Source: a virus
Virus record (IMG/VR): IMGVR_UViG_3300045988_159385
Coordinates: 1 to 47,144 of that record
DNA: 47,144 nt
Reading direction: 5' to 3' (one strand)
Shown: one piece after another, positions 1 to 47,144 of the stretch
Position numbering within the stretch: the first letter of the stretch is position 1
Layout of the letters: every line of letters begins with the position of its first letter
Made by a program: the position numbers and the translations under genes
The notes under the pieces: generated by a model
Database searches by the model: none
Told to the model about the DNA's origin: nothing
Seen by the model: only the letters and a program-made list of their open reading frames with translations

Positions 1-577
1 CCCAAGTATAAAGTTTCATTAAATCTTCTTTAAATTCTTCAATTGCTTTTTCAGCTATTTCTTGCGATGTAAAATATATATTATTAGATTGATATGCAAA
101 ACTGACATCAATTGTTAATTCATTATATTTATGGTCAAATGCAATAAAATATTTTTTAGAATCATTATGCCAATTAATAGCTTTTGCATTATGTTCCCAA
201 GCAAATCTGTCCAACTTTCTCATTACATTCTCTTTAAAAGCAATATATTCAGTATAATTTTTATTATTAAAATAATTAGCAATATTCAATTGTTCATTAT
301 CTGTATCATCATTCATATTATAAATTTTAACGCACTTACCGTTCACTATACAATAATAATCCGCTTCGCATCCAACCTGTTTATACGGGTTATTAAATGC
401 TGCTTCTTTAACTTCTTCAAATTCCATTTCTAATAAATCAGCTATTGGAGTACGTAAATCTTTTAGATAAGTATTAGTTTCAACATCTAATAAATCACCA
501 TATTTTACTTTAAATATGGTATTATCACACTTATATCTCTTTCCATTTGTTTGTAAATCTAATTCTGTTATTTTCAT
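1..577 (-). CDS. Conserved hypothetical protein, paralog A (about 195 aa). Its 3' end runs off the left edge and finishes at 47102-47144 if the molecule is circular.
   Basis: Minus-strand ORF with ATG at 575-577 and SD GGAGAA at 583-589. Translation MKITELDLQTNGKRYKCDN...AEKAIEEFKEDLMKLYTW is paralogous to ORF 6505..7077. The last about 95 nt are nearly identical to 6517-6610. Confidence 0.6.
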   Translation of the reverse strand, partial: MKITELDLQTNGKRYKCDNTIFKVKYGDLLDVETNTYLKDLRTPIADLLEMEFEEVKEAAFNNPYKQVGCEADYYCIVNGKCVKIYNMNDDTDNEQLNIANYFNNKNYTEYIAFKENVMRKLDRFAWEHNAKAINWHNDSKKYFIAFDHKYNELTIDVSFAYQSNNIYFTSQEIAEKAIEEFKEDLMKLYTW

Positions 578-661
578 TATTATTCTCCTTAATATAATAT
601 TTCATTATTCTCAATAGTGATAGCTGCTAAAGACCTCTTTGCGTTTTCAAACACATCTGCA

Positions 662-850
662 TTATCTTTTACCACTTTTTATTAAATTAACTGTTAGATT
701 AACAGAACATACTACTAAATTAGCATATATAAAAGTTACAATTAAATATGGAATCATTGGATTTTTACTTACTACCTTTGTAACTATATCTCCATACCAA
801 ATCATAATTACTGTCCAACACACTAACAAATCCCTATAATAATTTTTCAT
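662..850 (-). CDS. Small hydrophobic membrane protein (about 62 aa)
   Basis: ORF with ATG at 848-850 preceded by GGAGAGAG. Product is hydrophobic: MKNYYRDLLVCWTVIMIWYG... Confidence 0.45.
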   Translation of the reverse strand: MKNYYRDLLVCWTVIMIWYGDIVTKVVSKNPMIPYLIVTFIYANLVVCSVNLTVNLIKSGKR

Positions 851-881
851 TATCACTCTCTCCTAACTCGCAATATATTCA

Positions 882-1109
882 TTACTCATCCATATTCAAA
901 TAATGATCCAAGCATTCTTTACAATCTCTGAACCTTCTACAATTTTTGATTATCTTATTCTCGCTAAATGGTATATCTTTATTTGCTTCAAATTCGCAAG
1001 GAGAAACGCCATTGTGCAATGCCCATTCTTTTACTGCTAATTCGGTATTTCCAATTTCTTCGATATCATTAGCTATTAACTCCCATTTCTTCACTTTTAA
1101 TTCCTCCAC
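882..1109 (-). CDS. Small Cys-containing hypothetical protein (75 aa)
   Basis: ORF with Cys cluster CRRFRDCKEC. Conserved upstream motif at 1113-1140. Confidence 0.4.
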   Translation of the reverse strand: MEELKVKKWELIANDIEEIGNTELAVKEWALHNGVSPCEFEANKDIPFSENKIIKNCRRFRDCKECLDHYLNMDE

Positions 1110-1339
1110 TAACTTCGCACTAATTTCAAATTATTAGTTACCCCCAAATAATATCCCTGCTCTTTTATTTGTTTCCAAAGTTTGGCATTAAACACAATTG
1201 TTTTCTTATCCTCTACACCAAAACTTATCCAAGTTGCAGTAACTTTAACAAACTCTTTATCAGAAAATTGTTTGAACCATTCAGTAGTATAAGGCTTTTC
1301 TTCGTGAACTTCTTTTAAATATGCTTTTACTATATTCAT
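1109..1339 (-). CDS. Hypothetical protein (76 aa)
   Basis: ORF in the dense minus-strand early array. Confidence 0.4.
   Translation of the reverse strand: MNIVKAYLKEVHEEKPYTTEWFKQFSDKEFVKVTATWISFGVEDKKTIVFNAKLWKQIKEQGYYLGVTNNLKLVRS
1113..1140 (-). promoter_or_regulatory. Conserved upstream motif copy (palindromic class AATAATTTCAAATTATT)
   Basis: CTTCGCACTAATTTCAAATTATTAGTTA immediately 5' of the start of gene 882..1109. Confidence 0.5.
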
Positions 1340-1393
1340 TTAATTATCTCCTATAAATCTCGCAATATATTTGTATTTTTAATGAATTGTTCA

Positions 1394-1642
1394 CTACTTA
1401 CTCATAATATTAATTGCTATTTCCAATCCTTTCAAAATACCTTCATTCCCGATGTTATGTTCATCATCTACATTCTCATATTCCCATTTCTTTTGTTCAT
1501 AATAGCCTTTAAGTTTTACCAAACTATCAGTTTCCCTATATTCACAATCAGTTAAATCTCTTAATCCTTTATTGGTTTTTCTTTTATTGCACCAACCATT
1601 ATTGTTATAAGTGCATTTAGTACATAATCTTTCTTTACTCAT
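1394..1642 (-). CDS. Cys-rich zinc-ribbon-like hypothetical protein (82 aa)
   Basis: ORF with CTKC...C...C pattern. Conserved motif at 1660-1690 immediately upstream. Confidence 0.45.
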   Translation of the reverse strand: MSKERLCTKCTYNNNGWCNKRKTNKGLRDLTDCEYRETDSLVKLKGYYEQKKWEYENVDDEHNIGNEGILKGLEIAINIMSK

Positions 1643-1659
1643 TATTCTACCTCCAACTA

Positions 1660-1690
1660 CTTCGCAATAATTTCAAATTATTCATTATTT
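1660..1690 (-). promoter_or_regulatory. Conserved upstream motif copy
   Basis: CTTCGCAATAATTTCAAATTATTCATTA. Confidence 0.5.
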
Positions 1691-1712
1691 GTTAAAATAC
1701 TTGTTTTAATTT

Positions 1713-1889
1713 ATTACTTATTGCCACTTTCCATTTCATCCATCTTTGTTATCAATCTATCCAATGTCATATCTATTATCTTATATGGATCAGCAAATTT
1801 AGTTGGCTTCTTACAGATTGATTCTTTATTAATATCTTTTGTTTTTATTAAACAGTTTTTAAACTCTTTCCAATTATTCTCGTAATTCA
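1713..1889 (-). CDS. Small hypothetical protein (58 aa, MNYENNWKEFKNC...)
   Basis: ORF below the 60-aa cutoff of the supplied track. ATG at 1887-1889 with a purine-rich SD. Confidence 0.3.
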
Positions 1890-1913
1890 TAATTAATATC
1901 TTCTTCCCCCTGC

Positions 1914-2126
1914 TTATTCATCAAAAGTATGGTGTCCATCTGATATATCTCCTTTGTCATATTCTTTAAAAACATATTTATTAGGTTTTTTATTAAATAT
2001 ATCAAACCATTTTTCTTTACCACATTTTAAACATTTATATTTAGCCTCTTTGCTAAACCCTCCATTATATAAACGAACAGTATTTTCATTCATTTTCCAT
2101 TCATGTCTGCAAAATAATTTCATCAA
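1914..2126 (-). CDS. Zinc-ribbon mini-protein (70 aa)
   Basis: Paired CxxC pattern: CRHEW...CLKCGKE. Confidence 0.45.
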   Translation of the reverse strand: MMKLFCRHEWKMNENTVRLYNGGFSKEAKYKCLKCGKEKWFDIFNKKPNKYVFKEYDKGDISDGHHTFDE

Positions 2127-2162
2127 AATCCTCCTAAACTGTTTATTTTAATTAAACTTTAA

Positions 2163-2351
2163 TTATATATCCACTCCTTGTTTTTCTGCTTCAGCCAAAA
2201 GTCTATCAGCAACTTTCTTGTAAACCATCATTATTTCCTCAAACTCTTCTTCTGTTAATAATCTTCCTAAATCTCTTGTGATTTCAAGTAAATCTCTTTG
2301 TTTCACAATATCTATCGTTTTATAATTAACTTTTATATTTTCTTCTTTCAT
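2163..2351 (-). CDS. Hypothetical protein (about 62 aa)
   Basis: ORF; the SD-supported ATG is at 2349-2351 (AAGGAGAAtagtATG). A 45-nt intergenic repeat lies at 2352-2398. Confidence 0.4.
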   Translation of the reverse strand: MKEENIKVNYKTIDIVKQRDLLEITRDLGRLLTEEEFEEIMMVYKKVADRLLAEAEKQGVDI

Positions 2352-2400
2352 ACTATTCTCCTTAAAATATTTTTTCATTTCACAATATATTTGAATTGCG
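2352..2400 (-). promoter_or_regulatory. Conserved motif copy within a 45-nt intergenic repeat
   Basis: CTCCTTAAAATATTTTTTCATTTCACAATATATTTGAATTGCGAA, nearly identical to 2703-2748. Confidence 0.55.
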
Positions 2401-2402
2401 AA

Positions 2403-2693
2403 TTAATTTATAATTTCATTTTTCAAAACTTTAATTACTCCATCTTTAATTGTATAAGTTATCCTAACACTATGGTCTTTTCCATTTGACCAATTAATTG
2501 CTACAAAAACACCTTTATAAATCTTTTTTAGTTCTTTAAAATATTTATATTTTTTACTAATACAAGCCTTACAGATAACTCTTGCTAAATATGTTTTACT
2601 ATTTCTTCTTGCAATTCCCGTAAAATGCTGATTAAAAAAATTAGCACGCTCGCTTATTATTTTCTTTCTTTTCTTAATTTGTCTTTTATTCAC
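2403..2693 (-). CDS. Basic hypothetical protein (96 aa), possibly nucleic-acid binding
   Basis: GTG start with GGAGG SD. N-terminus is Lys/Arg-rich. Confidence 0.4.
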   Translation of the reverse strand: MNKRQIKKRKKIISERANFFNQHFTGIARRNSKTYLARVICKACISKKYKYFKELKKIYKGVFVAINWSNGKDHSVRITYTIKDGVIKVLKNEIIN

Positions 2694-2702
2694 TTCTCTA
2701 CC

Positions 2703-2748
2703 TCCTTAAAATATTTTTCATTTCACAATATATTTGAATTGTTCGTTA
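2703..2748 (-). promoter_or_regulatory. Conserved motif copy within a 45-nt intergenic repeat
   Basis: CTCCTTAAAATATTTTTCATTTCACAATATATTTGAATTGTTCG. Confidence 0.55.
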
Positions 2749-2940
2749 TTCTATTTTACCTCTAAAGTAATTTATTTCTTCACAATAAGGGCATTTACAT
2801 ACTATAGTAGGTACTTTAAGTTCTTTATCTTCAACCGTATACTTAACATCTTTTTCTAATATTGTTATTCCAGTAACAAGATTTATTTCTCCAAGATATT
2901 CATCACATTCACAATATAATTCTCTAACTTTATCTAACAT
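2746..2940 (-). CDS. Zinc-ribbon mini-protein (64 aa)
   Basis: CECDEY...CKCPYCEE motif. Confidence 0.45.
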   Translation of the reverse strand: MLDKVRELYCECDEYLGEINLVTGITILEKDVKYTVEDKELKVPTIVCKCPYCEEINYFRGKIE

Positions 2941-2960
2941 TCAAATCACCTTTTCACTTG

Positions 2961-2985
2961 CTTCGCATTTTATTCAAATTGTTTA
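2961..2985 (-). promoter_or_regulatory. Conserved motif copy
   Basis: CTTCGCATTTTATTCAAATTGTTTA. Confidence 0.45.
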
Positions 2986-2994
2986 TTAAAATAG

Positions 2995-3168
2995 TTATTT
3001 TATTCTAACTATTGCTCTTATAGTTTCTTTACTTTCTTTACGAATACAATGTACAATCTTTTCAATTGTAAATTTATCAACCCTACCAGTCCTATATACT
3101 TTACGAACTTCAATATCTAAATTTTCATCAAATTCACTAAGCTCTCTTATTAAGTCTTTTATTTTCAT
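2995..3168 (-). CDS. Small hypothetical protein (57 aa, MKIKDLIRELSEFDEN...)
   Basis: ORF below the track cutoff. Conserved motif at 3186-3210 upstream. Confidence 0.3.
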   Translation of the reverse strand: MKIKDLIRELSEFDENLDIEVRKVYRTGRVDKFTIEKIVHCIRKESKETIRAIVRIK

Positions 3169-3185
3169 TTTCTATATCCAACTCC

Positions 3186-3210
3186 TTGCAATATTTTTGA
3201 ATTATTCGTT
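3186..3210 (-). promoter_or_regulatory. Conserved motif copy
   Basis: TTGCAATATTTTTGAATTATTCGTT. Confidence 0.45.
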
Positions 3211-3382
3211 AAAGTTTTTCAGTACAATAAGTTACTTCAACGTGTCTAAATATTTTAAATTCTTTACCACATTCATAACATTCAAAAGTTTCAAAGTCAG
3301 CAAACTCCCAACTATCACTAAACTCATATCCACAATGAGGACAAAACACTTCATCAGTATAACTGCAATTAATTTTACTCAT
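3209..3382 (-). CDS. Zinc-ribbon mini-protein (57 aa, MSKINCSYTDEVFCPHCGYEF...CYECGKEF)
   Basis: ORF with AGGAGGaaaataaaATG. This replaces the antisense plus-strand ORF 3197..3454. Confidence 0.5.
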   Translation of the reverse strand: MSKINCSYTDEVFCPHCGYEFSDSWEFADFETFECYECGKEFKIFRHVEVTYCTEKL

Positions 3383-3399
3383 TTTATTTTCCTCCTTTA

Positions 3400-3428
3400 C
3401 TTCACAATAATTTCAAATTATTTGTTAC
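3400..3428 (-). promoter_or_regulatory. Conserved motif copy
   Basis: CTTCACAATAATTTCAAATTATTTGTTAC. Confidence 0.5.
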
Positions 3429-3550
3429 TTAAAAATTCTAATAATAGTTTCTAAAACACCTAACCATTCAAGTTCGAAGTTATTAACCTTTATTGAAAAG
3501 CCACTCAATGCTATTAATATAATTGCTATCCACATCAAAACTTTATTCAT
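3425..3550 (-). CDS. 41-aa hydrophobic peptide
   Basis: Short ORF MNKVLMWIAIILIALSGF... with GAGGTG SD. Confidence 0.25.
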   Translation of the reverse strand: MNKVLMWIAIILIALSGFSIKVNNFELEWLGVLETIIRIFK

Positions 3551-3686
3551 ATTTACACCTCATTTATTTAGCATTAATTTAATATTCTTCATCATCTTCG
3601 TCATTCCAAAAAGGACATTCATCATTTTCTTCGCAATCATCTAAGTAAGGACAATTACTACAACTAATCATTTTATCCTCCCTTTC

Positions 3687-3713
3687 CTTGCAATATATTT
3701 GAATTGTGAACTG
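3687..3713 (-). promoter_or_regulatory. Conserved motif copy
   Basis: CTTGCAATATATTTGAATTGTGAACTG. Confidence 0.5.
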
Positions 3714-3886
3714 TTTAATGTAAAAACTTTGAACCTTCTGCAAACATTTTTAAACTTAATAAACCGTTATTTTTGTATTTATTTATAGCCATTTCTAAAT
3801 ATTTATTAGGTATTTTGTGGTGTTAGTATAAAGTAGTGGACACAGTAAATCGAACTAAGTAAAATAATATTTAGTTAAGAAAGGAT

Positions 3887-4168
3887 GTGTCCATTATGGG
3901 AAAGGGCAGAAGATACGATCAAGAATATAAAGATATGATAGTAGAATTATTTAAGTCAGGAATGAGCTTAGCAGAGCTAAGTAGCGAATATGGCATTGCA
4001 AAATCAACAATTAACGGCTGGATTAAAGATGTAAAAGAAATTAAAGTAGATGAAAATGAAGTTATGACATTAAAGGAAGTTAAGGCTTTAAAAAAAGAAA
4101 TGGCAAGAATTAAAGAGGAAAATGAAATATTAAAAAAAGCTATGGCCATATTTGCAACAAGAAATTAG
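3887..4168 (+). CDS. IS3-family transposase OrfA (HTH, leucine-zipper-like C-terminus)
   Basis: 93 aa, MSIMGKGRRYDQEYKDMIVELFKSGMSLAELSSEYGIAKSTINGWIK. Confidence 0.8.
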   Translation: MSIMGKGRRYDQEYKDMIVELFKSGMSLAELSSEYGIAKSTINGWIKDVKEIKVDENEVMTLKEVKALKKEMARIKEENEILKKAMAIFATRN

Positions 4169-4221
4169 ATGAATTAATAGAATTTATAAATAGCAATAAA
4201 AACAAACATGATATTAAGACT

Positions 4222-5043
4222 ATGTGTACCGTTCTAGGCGTAGCCAGAAGCACATATTATAAATCTTTTGATAAAACTAAATCTGCAAGAGAACTAGAAA
4301 ATGAGGAATTAAAATCAGCTATTAAAAGGATATATAAAGAGAATAAAGGCATATATGGTGCTCCTAGGATTCATCATATACTTGGTATAGAAGGATTCAA
4401 TGTATCATTGAAGCGAGTTCAAAGACGAATGACTGAACTTGGCCTTTGTGCAGTAACTGTAAAAAAATACAAACCTCATTCAAGTAAAAAGGTAGCAGAA
4501 GATTTAGAAAACGTTTTGAAAAGAGATTTTACTACTACTTCTATTAACGAAAAATGGGTAGGAGATATTACATATATTTATACTATCAAAGATGGTTGGT
4601 GCTATTTAGCTTCAGTTCTAGACTTATATTCTAAAAAAATAATTGGCTATGCTTTCGATCAGAGAATGACTAATGATTTAGTTGTTAAAGCCTTAAAAAA
4701 TGCTTATTACAGCCAATCTCCCGATAAGAATAAGCAATTAATATTTCATAGCGATTTAGGCTCTCAATACACTAGCAATGATTTAAGGGAGCTATGCAAA
4801 GAGTTTAATATTATACAATCGTTTAGTAAAAAAGGTTGTCCATATGATAATGCTTGTATAGAATCTTTTCATTCATTAATAAAAAAGGAAGAAATATATA
4901 GAAATACATACCGTACCTTCGAAGAAGCTAATATGGCTATTTTTAAATATATTGAAGGTTGGTATAACAGAAAAAGGCTACACTCTTCTATTAATTACAT
5001 GACTCCAGATCAATGTGAATTATTAGCTAGAAGTGCAGCATAA
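4222..5043 (+). CDS. IS3-family transposase OrfB (DDE integrase core), probably made as an OrfAB fusion by a -1 frameshift
   Basis: Frame 1 is open from 4126 through the slippery site. Contains the HSDLGSQYTS motif and is a 273-aa DDE domain. Confidence 0.8.
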   Translation: MCTVLGVARSTYYKSFDKTKSARELENEELKSAIKRIYKENKGIYGAPRIHHILGIEGFNVSLKRVQRRMTELGLCAVTVKKYKPHSSKKVAEDLENVLKRDFTTTSINEKWVGDITYIYTIKDGWCYLASVLDLYSKKIIGYAFDQRMTNDLVVKALKNAYYSQSPDKNKQLIFHSDLGSQYTSNDLRELCKEFNIIQSFSKKGCPYDNACIESFHSLIKKEEIYRNTYRTFEEANMAIFKYIEGWYNRKRLHSSINYMTPDQCELLARSAA

Positions 5044-5204
5044 AAAAGTTTGACTTTTTGTGTCCAAAATATTGACATAAGACCATTGTTAATTAACTCA
5101 GCAGCTTCATCTACACTCAATTCAGTTTCATTGCTTAATGTTAATATAAATCCGTGTTTGTCTATAAACTTCATTTAAAAACCTCCTATCAAATAAATAA
5201 TAAA

Positions 5205-5381
5205 TTATTCTTTAATTGCTTTTTGAAAATCTATTTCTAAATCTTCTATATACCAATTTTCTATTTTATTATCTTCACTTATAGTAACAGCCATTGTTTT
5301 TCCTGCTTCTCTAATAAAATCTACTATATACATATCAAATGCAGGTTCATAATTAAAAAGTTTAATAACCTTTAATTTCAT
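5205..5381 (-). CDS. Small hypothetical protein (58 aa, MKLKVIKLFNYEPAFDMYIVDF...)
   Basis: ORF with GGAGGT SD; below the track cutoff. Confidence 0.35.
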   Translation of the reverse strand: MKLKVIKLFNYEPAFDMYIVDFIREAGKTMAVTISEDNKIENWYIEDLEIDFQKAIKE

Positions 5382-5385
5382 CACT

Positions 5386-5694
5386 CTATAACCTCCATTT
5401 ATTTCGCAATATATTCAGCGCATTCTTGAAATAATTCTTTGATACTGATTGCTCTTCATCTTTTTGATCTAAATATTCATTCAGAGTTATTGGCACAATT
5501 AATTTTTCATCTATTTTAAATTTAGTTGCTATTATTCTTCTTCCTTCTCTAACAAATTTTTTATATTTATTTTTTGGAATGTTATAAGTTGTATAATGTA
5601 CTTTAACGCAACTATAAACCTCTGTTGGGTCGCCATATTTATCTTGTCCACACCCTGCTGATTTTTCTATTCTATAACATAGTCTAATTTTCAT
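5386..5694 (-). CDS. Hypothetical protein (102 aa)
   Basis: ORF in the array. Confidence 0.4.
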   Translation of the reverse strand: MKIRLCYRIEKSAGCGQDKYGDPTEVYSCVKVHYTTYNIPKNKYKKFVREGRRIIATKFKIDEKLIVPITLNEYLDQKDEEQSVSKNYFKNALNILRNKWRL

Positions 5695-5735
5695 ATTCGT
5701 CCCCTATTTACTTTGTAATATTAATGAATTGTGAA

Positions 5736-5912
5736 CTAATCTAAATCTCTACCATTAAGAAAATCACCTTTCTTTTCCCAATAATAAAATCTAGTTGTTT
5801 TCTTTGTAGGCTCACCTAAAGCAAGTAGTACTGTAGGTGGTATTGTATATATTTGTTTTAATCCTATTTTAAATCTAGTCCAATTTTCCTTATTTTTAGT
5901 AAATAAAGTCAT
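5736..5912 (-). CDS. Small hypothetical protein (about 58 aa)
   Basis: ORF; start is ambiguous between TTG at 5918 and ATG at 5912. Confidence 0.3.
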   Translation of the reverse strand: MTLFTKNKENWTRFKIGLKQIYTIPPTVLLALGEPTKKTTRFYYWEKKGDFLNGRDLD

Positions 5913-5930
5913 TTCCAATTCTTTTCACTC

Positions 5931-5955
5931 CTTCGCATTTATTTCATTACTTTGC
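5931..5955 (-). promoter_or_regulatory. Conserved motif copy (degenerate)
   Basis: CTTCGCATTTATTTCATTACTTTGC. Confidence 0.35.
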
Positions 5956-6117
5956 CAACCCACTTCCACCACAATATTCACATTTCACTTTTGTATCTAC
6001 ACCCCTAATAGAACCTCCGCCTATTACCGCTGAACTCTGCATAGCCTTTAATTTTCCACTTCCTAAACAGTAGGAGCATATATTGATCTCTTTTAATGGC
6101 TCAATCTTAATTTCCAT
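5947..6117 (-). CDS. Zinc-ribbon mini-protein (56 aa, ...CSYCLGSG...CEYCGGSG)
   Basis: ORF below the track cutoff with GAGGTGA SD. Confidence 0.4.
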   Translation of the reverse strand: MEIKIEPLKEINICSYCLGSGKLKAMQSSAVIGGGSIRGVDTKVKCEYCGGSGLAK

Positions 6118-6123
6118 TTTCAC

Positions 6124-6150
6124 CTCACAATATAATCAAATTATTCTTAA
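6124..6150 (-). promoter_or_regulatory. Conserved motif copy
   Basis: CTCACAATATAATCAAATTATTCTTAA. Confidence 0.45.
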
Positions 6151-6176
6151 CATTTTATTTTCTTAGCCCAATTAAT

Positions 6177-6515
6177 TTAAATCCACTCTACCTCATCTAT
6201 TTCAATATTCTTATTACAATATGGACATTCTATTACTGTTCCACCCCAATCTCCTGGACACTCGCTTGGCATTAAACACTCAAAACCACTATATTCCATT
6301 TCTATGTCATAAAAACAGTGTGGACATTCAATTTTAACCTCAACTGGGCTTTGAATGATTCTTACATCTGATGGAAGTAATCTTTCTCCATAGTTATCGC
6401 ACTTTCTACAATGCCTTTCTCTACATGAATAATTTTCAATATTCTTGTAGTAAGGACACTCCTTACAAATATCTATATCATGTACCATTACTCTTTCTCC
6501 TCTGCTAAACATCAA
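6177..6515 (-). CDS. Cys-rich multi-CxxC protein (112 aa)
   Basis: At least four CxxC pairs. A degenerate copy of its C-terminus lies on the plus strand at 18844-18897. Confidence 0.5.
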   Translation of the reverse strand: MMFSRGERVMVHDIDICKECPYYKNIENYSCRERHCRKCDNYGERLLPSDVRIIQSPVEVKIECPHCFYDIEMEYSGFECLMPSECPGDWGGTVIECPYCNKNIEIDEVEWI

Positions 6516-7077
6516 ACTCCCAAGTATAAAGTTTCATTAAATCTTCTTTAAATTCTTCAATTGCTTTTTCAGCGACTTCTCTTGATGTAAAATATACATT
6601 GTTAGATTGATATGAACAACTCCAGACAATTATTAATTCATTATGCTTATTTGAAAATTTAATATAATATTTTTCAGAACAACTATCATTCCAATTTATA
6701 ACTGTTTCATTATTCTCCCAAGCGAATCTGTCCATTCTTCTCATTAAAGTTTCTTTAAAGGCAATATATTCAGCATATTCTTTATTGTTGAAATAATTCG
6801 CTGCTGAAAATAGTTCATTATCAAATTCAAAATTGTTATCTGTATCTGAATGAGTCCTGAATCCAAATATGGAATAATACCTTTCTCTATCATTTACTCT
6901 TGTGTAAGGGTTTTTCGCTTCTTTAATTTCCTCAAATTCCATTTCTAATAGTTCAGCCATACTAAAATTTCTTGTTGCAGCTATTAAATTACCTTCTTCT
7001 ACTTCAAAGACTTCATTCATATCTTTGCAAAAATATTTTTTACCATCTTCTTTAAAATCTATATCTATTATTTTCAT
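6505..7077 (-). CDS. Conserved hypothetical protein, paralog B (190 aa)
   Basis: Paralog of the gene at 1-577; the 3'-terminal about 95 nt are nearly identical. Confidence 0.55.
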   Translation of the reverse strand: MKIIDIDFKEDGKKYFCKDMNEVFEVEEGNLIAATRNFSMAELLEMEFEEIKEAKNPYTRVNDRERYYSIFGFRTHSDTDNNFEFDNELFSAANYFNNKEYAEYIAFKETLMRRMDRFAWENNETVINWNDSCSEKYYIKFSNKHNELIIVWSCSYQSNNVYFTSREVAEKAIEEFKEDLMKLYTWEFDV

Positions 7078-7117
7078 TGTCTTTTCCCCCTCCTATTTTC
7101 TACCTATTCAATTTATA

Positions 7118-7522
7118 TTAAAAAGGTAATTCCTCTTCCTGTTCTACTGGAGTTCCAAAGTCCGATTGACTATAATTATTATTTTTCCCACTTGAATTAT
7201 TACTGCTTAAAAAAGTTATTCCATTAAACATATCTGCAACAACTTCTGTTATATATCTCTTTGTTCCATCTTTAGCATCGTAAGACCTGTTTGCTATTCT
7301 CCCGCTTACTGCTATTTGACTTCCTTTTACACAATACTGTGCAACATTTTCCGCACTCTTTCCCCAAACTACTACTGGTATAAAATCAGCACCTTTTTCG
7401 CCTGTTTTACTGTTATAATTATCAACTGCTACTGTTAAGCTGCTAACTGCGATACCATTTCCAGGTGTATATCTTAGTTCAGGATCTTTTGTTAATCTTC
7501 CTATAAGTACTACTTTATTCAT
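7118..7522 (-). CDS. ssb: Single-stranded DNA-binding protein
   Basis: OB-fold SSB N-terminus MNKVVLIGRLTKDPELRYTPGNG... and acidic C-terminal tail EEELPF. Confidence 0.85.
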   Translation of the reverse strand: MNKVVLIGRLTKDPELRYTPGNGIAVSSLTVAVDNYNSKTGEKGADFIPVVVWGKSAENVAQYCVKGSQIAVSGRIANRSYDAKDGTKRYITEVVADMFNGITFLSSNNSSGKNNNYSQSDFGTPVEQEEELPF

Positions 7523-7549
7523 TTTTATTCCTTTCTACTTGTATACATT

Positions 7550-7831
7550 TTAAAAAATATTATTATGTATTATTCTGTCTATGTACTCATTTTTAAAATC
7601 TATCGTTTCTTGTAAATTCTCTTTTTCTATAGTTAAATCTAAAATTTCATCTTCAAGCTGTTCGTAAGTCTTTTCATCGTTTAACTCTTTTAATTCATCA
7701 TGCAACTCTTCTATTAGCTCGTATGAAACTTTTAATTTTATTTCTGTTTCTAGCCCGTAAAAGCAAATGTAAAACTCTCCTGCTAACTCTTCTATCTCAG
7801 CCTTTAAAGCATCTACTTTAATATTTAACAT
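7550..7831 (-). CDS. Hypothetical acidic coiled-coil protein (93 aa)
   Basis: ORF between ERF-associated genes and ssb. Confidence 0.4.
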   Translation of the reverse strand: MLNIKVDALKAEIEELAGEFYICFYGLETEIKLKVSYELIEELHDELKELNDEKTYEQLEDEILDLTIEKENLQETIDFKNEYIDRIIHNNIF

Positions 7832-8712
7832 TTACCTTGCCCTACCACTTCTACATCATAGGCATCACAATCCAAGAAGTTTTTTAACCTTTTTAAGTTA
7901 TCTTTACTTGCTGAAACTTTCAACTTAACAAAAAATTTCTTTTCATTTTCATTTATTTCTTCGCTCTGTTCAGCCTTTAAAGATGTAGATTTGCCATGTT
8001 CTGTTTCTGGGACTAACGCTGGTGCTTCTGCTTGCTTTATTTTATTAGCTTGTCCTTTTACAAGTGTCATTATCTTATCTACAGTCCAGCCTCCTTCTAC
8101 AAAATCGCTAAACTCTGAATAAGTTAATTTAGTATTTAACTCTGAATTTTCTTGCTCTATCTGTTTCATGACCGCAGCTTTAAGTATTTCCTTTTCTTTT
8201 TCTTCCGCTTCTTGCAATGCTTTTATATTAGATATTTTAAAATCTATTTCTTCTTTAATACTTTTTATAGAGTTTGTAAGATTTATTTTAATATCATGAA
8301 TGCTAATATTTTTTCTGAATTTTTCATTGATATTATTTTCTTCTAGTTGCTTATTTAAATAATCTAATGCCAGTAATACTTTTTCTTGCCTTCTTTCTTC
8401 ATCAAATTTTGCAATGCCTTCTTTTATTGGCTTTTCTACTTCTACTATTAAAGACAGTAATTCTTTGCACTCTTCTTCAAACTTTTTGATAGGCTCTTGC
8501 AACTTAGACTTAGTTTCTTTTCTATAACTATCTACTTTATTTCTTAGTCCAGCCAACTCTTTTTGAGTTGCTTTGCAATCCTTTAAAGTTTCTTCAGATA
8601 CTAGAAGTCCTCTATATTTTTCTAAACTAAATTTTAAATTTTCTCTAACTTCTGTAAAGTTTGTTTCTATGTTTGCTTGTTTAGCCTGTACTTTTAATTC
8701 TTGCATTACCAT
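7825..8712 (-). CDS. Coiled-coil protein (295 aa), probably recombination-associated
   Basis: Long heptad-rich ORF directly downstream of erf. Confidence 0.4.
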   Translation of the reverse strand: MVMQELKVQAKQANIETNFTEVRENLKFSLEKYRGLLVSEETLKDCKATQKELAGLRNKVDSYRKETKSKLQEPIKKFEEECKELLSLIVEVEKPIKEGIAKFDEERRQEKVLLALDYLNKQLEENNINEKFRKNISIHDIKINLTNSIKSIKEEIDFKISNIKALQEAEEKEKEILKAAVMKQIEQENSELNTKLTYSEFSDFVEGGWTVDKIMTLVKGQANKIKQAEAPALVPETEHGKSTSLKAEQSEEINENEKKFFVKLKVSASKDNLKRLKNFLDCDAYDVEVVGQGKC

Positions 8713-9329
8713 ACTGCCTCACTCTCATTAAAACCATTTAAATCTTTTGCTATATCTGCTTTTTTCTTGTCTAGCATTGCCATTGCTTCTGCAAATTGAC
8801 CTTCTTTCATTTCTTCAACTTTACTGGCATTAAAATAATTTAAGAATTTTGCCATATCTGTTTTAGTTTCTTCTATAGCTTTCTTAATAATTACTGCTTT
8901 TACTTGAGTTATTTTAGACTTAGCGATTTCTGCTTCTTCATCTACATTCCCAGCATCTATTAAATCATTTTCTGCTATTTCAAATGCCATTATGTACAGA
9001 TATCTTCTAGCGTAAGACTGTGTAGCTCCTATATTCTGCATTGCCGCAGCACTTTTCAAAGTTGCGATTTGCACTGGTGTGCTGAATGTTTCATTCTCAG
9101 ATGGATCTTCTGTGTTAACTACTACTAGATGTGCATAATCTTCGTTGAAGTTAAAAATTGTAGAAAGCCCATTTTCATAACACAATGCGTTAATTGCTGG
9201 TAAAAAATCTTGTAATTCGAAATAAGTGTGGTTCGAAAATTTATTAACTCCACTTTTCTTTAAATTTTTTTTCTGTAGTTCTACTCTTACCTTCTGCAAC
9301 TTAGCATATAAATTAAGCTTCTCACTCAT
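8706..9329 (-). CDS. ERF-family single-strand annealing protein
   Basis: NKFSNHTYFELQDFLP and GATQSYARRYLYIMAFEI recall the P22 Erf motifs KYKYRSCEDIL and GATSSYARKY. Sits in the classic ERF-SSB arrangement. Confidence 0.65.
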   Translation of the reverse strand: MSEKLNLYAKLQKVRVELQKKNLKKSGVNKFSNHTYFELQDFLPAINALCYENGLSTIFNFNEDYAHLVVVNTEDPSENETFSTPVQIATLKSAAAMQNIGATQSYARRYLYIMAFEIAENDLIDAGNVDEEAEIAKSKITQVKAVIIKKAIEETKTDMAKFLNYFNASKVEEMKEGQFAEAMAMLDKKKADIAKDLNGFNESEAVW

Positions 9330-9580
9330 TAGTAAAATCCCTCCGAATCATTAGGTGGCATCTCAAACACGGTATGTGGGGTGTTTGATAAAATTTTGAG
9401 TTCTAAAATGCCTAATACGACAATAGCTTGTTCTTCAGTCCCGTAAATTGCAATCGTAGAACCTTCTGCGTCCATGCCCCCTTGAAATGCGTGAATTATA
9501 TATTTATTATCACATTGAATTATTTTGAATTGACTAAAACAACCCAAAATACTTTTGTCTTGACTTCTAATCCAAATCAT
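9329..9580 (-). CDS. Hypothetical protein (83 aa)
   Basis: ORF. Confidence 0.35.
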   Translation of the reverse strand: MIWIRSQDKSILGCFSQFKIIQCDNKYIIHAFQGGMDAEGSTIAIYGTEEQAIVVLGILELKILSNTPHTVFEMPPNDSEGFY

Positions 9581-9974
9581 TTATTTTCCTCCATTCCTTA
9601 ATCATTTTTCTTGCTCCAGCTAATGAAGTTGATGTTCCTACGTGAACAATTTTCCCATTAAACGGTATTTTGATTATGTAATTTCTGTGTTTTTTATTAA
9701 AATGAATGAATTTTAAATCTTGTTCCCTTCGCTCTTTAGCTTTAGCAATTTTTCTATCTTTGTCCGTATATCTATTTTTATAACTTTCATTCTTTGTGAA
9801 TTTATAAGTTTCTTTACATTTATCCTTTAATTTAATATCTTTTCTCTGAACATCTTTGTTTATAAAACAAAAAAAATTCTTATGAAATGAACAGCTTACA
9901 CTTCTAGTTTCATCTTCAAAGATATAATCACTAATCGAAAGATGCTTACAATTCTTGCAATACTTCATATCCAC
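9567..9974 (-). CDS. Hypothetical protein with Cys-rich N-terminus (135 aa)
   Basis: ORF. Confidence 0.4.
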   Translation of the reverse strand: MDMKYCKNCKHLSISDYIFEDETRSVSCSFHKNFFCFINKDVQRKDIKLKDKCKETYKFTKNESYKNRYTDKDRKIAKAKERREQDLKFIHFNKKHRNYIIKIPFNGKIVHVGTSTSLAGARKMIKEWRKINDLD

Positions 9975-9976
9975 CT

Positions 9977-10156
9977 CTAATATCCCAATCTTTTGACTAT
10001 TGGCAATGTATTATTAATTAATTCTATTACTTGCTTATCTCTATAGCTGGTCCCAATAGTGCTGTGATATTTTATATCTTGCAAGACCATATTTACCAGT
10101 AAAGCATATTCATATTCTGTAAGTTCTTCCTGGCACTCTCTTAACCTCTTTACCAT
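9977..10156 (-). CDS. Small hypothetical protein (59 aa, MVKRLRECQEELTEYEYALL...)
   Basis: AAGGAG SD, spacing 8. Confidence 0.35.
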   Translation of the reverse strand: MVKRLRECQEELTEYEYALLVNMVLQDIKYHSTIGTSYRDKQVIELINNTLPIVKRLGY

Positions 10157-10157
10157 T

Positions 10158-10298
10158 TTATTTCTCCTTTTTAACTTTATTTGCGTTTCTAGATAGCCCT
10201 GCTATAAATCCTAGTAAATAGCTTTTATCGGCATCTTTTAATTCGTCAAAAACCACTAAATTTGCTCTTAATAAATTTATTTTTTCTTCAGTTGTCAT
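10158..10298 (-). CDS. First small early gene (46 aa, MTTEEKINLLRANLVVFDEL...); possibly a Cro-like counterpart
   Basis: AAGGAGA SD. Sits immediately downstream of the minus-strand promoter in the switch region. Confidence 0.3.
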   Translation of the reverse strand: MTTEEKINLLRANLVVFDELKDADKSYLLGFIAGLSRNANKVKKEK

Positions 10299-10325
10299 AA
10301 CAAATCTCCTTTCCAAAGTCTACTT

Positions 10326-10362
10326 AATAGTATAATATATCTAATTTTGTCTACTGTCAAGA
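10326..10362 (-). promoter_or_regulatory. Early (lytic-direction) promoter
   Basis: On the minus strand: TTGACA (complement of 10353-10358), a 17-nt spacer, then TATTAT (complement of 10330-10335). Confidence 0.45.
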
Positions 10363-10416
10363 CTTTTTGACGCTTTTTGTCTATTTATTGCTTATCAAAT
10401 GTCTTGACAATAGACT
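10344..10416. promoter_or_regulatory. Operator cluster of the genetic switch (three TTGTCTA-containing dyads)
   Basis: GTCTACTGTCAAGAC (10346-10360), TTGTCTATTTATTGC (10376-10390) and GTCTTGACAATAGAC (10400-10414). The first and last are inverted copies, and each overlaps a -35 TTGACA. Confidence 0.5.
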
Positions 10417-10437
10417 TAGTAGGATATAAAATTACAT
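10409..10437 (+). promoter_or_regulatory. Promoter for the CI-like repressor gene
   Basis: TTGACA at 10409-10414, 15-17 nt spacer, then TATAAA or TAAAAT. Confidence 0.45.
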
Positions 10438-10451
10438 ACGAGGTGATTTCC

Positions 10452-10832
10452 TTGAACAAAAGATTGAAAGAGTTAAGAAAAACACTTGGTCTAACTCAGC
10501 AACAATTTGCAAATGATATAGGGCTAGGAAAGTCCAGTATAGGCAATATCGAAAATGGGATCATTAACTTGACTGATAGGAATATTAGTGTTATATGTTC
10601 CAAATACAACGTTAACGAGCGATGGCTTAGGACTGGAGAAGGAGAAAAGTTCGCAGAACTTAACGTAGATGAAGAAATAACATTTATGTTAGGTGCTTTA
10701 CTTGCAGAAAATTGTTCGCAAAAAAAAGAGTTTATTAAGCTAATGTTATCTTTAGATAACGAAGATGATTGGAAGATTATTTCCGATTTGGCGGAAGGAC
10801 TCAAAAGAAAGAATGAAAAAAGCAGAGATTAA
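10452..10832 (+). CDS. CI-like XRE-family HTH repressor (about 126 aa from TTG start)
   Basis: HTH LGLTQQQFANDIGLGKSSIGNIENG. GAGGTG SD 6 nt before TTG at 10452. No S24 peptidase domain is visible. Confidence 0.65.
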   Translation: MNKRLKELRKTLGLTQQQFANDIGLGKSSIGNIENGIINLTDRNISVICSKYNVNERWLRTGEGEKFAELNVDEEITFMLGALLAENCSQKKEFIKLMLSLDNEDDWKIISDLAEGLKRKNEKSRD

Positions 10833-10847
10833 TCTCTGCTTTTTTTG
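10821..10847 (+). terminator. Intrinsic terminator
   Basis: Perfect 20-nt palindrome AGCAGAGATTAATCTCTGCT followed by TTTTTTT. Confidence 0.7.
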
Positions 10848-11126
10848 TTATTAATATAGCCGCAAATAAATAGATCTAAAAGTTTAAATAACTTCTCATC
10901 ATCAATTTTTTCCAAACGCTCTAGTACATTTTTCTTTTTTGTCATAACTTTTCCCCTTTTACAAATATTCGTCAATATTATACCACATCTTCGAACATTT
11001 GTTCATTTTTTATTTATTTCGTTATAAGTATAAGATAATTTTGCCATTCGTGTCATGAATATTTCCGACACAAAAGGACAAAATATATTATAATAACGTC
11101 TATTTTTGTCGAAAGAGGTGTTATAT

Positions 11127-11414
11127 ATGAAATATTTAAGACGGAAGGAAGGAATAAGCCAAGACGATCTAGCCGTTAAATCTGGAATAAGCCAATCTCA
11201 AATAGCTAAGTTGGAAGGTAAAAGATACTCTCATAGTCCTACAATCCGTACTGTTGTAAACCTAGCAAAAGCATTGAAAGTTTGTCCGTACAGATTATCT
11301 GAGTATTTTGTTGCAAAAGAGATTACTGGCTGTCATAACTGTCAACATAGCGTAAAAAGAAGTGATATTACAAAATGCTCCAACTTTAATATAGTTAAGC
11401 GTAATAAATTTTAA
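11127..11414 (+). CDS. XRE-family HTH regulator (about 95 aa)
   Basis: HTH ISQDDLAVKSGISQSQIAKLEG. GAGGTG SD before ATG at 11127. Confidence 0.6.
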   Translation: MKYLRRKEGISQDDLAVKSGISQSQIAKLEGKRYSHSPTIRTVVNLAKALKVCPYRLSEYFVAKEITGCHNCQHSVKRSDITKCSNFNIVKRNKF

Positions 11415-11496
11415 CTGTCCTTTTATGATTTAATTGTCAGCTTTCCTGTCAACTCCAAATGCAGTTGTATTTTACAATTGTTAAGGAGGTACTCTT

Positions 11497-11793
11497 ATGA
11501 AAGATTTAAATACAAAGCTTGTTATTCTTAGAAAAGAACACGGTTATACTCAAGAAGACCTTTCTAAATTTTTAAACCTAACTAGATCAGCAATTGGCAA
11601 TTATGAATTAGGCATTAACGAGCCTTCCTTGGATACAATGGTAGCTATAGCAAACCTGTATGGAGTATCCCTTGATTGGCTTATGGGCAGAACTGATCTA
11701 AGATATAATTTTAACTTAGAAAACAAAGAAAATACCGAAGTTATAATAAAGCTTTATGAAACTTTAAAAGATTTTGACATCACAAAGAGATAG
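11497..11793 (+). CDS. XRE-family HTH regulator (98 aa)
   Basis: HTH YTQEDLSKFLNLTRSAIGNYELG with AAGGAGG SD. Confidence 0.65.
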   Translation: MKDLNTKLVILRKEHGYTQEDLSKFLNLTRSAIGNYELGINEPSLDTMVAIANLYGVSLDWLMGRTDLRYNFNLENKENTEVIIKLYETLKDFDITKR

Positions 11794-11834
11794 GTATAGC
11801 TGCCCTAAAAAGGGTATACTTATCCCTTTGTATA

Positions 11835-12632
11835 TTACATTATTCCTAAATACTCTTCTAATTCTCTATTTTTAGAGTTAATTTGAATATATGTATTATC
11901 GTTTAAATCAAATTCAGTCCACTTATCATATACTATCTTTTCTACATAAGCAACTACACCTGCTAACTCTATTTTAGTTCTTAAGTAATCTATTTGCCCA
12001 AATACCTTCGCTTGAATTATAGAATTATTTATTCTTTCTTTAACCATTAATACTTTAGCTATATCTTTCATTTCTTTCTTAGAAGCATATCTTCTACCTT
12101 TAATTCCACGATATAATTTCTTGATTTCATCAACAAGAGAAAATGTGCAATTTTCTCCATTACTATTAATATAATTTATATTTAATCTTGAAGTTTCTAG
12201 TGAAGGAGCATGGCACTCTAAAACATTAGTATTTTCAATGCTTTCAGAACTATTTTCATCTTGTACTTCTTCTTGTACTTCTTCTTGTACACTTAAATCA
12301 TTTTCGTTTTCTTTAGGTTCATCTTTTTTATTTAAAACAACATATATTTCACCATCTTTTTTTTCTAATAAGCTAAGATCTATTAATTCATTAACTAAGT
12401 TATAAAAATATTTTTGTGACATTCTTTTACCTTTCCATGTATACATCTTATAAAGTCTGTTTATGCTGTAAACTAACTTACAATTTGGGCTATATTTCAT
12501 AACGTATCTTAATACAGATTGAATCTTTTTAGTTTTCCCCCCATTATATTGCTGCATATCTAACACTGCCAGTTGATACTCTGTAAATGGTATATAATTT
12601 TCTTTTATCTTTAAATTCTTGATGTTAAACAT
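11835..12632 (-). CDS. Hypothetical protein (about 265 aa) with acidic QEEVQEEVQ repeat; candidate replication initiator or DNA-binding protein
   Basis: ATG at 12630-12632 with AAGGAGAG SD. A 12-nt tandem repeat at 12262-12297 encodes the acidic repeat. Function is not recognised. Confidence 0.4.
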   Translation of the reverse strand: MFNIKNLKIKENYIPFTEYQLAVLDMQQYNGGKTKKIQSVLRYVMKYSPNCKLVYSINRLYKMYTWKGKRMSQKYFYNLVNELIDLSLLEKKDGEIYVVLNKKDEPKENENDLSVQEEVQEEVQDENSSESIENTNVLECHAPSLETSRLNINYINSNGENCTFSLVDEIKKLYRGIKGRRYASKKEMKDIAKVLMVKERINNSIIQAKVFGQIDYLRTKIELAGVVAYVEKIVYDKWTEFDLNDNTYIQINSKNRELEEYLGIM

Positions 12633-12983
12633 TTTATACTCTCCTTTGGTAAAACAAAAAGAAGCACTTAAGTACAAACTTAAATACGTCTTTATTAAAA
12701 AAGCATAAAATGCATTAATTTCTAATATATTCAACGTTGACAATTCTAAGTTTATTTTATATACTTTAATTAGTTCTTTTGAACTAACAAAATTGTATAT
12801 ATGTTAAGCTATTTGGCGATAGTTTAACTTATTTCGGAATCGTCTTTTAAGTATTCGTGGTACTTAATTCATCAATGAAGGTTTGGCGACCAGCATTGAA
12901 GATGGTTCTTTTTGTTATTCATTTTTATCTATGTATAGATAATACTACATATTTTTTGAAAATAAAAGAGGTTTTTATAAAAA

Positions 12984-13021
12984 AAGATAGCAATTGAACA
13001 AAATTTTGCTATCTTTTTTAT
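12984..13021 (-). terminator. Bidirectional intrinsic terminator
   Basis: AAGATAGCAA-loop-TTGCTATCTT hairpin flanked by A and T runs. Confidence 0.6.
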
Positions 13022-13030
13022 TATTATATT

Positions 13031-13678
13031 TTATTTTGTTATCGCTGGATGCTTGTATACATTAGTTGCTAATTTTTCAAAATTATCATTTGTAATTCCG
13101 TTAAAATTAATTTTTTCTATAGTAGATCTATCGTATTCGAAAGATAAAACCTTATAATTTTCTGTATTCCCATAAACGTCAGTTAAATCTGCGGTAAACC
13201 AAAATTGATATGTGTTAAATTCGTACCCAGCATCTAAAGAATGTTGTATTATATCTTTTGCTTTTAAAAAAGCACTTGTTACACTCATAGAATTGCTAAA
13301 CGTACTAGGGAATTTCATCTTAACAACTAAATCCTCACCAGTGTTTACCTCTAAAACAGAATCTTTTCCCACCTTATTAACTATTTCTGTAACTGTTAAA
13401 GGCTTAGTTTCTTCTTCAATTTTCTCTTGTGTATTATTTTCTGTAGCTATATTGTTTTCTGTTGCCGTTTCTTGTTCTTTATTATTTTCAGTGTTGTTTT
13501 GGCTTACTGGTTGATTTAATACACTAGCAACAGTAATAATAGCAAATACAGAAGCTATTGCAATTCTTACTGGCTTGTTAAAGCATTTTCTTTTAAACAT
13601 TAAGTATAGCCCAAAAGGGAAAAATATTATCAATGCTAATACTACAAATAAATTTGTTTCATAAAATTGTTTGTTCAT
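13031..13678 (-). CDS. Membrane-anchored protein (215 aa) with N-terminal TM helices and a large extracytoplasmic domain; candidate exclusion or surface protein
   Basis: Hydrophobic segments LFVVLALIIFFPFGLYLMF and IAIASVFAIITVASVL, with a TENN repeat linker. Confidence 0.45.
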   Translation of the reverse strand: MNKQFYETNLFVVLALIIFFPFGLYLMFKRKCFNKPVRIAIASVFAIITVASVLNQPVSQNNTENNKEQETATENNIATENNTQEKIEEETKPLTVTEIVNKVGKDSVLEVNTGEDLVVKMKFPSTFSNSMSVTSAFLKAKDIIQHSLDAGYEFNTYQFWFTADLTDVYGNTENYKVLSFEYDRSTIEKINFNGITNDNFEKLATNVYKHPAITK

Positions 13679-13711
13679 ATGTACTCCTTTAATAAATATA
13701 AGTTTATCTTT

Positions 13712-13820
13712 AAAAAATAAATGTTTACCTTTATATTTACATAATTTGTAAAAAGAGTTATGCTTAAATATATAGGTAATTGCTATTATAATATATGTTT
13801 GCCAAAAAATAAATGTTTAC
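13712..13820. repeat. Pair of direct repeats AAAAAATAAATGTTTAC
   Basis: Copies at 13712-13728 and 13804-13820, in the divergent region between the membrane-protein gene and the small RHH gene. Confidence 0.45.
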
Positions 13821-13847
13821 TTAAAAAATAGAAAAGGAGCATTGATT

Positions 13848-14000
13848 ATGGGGAGAAGAAAAAAGGATAATTCATTGTCTGAAACAATTGCATTTAAAAT
13901 AACTAAGGATCAAAAAGAAGTGCTGGATAAGAACAAATGGATAAAAGAAGAATTAAAGAAGCAAGTAAGAGAATTTTTAGATTTGTTTATAATGAAATAA
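13848..14000 (+). CDS. Small putative ribbon-helix-helix DNA-binding protein (50 aa)
   Basis: MGRRKKDNSLSETIAFKITKDQKEVLDK... with AAGGAG SD; sits upstream of parC and parM. Confidence 0.35.
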   Translation: MGRRKKDNSLSETIAFKITKDQKEVLDKNKWIKEELKKQVREFLDLFIMK

Positions 14001-14059
14001 CCTAAAAAACACCTTAAAATAAAAAAAATAGGTGAAATTTTAAAAAAGCACTTTACAAC

Positions 14060-14092
14060 TAGGTATAATTTAGGTATAATTTAGGTGTAATG
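14060..14092 (+). repeat. parC-like centromere repeats with embedded promoter
   Basis: Three tandem 11-mers, TAGGTATAATT x2 then TAGGTGTAATG, directly upstream of parM. Confidence 0.5.
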
Positions 14093-14144
14093 TTAGTAAA
14101 CGATATTTGTTTTACAAAAAATAGTTATAGGGAGATATTAAATT

Positions 14145-15122
14145 ATGAAAAAATACGTTTTAAGTGCTGATATTGGTAAGTACGAAACAGAAATTACAGG
14201 TAGAGATTTAGAAGGAACAAAAGAAGATATTAAGACAGTTGCTTTAAGAACTAAGATGTATGATTTAAGCAATGGATATATCGAAGTTGAAGGAGATAGC
14301 TATGTAGTTGAATTTGACGGAAAAGAGTTTATTGTTGGAGAACAAGGTCAATCAAAAAGTGACGATACTACAAAAACTCAATTCTTACACCAGTTAGCTT
14401 GTTACACTGCAATTACTAAATTTTTAGAAGCAGGAAGTAAAGACAATAAAATATTCATGACTTTAGCTTGTCCTTTAAGTGTATTAAGTATACAGGAAGC
14501 AAAAGAAGAATATAAAAACTTCATAAAAGGTGATGGGCCTATTAAAATGAAGGTTGATGGTAAAGAATATGAGTTTACTATTGAGGACATAACTATAAAG
14601 GCTGAAGGTGCTGGAATAATATACTTAGAACCAAACTTATTTAAAGATAAATCTGTTGCTATAGTAGACCTTGGTGGTTTAAATATGGGATTCAGTTTAT
14701 ATATTAATAAAGTATGTAAAAAAGAATATAGATTTATAGAAGAGTGTGGAACTGATAGATTACTTGATTTAGTTAGAGAACAACTTTCTATATATAAGAA
14801 AGGAAACCTTGTAGATAAAGATATTTCAGAAAAAGCTTTAAATGAAGGTGGCTTAAAGAAATCAGGTAAACTTGATCTTGACAGTGTAGACTTCATAGAA
14901 ACTGCAAAAGAAAATTACTTTAAGGAAGTTATGGGTTATATAAAGGCGCATAAATTTGATGTAGAAACACTTGATGCTATTGTATTCGTTGGAGGTACTT
15001 CTCAACATATTAAAACTAATATAGTGACTTCATTAGAACACGCTTATGTTCCAAGTAATTCTCAATACTGTACCGTTGAAGGCAATTATAAAGTTGCTAT
15101 TAAAAAATATGGAAACATTTAA
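14145..15122 (+). CDS. parM: Actin-like segregation ATPase (ParM/Alp family)
   Basis: N-terminal phosphate-1 motif LSADIGKYETE and VDLGGLNMGF motif. 325 aa, followed by a small RHH gene. Confidence 0.65.
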   Translation: MKKYVLSADIGKYETEITGRDLEGTKEDIKTVALRTKMYDLSNGYIEVEGDSYVVEFDGKEFIVGEQGQSKSDDTTKTQFLHQLACYTAITKFLEAGSKDNKIFMTLACPLSVLSIQEAKEEYKNFIKGDGPIKMKVDGKEYEFTIEDITIKAEGAGIIYLEPNLFKDKSVAIVDLGGLNMGFSLYINKVCKKEYRFIEECGTDRLLDLVREQLSIYKKGNLVDKDISEKALNEGGLKKSGKLDLDSVDFIETAKENYFKEVMGYIKAHKFDVETLDAIVFVGGTSQHIKTNIVTSLEHAYVPSNSQYCTVEGNYKVAIKKYGNI

Positions 15123-15136
15123 GGAAAGGTGATTAA

Positions 15137-15508
15137 ATGCCAAGCATTGATAAAGTTGGTGGAGGAATAACAATAACTTTTGCCCCTAAAAATGATGATG
15201 TTAGGGAGATATTAGTAGAGTTAAAGAAAAGTAAAAAGGTTAAATTAACCGATTATATTTGTGAAGCTATAAGATTTTATGAAGCTAATAAAGATAAAAT
15301 GAATAATGATAAAGGTGATTTAGCTGAAATAATAAAAGAAGAAGTTTCAAAGCAAGTAAAATCTGAAATTGAAAAAATAGAAGTTTCAAAACAAATAAAA
15401 GATGAAATTGAAAAAATATTAGAAGAAAAGAAATTAACTTTAATTGAGAATGTATCTGTATCATTGGAAGATGATTTGGAAGATGTGGATATAACTGAAG
15501 ATGGTTAA
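15137..15508 (+). CDS. parR: ParR-like ribbon-helix-helix centromere-binding adaptor
   Basis: N-terminus ITITFAPKNDDVREILVELKK...LTDYICEAIRFY has a beta-alpha-alpha pattern, followed by an acidic coiled tail. Confidence 0.5.
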   Translation: MPSIDKVGGGITITFAPKNDDVREILVELKKSKKVKLTDYICEAIRFYEANKDKMNNDKGDLAEIIKEEVSKQVKSEIEKIEVSKQIKDEIEKILEEKKLTLIENVSVSLEDDLEDVDITEDG

Positions 15509-15524
15509 TGCCAAGGAGGAATTT

Positions 15525-16241
15525 ATGGAATCAGGAATTTACAAAATAGTTTGCATCCCAAATCAAATGGTTTATATAGGGCAATCTATAGATGTATCGA
15601 ATCGTTGGAAGCAACATTTAAATGATTTAAGAAGCAATAAACATTGCAATAAAGGATTACAAGAAGACTTTTTAAAATATGGAGAGATAAATTTTGAATT
15701 TTCAATAGTAGCTACTTGCGAAGCTAGTGTATTAGATTTATTAGAATTACATTATATTGATAAGTATAAAAAAAATAATCAATCTTATAATATAAAAACA
15801 AGCGAGAGTGGTAGACATAAAGAAAGAGTGCAATTAACTCCAGAGGAATATAAGAAAATAGTTAAGTTTAAAGAATCTGATACAATAGACGATGAAACTA
15901 TAAAAACATTGTTGGCAATGGCAAAAATGTTTTATTTAAATGGATTTGCCAGAAAAGAGTGTATTGCATTTGACTATAATTCCAACTCAATTAAAAAAGT
16001 TGTTTTCGCAGGGACACCTTGCGATGATAATTTGATGGCAATAAGAAAATGTATTTCTTTAGCTTTACTTTATATAATGTATTATGTAAATGAGTATATT
16101 TCAGAAAAGTATTCATATATGAATGAAATAGTAAAAACAAAGGTTTTATATAAAAACCTTCCATCTGAATACGGGAAATTAACGTTAAATTGTAAAGTTA
16201 TAAAAACTGGTGAACAATTTAAAAAAACTTTATACTTTTAA
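15525..16241 (+). CDS. GIY-YIG homing-type endonuclease
   Basis: SGIYKIVCIPNQMVYIGQS...R...H...N motif. AAGGAGG SD before ATG at 15525. Confidence 0.7.
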   Translation: MESGIYKIVCIPNQMVYIGQSIDVSNRWKQHLNDLRSNKHCNKGLQEDFLKYGEINFEFSIVATCEASVLDLLELHYIDKYKKNNQSYNIKTSESGRHKERVQLTPEEYKKIVKFKESDTIDDETIKTLLAMAKMFYLNGFARKECIAFDYNSNSIKKVVFAGTPCDDNLMAIRKCISLALLYIMYYVNEYISEKYSYMNEIVKTKVLYKNLPSEYGKLTLNCKVIKTGEQFKKTLYF

Positions 16242-16277
16242 AAATAAAAAAATTAAAAAAATAAAATAAAAAAGGCA

Positions 16278-16330
16278 GTAACAATATGCTACCACCTGAC
16301 TCACAATCAAAGTATAGCATATTTGTTACT
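16278..16330 (+). other. Long stem-loop (15-bp arms, about 22-nt loop); possibly a terminator or recombination site
   Basis: AGTAACAATATGCTA...TAGCATATTTGTTACT, just downstream of the GIY-YIG gene. Confidence 0.4.
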
Positions 16331-16353
16331 CAAATGTAAAGGAGTAATTTAAT

Positions 16354-16548
16354 ATGTTTGATAATATACCACGTGAAGAATTAATAGAATTTTTAATAGC
16401 TTTAGCAGATACTTTTATACACTGGGCTAAATGGTTCTTAATAACTGGAATAGTATTCGCTATTTTAGGCTGTGCGATATTTGGACTTGTTGTAATTCTT
16501 AGAAGTAGAGAGGTTAACAATGTTAGAAAAATTAAAAAAACTAGATAA
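16354..16548 (+). CDS. Small membrane protein (64 aa)
   Basis: AAGGAG SD and a C-terminal TM segment. Confidence 0.45.
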   Translation: MFDNIPREELIEFLIALADTFIHWAKWFLITGIVFAILGCAIFGLVVILRSREVNNVRKIKKTR

Positions 16549-16720
16549 TGAATTAAAAGATAATGTTAATGATCTTTATCCAAGATTTAAAAAGTTTGTG
16601 GAATTTACATATAAATATAATAAAAATTGTGATGCTGATACTGTTCTGTTCAATGATCAGGAACAACATTATTTTGAAACTTGTTTAAGTATACTAGAAA
16701 ATGTTAAGAATAATTTATAA
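16520..16720 (+). CDS. Hypothetical protein (66 aa)
   Basis: ORF with a GAGAGG SD. Confidence 0.4.
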   Translation: MLEKLKKLDNELKDNVNDLYPRFKKFVEFTYKYNKNCDADTVLFNDQEQHYFETCLSILENVKNNL

Positions 16721-16794
16721 AATAATGAAAAAAGGCTATAATTCATAAATAGATTTTAGTTATAAATTAGCAAGAAGGAGAGAAAATAAAAAAA

Positions 16795-17358
16795 ATGAAA
16801 AAAGAATTATTGAATGCACTTAAAAATTTAGATACGCAAACAATTATTGATTTTGTAGAGAGTGAAATGAAAGAGGTTTACAAAGAAACTTATAGTAATC
16901 CTGTATTTGGATGGACATATAGTATTATATTAGATGCTGATGGAGTATTATGGAGTACATTATTGTCCCCTGGAGGTAGACCAATGTCAGTGCATGAAGG
17001 TGATAGTGTTATATTAGGTTCTATAAATTCACAAAGTGAAATTGAAAGCGAACTTGTTAATTTAGATGTAATTAATAATCTTACAGAGGAAGAAAGAGAA
17101 AAATTTATAGAAGAATTTAAAACGTGTTATTTATGTTCTGATGGATATGATGAGGAAAACTTCAGTATATATGATTACTTAAATTGTGAATATATAAATG
17201 ATATAGAAGAATGTTATAAAGATCTGTTCCCAGATAAATGGGAAGAACTTATAGAAATTTATATTGATAATGAATGGGAATATTATTTAAGGGATGGTAT
17301 AGTTGATGAAATTTGTAATAGCAGGGATGAACTAATAAACATAGAGAGCAGTTTTTAA
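16795..17358 (+). CDS. Highly acidic protein (187 aa); candidate DNA mimic or anti-restriction protein
   Basis: Roughly a quarter of residues are Asp or Glu and basic residues are few. Confidence 0.4.
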   Translation: MKKELLNALKNLDTQTIIDFVESEMKEVYKETYSNPVFGWTYSIILDADGVLWSTLLSPGGRPMSVHEGDSVILGSINSQSEIESELVNLDVINNLTEEEREKFIEEFKTCYLCSDGYDEENFSIYDYLNCEYINDIEECYKDLFPDKWEELIEIYIDNEWEYYLRDGIVDEICNSRDELINIESSF

Positions 17359-17445
17359 ATAGGAACTATATATGCTGCTATTACTATACAATAGTAGCAT
17401 ATAAAACAATTAATATGGATAGTTCACGAATAATTTATAAAAGAG

Positions 17446-17847
17446 GTGTTGGATTTGGAGAATGAAAATAATAATATTGTAGTTTGTGTCCCTGATGATA
17501 TTAAAAAAATAGAAAAGGGCATAAAGGCTTTAGAGTATCAAATATCTATTGACAATAATGAGTATGATAGAAAAATTCACATTTATGCTTTAAATTGCTA
17601 TCAGGACAAATTTAAAATATTAAAGCTTGATAAATTAAGAAAGAAATTAAAACAAGAAGAAGAATTATTTGATAATGCTGTAGATAATGAAAGCAAGGAG
17701 TTACATTTGTCAAATATTCATAAATTGAATGTTAAGATAGCACAATTAAATCCAAAGAATAAAATAGATGATGATTTAATAAAAGCTCCTTTTGAGTACA
17801 TCTGGAGTGAAGAAGAATCTTTATTTTTCACTGATAGTGATGAATAG
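17446..17847 (+). CDS. Hypothetical protein (about 130 aa)
   Basis: ORF; the start is uncertain (GTG or TTG near 17446-17455). Confidence 0.35.
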   Translation: MLDLENENNNIVVCVPDDIKKIEKGIKALEYQISIDNNEYDRKIHIYALNCYQDKFKILKLDKLRKKLKQEEELFDNAVDNESKELHLSNIHKLNVKIAQLNPKNKIDDDLIKAPFEYIWSEEESLFFTDSDE

Positions 17848-17863
17848 GAGGGTATAAAATAAA

Positions 17864-18082
17864 ATGAAATGGTTAGGTTATAATGTAGAAAATGATAGAT
17901 ATGGAATATTAGAAAATGATCTGTGGGTAGATACTGGGTTACACTGTGGGGAATGTTTAGAAGTATTTATAGATGGTAAGTGGATAGCTGATAGAATAGA
18001 ATTTGACCACTCAATAAATAGTTGGTATTTAGTATATAGTAAACTGTATGGTGAACAGTTAGAAAATTTAATAGTTAGATAA
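17864..18082 (+). CDS. Hypothetical protein (72 aa)
   Basis: GGAGGG SD. Confidence 0.4.
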   Translation: MKWLGYNVENDRYGILENDLWVDTGLHCGECLEVFIDGKWIADRIEFDHSINSWYLVYSKLYGEQLENLIVR

Positions 18083-18117
18083 GTAAACATAAAAAGTTAA
18101 AGGTATACTTTTTTACT

Positions 18118-18144
18118 GAACAATTTGATTATATTGCGAAGGAG
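18118..18144 (+). promoter_or_regulatory. Conserved motif copy (plus orientation)
   Basis: TGAACAATTTGATTATATTGCGAAGGA directly before the SD and ATG of gene 18154. Confidence 0.5.
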
Positions 18145-18153
18145 TAAAAAGTT

Positions 18154-18387
18154 ATGAGGAAATATAAATGTATAAATGAAATGATGATAGAAGTTGTTGA
18201 TGGAGATGGAGCAATTATTTACAACGAATATAATTTTATAGAAAAGGGAAGTATGTGGGAATTAGATGATTCTGACTTTAGAGTGTGTGATGGAGAAGTT
18301 AGGTTATTAAATTTTGAAGATGGTATATATAGTTGGATTGAAATGCCTTATGAAGATTTAGAAAAACATTTTGAAGAGTTATTATAA
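18154..18387 (+). CDS. Acidic hypothetical protein (77 aa)
   Basis: AAGGAG SD. A plus-orientation copy of the conserved motif lies at 18118-18144. Confidence 0.45.
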   Translation: MRKYKCINEMMIEVVDGDGAIIYNEYNFIEKGSMWELDDSDFRVCDGEVRLLNFEDGIYSWIEMPYEDLEKHFEELL

Positions 18388-18413
18388 CGAACAATTTAAT
18401 TTGCATTACGAAG
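18388..18413 (+). promoter_or_regulatory. Conserved motif copy (plus orientation)
   Basis: CGAACAATTTAATTTGCATTACGAAG before gene 18430. Confidence 0.45.
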
Positions 18414-18429
18414 TAAATGGAGGGGAATT

Positions 18430-18804
18430 ATGAGAAAATCACAAGTAGTTAGAATGAATAAAATCAATGAATTAATCGAAGTTATAGCTAATACAGATAG
18501 AAGGTTTTTTTATCACAAAAGTAAAGAGAGTATTGATAAATTCATAGAAGGTAAAACAACAGTATTTTTCTATGATGTTTATTTAGATAAAAAAATAAGC
18601 TTAACATATAAAAATAGACATAATTTTAGTCATGGTGGCACTCTTTGGGGATTAGTTAATGATTTTAAAGAGTGGATAATAACTGGAAAACCTTCAAATG
18701 GTTCAAATGGATATGGCGGAGTTTATTGTCCTCATTGGGGATATAGCGAAGAAGGTCAATTAAAAGTTATAGAAAAAGCAAAAGAAATTGGATTTATAAA
18801 ATAG
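18430..18804 (+). CDS. Hypothetical protein (124 aa)
   Basis: GGAGGGG SD; motif copy at 18388-18413. Confidence 0.45.
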   Translation: MRKSQVVRMNKINELIEVIANTDRRFFYHKSKESIDKFIEGKTTVFFYDVYLDKKISLTYKNRHNFSHGGTLWGLVNDFKEWIITGKPSNGSNGYGGVYCPHWGYSEEGQLKVIEKAKEIGFIK

Positions 18805-18828
18805 TTCACAATTCAAATACTTGTAAGA
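18804..18828 (+). promoter_or_regulatory. Conserved motif copy (plus orientation) before the pseudogene
   Basis: GTTCACAATTCAAATACTTGTAAGA. Confidence 0.45.
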
Positions 18829-18897
18829 TGGAGGAAGAGTAATAGATTGCCCGAACTGCGAAAAAGAAATTGAAATTGATGAGGTGGAGTGGATTTA
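18828..18897 (+). pseudogene. Remnant of a Cys-rich mini-gene (3' end only)
   Basis: A motif copy (18804-18828) and GGAGG precede it, but the start codon is lost. IDCPNCEKEIEIDEVEWI* matches the C-terminus IECPYCNKNIEIDEVEWI* of ORF 6177..6515. Confidence 0.5.
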
Positions 18898-18984
18898 ATG
18901 GTATCAGTATTAGAAACTAAAAAGAAAGCTAAGAAGCACTAAAGTAAAAAGAAATTTGAGATATAAATAATAATGTTTATATAA

Positions 18985-19030
18985 AAAAAATAAGGCTAAA
19001 AGCAGATTTTTTCTACTTTCAGCCTTTTTT
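18985..19030. terminator. Bidirectional terminator between the plus-strand block and the lysis genes
   Basis: GGCTAAAAGCAGAtttttTCTACTTTCAGCC hairpin flanked by A and T runs. Confidence 0.55.
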
Positions 19031-19036
19031 GTTTAC

Positions 19037-19738
19037 CTATATAGCATGTCCAAATCTTTCACCTGTGGCAACATTTGTTATTGCACAATAACCTTGTGTA
19101 CCATTTGTCCTGTTATATTGAATCCAATTATACCCGAATTTATTTCTATGTACTGTATGATACTCTACGCTTCCCCCTGCTTCATAACATACTCCTGTAA
19201 AACTTGAATTATCTAGGTTTGGGGCTGTTCTTATTTTTACTTTTGTATTAAAATAATAAGTCCCCTGTTCTTCATAAGAATATCCATCATTGTTATTAGC
19301 ATTATTACTAGCTCCACTCATAAATAACTTGTATTCTTCTTCTCTTCTTCTTACAAGTCCAGCTAAGACAACTCCCCCACCTTTATTATATAATTTACAT
19401 TCTTCTGCTATTTCTTGCTTAGTATTACAACAAGACATAACAGCTTGTAAAGAACCAACTCCACAGTTATATGTAAAGCTAGTAAGTGCATCGAACTCTT
19501 CTTGAGTAAAATTAAATCTACTATTATATCTATCTACTGCATCAGCGTAATATTTAACATCTTCTCTAAGCATATTATCAGCTTGTGCTTGAGTAATACT
19601 CATTCCTGCATATACATCTGGGCCATAATGTCCCCATCCTATAGTATAATATTGTTCTGTTTGTACTGGTTTATATGCTGTTAACCTACACCCTTCAAAA
19701 GACTTTATTAATTCTAAACCTTTGTTTCCTATATTCAT
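19037..19738 (-). CDS. Endolysin: GH24 phage lysozyme domain plus a C-terminal cell-wall-binding domain
   Basis: LIKSFEGCRLTAYKP...YTIGWGH...FDALTSFTYNCG is the phage-lysozyme signature, with an SH3b-like C-terminus. The SD-supported start is ATG at 19738. Confidence 0.8.
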   Translation of the reverse strand: MNIGNKGLELIKSFEGCRLTAYKPVQTEQYYTIGWGHYGPDVYAGMSITQAQADNMLREDVKYYADAVDRYNSRFNFTQEEFDALTSFTYNCGVGSLQAVMSCCNTKQEIAEECKLYNKGGGVVLAGLVRRREEEYKLFMSGASNNANNNDGYSYEEQGTYYFNTKVKIRTAPNLDNSSFTGVCYEAGGSVEYHTVHRNKFGYNWIQYNRTNGTQGYCAITNVATGERFGHAI

Positions 19739-19751
19739 AACCAAACACTCC

Positions 19752-20060
19752 TTAAATTTTATTTTTAATTTCAGCTACATTATTTTCAATGCTAGTAATC
19801 TTATGCGAAAACTCATTTATAAGTAATCTATTGCTTTCTGTAAGCTCTTTGTTAGCTTCTAATAGCTTTTCATTTACAATTCTATTTTTCTCTATAGAAG
19901 CGATAAGCATATCTCGTTCTTTATTGTTTCTCTCTCTTATTTCTGCGTCAACTATAGCTTTCTCTTTATCTTTTTTGTTTATATACCACCCTAGGGTAGC
20001 TACCATAGCAACTGGGAAACCTAGCGTGTTTATAACTTCACTTATAAAGTTTGCATCCAT
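19752..20060 (-). CDS. Holin-like protein (BhlA/UviB-type: N-terminal TM plus coiled coil)
   Basis: One TM segment VINTLGFPVAMVATLGWYI, then a coiled coil. Sits immediately upstream of the endolysin. Confidence 0.5.
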   Translation of the reverse strand: MDANFISEVINTLGFPVAMVATLGWYINKKDKEKAIVDAEIRERNNKERDMLIASIEKNRIVNEKLLEANKELTESNRLLINEFSHKITSIENNVAEIKNKI

Positions 20061-20090
20061 TTATTTTGCCCCTTTCATGTTTACTTTTAT

Positions 20091-20124
20091 ATAATAAAAA
20101 GACTACTTATTGCTAAGCAGTCTT
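20091..20124 (-). terminator. Intrinsic terminator after the structural operon
   Basis: Minus-strand hairpin AAGACTGCTTAGCAATAAGTAGTCTT followed by a T-run. Confidence 0.4.
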
Positions 20125-20134
20125 GTAGCTAATC

Positions 20135-22597
20135 TTATTTTGCACATATATAATAATAACCAATCTGATTATCTACAGAAGGGATAGAAACCTCTATGTC
20201 ATCATTAGTTCTATCTATGTTAAATTTTTCATATAGTTCTGGATAATCATCTCTATTAATAGCTTGTCCGTTTACCTTTAGCCATGTGTTAGTTCCATCT
20301 TCAAGACTATTTCCAGCATCATATGATAGATTTTTATACTCACCTATCACATTACGAGGATACATTTGAGTAACATTTTCTAATTCAAATCTTGTAACTA
20401 CTTCAGAAGTCGTTTCATAACAGATCTTGTACGGTATTTCAATTCTTGAATTTGCACTTAGAGATGAGTTGACATCAGGTCTTGCTGTAGCAGACCACGC
20501 ATTGTTATTCCCTGTCGAGCTTTTAACACAAGCAATACCGTGATTATTGCTATTAGCTGAAAGCATAAAGCCAAAGCCAATTCCCTCGCTACCGCTATTG
20601 ATATTGACTGGTATCTTAGCACATTTACAACCTGCTATTTCTTCATCAATAATTGGGTATGTTCCAGCCGATAGAGTACTAATTATTCTATTGTTTCTAT
20701 TAAATGCAAATATATCTAAAGTTACATTTTGCCCCACACGCCCATTTTTGATAGGTAGCAATACATGAGAAATTTGTTTATTATTGTCATTATATTTTTC
20801 GTTTAAATATGCACAATATCTGTTTACATCATAACCAACTATGTTAGCACTATTAATATCTTTCTTAATAAAAGCTCTAGTAAATACTCTATTTACTCTA
20901 GGACTATAACTATTAAAAGTATTCCTTTGGGTAAATGTATTATCTTGATTTTTATGAACTCTTTCATCTAAAGCTTGTTTAATAGTTTGGTTTGTACTGC
21001 TATTAATATTAATGTTATCTGAATATATAGTTATATTGCCATTGTTTTGGCTTTGCCCATTAACCGTATTTGGCTTACCGTCTAAAGCTTGTTTCATATT
21101 AGTATTTGTACTAGCATGATATTTAATATGTTCAGCCAATACAGTTACATTACCACTTGGATTAGGAGATTGCCCATTAACCGTACGAACTCCCCCGTTT
21201 TGTTCAGCTGGCAGTATACTAGGATCTAGTTTTCCATTATCGCCTATTCTTGGTATTTTATTAGCTTTATTGCCTACTTCATCATATTTAATAGAATTAG
21301 ATATACCACGTTGCATATCACCTATATCATCTTGCAATGTTCTAACCGCCTCAATGTTATATCTATGAATAACTTTGTCATTTGTAGTGCTAGCTTTAGA
21401 TGATATAGAGTGAGTCTGGTTAAGCACAAAAGGATCACGAATGATTGCATGTCTTACGTCACCTTTAGTGTCATTTGCTATAAGTATCTTCCCACTACTC
21501 ATCTTTTGTCCCAAAATATAATAAGTATCTCTTTCAAAGATTCTATTAAGTTGTATTCTAATACATTTCCCATATCCAGCAACATCAGACACTCTAATTC
21601 TCGAATTGCTAAATGGTACATTAACTATTCTATCATTATTTATCCTATCTCCTCTATGAACCTCATATATGTATATATCAGAAAGTTCACTTCCAACACT
21701 TGCCTCATCTGTAACTCTTATATCTAAATATGTAACATATGAGCCAGTTGGAATATATATATTTCTATCGAAATAAACCGCCCAATCACTACCATGTTTA
21801 GTATCACCATCTAGAAGTAATTGTTGAATATAATGTTTGTATTTTATATCTACACTATCATTCAGTTTAACATTAGCATTAAAGATATTTGTACTATCAA
21901 AAGTATTAGAGTCGTTTTTACTCGCTTTTGTATTAACAGAAGTAACAACATCATTTAAACTTAATTCTTCTGACAATACAAACCATTGCGGTATATAATT
22001 TGTAAGATTTGTTCTCAAAGTAGTTCCTACCGCTGGGAATGACCTACCCTCTGGCCATATTGTTGGCCAGTTGCTACCACTTGGAGTATTCCCCCACTTC
22101 ATTCCACTGAAACCAGCTATAAAGTAAACTTGTGTATCAAAAGCAGTATTAACTGGTATCATTATCATTTTACTTGAACTTATATGCCCAAGTGTGTTTT
22201 TTACAACTAATGCACTATCTACAGTTAATATGTGATAAACTTGATTATCATTACTTTTTACTGCTGCTAATTTTATATTATTTAATTGTGTGCCAATCTC
22301 TAAATCATCTTTTACTGCAATACAAACATAAGAAATATTAGTATTAGCACTTACAGTTAGGTTAGGAGAACCACACCAGGAAGAATTTTCACTAATATGA
22401 TGAACAGCGTTAGTATTATTGACAACACTTAAAGCATTATGAAGTAATCTACCGTCTAATAATGTAGTTTTTCCAGTAACTAAATTTTCTTGTGTTTTGC
22501 TAACATAATCATTGGCAATAGCTTCTATCTTTGCTTTAGCTTTTCGCCATAGGTCTTGAGTAATATCTTTTAATTGTTCAAAATTTGCTATACTCAT
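20135..22597 (-). CDS. Tail fibre or receptor-binding protein (820 aa) with a C-terminal tail-collar-like domain
   Basis: N-terminus is shared with ORF 22613..23893. Internal repeats of about 37 aa (VNGQS...GN..IKY...TN..KQALDE). C-terminus WLKVNGQAINRDDYPELYEKF resembles a tail collar domain. Confidence 0.6.
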   Translation of the reverse strand: MSIANFEQLKDITQDLWRKAKAKIEAIANDYVSKTQENLVTGKTTLLDGRLLHNALSVVNNTNAVHHISENSSWCGSPNLTVSANTNISYVCIAVKDDLEIGTQLNNIKLAAVKSNDNQVYHILTVDSALVVKNTLGHISSSKMIMIPVNTAFDTQVYFIAGFSGMKWGNTPSGSNWPTIWPEGRSFPAVGTTLRTNLTNYIPQWFVLSEELSLNDVVTSVNTKASKNDSNTFDSTNIFNANVKLNDSVDIKYKHYIQQLLLDGDTKHGSDWAVYFDRNIYIPTGSYVTYLDIRVTDEASVGSELSDIYIYEVHRGDRINNDRIVNVPFSNSRIRVSDVAGYGKCIRIQLNRIFERDTYYILGQKMSSGKILIANDTKGDVRHAIIRDPFVLNQTHSISSKASTTNDKVIHRYNIEAVRTLQDDIGDMQRGISNSIKYDEVGNKANKIPRIGDNGKLDPSILPAEQNGGVRTVNGQSPNPSGNVTVLAEHIKYHASTNTNMKQALDGKPNTVNGQSQNNGNITIYSDNININSSTNQTIKQALDERVHKNQDNTFTQRNTFNSYSPRVNRVFTRAFIKKDINSANIVGYDVNRYCAYLNEKYNDNNKQISHVLLPIKNGRVGQNVTLDIFAFNRNNRIISTLSAGTYPIIDEEIAGCKCAKIPVNINSGSEGIGFGFMLSANSNNHGIACVKSSTGNNNAWSATARPDVNSSLSANSRIEIPYKICYETTSEVVTRFELENVTQMYPRNVIGEYKNLSYDAGNSLEDGTNTWLKVNGQAINRDDYPELYEKFNIDRTNDDIEVSIPSVDNQIGYYYICAK

Positions 22598-22612
22598 TTA
22601 TGTTGCCTCCGT

Positions 22613-23893
22613 CTATACAAACAATGCTTTTATTTGATTCACTTCATCTGTAGTCATATATGTTGCTACTGTTACAGGTGTACCTCCAGTTGCACCAAAA
22701 GTCATAGTTATGCCTGTTGTTCCAGCTTCTGCAACAGTAACATCTATATTCCCTTGCGCATCTGGTCTACCATTTTTAATAGTTTTAACGCTTTTGCCAT
22801 TCTCAGCAACTAAAGCATCAATAGCATCTTCGACTGTAGCCTTATTAGCCCCCGCTATTTGTTTACCGTAAGTAACATTATTGGCTTTAAAAGCTTCTGT
22901 TAAGTCAACATCAGATGTCGCACCAGTAGCTTTTGTTATCTCCAACTTCTTTTTATCGCTAGCCTTTAATGTAATATTGCTTACTTTTTCATCTAGCACA
23001 GCTTTTACAGTTTTGGCATTTGTATCAGCATTGTATTTGATATTATCAGCATTAACAACAACATTACCATCTGCGCCTGGAGCAATATTGTTAACTTTTG
23101 TTACTATACCATCTGCTTGTGTCTTTCTTAACTTTTCAGCTAAAGAAGTGATACTCTCTCTACCTACTAAGCATAATGCTAACATGTTATCTTCTGCATT
23201 ATAACCAGTCCACACTATATGACTACCCGGTGTAGTTGGAGGAGCCATTGATAGATTCACAACATCTTTAGCATGCTCAGGTGGTATATTGGTAATAACA
23301 CGAACCTCTTTTTGTACACATTGAACTATAAAATATACTTCCTCTTGGAATTTCTCATTGATAGTGATTTTAGCGCACTTATAAGTTGTATTATTTATAG
23401 TGCATTCTTTAACTGGTGCTTGTATAGTTCTACTAGTATGATATGCGTTCAAAACAACATCATCATTTCTAGTAGCTCCTTTTTTGATAGCCCACACTTG
23501 CCAATCGGTTTGTTCATCTACAGGCAAAGCAGGATCTACCAAGGCTAACAAATGGCTAACATATCCATCTACAAAGCTTTTCGATGTTGTGCCTCTACAT
23601 CCAGAAAATCTACGAAGATTAGCTGCTCCACTTAATCTTCCAATATGTAAGTTATTTATGCTACCAGCACTATCAACTGACACATCCTTTTTAAATTCTG
23701 CTCTTTCATCTACAGAGGCTAGGTTGCTTAATTCAGCTTCCAGTTCAAGTGCTGGAGTTTGTGCATTTGTTACCTTAATTTTCTTACTTGATTTATCATA
23801 ACTTATGCTTTTGATATCTCTTGCTTTTGCTTTTGTCCACAAGTCTCTAGTTATATCTTCAAGCTGATCATGTTTTACTATATTGTTTGACAT
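22613..23893 (-). CDS. Tail fibre protein paralog (426 aa)
   Basis: The N-terminal 30 aa are homologous to the 820-aa fibre. One copy of the fibre repeat. C-terminal motif MTTDEVNQIKALFV is shared with ORF 23908..24222. Confidence 0.55.
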   Translation of the reverse strand: MSNNIVKHDQLEDITRDLWTKAKARDIKSISYDKSSKKIKVTNAQTPALELEAELSNLASVDERAEFKKDVSVDSAGSINNLHIGRLSGAANLRRFSGCRGTTSKSFVDGYVSHLLALVDPALPVDEQTDWQVWAIKKGATRNDDVVLNAYHTSRTIQAPVKECTINNTTYKCAKITINEKFQEEVYFIVQCVQKEVRVITNIPPEHAKDVVNLSMAPPTTPGSHIVWTGYNAEDNMLALCLVGRESITSLAEKLRKTQADGIVTKVNNIAPGADGNVVVNADNIKYNADTNAKTVKAVLDEKVSNITLKASDKKKLEITKATGATSDVDLTEAFKANNVTYGKQIAGANKATVEDAIDALVAENGKSVKTIKNGRPDAQGNIDVTVAEAGTTGITMTFGATGGTPVTVATYMTTDEVNQIKALFV

Positions 23894-23907
23894 AAATTTC
23901 TCTCCTT

Positions 23908-24222
23908 TTACGTAAATAAATTTTTAATATTTTGAACCTCCTGAGCCGTCATGAAGTGTATTTCTCCTCTAACCACACCAGAACTATCAAGAAATTCATA
24001 TCTATTCCCGTCATTAGATACCCTAACACTTGTTAAAGCATTAGTATTATTTCCTCCACCGCCTATTCCACCTTTATGACACAGATACTCTAAATACTCC
24101 TCGATACGAGAATTTGGAACAGGAAGTGTATTTAAATTTGTATTCCTTCCAGCTATACAATTTAAAAATTCTTCTGAACGAGAGCCGATGTAACTAGGTA
24201 AATTTGCTAAATCTTTAGCCAT
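23908..24222 (-). CDS. Small fibre-associated protein (104 aa) with Gly-rich stretch
   Basis: C-terminal motif MTAQEVQNIKNLFT is shared with the 426-aa fibre. Confidence 0.4.
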   Translation of the reverse strand: MAKDLANLPSYIGSRSEEFLNCIAGRNTNLNTLPVPNSRIEEYLEYLCHKGGIGGGGNNTNALTSVRVSNDGNRYEFLDSSGVVRGEIHFMTAQEVQNIKNLFT

Positions 24223-24251
24223 TTTTCACACCTCCTTTTTTAAATTGCAAA

Positions 24252-25964
24252 TTATGAAGTGAAAAAACTATCTGAATTAGTAAGTTTACTTATAGAAACT
24301 TGAAACTCACTAATCCACTTTTCACCAATTTTAGGAGTATAGGCAAATACTTTAGGGTAATACAGTTTCAATCCTGTTTTCCTATCTGCAACATACATAT
24401 TTTTAGAATAATTAGATAACATTTTTTCAGTATTTAGTCCCTTGATTGAAACAACATAATTATCTGTTACATTCCACCCTATCATGTTATCAGTTTTGCT
24501 ATTTCCTTTTTCTGATTCATTTTTTTCTGCAACTATAATATCTTGGGTATTGCCTAACATTGCTCTATCTGAATAAGTTTCAAACATAGCATTGTAACTT
24601 CTTTCAACGGAAGGAGTGGCTATCCATTCTAAATTCCATTTTATATGACACCCATCACTTGTGAAATGATGTATTAAATTCACTTTAGCTATATCAGTAT
24701 TAACATTCATTAGCATTAAATCTTGTATTATAACAATGTCTTTAGCAGCATAAAAAGTGTTAACTTGAATATTAGAAAAATCTTTTAAAACACCATCTAT
24801 ATAAATTTTTTGATTATTAGTAACTGCCGGTCTTAGATTTTTATGATAAGTACCTCCCCAAACTCTACTACCATTTAGTTCTGTTAATAAAGCTAACTCT
24901 ATTGCACTCTGACCATATCTAAATAAACTTTGTCCGCTTGGTAGATCTTCAACCGTTTCAACCACCCCCCTTAAGTCATCAAAGTTAACTTTTGAGTTAG
25001 TAATTAGATATCTATACCATACCTTATTTCCAGATGATAAATTATTTCTATTTCCAGTAACCTTAATTCTTACTGTATGTTCTATATTATTAAGTCCAGT
25101 AGCTAGTGTTACTCTAACATTCTTACCAGCGTTATTAGCATACATATCTAATTGTTGAGTTACAACCCCATCTATGCTTATTTCTGCAATGCCATTACTG
25201 TTCAATTCTAAATACTCTAAAATTATTTCTGTACCAAATACCTTCTCTTCAATATAATCACCTGTGTTGTCTGAATATATTTTATCACTTGAACTATTCC
25301 AAGTACCTGTTTTTACAAGTGTTGGTGAAGCTGTATCTTTTTGAGTTGTATTTCCTAAGATAACATTTCTAACTTGGTCAATTTGCCAAGCATTACCGTT
25401 AGCGTGCGAAGCTACAGCATTATCAAATCCATTACTTCTAGTGAAATTCCACTTTTGATATCTACTTAAATAATGATTAATATAAACATCAATATTATCA
25501 TTATCAGTTTTTCTGATAACTAAATTTTTATCATTTGCAACCTTAGTTTTGTTATATACTAAATTCCAATCTTGTTGCAACGCAATAGCCTCTAATTGTG
25601 AATCAAAGTTATCTAGCCTAGCCTTTAAACTCTTATGAACAACATTTTTAGAATCTGTTCTAGAACTAATAACTTCATTATTCAATGCGGCATGAACTTC
25701 ATCACTTTTGTCTAGTCTTTTGCCCAATGTATCAAACTGAGTACCATCTGCTTTTACTCTTGCTGCAACAATTTCAGCATTGCTATTACCTGCGTTTATT
25801 ATAAGTTGGTTGAACTTATTATCTAAGCTAGTTTGGGCAGTGCTTGTATTAACTTGTTCTTTGTTTATAAGTTCTATAGCATTAGCAATAGAGCTTCTTA
25901 CTTCTCTACCATACACCGCTTTTCTTATTTGTTCTAATTCTGTATTTATATTAGCCATTTGCAT
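24252..25964 (-). CDS. Baseplate or receptor-binding protein (570 aa)
   Basis: Coiled-coil N-terminus INTELEQIRKAVYGREVRSSIANAIE; large beta-rich body; sits downstream of Tal. Confidence 0.45.
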   Translation of the reverse strand: MQMANINTELEQIRKAVYGREVRSSIANAIELINKEQVNTSTAQTSLDNKFNQLIINAGNSNAEIVAARVKADGTQFDTLGKRLDKSDEVHAALNNEVISSRTDSKNVVHKSLKARLDNFDSQLEAIALQQDWNLVYNKTKVANDKNLVIRKTDNDNIDVYINHYLSRYQKWNFTRSNGFDNAVASHANGNAWQIDQVRNVILGNTTQKDTASPTLVKTGTWNSSSDKIYSDNTGDYIEEKVFGTEIILEYLELNSNGIAEISIDGVVTQQLDMYANNAGKNVRVTLATGLNNIEHTVRIKVTGNRNNLSSGNKVWYRYLITNSKVNFDDLRGVVETVEDLPSGQSLFRYGQSAIELALLTELNGSRVWGGTYHKNLRPAVTNNQKIYIDGVLKDFSNIQVNTFYAAKDIVIIQDLMLMNVNTDIAKVNLIHHFTSDGCHIKWNLEWIATPSVERSYNAMFETYSDRAMLGNTQDIIVAEKNESEKGNSKTDNMIGWNVTDNYVVSIKGLNTEKMLSNYSKNMYVADRKTGLKLYYPKVFAYTPKIGEKWISEFQVSISKLTNSDSFFTS

Positions 25965-25970
25965 CCCCCT

Positions 25971-26237
25971 TTACGTTTGTAGCGCAGTAATGTGAATATT
26001 AATTCCACTTCCTTGCGCATCTAGTTTTTTTGTAAAAATAATATTATCTAATATCTTTGTTTCATCTGCTTCTAGCGCAAATTTAAAAGCTACACTATCG
26101 AATTTTAGTGTAGCTTCTGACTTTGCACCTGTATTATGCAGTATTATAGTTTTTACTATAGCTCCTTTAGAGTTAGAATATAGATTTTCTTCTTGTACAG
26201 ACAATGTTTTATTAGCAAGTATTATAAACTCTTCCAT
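25971..26237 (-). CDS. Small structural protein (88 aa)
   Basis: ORF between Tal and the receptor-binding gene. Confidence 0.35.
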   Translation of the reverse strand: MEEFIILANKTLSVQEENLYSNSKGAIVKTIILHNTGAKSEATLKFDSVAFKFALEADETKILDNIIFTKKLDAQGSGINIHITALQT

Positions 26238-27659
26238 CTACCATACCCCCAGCAAAATTCTTTTCTTAATTTTTTCTATTCTTTCAGTATTAGAAGAAAC
26301 TACAGGCTCTAAACTTGCGACTTTACTCGCAACTTCTTTAGTTGCATTTATATTAGTTTCTAGCGCTTTATTTATATCTGATACATTTGTATTTGTAGAA
26401 TTTAAAATTTTTATAGTATCATTAAGCGAGTCAACAGTTGTATTTAATGTGCTATTAACATTTCCAACTACCTTTACAGTTGTTGATACAGTTTCTTGAA
26501 CTCTAGTAATACTTTTTTCATTTTTAAGTGCTTTTAACTGATATTCTTTTATATCTTCAAATTTATCCCCAATAGTAAGTGTTGAATCGTATGGAGAGCC
26601 TATATCTATAGTTTTTTCTATAACTCTAAGGTCTTCATCTATCCCCATTAACGGATTAATAAGTCTATAAGTATTACCCACCTCAAAAGAATCGATGTCC
26701 ATATTTATAACAGATAAATCTAATGCAGTTATATTATGTTTTTTCCTAATTTTATTATTTGCCGATAAAAACGCCTTCCCTTTTGAAAGCAAGTTGATTG
26801 GGAGAGTTACATCGTCCCAAATTTCAGTATTAACAATTACCCCAAACTCTTTAATAGCTTCTTGATCATCAATATAGATACTCTTATCATTAACCTCTGA
26901 TATAGTAATTCTTTCTTCACTATTTTCACGCTTGGCACCTAAAGGAATAAGTCTTGTAATAATGCTGCTTGGATCACGCTCCTGTTCTACTGTAACAAGA
27001 TTCTTACTAAGTCTAACTTCCGTAGCTGATGTTTTCCCAATAGCTTTAACAAAATCTAAGTATCTAACATTATTTTCATATCTGACACGAAGTTCCCCGC
27101 CTAATCGGTCTATTAATTTATCTTTTATAGATTCAAAAGTTTTTTCGTAATTCAGAAATCTATATAAACTATCATTAGAGTCCTCAACATTGACATTACC
27201 AACTACAAACTTTTTATCTGCCGAAACTTGAGAGTTATGATTATTAATTAGCAATTCCAAGAAGCCTTTAACAGTAATGTTGTGATATTCACCGTAAGGT
27301 TGAATAGAATCCATCAGGTATCCCATTTCACTCTCACAAATTACAGTTTTTTTTAATAACCCATCTTTATCCATCGAAGGAGTTGATAATAAAACTCTAC
27401 CTTTGAAAATTATTTTATTAGTTTTTGTATTTAATATCTCTACTAAAGTTCTTAAATTATAGATAGAGTTGAATCCGTGATTGTTAGGGAAAATTGAAAA
27501 ACTGAAGCTATCAATAGAGTTGATTCCAAATTTACACTTCCCCGAAATTCTAGGGGCATTTATATTAGTAGATACTGCATTTATTATCTTTTCGTCAGCT
27601 CCATTTATGATTTTAACCTCATACATATCATAACACCTCCTTAAACCACTTAAATTCAA
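26238..27659 (-). CDS. Tail-associated lysin or tail tip protein (Tal, prophage endopeptidase-tail-like N-terminus)
   Basis: 473 aa, directly after Dit. Confidence 0.5.
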   Translation of the reverse strand: MNLSGLRRCYDMYEVKIINGADEKIINAVSTNINAPRISGKCKFGINSIDSFSFSIFPNNHGFNSIYNLRTLVEILNTKTNKIIFKGRVLLSTPSMDKDGLLKKTVICESEMGYLMDSIQPYGEYHNITVKGFLELLINNHNSQVSADKKFVVGNVNVEDSNDSLYRFLNYEKTFESIKDKLIDRLGGELRVRYENNVRYLDFVKAIGKTSATEVRLSKNLVTVEQERDPSSIITRLIPLGAKRENSEERITISEVNDKSIYIDDQEAIKEFGVIVNTEIWDDVTLPINLLSKGKAFLSANNKIRKKHNITALDLSVINMDIDSFEVGNTYRLINPLMGIDEDLRVIEKTIDIGSPYDSTLTIGDKFEDIKEYQLKALKNEKSITRVQETVSTTVKVVGNVNSTLNTTVDSLNDTIKILNSTNTNVSDINKALETNINATKEVASKVASLEPVVSSNTERIEKIKKRILLGVW

Positions 27660-28335
27660 CTTTGCCTGTACCCTTTACCGTCATTTTGTTAAGTCCTTTA
27701 TTTAATTTAAAATTCCAACTTTCATTTTCTCCTGCTTTAAAATTATATGTGATCCCATCTTTTTCGATAATCATGTTGGAACTACATACAACTATTGGAT
27801 TAGAGGAGACAGTACCTACGTTATACAACTCAATAGTTTCAATTCCTTGCACATTAAACACAACAAATTGTGTAACATCTAGTTCAAAATTAAACTCATC
27901 CCAAATATCATGCCCCTCTTGTAGCTTAGAAATTTTAAATGGATATGCCGTAAAAGTTACAGTTATATTAGTACCATTGTAGTATTCATCAAAATCAACA
28001 GAATCAGAGCAGTCAACTAGAAAATGATATCCAGGAATTAAATCATCATATAATTTTTCTTTAATGCCACTTGTAAGCCATTCAAGTATTTGAATTTTTT
28101 TATTCATATATTCAATTTTATTCTCATAAAACAAGTCAAATTTATATGTTAAAGTTCTATTTTCATAAATCTGATCACCATAAATCAAGCTGAAATCATA
28201 ATCCCCATTCATAAAAGGGACTGATGCTTTAATTTTTTTCTTCGCTGGTGAATCAATATCCCTTGAGATGATTCTTAATCCGAAATCATTATAGCTATGC
28301 TTGTTATTTAAAGTTATTCCATCAACATTAAGCAA
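27628..28335 (-). CDS. Distal tail protein (Dit)
   Basis: 235 aa, directly downstream of the tape measure gene. Confidence 0.5.
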   Translation of the reverse strand: MLNVDGITLNNKHSYNDFGLRIISRDIDSPAKKKIKASVPFMNGDYDFSLIYGDQIYENRTLTYKFDLFYENKIEYMNKKIQILEWLTSGIKEKLYDDLIPGYHFLVDCSDSVDFDEYYNGTNITVTFTAYPFKISKLQEGHDIWDEFNFELDVTQFVVFNVQGIETIELYNVGTVSSNPIVVCSSNMIIEKDGITYNFKAGENESWNFKLNKGLNKMTVKGTGKVEFKWFKEVL

Positions 28336-31063
28336 AAACTAACCCCCTTCTTGATAAATTTAATCTCTGCCCACTTAATTTATCGCTGTACGGAGCAGTT
28401 ACTTCAGCCACATTTTTCCCGTCGATTTGAACCGGAACATTTATTGTTATTTCTCTTTGTTCATCTCTACTGTTAGAAACTGAACCTGAGCTATTAACAG
28501 TTGTGTAATTATTAGTTATATTTGTTCCATTAGCAACAGAAGTCCCCATGACATCGGATGTTACATCAACTAAAGCAGTTAGATTTATAGAATCAACGAA
28601 ACTATTAAATTCGGAATTAATATCCTGTTCAACGTCTGCAAATTCATCTTCAAAACCAACGCCAAAACCTTCAGCGACAAAACCCCCTATGCTTTTAAAA
28701 ACCCTAGACGGAGAATGTATATCAAAAATACCTTTTACGGTTGACACTATACCACTAAACATTCCTTTAACTTTGTCTGTAAGCCATCCTATTTTTTCAA
28801 CAAGCCCATTGTATAGGCCCGAAATAATATCCCGTCCGATTTGCACAACTTGTCCAGGAATAGACATTAATCCATTAATTATTGAACTTCCAATCTGAAA
28901 AATAGCAGAAACAATATTCCCTACAGAAGATACAATTCCAGAAGCTAGATAACCAATCAAAGCTACCCCAGTTGTAAGCATGTCCCCTGTGAATTTCATT
29001 AAACTAGAAATAATTTGCCAACCAATACTTACAATAGCCCCTAAAAGATTAGGAACGGCTTGAATAAGCCCATTTATTAAGTTATAAATAAACTCTGTAC
29101 CAGCCTGTAGAAAATCTGCACAAAAAGATAAAGAAGTATCCATTAAGTTTCCCAATATAGTACCCATATTGTCCAATAAAGTAGGAAGGCAATTTAAAAG
29201 CCCTTGTCCTAGAGCTACAATTAATTGCAGTCCTGCCTCTATAAGCTGTGGCAAATGTTCTAGTATTTTATTTATTAAAGCAACCATTATTTCAGCCACT
29301 GCTGGTAATAAAACTGGTAGAGCAGCAATTAACCCATTAACTAAAGATAATATTATATCTACTCCAGAATTTACTACATTTCCCAAGAAAGATACAACAG
29401 AGTTAACAAAAGTATTAACAGTATCATTCCCACATTGACTTACTGTTTGTAGCGATGTAGCTATAGCTCCAACCAAGCTTGAGATGATATTAATTCCTAG
29501 CTCAACAACGTTAGGGAGTATAGTTACAATCCCGTTAATTAGCGTAGCCATTATTTCAACTCCGGAGGAAGCAATTATATCTGCATTAGAATTTAAGCCA
29601 CTTAAAAAAGTATTTATAGTATCTATAGCAACTTGCATAAATTTAGGAATATCTCCAGCTAATTTAGTTAGTAGACTAGCCGAAATATTCCCCAATTCAT
29701 TAGCAAATCCTCTAAATCCATCAGTTTTAAAGGCTGCATTTAACTGCCCTACATATCCAGTCAGTTCTTGCACAAGTCCTCTTATATAAGTATCTTGCGT
29801 TTCCGCTATAGATATTCCTAAGCCCTCTAATGCACTACCTAAGATGATTATATCGCCTTTAAGATTGTCGTTAAGCGTTTTTGCCATATCAGCAGCAGCA
29901 CCATCACAGTCGGCTATCTTTGCAGCAAGGTCATCCCAGGCAGTTCCGTTTTCATTAAGCACAGAATTAAGTCCTTGATATATTGTTCCGGCTTCTTCTG
30001 CATTAACACCAGTTAACTCCATTATTTTATTAATATTTTCTTCAGCAGTTGCCGCAGTGTCAAAATTATCTGCTAAATCAGTTAAAGATATATTAAATGA
30101 ATTTGTTTCTATTCCTGCACTAGATAAAGCAACCTCTAAATCATCCATGTTTCTTGAAGTTGCAGCAATTAAAGAATTAACGGAAGCTATATCTGTTTTG
30201 TTAAATACTTTAGAAATCCATGCTATCCTTTCACCTTGTGTCATTGTTGCAAGTTGCCCATTAATATCTTCAAAAATCTCATTTAAAGGCCTCATTGCTC
30301 CAGTCGCTTCATCAAATACATTTACTGTTTCAAGCATTGCCGCCGCCGCATCAGTTGATGGAGCTGTTAAAGATAAAATTATATTTCTAAGTCTAATACC
30401 ACCATCTTCTGCCTTTATACCTACATTCGCAAATAAGCCAAGTGCTGTATTCATTTCAGTTATGCCGCCACTAAGAAAAGTTGCAGTATTACCAACTTTT
30501 AAAATAGCTTTCCCTAACATTTCTACAGTAGTATTACTTTTTTGAGATGTGCGGGCCATTTGATCTATAAGCTTATCTACGTCTTTACCTTCTAATAATA
30601 AAGCACTACAGGCATCTGTAACTAAATCCGTAGCAGTTGCCAAATCTAAACCACCAGCAGCCGCTAAATTTAAAGTTTTTGGGAGCAGTTCTACTGCGTC
30701 ATTCGCATCATATCCAGCCAAGGCAATATAGTTAAGTGCTTCAGCAGCTTGACTAGCACTAAATTGAGTTGTTTCTCCGCATTGCTTAGCAGCATTTTTT
30801 AGCATTGTTACGGCTTCCGCCCCTGCATTAATTTCTTCTATAGTTATGCCCATAGTTGCATAGACTTTAGACATACTAGAACTAAAATCAGCACCGACAG
30901 AAACAGCCTTAACCCCTAACCCTCCAAGCACAGCAGAAACGGACATAATTGAAGTTGTAACCCCTTTGAAACTTGTATTTACAATGCTTGTTAATCTATT
31001 TAATCCCTGTTTTGCTCCGCTACTATCCAAGTCAGTATCAATTATTATTTTCCCATCAGCCAT
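28328..31063 (-). CDS. Tail tape measure protein
   Basis: 911 aa. Ala/Gly/Ile-rich and repetitive, with hydrophobic segments. Preceded by the chaperone pair. Confidence 0.85.
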   Translation of the reverse strand: MADGKIIIDTDLDSSGAKQGLNRLTSIVNTSFKGVTTSIMSVSAVLGGLGVKAVSVGADFSSSMSKVYATMGITIEEINAGAEAVTMLKNAAKQCGETTQFSASQAAEALNYIALAGYDANDAVELLPKTLNLAAAGGLDLATATDLVTDACSALLLEGKDVDKLIDQMARTSQKSNTTVEMLGKAILKVGNTATFLSGGITEMNTALGLFANVGIKAEDGGIRLRNIILSLTAPSTDAAAAMLETVNVFDEATGAMRPLNEIFEDINGQLATMTQGERIAWISKVFNKTDIASVNSLIAATSRNMDDLEVALSSAGIETNSFNISLTDLADNFDTAATAEENINKIMELTGVNAEEAGTIYQGLNSVLNENGTAWDDLAAKIADCDGAAADMAKTLNDNLKGDIIILGSALEGLGISIAETQDTYIRGLVQELTGYVGQLNAAFKTDGFRGFANELGNISASLLTKLAGDIPKFMQVAIDTINTFLSGLNSNADIIASSGVEIMATLINGIVTILPNVVELGINIISSLVGAIATSLQTVSQCGNDTVNTFVNSVVSFLGNVVNSGVDIILSLVNGLIAALPVLLPAVAEIMVALINKILEHLPQLIEAGLQLIVALGQGLLNCLPTLLDNMGTILGNLMDTSLSFCADFLQAGTEFIYNLINGLIQAVPNLLGAIVSIGWQIISSLMKFTGDMLTTGVALIGYLASGIVSSVGNIVSAIFQIGSSIINGLMSIPGQVVQIGRDIISGLYNGLVEKIGWLTDKVKGMFSGIVSTVKGIFDIHSPSRVFKSIGGFVAEGFGVGFEDEFADVEQDINSEFNSFVDSINLTALVDVTSDVMGTSVANGTNITNNYTTVNSSGSVSNSRDEQREITINVPVQIDGKNVAEVTAPYSDKLSGQRLNLSRRGLVFA

Positions 31064-31089
31064 TTTCTATCACCTTCTTTTTTTTAAAA

Positions 31090-31719
31090 TTACAATAAAC
31101 TTGCAATATCGCCCCCATTTATAAGAGCTTTTTCAAGATTATTAATTTTTTCAATTTCCTCTTTAGAATTTTTTTCTGGGATAGCAAATGTCTTCTTTAA
31201 TTGTTCATATCGCTTTTTCTCTTCTTTGTCTTTAATTTTAGAGGTATCCATATCTCTATAACCAATTATCTTAGATATTTTATTTTCTTCATCCAATCCC
31301 ATGAATAAGAAACGGAACTTCCACCAATGCAAATAATCAATTTCTTGCAAATCTATCCGGTACTGACTAAAAAAAGCTGAATATATATAAGCTTGGTCAA
31401 AGTCCCAGTCATATAAATTTTTATTTTTTTTAGAGCCTTTACTCTTATTAGAAGTGCAAAAATCATTCATAAAACTCATCGAGTAAAAATTAAACATTTG
31501 TTCAATAGCTTCAACTAAATTTGTAGGTTTCTCTTTGTAAAATAAAGATAAGCATTTTTTAATCTTATCTTCTTTACTTAATTCACAGTCCTGTAATACT
31601 TGTTCAAATAAAATAAAAACTCTAAAATCGGAATTTACTTCAATTTCTTGAGCATCAACATTAACAGTTTTAGGCAAGCCATCTATTAGAATGTTGAACA
31701 TTTCTTCTATAATTTCCAT
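31090..31719 (-). CDS. Tail assembly chaperone, downstream or extended frame (gpT-like)
   Basis: Overlaps the upstream ORF by 50 nt in the +1 frame. No SD before its ATG, consistent with expression by frameshift. Confidence 0.5.
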   Translation of the reverse strand: MEIIEEMFNILIDGLPKTVNVDAQEIEVNSDFRVFILFEQVLQDCELSKEDKIKKCLSLFYKEKPTNLVEAIEQMFNFYSMSFMNDFCTSNKSKGSKKNKNLYDWDFDQAYIYSAFFSQYRIDLQEIDYLHWWKFRFLFMGLDEENKISKIIGYRDMDTSKIKDKEEKKRYEQLKKTFAIPEKNSKEEIEKINNLEKALINGGDIASLL

Positions 31720-32053
31720 TATTTCTATTATTTTTACGCTCTAGTCTGTTAGGTGAATATTTATCAATTTGGGAAGAAGATTTCTCTAAATGCTGAGTTA
31801 ATTCTTGAAATGCACTAAGACAAATCATTAAATTAACTCTTTCACCAAATATTTTTTTATCTGTACCTTGCCCAAAAAGTTTATTGAAGCTTTCAAATAC
31901 AAAATTGCATTGTAATCTTATACTGTCAGCCAAAGAAAGCCCTTTAGCTTCACTTTCTAAAGAAACTGCTTCATTTTTAATCTCTTCCCATGCTTCTGCA
32001 ACCTCTAAATCATAGATATCTATATCCTTTAATTCAACATTGTTTATCTTCAT
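31670..32053 (-). CDS. Tail assembly chaperone (gpG-like)
   Basis: 127 aa, between the tail tube and tape measure genes. Confidence 0.55.
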   Translation of the reverse strand: MKINNVELKDIDIYDLEVAEAWEEIKNEAVSLESEAKGLSLADSIRLQCNFVFESFNKLFGQGTDKKIFGERVNLMICLSAFQELTQHLEKSSSQIDKYSPNRLERKNNRNNGNYRRNVQHSNRWLA

Positions 32054-32075
32054 GTTAATCCTCCAATGGTTTTAA

Positions 32076-32801
32076 TTATTCTATTTTTGCTTCGCCGAAA
32101 GCAACTATTTTGCTATTTGCATCTACTAATACAACAGTTATATGTGTATTACTTCCCTTTACTATATTGCTACCAATAGTTAAAGTGTCGTTAAAATTTG
32201 TCGCTGCCTCTCCTGACGCTGGGATAGGAACAGCCTTAGTATCTGCTTTGTATTTAAAAGAATACCCTGCTGGAGCCCCGATATTAGGAGTAGCAGTAAA
32301 GTTTTGACCCGAAACAACTATTGCAACTTTAAATTCTTCGATAAAATTCTTAGTAGCTACATTAAACACTCCATCCACATGGTTTCCTATCTGGTTTAAG
32401 TTACCACTTACAGTAATTTCAGCCCCACCCTCGCCTTCAAATGATGAAACTTCATTTGAAACTCTCATTTTTCTAGCAGGATAGTGGCTTGTCCCTCTTA
32501 CTTGCTCAAACAGGTCTACCCTGTAATAATCAAACTCTGCATCAACACCAGTACGTCTATTCCTCCCTGTAAGGTATAATTCATAAATTGCTTTTTCATC
32601 TTTCATAAAGTCAGAATCATAAGCGAAAACTGGTTGATAATTTGTTATTCTAGTTGTGCTATTAACTTCATTTATGTAAGTTTTTGATGAAGTTTGAGCG
32701 TTAGGTTCTTCGTTTAGAGAATTAAATCCAGCCCCCATAAACATAATCTCAGTTCCTTTTCCCAAATAATCTGCTATTTTATTTCTTAAAATTGTAGACA
32801 T
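32076..32801 (-). CDS. Major tail (tube) protein
   Basis: 241 aa beta-rich protein immediately upstream of the chaperones. Confidence 0.55.
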   Translation of the reverse strand: MSTILRNKIADYLGKGTEIMFMGAGFNSLNEEPNAQTSSKTYINEVNSTTRITNYQPVFAYDSDFMKDEKAIYELYLTGRNRRTGVDAEFDYYRVDLFEQVRGTSHYPARKMRVSNEVSSFEGEGGAEITVSGNLNQIGNHVDGVFNVATKNFIEEFKVAIVVSGQNFTATPNIGAPAGYSFKYKADTKAVPIPASGEAATNFNDTLTIGSNIVKGSNTHITVVLVDANSKIVAFGEAKIE

Positions 32802-32837
32802 TTTCTCTCTCCTTTCATGTAAAAAAAGAAAAAGGCT

Positions 32838-33269
32838 TTAAGCCTTCTTCTTGTAATAAGTTAATCTCAAGCTAATCTGGTACATACAATCTCGAACCAT
32901 TTCACTTTCATTTATTAAAATTCCATTGCTTATAATTTCAATGCTCTTTGAAGTCATACCAGTCCCCAATGTTGGAAGTTGTGAATTATAATTTTTTTGT
33001 TCAATCCAGCTTTCAAAGTTCTCAAAAAAGCCACAATTTTCAATATTTTTTATGTGGTCCTCATTGAAGGAGCTCTTTGAAACTAAAGCAAATTCATATC
33101 TTTTTATTTTATCTCCATTTATATATGTTTTTACGGTAGGAGAAACTGGTAAAGGCTCAATAGAAAAATCACCAATTTCAGTTCCCAGGTAATTAACATT
33201 TATAAATGTGTTGTTATCATTAAAAAATTTATATTCATATAAAAAATCTCTAATTTTATCAATTATCAT
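32838..33269 (-). CDS. Tail completion or tail terminator-like protein
   Basis: Position in the head-tail joining cluster. Confidence 0.3.
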   Translation of the reverse strand: MIIDKIRDFLYEYKFFNDNNTFINVNYLGTEIGDFSIEPLPVSPTVKTYINGDKIKRYEFALVSKSSFNEDHIKNIENCGFFENFESWIEQKNYNSQLPTLGTGMTSKSIEIISNGILINESEMVRDCMYQISLRLTYYKKKA

Positions 33270-33583
33270 TTAGAACGCCCTCCACAAAAATCAGCAACTT
33301 CATTAATTATTGCTTTTCCTTTACTACTCCACATTTTTTTATCCCAATAAGAATATTTTTTATGGCCATAATATTGCTTCCTAGCATAAGGCTGGTTCCA
33401 GGTAATACTATTAACCTTTACCGTTGTATCTGTTCTTAATCGTCCTGTAAGCCTAGGCACATAATTAAAGCTATATGCAGCAACTCTTTTTGTAAAATAT
33501 TCTTGTCCTTTGCCATGTTTATTTAAATGTCTTTTAAGCAAAATTTTATCGCTTGGGTCAAGATGCAATTTAACCTTAGTCAT
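33266..33583 (-). CDS. HK97 gp10-like head-tail joining protein
   Basis: C-terminal PYARKQYYGHK resembles the gp10 family. Confidence 0.4.
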   Translation of the reverse strand: MTKVKLHLDPSDKILLKRHLNKHGKGQEYFTKRVAAYSFNYVPRLTGRLRTDTTVKVNSITWNQPYARKQYYGHKKYSYWDKKMWSSKGKAIINEVADFCGGRSK

Positions 33584-33981
33584 TAGACTGCTTCAACCTC
33601 AAAGTGGCAAGGAAAATTCTTTAAGCCTTTAATGGTAAGAACTTCATAACTTGACTCAAGTTGAGTTATAGAAAAATCTGCATTAACTTCTTTTTCTACT
33701 ACATCAGCAATGATTTTATCCCCAGTACCAAACGTAAAGTATTTTTGTCTATCTTCTTCAGAAAGTTTTGCAAATTCTTTTTCTGATACATATGATTTGG
33801 CATTATTTATAGGCTTATCTATAAAAATAGAAGTGCTATAAGCAATATTTAATGTATTACTTACTGTAGCACTTCTTTTTTGCTGAACTTCAACACTTTT
33901 TAATACAGTCCTATAATATGTATAACCATTTTTGCCTTTAACTCTATTGTAAATAGTTATATTATCTTCGTTAAACATCAA
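33583..33981 (-). CDS. Head closure or head-tail adaptor protein
   Basis: Position in the cluster. Confidence 0.35.
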   Translation of the reverse strand: MMFNEDNITIYNRVKGKNGYTYYRTVLKSVEVQQKRSATVSNTLNIAYSTSIFIDKPINNAKSYVSEKEFAKLSEEDRQKYFTFGTGDKIIADVVEKEVNADFSITQLESSYEVLTIKGLKNFPCHFEVEAV

Positions 33982-34325
33982 TAAAAGCTCCTTACTTGTG
34001 GAACTCTTGTAGGAAGTAGTGCAAGGACATCTCCAGTTAAATAATTTTTATTATTTTCAACATTATAAGTAATACTTTTCTCCCCAACAGTTTTCTGTTG
34101 AATGTTGCCAACCTCTTTCATAGAGTACATTTTTGCAACAATTAATAAAATTGCTTCAGCATATTTCTCTTGTGCTCCTTCTAATGTTAACTCTTCATTT
34201 TTTAAATAATTTTTAATGATAACATAAGCTCTTTTTACATAGCGTTCTATTCTTTTATTTTCATCATCAGCTAAGGAAAGTTCGTCCTTTATTTCTGCTA
34301 ACAATGAAGTTAGTATTTTATTCAT
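33978..34325 (-). CDS. Head-tail connector (gp6-like DNA-packaging) protein
   Basis: 115-aa helical protein immediately after the capsid gene. Confidence 0.4.
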   Translation of the reverse strand: MNKILTSLLAEIKDELSLADDENKRIERYVKRAYVIIKNYLKNEELTLEGAQEKYAEAILLIVAKMYSMKEVGNIQQKTVGEKSITYNVENNKNYLTGDVLALLPTRVPQVRSFY

Positions 34326-34335
34326 AATCTATCGA

Positions 34336-35355
34336 CTATCCTATAGTTTCTTCTTTAGATTTTGCAGTAACTCTAGTAATAGCTCCAGCAACATTTAATC
34401 TACATAATTTTAATTGTTCATTTGTAATCCAAATATCATGGTATTTTCTATAATCAATTTTCCAAGCACTTGCTTGTTGGTTTACAGATGGAGAAAAAAT
34501 TCTAGGTAAATCTGTCTTACTTACAGCAATTGGGGCTGTTAATGGAGTTATCATCCAGTTTATATCTAAAGCCGCTGTTGTTTTTTCAAAACCTCCAACG
34601 CCATTAGCTTTAAATTCAAATTCAGTTTTCATTCTACCAGAAGGAACTTCAACTATAGGAACTCCATCAAAAGTTTTAACTCTTGTCATAATCTCGCCTC
34701 TTGGGAAGTCCGCAACATTCAATTGTCTTGTTATTTCATCGGCTTGCTCCAACAAAGACAGATTTAGAGATGTCATAGTAATAACTAAGGGTATATCTCC
34801 AACAACATCTCTTATAGCAGCTAAATCTGCTTTTAGCTTAGAATAAATAGTAGATTTGTCAGGAGTGTAATTACCAGTAACTATGCCTTTAGCAATTCCA
34901 GTTCCTTTATTATTACCGTTTGTAATACCTTTAACAGTTGCACCTTTATCAGCATTTGCAATAAGCATTTCTTGAGCAAGCATAGAATATCTATAAGCAT
35001 CAACTTCAGGTACAACTTTATCTCTTTGAAATTGAATTAACAATCCAGTTGCTTCTAATGAAAAATTAGTTTCATCTTCATCATTAATATCTAGCTGAAA
35101 ACTTCTTCCTCTGTCTTTCCTCATTTCTTTAGTTTGATAAGTAAATGTAACATCTCCGTTCACATATCCTGCTCCATCATTTCTATTATAATCAGCTAAT
35201 CCTTGAAGTTCCATATGAGGAATTTTGATTTCTTTTCCTCCAGTATATTTTACTTGGCCTGCATTTGCTTCCATCCAGCCCGAAGTCAGCTTTGCAGTCA
35301 TTTGCTCATCTAAATTTTTCTGAAAAACACTTGCTAATTCTAATACGTTTGCCAT
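34336..35355 (-). CDS. Major capsid protein (HK97 fold)
   Basis: 339 aa following the scaffold gene. Confidence 0.6.
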   Translation of the reverse strand: MANVLELASVFQKNLDEQMTAKLTSGWMEANAGQVKYTGGKEIKIPHMELQGLADYNRNDGAGYVNGDVTFTYQTKEMRKDRGRSFQLDINDEDETNFSLEATGLLIQFQRDKVVPEVDAYRYSMLAQEMLIANADKGATVKGITNGNNKGTGIAKGIVTGNYTPDKSTIYSKLKADLAAIRDVVGDIPLVITMTSLNLSLLEQADEITRQLNVADFPRGEIMTRVKTFDGVPIVEVPSGRMKTEFEFKANGVGGFEKTTAALDINWMITPLTAPIAVSKTDLPRIFSPSVNQQASAWKIDYRKYHDIWITNEQLKLCRLNVAGAITRVTAKSKEETIG

Positions 35356-35399
35356 TTATAAATCACCTATCCTTTATTTTTTTAAAAATTTCATTGTTT

Positions 35400-35990
35400 C
35401 TATTTTTTAAACATTTGTGTTATCTGACTATATAAGCTAGTCGTTGAATCATCTCCATCTGGGGGAGTATATGAGCCACTTGCCATCACAGTTTTAACTT
35501 GGTCACTAACTATGTCGTTTACAAAAACACTTAAATTATTTATAGTGTTATTCATTGATTCATCATCATCACCAAGATTTATGTATGGTAATAACTCTGT
35601 TTTTAAGCCTTTAGCAGTTAATAAATCTTTTGCTTTACTTTCTCTTAAAATCTTTGCATTTTTAGCTTTTTCCTGCTCCATTTCAGCCTTCATCTTATCC
35701 ATTTCAATTTGCCAAGGTTCTTTATTCTTACCAGTAGCATCTAAAACAGCCTTATCAATTAATTTTTGAAGGTTATTATCCTTCCAAGTCTTAATTCCTG
35801 CTGTAACTTTAGAATCAGCAAATTTTTGAAGATACATTTTTCCATCTTCCTTATTTTCTAAGTAAGATTTTACTGAATCAAAACTCACTTCCTGTAATGA
35901 CTTTAATTGTTCATTATTTTTTAATATTTCTAAAACATTATCATCATTTTCTAATGATGACACTAAATTTAATAATTCACTTTTTTTCAT
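35400..35990 (-). CDS. Scaffolding protein
   Basis: 196-aa acidic helical protein between the gp7-like and capsid genes. Confidence 0.5.
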   Translation of the reverse strand: MKKSELLNLVSSLENDDNVLEILKNNEQLKSLQEVSFDSVKSYLENKEDGKMYLQKFADSKVTAGIKTWKDNNLQKLIDKAVLDATGKNKEPWQIEMDKMKAEMEQEKAKNAKILRESKAKDLLTAKGLKTELLPYINLGDDDESMNNTINNLSVFVNDIVSDQVKTVMASGSYTPPDGDDSTTSLYSQITQMFKK

Positions 35991-36035
35991 CTATACTCCT
36001 CCCCTGCCAAGTTCAAAGCCCTTAGCAGTTAAAAA

Positions 36036-36761
36036 TTATTCTTTAATTTCATAATAGCAGCGGCAATTGGGATGCTGTGGAATTACAGGTTTATCTTCTA
36101 AATTAAATATAGTTCCATGTAAACTTTCACAAACCTCACAAGTTCCTTTATCTAACTCAGCATTATATGTAACCTTTTTCACTCCCAATTTCTTAAATTG
36201 CACATTATTTATTTCATTTATAACTCTACTTATTTCAGTATTAACTAATCTTTTAACATTTGAAGCATTAGTATTGAAATGCTTTTTTATAATATTTTCT
36301 ATATCATTTACAGATATAGAGCTATTAAAAAAGTCATTCATATTTTTTTGCATAAGCTTTGAAACTTCATTTATATTACTCCAAATTCGTTCACTATATA
36401 TTTCGCCTTTAAAAGTTGAATTAACTATTTTATTTATATCATTCCTTGAAATAATAGCTTCATCAAAAAAATCACCTACTTTTGTAGCTGCATTAGTTAA
36501 TATTTCTGTAGTTTTTTCTTTTTCTATCTCTATCAAGCCATTAAAAGTATTTTTCAATTCCTTGTTAAAGTCATTTTTTATTTTTTGTTTCTCTTTTGCT
36601 GTAACTTTTAAAAAGCTATCAGCAATTTTATAAGTAAGCATTATTCTAGCAACTTTATTAAGCAGCTTTTCCCTTGCTTCCTTCTCTTCTTTATATATGT
36701 CATTAAGAAATACATCAGCTTCTTCATAAATTTCTTCAATTAATTCATTAAATTCATTCAT
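36036..36761 (-). CDS. Head morphogenesis protein (SPP1 gp7 / Mu F family)
   Basis: C-terminal CEVCESL...HPNCRCYY motif. Confidence 0.7.
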   Translation of the reverse strand: MNEFNELIEEIYEEADVFLNDIYKEEKEAREKLLNKVARIMLTYKIADSFLKVTAKEKQKIKNDFNKELKNTFNGLIEIEKEKTTEILTNAATKVGDFFDEAIISRNDINKIVNSTFKGEIYSERIWSNINEVSKLMQKNMNDFFNSSISVNDIENIIKKHFNTNASNVKRLVNTEISRVINEINNVQFKKLGVKKVTYNAELDKGTCEVCESLHGTIFNLEDKPVIPQHPNCRCYYEIKE

Positions 36762-36763
36762 TC

Positions 36764-38077
36764 TTAAACATGATCAAGATTAATATCCTGAATCCCTTCA
36801 ATTTCTTCTTGTTTAACCTTCTCAGCTTCTCTTGATGTGTTATTTATAAAACTAAACAAACCTCTAGCAGTTTCTTTAGAAATGACCCCATCTGGAGTTT
36901 GAGAAAGCATTTGAGCAATAACAAGATCGTCCTGAGGAATGTTTAAAGTATACTTAACACTTAAGTCTCTATAGTCATATGTTGTGCTATCTATTCTATT
37001 AAAAACACTAAATATAACTTTATGCCTATTTTTACAAGCGTCCTGCATAACCGCTTCCGTATCCCTTACACGCTGTTCTAATGAAATTAATCTATTTCTT
37101 AAAGCAGTTCCTGAGATATTTGAAGCTAATTGCTCACCAGTATCAACATGACCTGACATATTATAAAGTTGTTTCTCTAACGTAGACAATGTATTTTGAA
37201 CAAAAGTATCATTTATATCTTTTGTCAAAAACCTCATGTCAACATCTTTTTCATCAGTATTTAAAATACCTTTTTCCTTCATCTTCGCAATTACTTCATC
37301 ACTTAAATTGCAACCAAGCGCTAAGAAATATGCAAGCCTATAATCAGATATTTCATTAACTATATCAGATAAATTTGTTTCATAGCCATCCTGAATATCT
37401 TTTATATCATTAAATATAGTGTCTTTCTCCCTATACTTACTTAATGGAATATAAGTAACAGGAACAAAACCAAATATATTATTTTCATAGTTATCTAACT
37501 TAGAAAAAGTAACATCTGTATGATAAATTCTATCTTTAGTATAAATATCTACATATTCAGTAGTATCAAATTTCTTTTTATAAAATCTCATAAAAATCAA
37601 TGGCTGCAAATTTTCATCAAAATAAACATATCCATCTAAAGGATTAACAACCTTTGAACTTACTTGTAATTCTTCCTTGCCTGCAATAATTTCTTTACGA
37701 AGGTAATATAATTCAAATACCACTCCAAATGTGAGTAAATCTCTTAACAATTCCTTATCATGAGTTTCGTTCCAATGAGCAGTTTTTTTCTTAATAAGTT
37801 CAACTGCATCTGGATCTTGTCCAATCAAAGTAGGTTTATTAGATAACAAATAAGAAACCTCTTCTTTTATAAATTTCTTTATAAAATTAGCTTTTACTTT
37901 TAAATTAGATCTACTTTTATTATTTTTATATTTAATTCTAGCGTCGCTCTCGCCTTCAACAGCATATCTATACATAGTAAAATATAAATCTCTCTTATTT
38001 ATGTAATCTGAATAGCAATCTTGCAACAACTTTATATTTTGCTTAAGATCCATTTTTTTATCCTTTCTTATTATCAT
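36764..38077 (-). CDS. Portal protein (SPP1 gp6-like)
   Basis: 437 aa directly after terL. The start codon is embedded in a 38-nt repeat. Confidence 0.7.
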   Translation of the reverse strand: MIIRKDKKMDLKQNIKLLQDCYSDYINKRDLYFTMYRYAVEGESDARIKYKNNKSRSNLKVKANFIKKFIKEEVSYLLSNKPTLIGQDPDAVELIKKKTAHWNETHDKELLRDLLTFGVVFELYYLRKEIIAGKEELQVSSKVVNPLDGYVYFDENLQPLIFMRFYKKKFDTTEYVDIYTKDRIYHTDVTFSKLDNYENNIFGFVPVTYIPLSKYREKDTIFNDIKDIQDGYETNLSDIVNEISDYRLAYFLALGCNLSDEVIAKMKEKGILNTDEKDVDMRFLTKDINDTFVQNTLSTLEKQLYNMSGHVDTGEQLASNISGTALRNRLISLEQRVRDTEAVMQDACKNRHKVIFSVFNRIDSTTYDYRDLSVKYTLNIPQDDLVIAQMLSQTPDGVISKETARGLFSFINNTSREAEKVKQEEIEGIQDINLDHV

Positions 38078-38108
38078 TTACGAGTATATTATTTAAGAGT
38101 ATTAAAAT
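38072..38108 (-). repeat. 38-nt direct repeat, copy A (spans terL stop and portal start)
   Basis: ATCATTTACGAGTATATTATTTAAGAGTATTAAAATA matches 41892-41928 at about 34 of 39 positions. Confidence 0.6.
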
Positions 38109-39358
38109 AAAGAATTTCTATCAAAAATCCTTACTTTAGCCCCCTGCATTTTTAAATCTGTTTGTACTGCATATCTAAGAGCATCCAATCCATGATTATT
38201 CTTGTCCACAGGTCTATTTATATACTCACCTGTTTTCTTATCTTTTACCCATGTGTAATTTTTAAACTCTTCTTTTATTTGAGTACAATCACCATGAACT
38301 ATAATCCTATATTGTTGCAACAACTGGATACCTTGCATTATAGAATCTTTCCCCTTTATAGCTGCTCTAGTTCTATTTAATCCATGCTTTTTTAACTCTG
38401 CTATAGATTTAGCTTCAGCAGAATCACAAGTAATAATTTCTTTTCCATAACCCTTAGCTATAATCGATTCAGCAATTTCATTATTTAATAGCCCCTTTTG
38501 GAAAAATTCATCAAAAATCCACAAAGTTTTTTGACTTTCTGAAATTATTGCAGCAACAAAGGCAGTAGGATCATTGACATATCCAAAATCTAGCCCAAAA
38601 ATAGCTTTGGCATCATCATACAACTTGATTACTTCTCTATAATCAAAGAAATCCTCTTTCCAATTTGTATAAACTAACTTATCTAATGTAGCAAATTCCC
38701 CTAAAGCATAAATTGCGTGATACGTAGGATTATTTTTTGCCATCTCATTTAATGTGTTTATGTAGCTATCAGGTAAAAACTTATTATCCTTATATGTAGT
38801 ATGTAAAACTACTGTATTTTCCTCATTATAACCATTTTCGAACCATCTTTTATATACCCATGAGCTTTTAGAAACAGGATTGAACATGCAATGTATTTGC
38901 AAATGTGGTTCTCTACTTCTTAAACGGAGGTCAAGCTGGTCAAAGTCATCCATCTCCAATTCTGTTACTTCTTCGCATACAATATCTGATATATCAGCAA
39001 TAGATTTCAATTTTTCTGGATCATCTGTTCCCTTGAAAATTATTTGACTATTATTAGGAAATACTATTGATAAATCTGTTTTATTAACTGTGCATTCATC
39101 ATATAGCCCCCAATCCCCAAGCATGGACTTAAACAAGGCAAAAATAGAATCCCTAATGGAGCTTTGCACTTTTCTTACTACAAGACATTTTCTGTTAGGG
39201 AACTTTAGGAGCTTCAATATCATTTTTTGAACAACAAAGTGAGATTTACCACTTCCCGCACCACCATAATAGACATTATATCTTTTATTGTAATTATTCA
39301 GTTGTGAGAAATAAACTTCATTGAAGCATCTTTTTGTTGCTTTTATACTTATTCTCAT
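38102..39358 (-). CDS. terL: Terminase large subunit
   Basis: Walker A YGGAGSGKSH; 418 aa with a nuclease half. Confidence 0.85.
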   Translation of the reverse strand: MRISIKATKRCFNEVYFSQLNNYNKRYNVYYGGAGSGKSHFVVQKMILKLLKFPNRKCLVVRKVQSSIRDSIFALFKSMLGDWGLYDECTVNKTDLSIVFPNNSQIIFKGTDDPEKLKSIADISDIVCEEVTELEMDDFDQLDLRLRSREPHLQIHCMFNPVSKSSWVYKRWFENGYNEENTVVLHTTYKDNKFLPDSYINTLNEMAKNNPTYHAIYALGEFATLDKLVYTNWKEDFFDYREVIKLYDDAKAIFGLDFGYVNDPTAFVAAIISESQKTLWIFDEFFQKGLLNNEIAESIIAKGYGKEIITCDSAEAKSIAELKKHGLNRTRAAIKGKDSIMQGIQLLQQYRIIVHGDCTQIKEEFKNYTWVKDKKTGEYINRPVDKNNHGLDALRYAVQTDLKMQGAKVRIFDRNSLF

Positions 39359-39360
39359 TG

Positions 39361-39954
39361 TTATTCCTTTTCTTCAATTTCTCTTTGCCAATAAGGAATC
39401 CAGTTGACTTCATTAATATTAAATTCATTTTTAAATGATATACTAAACTGTCTATTCCAAATACACTGATTTTTCATCTTATAATACAAAATTAAATCAT
39501 CTTCCAAACTTAAGCACTCATAACCAGTCTTAACTATTGCATATTCTATTTTCATAGTAGAGTTATAAACAAACTGTGGAAGGTGCTTACAGGAAGGTGC
39601 AAAATGTTGAGTAATTCTTTCTCTTAAAAAATATTCTCTCAATCCACCATGTCCATTACTATGAATACTTCTTTCACATTTCCCAATATATAATACTTGT
39701 CCATTTTTATCTAAAAACTTATAAAGTGCAAAGTCTCCTTGTATCCGCTTAAACTTAGGCTCTTTCTTAGCAAATTTCAACTCTCTTATTTTCTTTCCTG
39801 TCTTTTCAGTTTTCAATAAATGAGCTTGCGACCTGCTTCTATTTAGACCTAATGCTTTAAGCCATTTTTGAGCAGTTCTTTGATTCACTCCAAATGCTAT
39901 TGCAATTTCTTTTGTACTTTTTCCGGCTTTAGCCAGCTTTATCACTTCTTCCAT
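39361..39954 (-). CDS. HTH plus GIY-YIG homing endonuclease inserted between terS and terL
   Basis: N-terminal HTH STKEIAIAFGVNQRTAQKWL; GIY-YIG core GDFALYKFLDKNGQVLYIGK...R...H. Confidence 0.6.
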   Translation of the reverse strand: MEEVIKLAKAGKSTKEIAIAFGVNQRTAQKWLKALGLNRSRSQAHLLKTEKTGKKIRELKFAKKEPKFKRIQGDFALYKFLDKNGQVLYIGKCERSIHSNGHGGLREYFLRERITQHFAPSCKHLPQFVYNSTMKIEYAIVKTGYECLSLEDDLILYYKMKNQCIWNRQFSISFKNEFNINEVNWIPYWQREIEEKE

Positions 39955-40368
39955 TTATAAGCCCCCTTTTATATGAAAAAAAATAAATTGTAATAGTGTG
40001 CAGATTTCCAATTTCATTTTTAAAGGTACCCCCTATCTATCTCCCGCTGGTGAATATTAATTATATTTGTTACTGTTATTATGTTGTAAATACTGTTGAT
40101 CTTATCTAATAGGCACCCATCGAGCAAAGAAAAAGTAGTAGGACATCCCCCAAAAACTGCTGCAATAAAAACACTGCATTTTTTAAAAAATGCGTCTTTT
40201 ACGGAAAAGGCGCATTTTTTTCTTAGTGCATTTTTTCAGCAAAAATCCCCAGGAGCCCAGTAATATCAAGGCTTATAGGAATTACTGCGTGTTTTTACAC
40301 ATATAAATATGAGTGCATTTTTATTGTTTTAGTGTGTTTTTATAGCAAAAGTTTAGCTAAAATAAACT

Positions 40369-40761
40369 TTATTCTTCTATATCAATGACAATTTCTTTGT
40401 TTTCAACAACTTGCTCAACCCTGTCAACCCATCCACAATTGTTCTTTAGAGTGAATATTGCTCCAGTAACACTGTTCTTATGGAATAAGGCTTGTTCATA
40501 TCTGGAGTGAATAAATGCTTTAGCCCTCTTTATCGTGTGACTAAAACTTGCTTTCATATCATCATCAACATTCTTCAAACATCTTCTATCATTAGAGTTT
40601 TCGTAATCTAATAATGACTTTCTACTCATATCTAATGCAAACGCTAGACCTGATATGGTTGGAACTTCTTTTGTTTCTTCACACTCTTTGAAATAATCAT
40701 CAATGATCTCTTGCATTTGCTCAGGTGTTGCATACTTTCTTGGTCTACCCCAATACTTCAT
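40369..40761 (-). CDS. terS: Terminase small subunit
   Basis: GRPRKYATPEQMQEIIDDYF...PTISGLAFALDMSRKSLLDYE. GTGAGGTGA SD. Confidence 0.7.
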   Translation of the reverse strand: MKYWGRPRKYATPEQMQEIIDDYFKECEETKEVPTISGLAFALDMSRKSLLDYENSNDRRCLKNVDDDMKASFSHTIKRAKAFIHSRYEQALFHKNSVTGAIFTLKNNCGWVDRVEQVVENKEIVIDIEE

Positions 40762-40945
40762 TCTTTATCACCTCACTTTTGTGGATAAATAAAAAAGACA
40801 CTTGAACTTAATCAAATGCCTTTTCTCTACAATACTATTTTACTATGTAATTTAAATGTAAACTCGACTTCTTATTGATTTAAAACTGCTATCTTATATA
40901 TAAAAAAAGTTTAAAAAATATGCTTAAAGTTCAATATAAAAAAGA

Positions 40946-41236
40946 GGTTACACAAAGGTTACACTTTTGGTTACACTTTTGATTACACTTTTGTAACCTC
41001 TGAAACCCTTGATATATCTAGCTTGAGAGAGTTTTTTCTACAAGGTTACACTTTTTGTGAAAATAATGTGTGCATCTTTTTATTTTATTATAATATTTTT
41101 TCTTCTATATATAATATAATATTTTTTTTACTGTAACTTTGTAACCTTATATATATAAACGGCTCAACCATGCGGTTCACACAGGTTACACTTTTGGTTA
41201 CACTTTTGCAATGAAACTGTAACTTTGTAACCTTTT
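40946..41236. repeat. Iteron-like array of GGTTACACTTTTG and GTAACTTTGTAACC flanking an AT-rich core
   Basis: Four tandem copies at 40946-40995, one at 41043-41057, two at 41185-41209, and CTGTAACTTTGTAACC at 41131-41146 and 41219-41234. The AT-rich stretch is 41075-41130. Confidence 0.6.
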
Positions 41237-41414
41237 ATTCTTTGATAACTTATATATCTGCTCACTTGAAAATAATATTTTGCTCATAACTAATTCATCT
41301 CATAAACTTATTGTACAAAAAAGAACCTATATAGACAGACTCTCTCTTATAAGTGCCTATCTTATAGGTTCCATTTTAAAATATTGGCTTCCCCTTATTT
41401 TTTATATTTGAACA

Positions 41415-41897
41415 TTAAACGTTAAATATATAGTAAGATAATGTATTAATTATTTTCTTTCTAGCTCTACAACAGTTATCTTTATCTTTGTTTAATTTAT
41501 ATCCAACTTCGACCCAACTTTTTCGAGGTTTACTAAAATATCTTAATTCTATTAATTTTCTATCTTCTACAGATAACGCTTCAAGAGCTAATTTTATTTT
41601 TTCTCTTCTAGTTTGATGTAAATATTTATCTTTTTCTAATCTTTTAATATATTGCATAACTTTTTCATCTCTTCTTATAACTTCATTTTCAACAGAACTA
41701 TTAAAGGCATTGGTAGGAGCTGACTTTTCTTCGTATTGGACTGCCTGTAATGTAATATCATTTTTTAAAGCTTCTATATCTATTTCTATGCTTTTAATTT
41801 TAATGTCTATGTCCTTAAAGGCATATAGAACTCCCTCTGTTTTTTTAAATAAGTTTCTTTTATCTATCGTTTCGCTCATTTCTCCTCCATTCATCAT
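41415..41897 (-). CDS. ArpU/RinA-family late transcriptional activator (sigma-70 region-4-like)
   Basis: C-terminal LSVEDRKLIELRYFSKPRKSWVEVGYKLNKDKDNCCRARKKIINTL. Start is ambiguous: ATG 41897 inside the 38-nt repeat, or ATG 41879 after GGAGGAG. Confidence 0.55.
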   Translation of the reverse strand: MMNGGEMSETIDKRNLFKKTEGVLYAFKDIDIKIKSIEIDIEALKNDITLQAVQYEEKSAPTNAFNSSVENEVIRRDEKVMQYIKRLEKDKYLHQTRREKIKLALEALSVEDRKLIELRYFSKPRKSWVEVGYKLNKDKDNCCRARKKIINTLSYYIFNV

Positions 41898-41928
41898 TTA
41901 CGAGTATTTTATTTACTAGTATTAATAA
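41892..41928 (-). repeat. 38-nt direct repeat, copy B (spans ArpU-like gene start)
   Basis: ATCATTTACGAGTATTTTATTTACTAGTATTAATAAA. Confidence 0.6.
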
Positions 41929-42035
41929 AAAATTATTTAGTAAACTCATATTTGAAGTTATTTTTCTTATCTATAAACACAAATATAATCTTAACTTCTT
42001 TTTCTTTCTTTTTATTTATTGCTTCCTTTTTCAAT

Positions 42036-42260
42036 TTAGTCATCAATAAAATTTTCTTCGCTTTCAATCTTATTGCATTCTCTATCTAAATACCACTTAG
42101 CTTTTTTTAAATCTTCTAATTTAGAATTTTTATGCTCTGCTCTTGCTATGTACTTAATTGTATTCCCTAAATTAAAGCCTAATTTCCAATCTTCTATAAC
42201 GCTGATAGGCTCAATATTTCCAGCATTATAATGTTTTGGATGATTTATATTATCACTCAT
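42036..42260 (-). CDS. DUF3310-like conserved phage protein
   Basis: HPKHY...IEPISVIEDWKLGFNLGNTIKYIARA...DLKKAKWYL pattern. Confidence 0.5.
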   Translation of the reverse strand: MSDNINHPKHYNAGNIEPISVIEDWKLGFNLGNTIKYIARAEHKNSKLEDLKKAKWYLDRECNKIESEENFIDD

Positions 42261-44836
42261 TTAAACACTCCTTGTATTATTTTATTTTCTTCTTCCGTTA
42301 CTTCTTCAAAGTCTGGCTCTACTATAGAATAAAGTTTTAATTCATGTAGTCTTTCCCTGTTATATTCATCATACCTCATTGACTTACCTGCAACTTTGAT
42401 TACTTTCCCAGTATCTATTATATAGCCACCTTTTTGAGCTTGTTTTTTAAAATCTTTCAGCTTTAAAGGGATAATTTCTGCTGAACCAACTTTATTTACA
42501 AAATCAAATATTTCATTTAGCATTTCAGAAGTTCTTATGTATACTTTATGTCCTTGTTCTTTTATTACGTCGCTTTGTGGGCCAACTCTTCCATCCTCCA
42601 ACATCTGATTATATAAAATCAACATATTTTCAGATACAGACCTGCTCTCTTCTTCCCCTTCTAAGATTTCATCTTTTATATTTGCTGTTATAAATTTTTC
42701 ATAGTCTGTTAGCTTGTTAATTCCATGTTTATTTAGTAATATATTCAATATCTCCATGCCGCAAGCTATATTTAAAGCCGTTCGCTGTGGTCTATTTTTT
42801 AATTCGGTGAAATTTCTCTTTGAATTTTCTCTTATAGCTTTATATTCTTCTGCACTTAAATTTAATACTATATTTATCAAACTTCGTCCCAACTTTTTTA
42901 ATAGTTCTTCATTTTCTATGAGCCACATCATAGATTCTGTATGTTCTTCTTTTCTTTCTCTCTTAGATAGATATACAATACAGCTTCTTTCTATTAATGC
43001 AGTTTCTGAATTAGGATAACTCTCTTCTCCAGCAACAATTAGTGGCCTTGATAGCTGAAACTCTTTAGTTTTAAGTGATTTATCCCCCCTTGAAATCGAT
43101 GCTCTATCATACGAATTTCTTAAAGTTTCACTTAATTTTTGAATTTTATATTTATCTAATGCACTAGGCTTGAATTCATCAAAAATGGAAGTGTAATTCC
43201 CAATACTCAGCTCTTTGATTAATGCAAAAGAAGTAATTAGACCGATGGATTTTATTTCTTTTAAGGGATAATTGAGTAAAGGTGCTACCACATTAGTTAA
43301 TATAGTTGATTTTCCCGAACCCGATTCTCCAACTATTAATAAATGATGAAGTTTTTCTTTAACTGCTTTGTTTTGTAGTACAGCTAAATTGTTGATTACA
43401 CTTCCAACTATCGGGATGCTTTTAGCTGGTGTAGTAAATCTAAATAATTTATGTATTAATAATTCAAGTTCTTCTTTAGTTATTTCTTTATCTATAATAC
43501 ACATATCCCCAGCCTTATCTGCCTTTATAGAATAATCTATATCCTCTTTTGATATACTATATTCTGCTGTTATTAACTTAATTTCATTACTTTTTTCTAT
43601 AAATTTTATACCCTCATGAATTTCTTCATTATCTATTGCGAAAAATCTATTGACCCATGACCCAAACTCTGTTAAGTCATCTGTTTTCCCTTTAAAGGAT
43701 AGGTCCAATGTTCCTAGAAAATTTTTAAAACTTTTCACATCATCAAAAACATTAGCATATCCGATTTTTTCGATTACTTCATCTGTACAACTCTTTGCAA
43801 TAAGCTTAATTCCCTCTAAATCCTCATCAACAAATTTTAATCTTTTTGCTTCAAGTAGCTTAAAATCAGTAATATATCGCTTTCCCCAACTTTCTGTATT
43901 TTTATCAAAATACCACCTAAAAATTCCTTGCCAGTCTTGTTGTAATTCATATTTAGATTTTAGATCTAAGCTACGTTTAAAGGCTTTTAATAAATCATTT
44001 TTGTTATTTCCTGCTTCAATCCAGTCCGTTACGTCTTTATTATCCCCCATACTCTTGAGGCTAGGTAAAGTAATAAACTTAAATTGACTACAATATTCTT
44101 CATATTCATCAAAAATTTTTTTCCCGTATTTCTCTCCAGCCTCTCCAGTGTCGCTAATCACGAAAACTTTCATCCCAGTTCTCTGTAGCATTGAAAAATC
44201 TTTTAAGCCCTTGACAGAAGTTGCAGTATAATAGTTGTTCTTAAATAGTGCATTGATGGTATTGGCATCTTTTTCACCTTCAACAAATATTATTGTTTTT
44301 CCTTCTTCTAATGCCTTTAATGAATTGTAGTGATTATATGGCACTTCTTCATGCCCTCTAGAATTGATGACCTTGTCCCCTTCAAAGTGATAATATGAAG
44401 TAGTTTTCTTTCCATCAGCTTTTGAAAATTTGACTTTATAATATATTATTTCATTTTGCTGATTTACGAATGGGAAAATCCCTTTTATTTCAAGTCCCTT
44501 TTTATCCTCATACTTTTCTATCTGCCATTTTATAAAGTTTTCTAATTGCTCTAACTTTTTTTCTTCTTCTGTTTCTTCTTCTGCTATATCTAAATACTTT
44601 CTAGCTTCTGTATAATTAAAGCCTTTAAGTTTCTGTATAAAATCTATAGCATCTCCAACTTCTTCGCATCCAAAACACTTAAATTTTTGTTTATTGGCAT
44701 CTGGAAAAAACTTTATTGACATACTTGCTGTCTTTTCGTTGTGGAAAGGACACTTTATAAATCCTTTTTTATCAAAAAAGTTTCCTGTTTCATTCTCAAT
44801 TAAACTTTTTAAATCTATGTCTATCAACGCCTTCAC
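42257..44836 (-). CDS. DNA primase (CHC2 zinc finger plus TOPRIM) fused to a P-loop NTPase domain
   Basis: CPFHNEKTASM...CFGCEEVGDAIDF zinc finger; IIFVEGEKDANTI TOPRIM motif; Walker A GESGSGKST. Confidence 0.75.
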   Translation of the reverse strand: MKALIDIDLKSLIENETGNFFDKKGFIKCPFHNEKTASMSIKFFPDANKQKFKCFGCEEVGDAIDFIQKLKGFNYTEARKYLDIAEEETEEEKKLEQLENFIKWQIEKYEDKKGLEIKGIFPFVNQQNEIIYYKVKFSKADGKKTTSYYHFEGDKVINSRGHEEVPYNHYNSLKALEEGKTIIFVEGEKDANTINALFKNNYYTATSVKGLKDFSMLQRTGMKVFVISDTGEAGEKYGKKIFDEYEEYCSQFKFITLPSLKSMGDNKDVTDWIEAGNNKNDLLKAFKRSLDLKSKYELQQDWQGIFRWYFDKNTESWGKRYITDFKLLEAKRLKFVDEDLEGIKLIAKSCTDEVIEKIGYANVFDDVKSFKNFLGTLDLSFKGKTDDLTEFGSWVNRFFAIDNEEIHEGIKFIEKSNEIKLITAEYSISKEDIDYSIKADKAGDMCIIDKEITKEELELLIHKLFRFTTPAKSIPIVGSVINNLAVLQNKAVKEKLHHLLIVGESGSGKSTILTNVVAPLLNYPLKEIKSIGLITSFALIKELSIGNYTSIFDEFKPSALDKYKIQKLSETLRNSYDRASISRGDKSLKTKEFQLSRPLIVAGEESYPNSETALIERSCIVYLSKRERKEEHTESMMWLIENEELLKKLGRSLINIVLNLSAEEYKAIRENSKRNFTELKNRPQRTALNIACGMEILNILLNKHGINKLTDYEKFITANIKDEILEGEEESRSVSENMLILYNQMLEDGRVGPQSDVIKEQGHKVYIRTSEMLNEIFDFVNKVGSAEIIPLKLKDFKKQAQKGGYIIDTGKVIKVAGKSMRYDEYNRERLHELKLYSIVEPDFEEVTEEENKIIQGVFK

Positions 44837-44853
44837 AATTTCACCTCACTTTA

Positions 44854-45360
44854 TTAAATTCTTCCTTGAAAATATTTCTCTATCTCTTTCTTTTGTATTA
44901 TGTTGTTAAAGATATTCTTATTCGCTACAACCCAAATCTTTTGATTAAGAGTTATATCTACCAACTCAGATGAAGAAAATTCATTACATACATCTATCAT
45001 TTGATTAATAAGCTTTCTATCATTTTGACAGATTGAACCCCAGTTAAAACTTTTAATAACAGCATTCCATACCCCTTTACTAATATCTGTGTACTCTGTT
45101 ATTGGTGGTATGTTATTACCTCCATACTTTCTGTATTCTTTATACACTTCAGGTATTACTGGCCCAAAATCCCATGCTTCTATTTCTTCAGTAAAACATT
45201 CCACACCTTTTGTTGTTATAAATAATGCTTGTACAAAATATAATATCTTTTGTAATTTCAAATTAGATACCCAATAATTATTTTTATTGCAATAATTAAT
45301 TACATATCTTGATACATCTAGTACGTTGTACACCCGCTCTTTATTACTCTTCTTCATCAA
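44854..45360 (-). CDS. Panacea (DUF4065/SocA-like) domain protein; candidate antitoxin
   Basis: LKLQKILYFVQALFITTKG...FTEEIEAWDFGPVIPEVYKEY matches the Panacea signature as I recall it. It overlaps the upstream ORF by 17 nt. Confidence 0.55.
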   Translation of the reverse strand: MMKKSNKERVYNVLDVSRYVINYCNKNNYWVSNLKLQKILYFVQALFITTKGVECFTEEIEAWDFGPVIPEVYKEYRKYGGNNIPPITEYTDISKGVWNAVIKSFNWGSICQNDRKLINQMIDVCNEFSSSELVDITLNQKIWVVANKNIFNNIIQKKEIEKYFQGRI

Positions 45361-45985
45361 AATATCCTTTATTTTTTAAAATATCTCTTACTGCATATCT
45401 TAAAGTATTATAGATTTCTGCTGCTACATCTTCTGCACTTACTGGCATTATTAAAGTTTTAAATTCTCTCTCTAATGCTTTTAGTCTTTTGTATAATGTC
45501 CCTTTTTCATATTTGGAACGATAATTCCCATTTTTTAAGTTTTTCAAATAATTTTCATCTTCTATGTATATAACAAAGTTTGTCCCATACCTGTTTAAAG
45601 CTGTAAACTCTTGTTTTAATCTCATGTAATCACTTTTTAATATTTTCTCTAAATATTTCTCCCCAAGTAGTTCTACTGCTTCTTTATCTATATCTTTAAG
45701 ATTGTCTTTTTTAGTTCTTAAATTCATTGCTAATTCATCAATACAAGATTTTCTCTCTATCACAATATCATCAGTGAAATAAATATCCCTAGTTTGTCCC
45801 TTGAATGATCCGTTGGGGATATAGCAAGAGTAATCACCTAAATCTACTTTAGCTATCTTATAAGGTCTTTTTTTAGCTTCTAGCCATTCTTTTATGTGTT
45901 CGCATTTCTGTTCTCTTGTATCTATAAGCACTACCATGCTATCTAAAATTTTATCTATTTCTGTTTCAGTATATTTATATCTCAT
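45344..45985 (-). CDS. ERCC4/XPF-type nuclease-domain protein (213 aa)
   Basis: VLIDTREQ followed by GDY(n)ERKSCIDEL, i.e. the GDXnERKX3D nuclease motif. Confidence 0.5.
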   Translation of the reverse strand: MRYKYTETEIDKILDSMVVLIDTREQKCEHIKEWLEAKKRPYKIAKVDLGDYSCYIPNGSFKGQTRDIYFTDDIVIERKSCIDELAMNLRTKKDNLKDIDKEAVELLGEKYLEKILKSDYMRLKQEFTALNRYGTNFVIYIEDENYLKNLKNGNYRSKYEKGTLYKRLKALEREFKTLIMPVSAEDVAAEIYNTLRYAVRDILKNKGYFDEEE

Positions 45986-45995
45986 CTTTGCTCCT

Positions 45996-46280
45996 TTATT
46001 TTATTTGTTTTAGAAATTGTGAATTATGTGGAACAAGAACACTTTCACCACATTTGATACAAGTAAATCTATGTCCTTGTATAGTTCCTACATTTATGTC
46101 ATTTATGTGGTGCATATCAGCCCCACACCTCCAACATGGAATAGGTTCAAATTTTTTATTGTCACAATCAAACATAGCATAGCTATTAGTTGCATTAGTA
46201 TCTGAATAATTCTCTTCTGCTCTAAAACAACTTTTTCTTTCTTCACATTCTTTATTGATACAAAACGTTATGTCTTTCAT
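45996..46280 (-). CDS. Zinc-binding mini-protein (94 aa)
   Basis: Multiple CxxC pairs. Confidence 0.45.
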   Translation of the reverse strand: MKDITFCINKECEERKSCFRAEENYSDTNATNSYAMFDCDNKKFEPIPCWRCGADMHHINDINVGTIQGHRFTCIKCGESVLVPHNSQFLKQIK

Positions 46281-46321
46281 ATTAATATCCTTCTTTTTTT
46301 GAAATGTTTTTGAATTATTCG

Positions 46322-46615
46322 TTATTCCTTTATGTTGAAATTCATATCCCCACTGCCATCCATTTCAACTGTCATAGTTGCACATTTTTCATCATCTCTT
46401 CTTTTAGAAAATATCTTATTTGCTAAGTCAACCATTTCTAATAAAATTTTAGCATTGTTGTAATCTGCTTCTGTTAATAGTGTTTCCCCACACTTAGGAC
46501 ACTTTACATTAACCCACTTTTCATAGTCCTTAGCATCTATACTCATATCTACATAATCACACGTTGGATTATCACATTTTAATCCACCCATATTAATTTC
46601 TAAAGCATTTTTCAT
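46322..46615 (-). CDS. Zinc-ribbon protein (97 aa)
   Basis: CDNPTC...CPKCGE with GGAGGA SD. Confidence 0.45.
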   Translation of the reverse strand: MKNALEINMGGLKCDNPTCDYVDMSIDAKDYEKWVNVKCPKCGETLLTEADYNNAKILLEMVDLANKIFSKRRDDEKCATMTVEMDGSGDMNFNIKE

Positions 46616-46646
46616 CTTTAAATCCTCCTGTATACTTTGTAATATA

Positions 46647-46820
46647 TTTAAACTATGCTGTTATTTTTCTTTCTTTTTATTAAAGCATTTTCAGAACCAA
46701 AAATGCTTATGAAACCATTTTTCTCTAAAACTTTAATATCTCTATCTTCGCTTATTTCTATAACCTTACCAACTGCACCAGTTATTTTACTCTGAACTTC
46801 ATCTCCTAAATTAATTTCCA
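46647..46820 (-). CDS. Small hypothetical protein (57 aa, MEINLGDEVQSKITGAVGKV...)
   Basis: AGGTGA SD; below the track cutoff. Confidence 0.35.
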
Positions 46821-46837
46821 TAATTCACCTATATTTA

Positions 46838-46866
46838 ACTTGCAATATACTTGAATTGTTCGCTAC
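46838..46866 (-). promoter_or_regulatory. Conserved motif copy
   Basis: CTTGCAATATACTTGAATTGTTCGCTACT. Confidence 0.5.
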
Positions 46867-47042
46867 TTGTTAACTTTTCTATTATCAAAATTAGTAACCT
46901 TATTTATATTAATTTCTTTTGAAATACCTGGTTGCTTATTTATTAAATCTTCTAAGCAGTCTATAATATCTACTTGTTGCATATATTCTAAATCCATTTC
47001 TTTTATTTCTTTCAATAACTTATCGCCATCAATAATTTTCAT
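46863..47042 (-). CDS. Small hypothetical protein (about 59 aa)
   Basis: SD-supported ATG at 47040-47042. Motif copy at 47058-47085. Confidence 0.4.
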   Translation of the reverse strand: MKIIDGDKLLKEIKEMDLEYMQQVDIIDCLEDLINKQPGISKEININKVTNFDNRKVNK

Positions 47043-47057
47043 ATTAAATCGTCCTTT

Positions 47058-47085
47058 CATTCACAATATATTCAAATTGTTCTGT
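47058..47085 (-). promoter_or_regulatory. Conserved motif copy
   Basis: CATTCACAATATATTCAAATTGTTCTGT. Confidence 0.5.
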
Positions 47086-47101
47086 TAAAATTTATCTTTT
47101 A

Positions 47102-47144
47102 ATTAAAAATTAAACTCCCAAGTATAAAGTTTCATTAAATCTTC
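47102..47144 (-). CDS. 3' end of the gene that starts at 577 (continuation across the circular junction)
   Basis: ...EDLMKLYTWEFNF* with stop at 47102-47104. Positions 47117-47144 are identical to 1-28. Confidence 0.55.

Follow-up and report, generated by a model that had tools for sequence, protein, structure and literature searches.

In the hyperplastic early region of T4-type phages, small non-essential ORFs are separated by short conserved repeats, the PeSL cassettes, which delimit insertions, deletions and replacements between close relatives (PMC2839356, PMC4122927). Each of these cassettes couples a strong sigma-70-like promoter to a terminator stem-loop (PMC2839356). The SAS and ESAS repeats of Cluster K mycobacteriophages are asymmetric, keep one orientation, occupy only the non-structural half of the genome and lie just 5' of the start codons of unrelated small genes, sometimes with imperfect inverted repeats that lack RNA-type covariation (PMC3203893). 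SAS spans 13 bp, includes the Shine-Dalgarno (SD) sequence and leaves 3-7 bp to the start codon; ESAS has 17 bp arms, a variable spacer and a consensus that differs by subcluster (PMC3203893). The stoperators of L5 and other Cluster A mycobacteriophages are mentioned there as well (PMC3203893).

We analysed a circular, low-GC Clostridium phage-plasmid of ~47.1 kb from a human-gut metagenome (the window, a stretch of 47,144 nucleotides), in which, as in its uncultured relatives, a unit of ~30 bases (25-31 nt) was repeated between most small early genes. In gene direction it reads TAR-nGAAYAATTYRAAWWATATTGYGAAG. The likeness to PeSL cassettes drawn in the earlier note held for their place between small ORFs and for the gene shuffling bounded by the repeats, but the motif has neither promoter nor terminator stem-loop, is internal to an operon and directly follows the stop codon of the preceding gene. 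With SAS/ESAS it shares the single orientation, the restriction to the non-structural half, the position just 5' of start codons and the occasional imperfect inverted repeat without covariation, yet it measures 25-31 nt, its arms are 8 bp each around a spacer of constant 8 bp, the start codon follows after 4-29 nt, its position is tied to the upstream stop, and one consensus is kept across unrelated phage backbones. Stoperators resemble it in being numerous, in occupying short intergenic gaps and in being oriented with transcription. They are 13 bp long, have the sequence of the early lytic promoter's operator and are found genome-wide, whereas the motif was absent from the switch and the late genes. 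Integron attC arrays likewise consist of promoterless, co-oriented small ORFs with an imperfect inverted repeat beside the stop codon; attC sites, however, measure 57-141 nt, fold as single strands and have a fixed crossover point, at which the IntI integrase acts, unlike the 25-31 nt unit of this phage, in which no integrase was recognised and the crossover position varied. Short conserved gene-boundary sequences that offer homologous recombination a foothold for module exchange were reportedly described as linkers or boundary sequences in the modular theory of lambdoid phages (Susskind and Botstein; Clark et al. on HK620). Lambdoid linkers are scattered pairwise homologies between modules, whereas the motif is a single 25-nt consensus repeated about 20 times per genome.

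Motif copies in the early array

The copies were held by an array of 24 ORFan mini-genes within a long early operon, with + strand copies outside this array clustered at 18.1-18.8 kb. Genes for single-strand annealing proteins and SSB lay near the array; one relative (L093) encoded RecT plus PDDEXK at the ERF position. No terminator or stem-loop half was found in the array, and the interval between it and the predicted early promoter contained only one weak terminator-like site, inside the SSB gene.

3818-5085, + strand: IS3-family insertion sequence, splitting one mini-gene; outside the motif system
8706-9329, - strand: ERF-family single-strand annealing protein (Pfam ERF 1.8e-12); candidate enzyme for short-homology exchange
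10332-10360, - strand: predicted early promoter, TTGACA-17-TATTAT (11/12 consensus match), from which the array would be transcribed

A position weight matrix (PWM) was made from the motif copies and the whole window was scanned, with a threshold of >=21 bits for full copies. Sixteen sites passed (15 on the - strand and one on the + strand), the second-tier best site in the window scored 9 bits, and none of 100 dinucleotide shuffles attained 20 bits. The motif family is real, discrete and well above chance expectation. Five relics or indel variants were found beyond the full copies. All copies, including those on the + strand, were co-directed with the downstream gene. They are listed below with their PWM scores and the gene that each precedes.

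47059-47083, - strand: full copy, 26.7 bits; 5' of gene 46863-47042
46838-46862, - strand: full copy, 27.8 bits, with a chance -35 element; 5' of gene 46648-46821
46635-46659, - strand: full copy, 21.6 bits; 5' of gene 46322-46615
46297-46321, - strand: last copy of the array, degenerate right arm, 21.1 bits; 5' of gene 45996-46280
6123-6147, - strand: first copy of the array, 26.1 bits, SD within the motif 3' end; 5' of gene 5947-6117
5931-5955, - strand: relic, right half AAATGCGAAG only, -3.7 bits; 5' of gene 5736-5918; homology blocks with relatives L016 and L029 begin here
5711-5735, - strand: full copy, 22.7 bits; 5' of gene 5386-5694
5402-5426, - strand: right-half relic (right half 5402-5412), 8.8 bits; 5' of gene 5205-5381
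3686-3710, - strand: full copy, 29.6 bits; 5' of gene 3579-3672
3400-3424, - strand: full copy of the palindromic AATAATTTGAAATTATT class, 23.6 bits; 5' of gene 3209-3382
3184-3208, - strand: full copy, 29.9 bits; 5' of gene 2995-3168
2961-2985, - strand: full copy, 25.2 bits; 5' of gene 2746-2940
2721-2745, - strand: full copy, 29.3 bits; 5' of gene 2403-2693
2378-2402, - strand: full copy with 8+8 palindromic arms, 24.2 bits (-) and 17.9 bits (+); 5' of gene 2163-2351
1660-1684, - strand: full copy of the palindromic class, 28.6 bits; 5' of gene 1394-1642
1358-1393, - strand: split copy, overlapping matches of 22.7 + 17.8 bits; left half 1383-1393, right half 1358-1371, 10-11 nt insert between; 5' of gene 1109-1339
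1113-1137, - strand: full copy, 25.0 bits; the upstream ORF reads through it to a stop at +26; 5' of gene 882-1094
866-890, - strand: relic, right half ATATATTGCGAG, -4 bits; 5' of gene 662-850
18117-18141, + strand: top-scoring copy, 31.7 bits; 5' of + strand gene 18154-18387, which has a homologue in the main array of relative L084
18389-18413, + strand: indel variant read from the sequence, -2.5 bits because of the indel; 5' of + strand gene 18430-18804
18805-18829, + strand: degenerate copy, followed by a C-terminus remnant of a paralogue of 6177-6515

The observation of a reiterated motif in the earlier note was partly confirmed. Fourteen of its 16 places held a full copy, but two (868-890 and 5931-5955) kept right-half remnants only (..ATGCGAAG/ATATATTGCGAG), and its list lacked the full copies at 46635-46659 and 18117-18141 (+), the right-half relic at 5402-5412 and the + strand indel variants at 18389-18413 and 18805-18829. 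The literal 25-mer proposed there matched a single site within 3 mismatches, the true consensus being more degenerate. A motif in front of nearly every mini-gene was also an overstatement, since full copies preceded 15 of the 24 array genes and relics 3 more. The distance to the ATG, described as constant, ranged from 4 to 29 nt (mode 16-17); the near-fixed feature was instead the upstream stop codon, located exactly at -3..-1 in 32 of 57 cases, and ORFs ran into the motif in 7/57. At the other edge, the terminal GAAG merged with the SD (GAAGGAG) in many copies. Inserts of 10-13 nt interrupted two copies.

Cassette exchange at the motif

The stop-motif-SD-start unit was present on at least 13 IMG/VR contigs and on contigs of Clostridium sp. 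CAG:221, C. cuniculi and Clostridium sp. D53t1. It occurred in relatives having RecT instead of ERF and in an integrating prophage of unrelated backbone, whose replication and terminase genes differ; none of the deposited phages and plasmids carried it. The gene shuffling between copies suggested by the earlier note was borne out in related phages, which differed by whole cassettes with boundaries and crossovers in the motif. The 57-aa protein encoded at 2995-3168 was identical on 12 contigs, where it had any of four upstream neighbours; the homology set in at the motif. Cassette 2403-2693, flanked by the 2721 and 2378 copies as a direct repeat of 40-45 nt, was missing in six relatives exactly between two motif-plus-leader repeats. 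In L084, the stop codon of the 3425-3550 cassette was joined directly to the 46297-46321 copy (45996-46280 cassette) at TAA|motif, and L029 carried a chimeric motif made of the 5711 copy's left half and the 3184 copy's right half. Homology blocks between relatives were single cassettes starting and ending in the motif. Motif units, which make up 8.9% of the array, contained 12 of 26 block ends (P = 7e-7), a figure inflated because BLAST alignments run through any conserved motif and so bias the ends. That the crossover position varied among junctions favours homologous over site-specific exchange.

We give about an even chance to the reading in which the motif, within a long early operon, is the untranslated junction at which mini-gene cassettes without promoters of their own meet and are shuffled by short homology. 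Each unit would comprise a stop codon, the 25-mer, and the SD and start of the next gene. Most junctions share the same 30-45 nt as direct repeats, a stretch that recurs in many different Clostridium phages, so that general recombination over short homologies, from copy to copy, could delete, insert or swap single cassettes and leave the flanking ORFs undamaged. ORFs terminating at or before the unit would come through such exchanges intact, and cassettes with common-consensus junctions would be the most easily mobile, which would account for the uniform sequence and the massing of stop codons at its 5' edge. The array would be transcribed by read-through from the 10332-10360 promoter. The exchange may be carried out by phage ERF or RecT with SSB, or by host RecA, and the unit may also serve as a leader for ribosome initiation.

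Possible protein binding, RNA function or promoter activity

The position-specific conservation of the motif raises another reading, which we regard as possible though unlikely: an operator at each cassette junction. A dimeric protein of the phage or the host that recognises a specific dsDNA sequence would bind there and keep the accessory genes silent or set their timing, for instance as a roadblock in the style of stoperators, phiC31 CIRs or ESAS, with recombination as a by-product. The dyad symmetry noted earlier was upheld for the inner repeat CAAT-N8-ATTG (87-100% complementary), but the outer arms TTCR/YGAA paired in only 25-60% of copies, and full 8+8 arms (TTCRCAAT/ATTGYGAA) were present in about a third. 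The half-site centres are 12 bp apart, a spacing within the range of HTH-dimer operators. Positions T19, G20, G22, A23, A6 and T8 were near-invariant, and two doublets were strand-symmetric: GA/TC at positions 2-3, and TG or CA at positions 10-11 in 82 of 89 copies (TA in 7, CG in 0; Fisher 2e-18). The latter pattern looks like dsDNA recognition and keeps a dsDNA-binding protein in play, although two ancient alleles or mutation by template switching could produce it instead. The window encodes three XRE-family HTH proteins, one of which (11497-11793) has homologues in motif-bearing relatives. Against an operator, no copy or half-site occurred at the genetic switch, whose TTGTC/GACAA operators the motif does not resemble; the motif was restricted to the accessory array, and no covariation was found between its arms. 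A symmetric binder would also leave the strict orientation lock and the near-exclusion from reading frames unexplained. No obvious regulator was common to the window and the motif-bearing phages of unrelated backbone, the shared proteins being 190-aa and 112-aa ORFans and a 38%-identical RinA-like protein.

Rather less probable is an RNA element of the polycistronic mRNA that sets the translation or stability of each cistron, either by binding a translational regulator or by being cleaved by an RNase ahead of a purine-rich 5' stabiliser (GYGAAG-GAG). The invariably sense orientation, the location 5' of the start codon with merging into the SD, the halting of most upstream ORFs at the motif edge and the AU-rich, unstructured sequence would all suit such an element. 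It would, however, leave the strict TG/CA doublet unexplained, because UG and CA are unrelated at the RNA level, and it is the distance to the upstream stop that is fixed, not that to the SD or start. The motif yielded no stable RNA hairpin, covariation or Rfam match, and no candidate RNA-binding protein was found. Predicted RBS accessibility of motif genes equalled that of other genes and was unaffected by motif shuffling, which gives the leader role proposed above no direct support.

A promoter for each mini-gene, with TATATT serving sigma-A as its -10 or with recognition by an RNA polymerase of alternative or phage-modified type, as at T4 early promoters, is very improbable. In the larger subclass TATATT does lie 20-30 nt 5' of the start codon, the copy at 46838-46862 has its chance -35 element, and the length and purine-rich GYGAAG end recall single-subunit RNA polymerase promoters, which are about as long. 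Yet TAnnnT was found there in only 40% of 60 instances, the palindromic class reading ATTATT without the essential A; positions -20 to -4 were unconserved, with no conserved -35 block 5' of the motif; and with TTGYGA taken as -35, a -10 stood at the required distance in just 0-3% of copies. Consensus scans gave promoter-like sites at or below shuffle expectation, one alone coinciding with the motif. In some copies the SD overlaps the motif 3' end, so that a transcript starting downstream of TATATT would lack it. The 10-13 nt inserts and the absence of terminators also argue against a promoter; among the screened ORFs no RNA polymerase gene was recognised, and the sole sigma-like gene encodes a RinA-like late regulator adjoining different iterons. 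Judged by its sequence, the motif is not an ordinary promoter, sigma-A architecture being absent, and the interpretation in the earlier note is, as a whole, partly supported.

Junction motifs and single-gene exchange

The cassette-junction reading has its own difficulties, since a pure linker does not explain the near-invariant positions and the TG/CA doublet, and the 8-14 nt of uninterrupted identity that copies share within one genome, unless the leader is also common, is a poor annealing substrate. It is nevertheless the best reading, with the motif PeSL-like in effect and SAS/ESAS-like in position. As far as the compared sequences indicate, the motif marks the points at which single genes are swapped between these phages.

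The repeat and the early gene array

In gene direction the repeat reads nGAAYAATTYRAAWWATATTGYGAAG. A PWM scan of the window gave 16 hits scoring 21 bits or more, against 9 bits for the best of the remaining sites, and dinucleotide shuffles never reached 20 bits, which bears out the enrichment over shuffled sequence expected in the earlier note. The literal consensus proposed there matched a single site within 3 mismatches, and the PWM was used instead. The 16 places listed in that note comprised 14 full copies and two right-half relics; two full and three degenerate copies had been missed, three of them on the + strand at 18.1-18.8 kb. Since these + strand copies precede + strand genes, all copies are co-oriented with the downstream gene. 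Whole-genome k-mer enrichment, also tried for motif finding, was swamped by coding repeats and proved uninformative.

Features of the window (coordinates; strand where assigned; description)
6515 to 1, across the circular junction, and 47116 to 45996; array of 24 contiguous small ORFs
18805-18900; + strand; degenerate motif copy, then a remnant ending in CPNCEKEIEIDEVEWI (stop), the C-terminal end of a gene paralogous to the zinc-ribbon gene 6177-6515
6505-7077 and 47108-47144 plus 1-577; a 190-aa ORFan in two paralogous copies, direct repeats of ~570 bp
3818-5085; IS3-family insertion sequence, orfA 3887-4168, orfB 4222-5043
14145-16241; ALP_N actin-like partition gene, then a small ORF and a GIY-YIG endonuclease

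A full motif copy was found upstream of 15 of the 24 array ORFs and a relic upstream of three. The array ORFs are ORFans, several of them zinc ribbons, and their neighbours are SSB/190-aa genes at one side and ERCC4/primase genes at the other. One 190-aa paralogue heads the array; the other lies mid-array, crossing the window start and ending at about 47108. This family, with 353 homologues (many on ~45 kb contigs), has neither annotation nor a recognisable fold. The stretch at 18805-18900 is the scar of a past cassette rearrangement. The IS3-family element, which shares 91-92% identity with copies carried by plasmids of C. botulinum and C. butyricum, interrupts a mini-gene, the halves of which lie at about 5086-5174 and about 3715-3817.

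Window positions 1-28 are identical to 47117-47144, and the window is therefore a circular genome of ~47.1 kb. Its G+C content is 29.7%, and its counterpart in ENA is ERZ28578616 (47,151 bp, human-gut metagenome). Encoded in the genome are an ERF annealing protein, DUF1351 and SSB, a primase-helicase, an actin-like partition protein, the terminase and virion proteins, a RinA/ArpU-like late regulator and, at a switch with divergent promoters, three HTH proteins of the XRE type. No recombinase family or integrase was recognised among the ~50 ORFs screened with Pfam, PHROGs or NCBIfam, for which reason the genome is probably a phage-plasmid; together with the ALP_N partition gene, this suggests an episomal lifestyle. 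INPHARED and PLSDB were searched with the array, with the late region and with two consensus versions of the motif; no relatives emerged, only chance short matches and the IS element. A 64-nt match to Enterococcus phage RG1 sits within a methyltransferase gene and was dismissed as chance. Judged by these searches, the phage group appears to be one without a cultured or deposited member.

Two further observations concern the regulatory regions of this genome. The non-coding stretch at 40762-41414, flanked by the gene for the RinA/ArpU-like regulator and the terS-like gene, contains eight or more copies of a 12-13 nt iteron, GGTTACACTTTTG, in both orientations, with tandem sets at 40951-40993 and 41178-41208; their likely role is as activator sites of a late promoter or as an ori/pac region. 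At 10992-11005, CGAACATTTGTTCA overlaps the -35 of a promoter predicted to be of the extended -10 type (11005-10977, - strand), in front of a 48-aa gene (10829-10975). The sequence resembles the Gram-positive LexA (Cheo) box, and the box and the overlapping promoter together suggest a putative SOS-controlled antirepressor-type module adjoining the XRE repressor.

Anatomy of the unit

A non-redundant set of 60 instances, drawn from the window and its relatives, was used to establish the anatomy of the motif. Conservation forms a single contiguous block from -3 to +28, highest at T19, G20, G22, A23, A6 and T8, and positions -20 to -4 carry no information. The 3' end of the motif lies 4-29 nt from the start codon (mode 16-17), and in many copies the terminal GAAG merges with the SD as GAAGGAG. 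The motif is tied most closely to the gene upstream, with a stop triplet at -3 to -1 in 44/60 instances. This triplet is the actual stop of the upstream ORF in 32/57; in 17 the ORF stops earlier, and only 7 enter the motif. Even where another stop is used, TAR stands at -3 in 12/28 cases against a background of 11%.

The unit is 25-31 nt long, with 8-bp arms and a fixed 8-bp spacer. The inner inverted repeat CAAT-N8-ATTG is nearly always intact and the outer arms pair in 25-60% of copies; arm pairing was no better than in column shuffles (66.0% of cells paired versus 66.8%). Positions 10-11 were TG in 40, CA in 42, TA in 7 and CG in none of 89 unique instances (Fisher 2e-18), a pattern not imposed by the PWM.

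Cassette exchange among relatives

High-identity homology between the array and its relatives consists of cassette-sized blocks, a cassette being the mini-gene between motif copies, with both ends at motifs. The 57-aa protein encoded at 2995-3168 is identical on 12 contigs behind four different upstream genes, and the homology begins directly after the stop codon. Similarly, a cassette beginning TTGACAATTGAACAGG lies behind the motif in four contexts, each time with another gene upstream. Cassette 2403-2693 is absent in six relatives, exactly between two motif-plus-leader repeats sharing 40-45 nt. In the related contig L084, the 3425-3550 cassette is fused to the 45996-46280 cassette at TAA/CGAAT, and a homologue of the + strand gene 18154-18387 lies in the main array. 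One motif in another contig, L029, is chimeric, its left half corresponding to the 5711 copy and its right half to the 3184 copy.

After merging of redundant ends, 12 of 26 block ends fell inside motif units, which cover 8.9% of the array (P = 7e-7), a value to be read as an upper bound on the effect, since alignments extend through any conserved motif. The comparison thus agrees with the PeSL-like gene shuffling put forward in the earlier note, the boundaries of indels and replacements coinciding with the repeats. The crossover positions within the unit vary between junctions, which favours recombination of the general short-homology kind over the action of a site-specific enzyme.

In exact-pattern scans, the unit of stop codon, motif, SD and start was found in IMG/VR contigs, usually several times per locus and co-oriented, as well as in contigs of Clostridium sp. 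CAG:221, C. cuniculi and Clostridium sp. D53t1. In contig L093, from a close relative, RecT and a PDDEXK nuclease (4892-6470) replace the ERF and DUF1351 of the window (7825-9329) within otherwise syntenic early operons, and from this gene order the difference appears to be a clean swap of the recombination module. In another relative, an integrated prophage, the integrase is of the serine type and the replication and terminase genes are different ones, yet weaker motif copies are kept. The motif consensus is unchanged across phage backbones.

The same pattern also matched chromosomes (C. hydrogenum, C. guangxiense, C. drakei and others), where it belongs to a separate repeat of ~200 nt with inverted ends. 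In contigs L033, L038, L040, L043, L045, L062 and L075 (C. hydrogenum, C. guangxiense, C. neuense) this repeat starts with AATAATTTAAAATTATTGCGAAGTAAG, ends with the inverted CTTACTTCGCAAT and contains several CTAAG motifs. It is non-coding, without adjoining rRNA genes, and looks like a MITE. It shares the right arm of the phage motif, a likeness regarded as probably due to chance because the scan was so large.

Readings of the motif and their significance

We favour a model in which the motif is a junction, or linker, between cassettes, and give it an even chance of being correct. The cassettes would carry no promoters of their own and would be read through from a predicted promoter at 10332-10360, and the unit would be kept outside the reading frames. 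Annealing-type recombination between direct repeats of the unit would then move single cassettes within and between phages, and ORFs ending at the unit would escape damage in such exchanges. The safety of such ORFs, together with genome compaction, may account for the pile-up of stops at -3, and the uniform consensus across backbones would follow if cassettes with consensus-like junctions transfer best. The invariant positions and the CA/TG step are left unexplained by the linker model, which keeps three other readings of the motif under consideration.

A protein reading the motif as double-stranded DNA is rather unlikely. No PWM match above 9 bits lies outside the arrays in the window. The repeats at the XRE switch are TTGTC/GACAA, unlike the motif, and the actin-like partition centromere and the repeats upstream of terS also differ from it in sequence. 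Boxes for Rex, CRP/Fnr, CodY, Fur/PerR/Zur (7-1-7), Spo0A (0A box), LexA/Cheo, CcpA (cre) and CsrA were not found in register with the motif. A motif-like site near the XRE homologue in contigs L013 and L079 falls within a small ORF and was attributed to chance.

Recognition at the RNA level is improbable. Leader folding gave a mean MFE of -3.0 kcal/mol (z = 0.07), the motif showed no covariation and no Rfam match at E <= 1, and with folding and covariation both negative an RNA hairpin or RNase III site was rejected. A leader that opens the RBS was likewise discarded: predicted accessibility was the same as for other genes, and shuffling of the motif had no effect.

Least probable is a non-canonical promoter, and the promoter in front of each gene envisaged in the earlier note was not upheld: column conservation upstream of the motif contains no -35 block, TAnnnT occurs in just 40% of copies, and promoter-like sites were at or below shuffle expectation, only one lying on a motif. 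A sigma-A promoter with TATATT as -10 was rejected, as -35/-10 hexamers 16-18 nt apart were not present, and with TTGYGA as a -35 beside an AT-rich UP-like region there was no -10 at the required distance. Column counts also rejected ECF-type GAAC-N15-CGAA, sigma-H, sigma-E, sigma-K, sigma-F/G and sigma-54 sites.

Several known systems share features with the motif. In Cluster A stoperators the operator of the early lytic promoter is the same site, and the sites, bound by the immunity repressor, block elongation; the motif differs in being absent from the early-promoter operator. Integron attC sites are 57-141 nt long, with R''/L''/L'/R' boxes, a fixed crossover point and an adjacent IntI tyrosine recombinase. 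In contrast, the motif is 25-31 nt long, with varying crossovers and no recombinase family among the ~50 ORFs screened. Literature searches turned up SAS/ESAS and PeSL, and nothing describing the motif. The PeSL of T4-type phages are alike in modular shuffling and repeat-bounded indels and replacements, but are defined by a strong sigma-70-like early promoter and a terminator stem-loop (PMC2839356); the motif has neither, and no terminator-like sites were found in the array. The SAS of Cluster K mycobacteriophages, also of unknown function, is a 13-bp sequence, GGGATAGGAGCCC, which contains the SD and lies 3-7 bp before the start codon (PMC3203893). It is alike in its single orientation, its restriction to non-structural genes and its position upstream of unrelated gene families, and differs from the motif in sequence, size and distance to the start codon (4-29 nt for the motif). 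In the ESAS the inverted repeats are imperfect and 17 bp long, the spacer varies and each subcluster has its own consensus (PMC3203893), whereas the motif has 8-bp arms, a fixed 8-bp spacer and one consensus across backbones.

More tentatively, and with some doubt, the motif may act as a universal adaptor in a phage cassette system that resembles integrons but needs no recombinase. Promoterless ORFan cassettes from a shared pool, each with the same ~30-nt stop-leader junction at both ends, would be inserted by short-homology recombination into early operons of Clostridium phages unrelated to one another. With copies nearest the consensus spreading best, the cassette would be the unit of selection, and the obligatory CA/TG step, as a dsDNA-level feature, would point to a dedicated exchange-stimulating factor.

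Hypervariable arrays of tiny early genes are thought to house anti-defence and host-takeover functions of phages, and to our knowledge little is understood of how such genes pass from phage to phage, the T4 group excepted. The motif is a sequence-defined, easily scanned junction, common to hundreds of Clostridium phages and prophages of the gut, uncultured and differing in backbone, at which single-gene gain, loss and swap are visible exactly. With it the cassette pool could be catalogued and the short-homology exchange that phage annealing proteins carry out could be studied; it might also serve as a natural plug-in site when Clostridium phages are engineered. A protein reader of the motif, should there be one, would be a new global regulator of accessory genes.

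Follow-up and report, generated by a model that had tools for sequence, protein, structure and literature searches.

In the prototype of type II partition systems, ParMRC of the Escherichia coli plasmid R1, centromere, motor and adaptor follow one another in this order, and the small adaptor ParR carries its motor-binding region at the C-terminus. ParR proteins bind to direct repeats upstream of parM, which in R1 are 11-bp repeats flanking the promoter (PMC9426499). For the family B ParMRC system of the Clostridium perfringens conjugative plasmid pJIR4165, the adaptor ParR_B was found to bind 8-bp GTATAATC repeats with a 3-bp spacing (PMC9426499). Within the Alp12 family, ATP-dependent filament formation has been demonstrated only for Alp12 of the Clostridium tetani plasmid pE88 (CtParM, PDB 4apw), where the filament is a four-stranded open tubule (PMC5193048). 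In the literature that we searched, the Alp12 family is known for this unusual filament structure only.

Cassettes of a ParM and an adaptor are established on plasmid prophages of Firmicutes, but a phage that carries such a cassette need not have a plasmid stage (PMC8026635). The clostridial and Bacillus phage-plasmids used here for comparison (C. perfringens pZ1322WCP0013-3 and "phage-like" plasmids, C. botulinum pRSJ22_2, CWou-2020a, Bacillus IEBH and vB_BtS_B83) are maintained as circular episomes (PMC8026635, PMC10210947, PMC8473940). Another phage-borne system is AlpC/AlpA/alpS of the Corynebacterium glutamicum prophage CGP3, which comprises an actin-like protein, a DNA-binding adaptor and specific DNA sites (PMC5539076, PMC4446434).

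Here we analysed the 47,144-nt viral DNA of IMG/VR record IMGVR_UViG_3300045988_159385 (in the following called the window). It carries an Alp12-family type II cassette on a temperate siphovirus without integrase, which we consider with good confidence to be most likely a low-copy circular plasmid prophage. A partition cassette on a phage-plasmid is an already known arrangement, such that the locus is conceptually not new. With R1 ParMRC it shares the order of centromere, motor and adaptor, whereas its adaptor has no detectable sequence similarity to that of R1 and its iterons are fewer and partly inverted. With pE88 it shares full-length homology of the motor, a homologous gene of ~113 aa directly downstream, TAGGTATAA-type iterons upstream of alp12 and, nearby, a homologous 51-aa gene with GTTTAC boxes. 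In contrast to the window phage, pE88 is a 74-kb toxin plasmid on which the 51-aa gene is divergently oriented and the iterons are mostly inverted. The likeness to pJIR4165, a large conjugative plasmid with a different ParM family, concerns the repeats, which in both cases have an 11-bp period and the GTATAAT core found in TAGGTATAATT of the window. Like the clostridial and Bacillus phage-plasmids, the window combines a siphovirus-type genome with a ParM-like motor, a small adaptor and a putative centromere. It differs from them in having no DNA-level similarity (Alp12 identity is 50-71%) and in the absence of the Xer-type/resolvase genes that many of them carry. The window phage also resembles CGP3 in its set of components, but CGP3 is chromosomally integrated and uses its system to transport and replicate viral DNA.

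Motor, probable adaptor and candidate centromere

The four cassette parts that had originally been predicted at 13848-15508 from the sequence are present, including the three open reading frames, all on the + strand (Table 1). The 325-aa protein is homologous over its full length to Alp12, the pE88 ParM. It aligned with residues 3-322 to residues 7-326 of PDB 4apw_A (ALP12) at an E-value of 4.7e-96, scored 63 bits against Pfam ALP_N (PF17989, cut-off 26.3) and matched PHROG 691 "partition protein" over its full length at 1.5e-42. The NCBIfam ParM model PRK13917 reached only 22 bits (cut-off 417). Identities obtained with tblastn were 49% to the pE88 gene and 71% to the gene of a C. perfringens phage-plasmid. 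The profiles thus agree with the predicted actin-fold ATPase and place it in Alp12/ALP_N, while sugar kinase and Hsp70 are ruled out, since neither family was among the Pfam, NCBIfam and PDB results. Both motifs on which the prediction had relied were found in the protein, DIGKYETE at residues 9-16 and VDLGGLNMGF at residues 174-183. In an alignment of six Alp12 members D9/G11/K12, D175/G177/G178 and G283/G284/T285 are invariant, and the phosphate 1 (DxGxxK), phosphate 2 (DxGG) and adenosine (GGT) motifs of the actin fold are intact.

Table 1. Features of the partition cassette and its surroundings (window coordinates)
Feature	Position	Strand	Description
Putative s50 operator/promoter region	13712..13828	+	Two AAAAAATAAATGTTTAC copies around a 15-nt inverted repeat
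AAAAAATAAATGTTTAC copies	13712-13728, 13804-13820		Exact 17-mers
s50	13848..14000	+	Small basic protein, 50 aa; putative DNA-binding regulator, facultative neighbour of Alp cassettes
parC-like centromere/operator (candidate)	14000..14092	+	Two inverted ACCT motifs, one direct TAGGTGAAATT, three tandem 11-bp iterons
Inverted ACCT motifs	14000-14003, 14011-14014		11 nt apart, within 14000-14019
TAGGTGAAATT	14029-14039		Fourth direct copy
Putative par promoter	14052..14080	+	TTTACA-17 nt-TATAAT; -10 formed by the second iteron
Tandem 11-bp iterons	14060-14092		Order TAGGTATAATT, TAGGTATAATT, TAGGTGTAATG
alp12/parM	14145..15122	+	Actin-fold cytomotive ATPase, 325 aa, Alp12 family
parR-like adaptor gene	15137..15508	+	123 aa; N-terminal putative DNA-binding domain, long helix, acidic C-terminal tail
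GIY-YIG homing-endonuclease gene	15516..16241	+	Packed against the parR stop codon

The gene of the 123-aa protein follows alp12 after a 14-nt gap, and a homologue is found immediately 3' of alp12 in all 24 related loci. The N-terminus is kept across the family (MPS..GGG.T.TF..KN.DV...DYICEAIRFYE.NKDK), as is the acidic C-terminal tail that had been noticed before (SLEDDLEDVDITEDG in the window, LEDDLDD.D.DED as family-wide pattern). Because it always lies directly after alp12 and combines a conserved N-terminal domain with an acidic tail, we infer that this protein acts as the ParR adaptor. The AF2 model, which is of low confidence (pLDDT 60.5), contains strands at residues 3-7 and 10-14, helices at 20-32, 37-51 and 60-112 and a disordered tail. 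The strand-helix-helix order is thus predicted for the N-terminal domain, at a pLDDT of only 44-56 there. Ribbon-helix-helix (RHH) folds had been proposed for both small proteins of the cassette. The order of secondary structure elements, with an extended segment in place of the strand in the 50-aa protein, agrees with this proposal, but the searches did not confirm it: scanning 17 members of the ParR-like family one by one revealed no RHH Pfam family, sequence and profile comparisons with the PDB and NCBIfam gave no meaningful match to an RHH family or a solved ParR, and Foldseek returned no significant match for the model. The outcome was the same for the 50-aa protein, whose family matched neither an RHH family nor a solved ParR in the PDB, Pfam (per member), NCBIfam and fold searches.

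Upstream of alp12, the three 11-mer repeats of the original prediction were recovered by Tandem Repeats Finder as an array at 14060-14096 (period 11, 3.3 copies, 92% matches). The densest cluster of TAGGT/ACCTA in the entire 47 kb is found at 14000-14100 with five motifs. In first-order Markov simulations of the window, five motifs within 100 nt occurred in 1 of 300 runs, and three TAGGT phased at 11 nt in none of 300. The repeats are therefore real, but the candidate centromere is larger than the three 11-mers that had been taken for it and includes the additional motifs listed in Table 1. The "-10-like element" reported within the repeats corresponds to the -10 hexamer of the best sigma-70-type promoter match (11/12) within 13600-15700. 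The layout of a -35 box and three iterons recurs upstream of alp12 in 15 of the 24 loci (L002-L010, L012, L014-L016, L021 and L022), pE88 included. In these loci the density of TAGGT motifs upstream of alp12 amounts to 12-27 per kb, compared to 1-3 per kb elsewhere.

Different repeats occupy the parC position in the CWou-2020a group and in L020, L023, L024, L037, L040 and L041, the latter six being of neither the TAGGT nor the GTAC type. Repeat type goes along with the ParR clade, TAGGT being found with N-termini of the MPS..GGG and MPGG.KQ kind and GTAC with MARPNT, which is a correlation at the level of clades only. Such a switch of the repeats in divergent Alp12/ParR clades fits the expectation for an adaptor and a centromere that co-evolve. 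The iterons at 14000-14092 are thus likely the parC of the alp12 operon.

The features of type II partition seen at the locus are the order of motor and adaptor in one operon, upstream repeats that overlap the promoter and the co-variation of adaptor and centromere. In the mechanism that we propose, the ParR-like protein would bind cooperatively to the TAGGTATAATT iterons of parC. Since one of the iterons includes the -10 hexamer of the operon promoter, this binding should at the same time repress transcription of alp12 and parR, as at parC of R1. DNA-bound ParR may use its acidic C-terminal tails to capture the ends of ATP-dependent Alp12 filaments. Filaments growing between two ParR/parC complexes would then push sister prophage copies apart before cell division.

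The phage genome and its probable plasmid state

The whole window represents a siphovirus genome of ~47.1 kb, the ends of which join as a circle via a 28-nt terminal overlap. It contains a complete phage set of packaging, structural and lysis genes (TerL, portal, major head protein, tape measure, tail proteins and endolysin) together with genes for replication and regulation (primase-helicase, ERF, SSB and HTH repressors). The HTH repressor-type genes, which include an RstR-family match, point to temperate regulation. A search of the window for tyrosine and serine recombinases found none, and its sole rve domain belongs to an IS3 transposase. We also considered an integrase that was broken by the IS3 element or concealed in the ORF-poor region 1-6500; this was rejected, as the region holds only small phage-type ORFs. 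Neither a dedicated plasmid Rep nor a multimer resolvase was identified in the window, and a 302-aa protein at 11835-12743 had no family match in Pfam, PHROG and NCBIfam. When the cassette and both halves of the window were compared by megablast with phages and plasmids, the IS3 element was the only match.

With the Alp12 match, the synteny of the adaptor, the iterons and the negative recombinase search, the view of the locus as a type II ParMRC-like cassette in a phage without integrase was upheld. A complete actin-based partition cassette in such a phage suggests that it most likely persists as a low-copy plasmid. An episomal state is also suggested by the closest isolate relatives, which are circular phage-plasmids: the cassette-bearing pZ1322WCP0013-3, pRSJ22_2 and CWou-2020a are circular extrachromosomal replicons rich in phage genes. 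We regard the plasmid-prophage lifestyle as a well-supported interpretation. ParR of identical sequence was found on 17 contigs, six of which are 20-50 kb long and none longer than 50 kb. Metagenomic contigs of phage size are equally expected from packaged virion DNA, such that their size is no proof of a plasmid prophage.

One alternative is that the actin-like system serves the lytic cycle, with filament and adaptor moving or positioning replicating phage DNA for replication and packaging. A precedent is provided by AlpAC of the Corynebacterium prophage CGP3, which is needed for efficient viral DNA replication (PMC4446434, PMC5539076). The cassette of the window lies among early/regulatory genes beside lysis-lysogeny HTH genes, and, as mentioned above, its presence in a phage is no proof of a plasmid stage (PMC8026635). 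CGP3, however, is an integrated prophage, whereas the window phage has no integrase. Moreover, pE88, which is not a phage, is maintained by a cassette of this family, and further members are found on circular phage-plasmids in complete genomes. We consider a lytic role unlikely. Lytic role and prophage inheritance could also coexist.

The upstream 50-aa gene

The 50-aa protein encoded upstream (s50) is 51% identical to an ORF of pE88 and 43% identical to an ORF of phage CWou-2020a, both located upstream of alp12. The s50 family is real but narrow, with 35 clusters among 1.84 billion representatives. Its AF2 model (pLDDT 77.7) consists of an extended segment (1-19) and two helices (20-28 and 30-48). 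We also asked whether s50 is a shortened paralogue of the ParR N-terminal domain, and discarded this idea because the hhalign probability was only 0.6%. Homologues of s50 lie beside Alp genes in the window group, L012, pE88, the CWou-2020a group, L037, L040 and L041. The order s50-parC-alp-parR is found in the window group, L012, L037, L040 and L041, which represent divergent lineages, while in pE88 and the CWou-2020a group the s50 homologue is divergently oriented. Divergent members of the family lie directly upstream of ALP_N genes; others precede DNA pol III alpha or amine oxidase genes, and in one case a nuclease domain is fused to the protein. Of 16 distinct contexts, 11 have two to four GTTTAC/GTAAAC boxes in the 220 nt that precede the s50 homologue, and the gene is flanked by arrays of such boxes in the CWou-2020a group.

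From its presence upstream of the cassette, a variant of the parC-parM-parR layout had been proposed. This did not hold, as s50 accompanies the cassette only facultatively and has GTTTAC boxes of its own; it is missing from 17 of the 24 Alp12 loci, including the closest ones (78% identity). One may still ask whether s50 binds the centromere in place of the 123-aa protein, or as a second adaptor that is also required, in a three-protein ParMRC variant. Its recurrence beside Alp genes, the end of its reading frame exactly at the start of parC (14000) and an extended-helix-helix order that would suit a DNA binder speak for such a role. Against it, TAGGT iterons are kept in Alp12 loci without s50, and the conserved boxes of s50 are GTTTAC and not TAGGT. 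In sibling phages from different samples, furthermore, s50 shows only 62-64% identity, although ParR (100% identical) and the iterons have not changed. Taken together with the family members outside Alp loci, this makes an adaptor role of s50 very unlikely. Most likely s50 is a separate small autoregulated DNA-binding protein for GTTTAC boxes and not a centromere binder. That s50 and its boxes form an undescribed third component of Alp12-type segregation cassettes is a speculative reading that we rather doubt. As such a component, s50 might couple par expression or segrosome assembly to the prophage-versus-lytic state or to the firing of the replication origin.

Conservation and wider occurrence of the cassette

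It is highly improbable that the phage is virulent or pseudolysogenic and its cassette a plasmid-derived remnant that is no longer active: only virion-size metagenomic contigs were found, with no isolate or host known and no DNA-level match to sequenced phages or plasmids except IS3, but the three ORFs, the invariant catalytic motifs, the promoter and the iterons are all intact, Alp12 is 97% and ParR 100% conserved in the sibling phages, and the repressor-type HTH genes including the RstR-family match suggest that the phage is regulated as a temperate one.

For a recurrent Clostridium-type phage known from metagenomes alone, a plasmid-prophage lifestyle is thus suggested. The Alp12 family can be assigned likely partners, with the ~110-aa acidic-tailed protein as adaptor and the 11-bp TAGGTATAATT iterons, which double as -10 box, as centromere. 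As pE88, the tetanus-toxin plasmid, has both of them too, Alp12 segregation can be put to a direct test. The iteron is common to elements of C. perfringens, C. baratii, C. botulinum and C. tetani, which predicts partition-mediated incompatibility between phage-plasmids and toxin plasmids. Incompatibility of this kind has been demonstrated for the C. perfringens ParMRC families (PMC9426499).

The gene that follows parR matched Pfam GIY-YIG (1e-11), a PHROG homing endonuclease and the group I intron endonuclease model TIGR01453 (77.7 bits, cut-off 56). It is probably a selfish homing-endonuclease passenger in the par operon. The same succession of parR and a GIY-YIG gene is found in L007 and L041.

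The Alp12 motor and its probable adaptor

The cassette is real, and its main interpretation as an actin-type ParMRC partition system is correct. The three open reading frames of the original prediction were recovered at exactly matching positions, all on the + strand. The 325-aa product of alp12 matched the solved structure of Alp12 (4apw), the ParM of Clostridium tetani pE88, across its full length (E 4.7e-96), with the bacterial actin AlfA as next-best matches at about 1e-6. It scored 63 bits against Pfam ALP_N (cut-off 26.3) and matched PHROG 691 'partition protein' over the entire sequence. No resemblance to sugar kinases or Hsp70 was seen among the structure, Pfam and PHROG matches, so the outcome named beforehand as refuting a ParM/Alp identity did not arise. 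In a six-member alignment the phosphate-1, phosphate-2 and adenosine motifs do not vary. Relatives were detected by tblastn in 47 plasmid records (46 non-mobilizable, 34 from Clostridium), the closer ones (36-71% identity) being Clostridium plasmids of 36-113 kb, among them a 36.3-kb C. perfringens plasmid (71%), C. baratii (58%), C. botulinum (53%) and C. tetani pE88 (49%). CWou-2020a (50%) was the one annotated phage with a relative.

Coordinates of the cassette and of further features in the window
Feature	Position	Strand	Description
IS3-family insertion sequence	3818-5085	+	HTH_Tnp_1 ORF and rve ORF
IS3 transposase	3887-5043		'integrase core' domain
Inverted repeat	6177-6245, 18830-18898		about 68 nt, 82% identity
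190-aa ORF	6505-7077		
HTH gene	10377-10832		cI-like
Palindrome	10816-10845		perfect, 30 nt
302-aa protein	11835-12743	-	
Membrane-protein gene	13031-13678		215 aa
AAAAAATAAATGTTTAC boxes	13712, 13804		two exact copies
s50	13848-14000	+	50 aa ORF
Inverted ACCT motifs	14000, 14011		11 nt apart
Fourth direct iteron	14029-14039		TAGGTGAAATT
Promoter match	14052-14080		TTTACA-17-TATAAT, 11/12
11-nt array	14060-14096		3.3 copies
alp12	14145-15122	+	325 aa ORF
ParR-like gene	15137-15508	+	123 aa ORF
Duplication in parR	15340-15418		39 nt, 2.0 copies, 90% matches
GIY-YIG gene	15516-16241	+	TIGR01453, 77.7 bits
SocA/Panacea protein	44854-45360	-	PF13274, 2.1e-16

We compared 24 related loci (5 annotated records, 16 IMG/VR contigs and 3 GTDB genomes), all of which carry a homologue of the 123-aa protein directly 3' of alp12. 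In this family about 50 strongly conserved N-terminal residues are followed by a variable helical linker and a C-terminus that keeps the acidic motif LE(D/E)(D/N)L(D/E)D.D.(D/E)ED. The adaptor had been predicted to be an RHH protein. A low-confidence AF2 model (mean pLDDT 60.5, N-terminal domain 44-56) does give strand(s)-helix-helix, one long helix and a disordered tail, but neither Foldseek nor PDB profile searches nor Pfam searches of each member connected it significantly to RHH proteins or solved ParRs. Its synteny, size and architecture, and the way it co-varies with the repeats, lead us to assign the protein as the ParR-equivalent. The window ParR is longer than its relatives (123 aa vs about 108) because of a tandem duplication that encodes the 13-aa repeat EVSKQ(V/I)K(S/D)EIEKI in the linker helix. 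Since this duplication is missing in relatives of about 108-113 aa, the linker length is variable.

A GIY-YIG homing-endonuclease gene is packed right after the parR stop codon. Such a gene also follows parR in the divergent Alp loci L007 (3322-4041) and L041 (2343-3239), while in L009 (1924-2652) it lies upstream of alp12. This suggests repeated homing into the conserved alp12-parR operon; its recurrence behind parR is a modest addition to the picture of these cassettes.

A probable iteron centromere that contains the putative promoter

The predicted 11-mer repeats with a -10-like element were found by Tandem Repeats Finder as an 11-nt array, to which a motif census added a fourth direct copy and two inverted motifs. 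The best sigma-70-type match within 13600-15700 uses the TATAAT of the second iteron as its putative -10, and no terminator-like sites were found in this interval. The iteron region is the densest TAGGT/ACCTA cluster of the whole 47-kb window. In 300 first-order Markov simulations five motifs per 100 nt were reached once and three TAGGT phased at 11 nt never; the cluster is not due to chance.

The same layout precedes alp12 in the window and in L002-L010, L012, L014-L016, L021 and L022: a -35 hexamer (TTTACA or TTGACA) is immediately followed by three tandem TAGGTATAATT units, with additional copies in both orientations further upstream. Motif density there is 12-27 per kb compared to 1-3 per kb across the remainder of each locus. 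pE88 has four inverted copies and, beside the promoter, one direct copy. The CWou-2020a group carries GTAC-type repeats at this position, and L020, L023, L024, L037, L040 and L041 carry still others. Such repeat switching among more divergent Alp/ParR clades is the pattern expected of a co-evolving adaptor-centromere pair.

The ParR of type II systems binds direct repeats located upstream of parM; in R1 the promoter is flanked by 11-bp repeats, and the C. perfringens family B ParR binds 8-bp GTATAATC repeats with 3-bp spacing (PMC9426499). The window arrangement agrees with this defining picture, and its iterons have the same period and core as the family B repeats. The searchable literature, which did not extend to the original Alp12 paper, yielded no description of an Alp12 adaptor or centromere. 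A definable adaptor and a centromere whose iteron would serve as -10 across the whole Alp12 family, pE88 included, are a modest gain.

The small upstream gene and its surroundings

The upstream gene s50, which had also been called RHH, is real: it shares 51% identity with a 51-aa ORF upstream of alp12 in pE88 and 43% with the corresponding 51-aa ORF of CWou-2020a, and an exhaustive profile search of 1.84 billion representatives returned 35 clusters, almost all with 50-57 aa. The AF2 model (pLDDT 77.7) has two helices after an extended N-terminal arm. Pfam, PDB and fold searches gave no match, and no relationship to the ParR N-terminal domain was detectable. The gene is missing from 17 of 24 Alp12 loci, the closest included, with unchanged iterons. 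It runs divergently in pE88 and the CWou-2020a group and is co-oriented in the window group, L012, L037, L040 and L041. Other family members lie upstream of DNA pol III alpha or an amine oxidase, and one carries a fused T5orf172 nuclease domain. In the sibling phages L025, L027 and L029 s50 is only 62-64% identical, compared to 100% for ParR and 97% for Alp12. This distribution argues against a core partition role, and a third partition component is an improbable identity for s50.

The element that accompanies s50 is a box unlike the iterons: two to four GTTTAC/GTAAAC boxes occur within 220 nt upstream of the s50-family gene in 11 of 16 distinct contexts, represented in the window by the two exact AAAAAATAAATGTTTAC copies. 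Most economically, s50 would be a small autoregulated DNA-binding protein, often but not obligatorily beside Alp cassettes; this conserved yet facultative small-protein/GTTTAC-box module is a further modest addition. On the far side of the 51-aa gene in two loci of the CWou-2020a group (L001, about 5420-5617; L013, about 2390-2586), at least six GTAAACA/TGTTTAC boxes lie within about 200 nt, an iteron-like array that could act as a replication origin or as an additional set of binding sites.

Compared with the siblings L025, L027 and L029, window 11835-14000 shows a sharp mosaic boundary immediately before parC. The 215-aa membrane-protein gene is missing in these siblings, and the 302-aa protein, encoded between the HTH regulators and the par region, is hypervariable (48-60% identity). 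The latter has a winged-helix-like N-terminus, an acidic middle and no Pfam, PHROG or NCBIfam match; it is a candidate replication initiator or anti-repressor.

Phage genome and probable plasmid lifestyle

The window (29.7% G+C) encodes large terminase, portal, major head protein, tape measure, tail proteins and endolysin, as well as primase-helicase, ERF, SSB, DUF1351, ERCC4 nuclease and cI/Cro/RstR-type HTH regulators. Its first 28 nt (1-28) equal its last (47117-47144); the contig therefore joins end to end at about 47,116 bp, which points to a circular or complete assembly. A paralogue of the 190-aa ORF, with 83% identity, spans the junction (1-277 vs 6519-6798).

The absence of an integrase was borne out: the scanned ORFs, which included the ORF-poor region 1-6500 with small phage-type ORFs only, revealed neither a tyrosine nor a serine recombinase; the remaining ORFs belong to the structural module and are no candidates for an integrase. 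Among the scanned ORFs an 'integrase core' domain occurs only in the IS3 transposase. In all, 17 contigs carry an identical ParR; six of them measure 20-50 kb (44.9-47.2 kb among those shown), and none exceeds this range. The main rival reading is that the actin-like system serves lytic DNA transport instead, as does the phage actin AlpC of CGP3 (PMC4446434, PMC5539076), a caution raised in the literature (PMC8026635). Maintenance of the lysogen as a low-copy plasmid, as originally proposed, agrees with the isolate relatives: the closest cassette lies on the circular 36.3-kb C. perfringens replicon, a complete siphovirus genome, and pRSJ22_2 and CWou-2020a are also circular phage-like replicons. 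For the window phage itself we infer the episomal state; a plasmid prophage is well supported because Firmicutes plasmid prophages with ParM-type cassettes and clostridial phage-plasmids are established (PMC8026635, PMC10210947, PMC8473940).

A SocA/Panacea antitoxin-domain protein, encoded beside the ERCC4-domain nuclease and the primase-helicase, may serve in toxin-antitoxin or addiction, and such a role would likewise fit plasmid maintenance. The insertion sequence has counterparts of about 92% identity in phage CWou-2020b of C. botulinum and in plasmids of C. botulinum and C. butyricum; as the only DNA-level link to sequenced isolates, it may hint at the host range. The palindrome at the 3' end of the cI-like gene could function as a terminator for both directions or as an operator. 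The arms of the inverted repeat lie in the region of a 112-aa zinc-ribbon-like ORF and downstream of ORF 18430-18804.

Follow-up and report, generated by a model that had tools for sequence, protein, structure and literature searches.

The viral DNA analysed here, referred to as the window (the whole 47,144-nucleotide stretch of IMG/VR record IMGVR_UViG_3300045988_159385), carries a gene for an ERCC4-type nuclease whose end overlaps the beginning of a gene for a Panacea-domain protein. A preliminary description, made from the sequence of this locus, took the two genes for a candidate toxin-antitoxin or defence module or, alternatively, for a replication-associated resolvase with an accessory protein. 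Do the two genes work together and, if not, what is a Panacea protein doing in a string of replication genes?

Two overlapping genes in a replication region

Both ORFs were confirmed on the minus strand. The upstream one, located at positions 45344-45985, encodes a 213-aa protein that the preliminary description had linked to XPF/ERCC4-type nucleases. This assignment was borne out by HMM searches: the protein matches the Pfam family PF02732 (ERCC4) over residues 21-192 (E 3e-9, 37.4 bits versus a cutoff of 24) and phrog_3490, “ERCC4-type nuclease”, over residues 9-206 (E 1.4e-46). An AlphaFold2 model (pLDDT 84) was compared with the PDB by Foldseek, and the best matches were Mus81 (2ziu_A, 1.4e-6), Aeropyrum XPF (2bhn_B, 2.3e-6) and Hef (1j22, 2.5e-6), all with a probability of 1.00 and with ca. 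190-200 columns aligned. The predicted structure thus has the restriction-endonuclease-like fold, and the C-terminal 120 aa, earlier regarded as unassigned, are part of the region that the profile matches and the structural alignment extend across. A sequence search of the PDB with the same protein returned nothing.

ERCC4 nucleases carry the signature GDXnERKX3D, of which the G-D-Y motif forms part. In the window protein the corresponding motifs are G50-D51-Y52 (45830-45838, minus strand) and E77-R78-K79-S-C-I-D83-E84 (ERKxxxD; 45734-45757, minus strand), and D22-T-R-E25 (45911-45922, minus strand) supplies the first cluster of acidic residues in the ERCC4 active site. Residues D22, R24 and E25, the whole G-D-Y motif and residues E77, R78, K79, D83 and E84 are invariant in our alignments A2 and A4; across 63 homologs no variation was seen in G50-D51-Y52 or in E77-R78-K79-x3-D83. 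The invariant GDXnERKX3D and DxRE motifs and the predicted nuclease-domain fold are shared with the XPF, Mus81 and Hef endonucleases. However, XPF and Mus81 possess an (HhH)2 dimerisation/DNA-binding domain, whereas the window protein is a single domain that stops after the nuclease fold, at 213 aa, gives no HhH match in Pfam and has no helicase domain. Since the (HhH)2 domain is missing, we file the protein as a minimal phage ERCC4-type nuclease and not as an XPF or Mus81 orthologue. A helical insert of ca. 21-24 aa inside the nuclease domain is a trait of the Clostridium-phage clade. We searched the literature for phage ERCC4 nucleases characterised in biochemical terms and found no specific study.

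Homologs of the nuclease are located in Erf/RecT-SSB-primase modules of Clostridium, Bacillus and Lysinibacillus phages. The PHROG 3490 members of Firmicutes phages (such as phi105 gp42 and phiCP13O gp47) share the Erf/SSB/primase setting with the window gene, and in phiCP13O-type phages erf directly adjoins the ERCC4 gene. The nuclease gene thus belongs to the core of the recombination/replication modules of Clostridium/Bacillus phages, and it encodes a widespread phage enzyme, not an unusual one. In the window, an Erf-like single-strand annealing protein (8706-9329, minus strand; phrog_155, 1.8e-29) probably represents the recombination pathway that the nuclease partners, and a single-stranded DNA-binding protein (7118-7522, minus strand; phrog_44, 1.2e-50) belongs to the same module. 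The nuclease is a stand-alone enzyme of the Mus81/XPF/Hef type, its active site is intact, and its gene is part of the core set of this Clostridium phage or phage-plasmid lineage. Judging by its family, it would most likely cut branched DNA (flaps, forks, nicked junctions) arising from Erf- and SSB-dependent, recombination-driven replication.

The downstream gene (44854-45357, minus strand) encodes a Panacea-domain, PanA-like protein of 167 aa. It matches PF13274 (SocA_Panacea) with E 2.1e-16 and 61.3 bits versus a cutoff of 25.7, over profile positions 1-112 of 113, and phrog_1281 with E 8e-37, in keeping with the Panacea signature recognised earlier; the motifs quoted at that time (DTREQ, GDY and ERKSCIDEL for the nuclease, LKLQKILYFVQ and EAWDFGPVIPEVY for the Panacea protein) were all found. 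The AlphaFold2 model (pLDDT 92, pTM 0.88) consists of seven helices, the beta1/beta2 hairpin and an extra hairpin at residues 88-103, which corresponds to the compact predicted alpha1-alpha7 plus small beta-sheet fold of the Panacea domain. Foldseek gave no match of this model to the PDB at E 0.001 or better, and a sequence search of the PDB produced noise only. The Panacea signature GPV is retained as G65-P66-V67 (45157-45165, minus strand); it is invariant in our alignment A3 and falls in strand 65-67 of the model, in line with its expected location in strand beta-2. In V. harveyi PanA, neutralisation is abolished by the G62A V64S double substitution and not by either single one (PMC8832971). 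An identical Panacea protein is encoded on seven metagenome contigs from seven samples.

ATG at 45357 is a likelier start of the Panacea gene than TTG at 45360, being preceded by AAAGGA and called in public assemblies. The overlap with the nuclease gene is therefore real but comprises 14 nt (45344-45357, minus strand), not 17 nt as first reported. At least eight other same-strand neighbour pairs in the ORF list overlap by 4-14 nt, and the overlap is nothing special in this genome. The same stretch is a mosaic junction: in the relative L224, nucleotide identity to the window is 95% across the nuclease gene, and homology stops exactly at the nuclease stop codon (45344).

The Panacea stop codon is followed, 17 nt further 3′, by a gene for an 859-aa DnaG-type primase with a P-loop NTPase domain (42257-44836, minus strand; Zn_ribbon_DnaG 2.8e-15, Toprim, P-loop, phrog_26824), which we regard as context and not as a partner. 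In relatives the primase gene comes after the nuclease gene either directly or behind variable cargo genes, and the nuclease-to-primase synteny is conserved. The two genes are thus embedded in a same-strand string of replication genes, as had been supposed. A scan of the 5-kb region around the locus found no terminator-like sites, and its 22 promoter-like sites were fewer than the 28.4 expected from shuffled sequence. Megablast of this region against GenBank phages and PLSDB plasmids gave no match, and relatives were therefore sought at the protein level. The suggestion that the element is a phage-plasmid is plausible, given that an actin-like partition protein (ALP_N) is encoded in the window and that no integrase was found among the window ORFs scanned.

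Neighbours of the nuclease and Panacea genes in relatives

According to one explanation, the ERCC4 nuclease would act as a toxin to which the overlapping Panacea gene supplies a cognate, translationally coupled antitoxin, the two making up a new PanAT addiction or abortive-infection module of the phage-plasmid. The 14-nt overlap has the toxin-first order that is found in 325 of 1,268 PanAT loci, and Panacea antitoxins swap partners freely (Kurata 2022, PMC8832971). The element, with its partition protein, is probably a plasmid prophage, and such elements gain from addiction modules; the pair is also kept in several near-identical metagenome contigs. However, adjacency of the two genes is confined to these near-identical relatives, i.e., to one phage species-level group. 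Our survey covered ca. 90 nuclease loci in all, with homologs 30-96% identical, and no Panacea gene was found within 3-4 kb of the nuclease homologs, either in 23 loci searched by tblastn or in 84 loci searched with HMMs. Conversely, none of ca. 90 distinct Panacea homologs had an ERCC4 neighbour. A DnaG-type primase was the commonest of the 72 distinct genes found directly downstream of the nuclease (11 cases), and Panacea was absent from the 25 listed of the 38 families matched by these neighbours.

What occupies the position of the Panacea gene in relatives is variable. In the nearest ones, whose nucleases are 96%, 78% and 69% identical to that of the window, the slot is filled by a gene for 79-86 aa; the phage with the 96%-identical nuclease has an unrelated 86-aa gene there, of which the window contains no homolog. 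Overall, zero to eight unrelated genes separate nuclease and primase. The existence of a close relative without Panacea indicates that the Panacea gene is dispensable, and it speaks indirectly against a toxic nuclease that Panacea would have to neutralise. One IMG/VR contig (2636415866_000004) contains both the nuclease gene and a Panacea gene with a partner of its own, ca. 30 kb apart.

Kurata 2022 required of a PanAT locus that its two genes be separated by at most 100 nt and that nothing point to a longer conserved operon. The window genes are close enough, but they do show signs of such an operon, lying in a same-strand string of replication genes with conserved nuclease-to-primase synteny. 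Nucleases of this family are, besides, regular components of Erf-SSB-primase modules. ERCC4 is not mentioned in the main text or in the searched parts of the supplementary files of that work (PMC8832971). The two genes also have different histories. In comparison with L230, the nuclease has diverged (dS 0.19) while the Panacea cassette has remained static (dS 0), which means that they have not co-evolved, and in L014 a nuclease gene stands beside a Panacea gene carrying a frameshift. Gene overlaps, moreover, are routine in this genome. A nuclease-Panacea addiction module is highly improbable, and the proposed toxin-antitoxin or defence pairing finds no support. The resolvase alternative fares better for one of its halves: the nuclease fits a replication-associated role, but the Panacea protein does not look like its accessory. 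We conclude that the two proteins are very probably independent in function; their genes would simply abut by chance in a compact operon, the Panacea gene being presumptive cargo in a hypervariable slot between nuclease and primase.

A Panacea gene that lacks the T4 toxin

If not the nuclease, what is the usual partner of this Panacea protein? At 58 of the 63 assessable loci of Panacea homologs at least 40% identical to it, the Panacea gene is followed by a homologous gene of ca. 290-350 aa whose start lies at -83 to +28 nt relative to the stop codon of Panacea; this gene is present in all nine homologs with at least 50% identity. The partners of this clade have three to four predicted C-terminal transmembrane helices and belong to PanT group T4 in Dataset S1 of Kurata 2022, where the same genomes (Bacterium D16-51 and D16-56) are listed. 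Group T4 is a validated group of membrane-depolarising toxins, with a validated toxin-antitoxin pair from Helicobacter sp. 13S00482-2 and a toxic gp52 of Streptococcus phage P9, although in E. coli the phage P9 PanA did not neutralise its own toxin (Kurata 2022, PMC8832971). For the T4-type partners PADLOC offered no convincing family and Pfam only scattered weak matches to membrane proteins.

The window contains no such gene: tblastn with 22 partner proteins against the entire window gave a best E value of 0.02, an HMM of the partner family found nothing, and the place downstream of Panacea is taken by the primase. In other respects the window protein resembles the PanA-T4 clade, to whose members it is 40-64% identical. 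Like them, it is a stand-alone Panacea domain; its length and the predicted order of its helices and strands agree with theirs, and the GPV motif is shared. Members of the clade are frequent in Firmicutes prophages, including those of Clostridium, where the paired modules sit in post-lysis or pre-terminase cargo; in prophages of Clostridium botulinum, Streptococcus and Listeria, PanA and its T4 partner lie right behind the lysis genes. The window gene, in contrast, lies within an early replication operon. By homology it is a putative descendant of antitoxin genes normally trailed by a T4 PanT gene, with the toxin gene lost. The partner of the ancestor would have had ca. 150-190 soluble residues followed by three to four predicted transmembrane helices; it has no counterpart here. 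That toxin loss does occur is indicated by locus L109, in which the partner is apparently truncated to 62 aa.

Absence of the toxin is associated with a change in the antitoxin itself. Where helix 5 ends and helix 6 starts, clade members have the motif T-H-x-Q-x-P-W, whose His and Pro are present in 55 of 55 paired homologs and in 115 of the 120 closest database homologs. The window protein has a degenerate version, T136-L137-N-Q-K-I141-W142 (44932-44952, minus strand), so that Leu and Ile stand in place of His and Pro; in the AlphaFold2 model L137 sits at the C-terminal end of helix 5. Three further conserved positions are changed, and 43 of 51 clade-conserved positions are kept. The His is lost in five of six orphan lineages (those without the T4 partner) versus none of the 55 paired homologs (Fisher p = 1e-6, not corrected for phylogeny). 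Two homologs with a His-to-Thr change, P0005 and P0007, were predicted to be orphans on this basis, and the prediction was then confirmed. Losses of like kind were found in at least four lineages, with the ORF kept in each. We also considered a single orphan clade made of the window lineage and P0005/P0007. A neighbour-joining tree does group them, but with a bootstrap of only 14%, so one toxin loss cannot be told from two; a seven-taxon group that includes the paired P0002 lineage has 75% bootstrap.

For B. choladocola PanA it has been reported that the H120E substitution abolishes neutralisation of a membrane PanT (PMC10440598). Going by its position in the secondary structure, the His lost from the window protein would correspond to H120, in which case the orphan may have lost the canonical mode of binding to T4 toxins. 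The series of PanA proteins with and without the T4 toxin, in which toxin loss is accompanied by the loss of one conserved His, points to a residue important for the toxin partnership in the T4 clade.

A Panacea gene without a T4 partner could also be explained by a split, trans-encoded system, in which the protein would still serve as antitoxin or sensor of a defence module while its effector, a non-T4 toxin, would be encoded by the host chromosome or at another site in the window. About half of Panacea proteins do lie outside recognisable two-gene loci (PMC8832971), and many small ORFs without an assigned function lie upstream of the pair, at 45996-47144 and within the initial kilobases of the window. 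However, besides the lack of a T4 homolog in the window, no neighbour was found consistently at the orphan loci compared. PADLOC assigned no convincing family to the nuclease or to other proteins around the locus, and it matched the Panacea protein just once, marginally (E 0.0078, with no stretch passing by itself). We consider a split system very doubtful.

Mobility, selection and possible role of the orphan

The comparison with L230 shows how recently the Panacea gene has moved: the cassette has no synonymous differences, whereas the flanking nuclease and primase genes differ with dS of 0.19 and 0.27, respectively. The cassette was found in several backbone combinations. Since Panacea and primase are both identical in L008 and L010, a mobile unit made of the two genes was considered as well; it is ruled out by the primase divergence in L230. 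The orphan Panacea gene is best read as an independent, recently spreading cassette.

Is the product of the cassette functional? The gene could be a leftover of a captured PanA-PanT(T4) module from which the toxin was deleted, the antitoxin being neutral and decaying. The loss of the clade-invariant His and Pro and the three further changes would agree with this, as would the differences within the window lineage, four nonsynonymous and no synonymous, a pattern compatible with neutrality. A close relative lacks the gene, the L109 partner is apparently truncated, and L014 has a frameshifted variant. The latter is a 1-nt frameshift beside a nuclease with one synonymous substitution; it occurs in a G-run of a single-run assembly and may be an assembly error, and we did not accept it as proof that Panacea is dispensable. 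Against decay, the ORF is intact and its product identical in all seven samples, with most clade-conserved positions, the GPV motif and a confidently predicted fold retained. Purifying selection acts on an independent orphan lineage (dN/dS 0.12 for P0005 versus P0007), and the His has been lost recurrently, in different lineages, without loss of the ORF. Recent spread over backbones ca. 20% apart at synonymous sites would also be hard to achieve for a useless gene. The orphans thus appear to be functional, and we regard a non-functional leftover as unlikely.

A function linked to replication might be suspected from the location of the gene between nuclease and primase, with no terminator-like site in the 5 kb scanned. 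The protein would then have been re-purposed as a SocA-like protease adaptor or as a sensor or regulator of the primase, taking the place of the 86-aa slot gene. Caulobacter SocA, the antitoxin of the type VI SocA-SocB system, shares the Panacea domain with the window protein; it acts as an adaptor that delivers SocB, a toxin that binds and blocks the sliding clamp, to ClpXP (as summarised in PMC8832971), which provides a thematic link to replication. Ernits 2023 has proposed that Panacea serves a sensory function, and a change of partner would agree with the loss of the His linked to neutralisation. In L104, the orphan is closely followed by a 1,097-aa ORF with an N-terminus similar to a PHP-type DNA polymerase III alpha subunit. 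On the other hand, the window has no SocB-like gene, its Panacea protein scores 74.3 bits with the SocA equivalog model (NCBIfam NF047745), far below the cutoff of 190, and proteases were unnecessary for the other PanAs tested (Kurata 2022, PMC8832971). Nothing indicates that Panacea and the 86-aa protein are functional analogues, and other relatives have unrelated cargo in the slot. The P0005 and P0007 orphans sit amid small early genes and not beside replication enzymes. A role in replication therefore seems improbable to us.

The account that we find most plausible, if still tentatively, is that a core nuclease stands next to a recently spreading orphan PanA that may counter PanT toxins in trans. 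Within it, we put forward with some reserve that the orphan Panacea protein is a counter-defence or anti-addiction factor. Co-transcribed with early replication genes, it would act in trans by binding T4-type PanT toxins, or PanA-PanT complexes, of resident prophages or of the host, and such binding would stop abortive infection or the killing of cells that lose a competing element. Phage-encoded antitoxins of this sort have precedents in T4 Dmd, which acts against RnlA/LsoA (cited in PMC8832971), and in phage AdfN, which counters DarTG1 (PMC11825919). As in both cases, the window gene is a phage-encoded antitoxin homolog without a toxin and located among early genes. One of its orphan relatives, that of P0007, is part of the early region of a phage, and an Acb2/Tad1-hairpin gene lies five genes upstream of it. 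Yet AdfN is an enzyme that reverses the modification made by the toxin, whereas the candidate PanA would need to act by binding, and the window orphan, unlike these precedents, has lost a residue linked to neutralisation.

More broadly, the orphan PanAs without the His (those of the window, P0005/P0007, L104, L059 and L051) could form an unrecognised family of phage counter-defence or anti-addiction proteins that silence T4 toxins in trans. Such a family would have arisen from PanA-PanT(T4) modules by toxin loss and remodelling of the end of helix 5, and would be spreading between Clostridium phage-plasmids as a single-gene cassette; we hold this generalisation to be rather doubtful.

Had the nuclease been a toxin kept in check by Panacea, the PanAT repertoire would have gained a new toxin class, but the evidence says otherwise. 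What it singles out are the phage-borne orphans, which are under purifying selection and spread as a cassette. If they neutralise the PanT toxins of prophages, they would be the first case of Panacea-based counter-defence, and the PanA-T4 modules of Firmicute prophages would then be seen to act in phage-phage or plasmid-plasmid conflict.

Gene content of the window and layout of the nuclease locus

The window corresponds, after rotation, to ENA ERZ28578616 scaffold_400, a metagenome contig of 47,151 bp from human gut. Megablast with a 5-kb region of it gave no nucleotide-level match among GenBank phages or PLSDB plasmids; by its proteins it belongs with siphovirus-like Clostridium phages, and its ERCC4-type nuclease is 56-58% identical to the counterparts in C. 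perfringens phages vB_CpeS-BG3P, vB_CpeS-1181 and LPCPA58. Annotated homologs occur in many Clostridium genomes and in a single C. perfringens plasmid record of 49 kb. Since an actin-like (ALP_N) partition protein (phrog_691; 14145-15122, +) is encoded and no integrase was found among the window ORFs scanned, the label of phage-plasmid used in the preliminary description is plausible. The ALP_N gene opens a divergently transcribed block (14145-16241, +) in which a GIY-YIG-type homing-endonuclease-like protein is encoded two genes further on; such a block, with no integrase among the scanned ORFs, fits a plasmid-prophage lifestyle.

The minus strand carries, in order, small ORFs, a 94-aa zinc-ribbon ORF (45996-46280), the 213-aa nuclease (45344-45985), the Panacea ORF (167/168 aa, 44854-45357/45360), an 859-aa DnaG-type primase with a P-loop NTPase domain (42257-44836), a DUF3310 protein, a transcriptional regulator and packaging genes. 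This minus-strand early region also encodes an annealing protein of Erf-like type (8706-9329, -) and an SSB (7118-7522, -). Both domain calls made from sequence alone were confirmed by profile searches: the nuclease matches Pfam ERCC4 (E = 3e-9, 37.4 bits against a cutoff of 24, residues 21-192) and PHROG 3490 "ERCC4-type nuclease" (1.4e-46, residues 9-206), and the Panacea ORF matches PF13274 SocA_Panacea (2.1e-16, 61.3 bits against a cutoff of 25.7) and phrog_1281 (8e-37). The C-terminal 120 residues of the nuclease, previously left unassigned, belong to the ERCC4 domain. An AAAGGA ribosome-binding site precedes the ATG at 45357, the likely Panacea start, which is also the start in public assemblies; the overlap of the two genes is therefore 14 nt rather than 17 nt. 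Neighbouring genes in this genome commonly overlap by 4-14 nt.

Several other features of these regions were recorded. Two small CxxC zinc-ribbon proteins (94 and 97 aa; 45996-46615, -) are encoded directly 5′ of the nuclease, and the 94-aa gene, which adjoins it, is very divergent or replaced in the otherwise close relatives L008, L010 and L230, which marks a further mosaic hot spot. The 74-aa DUF3310 protein (42036-42260, -), whose gene overlaps the primase stop by 4 nt, consists of a small C-terminal-like domain only; PHROGs name DUF3310-containing families "nucleotide kinase". An IS3-family insertion sequence (3887-5043, +), composed of a 93-aa HTH_Tnp_1 ORF and a 273-aa rve transposase, lies on the opposite strand amid a string of small early genes, between the Erf/SSB and nuclease/primase blocks. 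In metagenome contig L011 (975-1057), 77 nt in the 5′ part of the primase gene (window 44403-44481) are swapped for 81 unrelated nt with 100% identity on either side; the likely cause is an artefact of assembly or a minor indel variant.

The nuclease and its variable downstream neighbour

The ERCC4 signature of the nuclease is complete: D22, R24, E25, G50-D51-Y52, E77-R78-K79 and D83-E84 remain invariant when distant phage homologs are aligned. Across about 190-200 aligned columns, the AlphaFold2 model (pLDDT 84) resembles the nuclease domains of Mus81 (2ziu_A, 1.4e-6), Aeropyrum XPF (2bhn) and Pyrococcus Hef (1j22). The protein lacks an (HhH)2 domain, and a helical insert of about 21-24 aa characterises its clade. 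The genomic context of homologs is consistent from host to host. The order is Erf, ERCC4, ThyX, SSB and primase in phiCP13O; SSB, primase, one gene and ERCC4 in phi105; a recombination protein, two genes and ERCC4 in vB_LspM-01; and RecT, several genes, a metallo-hydrolase, ERCC4, more genes and primase in the BG3P/1181 group. Among the matches listed for 72 distinct immediate downstream neighbours, DnaG-type primase was the most frequent (11), followed by D5-type primases, sigma-70 region 4 regulators, ThyX and YopX. Judged by sequence and gene order, the nuclease is a core recombination/replication gene. We infer from the known biochemistry of the ERCC4 family that it cuts branched DNA in recombination-dependent replication, which it would thereby serve; it is an ordinary phage enzyme, for which a literature search turned up no biochemical work.

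Panacea genes were absent within 4 kb in 23 loci with 54-60% identical nucleases (tblastn with four Panacea queries) and within 3 kb in 84 loci with 30-60% identical nucleases, as searched with an HMM built from 120 homologs and sensitive to relatives of down to about 25% identity. Most informative are the closest relatives. The 44-kb contig L224 carries a nuclease that is 96% identical in protein and 95% in DNA; its nucleotide homology with the window ends exactly at the nuclease stop codon, and an unrelated 86-aa gene follows before the primase. Nucleases of 78% and 69% identity likewise have this gene or a 79-aa relative beside them. In other relatives either the primase begins 25-34 nt past the nuclease or the two are separated by as many as eight unrelated genes, a methyltransferase among them. 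Given these varied occupants, the nuclease-primase interval is a cargo slot, which in the window phage is occupied by Panacea. The conserved, helical 79-86-aa protein (L224 4635-4895, L225 866-1126, L227 1959-2198) matches no Pfam family and has no homolog in the window; its gene overlaps each neighbour by 8 nt in the closest relatives.

The Panacea clade, its membrane partner and a lost histidine

The survey of Panacea homologs and their flanking DNA drew on 27 IMG/VR loci, 64 loci from GTDB genomes, and further loci from GenBank phages and metagenome contigs. Of the 63 distinct homologs with at least 40% identity and sufficient downstream sequence, 58 are directly followed by a gene of about 290-350 aa, as are all nine with at least 50% identity, including the closest non-self relatives (64% and 56%). 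This gene starts between −83 and +28 nt relative to the Panacea stop. The partners form a single homologous family, matching no Pfam or PADLOC family, with a soluble, helix-rich N-terminal half and three to four predicted transmembrane helices. By the entries of Dataset S1 of Kurata 2022 (PMC8832971) it corresponds to PanT group T4: the genomes Bacterium D16-51 and D16-56 are shared with our set, with equal gene spacings. Group T4 as given there also lists DUF334 and SCP-1-like Streptococcus proteins; the same source describes phage P9 gp52, a member that is toxic and unneutralised in E. coli, and a validated TA pair from Helicobacter sp. 13S00482-2 whose toxin depolarises the membrane (PMC8832971). 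Paired PanA-T4 modules lie directly past lysis genes or directly before terminase in Streptococcus, Listeria and clostridial prophages, one of them from C. botulinum.

The preliminary description had raised the possibility that the nuclease and Panacea form a toxin-antitoxin or defence module. This finds no support, with Panacea absent from the other nuclease loci searched above and the Panacea clade having a different partner; a nuclease toxin is highly improbable, and the two genes are very probably independent. No T4 homolog was detected anywhere in the window (tblastn best E 0.02; no HMM match), and one IMG/VR contig holds both a PanA-T4 pair and an ERCC4 nuclease, about 30 kb apart. That the orphan Panacea is part of a split system with its effector elsewhere seems improbable.

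The window Panacea keeps 43 of 51 positions conserved in at least 85% of 60 clade members, the GPV motif included, and deviates in a C-terminal cluster, where T-H-x-Q-x-P-W has become T-L-N-Q-K-I-W. The His and Pro occur in 55 of 55 paired homologs and in 115 of the 120 closest database homologs. In other orphans the His is replaced by Q (L104, L059) or R (L051/L052), and only L109 retains it. For two homologs with Thr at this position, P0005 and P0007, orphan status was predicted beforehand and borne out by their contigs. Counted by lineage, His is present/lost in 55/0 paired and 1/5 orphan cases (Fisher p = 1e-6, without phylogenetic correction). In the AlphaFold2 Panacea model (pLDDT 92) helix 5 ends with this residue. 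The H120E substitution in B. choladocola PanA, "at the C-terminal end of alpha5", abolished neutralisation of a membrane PanT (Ernits 2023, PMC10440598), and from its place in the model the lost His would be equivalent to H120. Its loss may reflect either an altered, non-releasing binding mode or simply a lost toxin interface.

Two of these orphan loci deserve description. In L109 only a 62-aa ORF (5484-5672) follows the Panacea gene; its opening residues ("MFDK...") resemble those of the T4 partners in sister loci L055-L057 and suggest a recently truncated toxin gene. In L104 (4881-8990; Candidatus Heritagella MAG) the orphan lies 200 nt upstream of a 1,097-aa ORF whose N-terminus (HLHVHSMYSLRD) resembles a DNA polymerase III alpha subunit of the PHP-domain type, making L104 a second orphan Panacea beside a putative replication enzyme.

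Spread and possible role of the orphan Panacea

Between the window and L230 the Panacea cassette shows no synonymous and four nonsynonymous differences, against a dS of 0.19 in the flanking nuclease and 0.27 in the primase, and in L008, L010 and L014 the cassette is joined to other alleles of these two flanking genes. These comparisons indicate that a single-gene cassette has spread horizontally and recently across diverged backbones. The 4:0 split is compatible with neutrality and is counted here against function.

Function is favoured by this recent spread, by the identity of the orphan protein across seven samples and by a dN/dS of 0.12 in the P0005/P0007 lineage. Against it also stand the absence of the gene from the relative with the 96%-identical nuclease and a single-G insertion in a GGGG run that frameshifts the gene in L014 (about 2060-2070, window about 45075; Logan assembly of SRR32470328), beside a nuclease with one synonymous substitution relative to the window. 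This frameshift may mark a genuine pseudogene or stem from a homopolymer error. A decaying remnant is unlikely, and re-purposing for a replication-linked role, e.g., as a SocA-like adaptor, is somewhat less likely still.

In L221 (506-871 and 2394-2876) the P0007 orphan is found among the early genes of a phage, where it follows an Acb2/Tad1-hairpin (PF24729) gene five genes further upstream. The region, possibly an anti-defence island, also encodes YopX, dNK, a nucleoside transporter, ThiF and a UvrD helicase. Our tentatively preferred reading is that the orphan PanA would act in trans on T4-type PanT toxins or PanA-PanT complexes of a resident prophage or the host, in a counter-defence or anti-addiction role. 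This reading is supported by the placement of the orphan gene in an early operon, by the proximity of the P0007 orphan to the Acb2/Tad1-hairpin gene and by the phage orphan-antitoxin precedents of T4 Dmd (cited in PMC8832971) and AdfN (PMC11825919).
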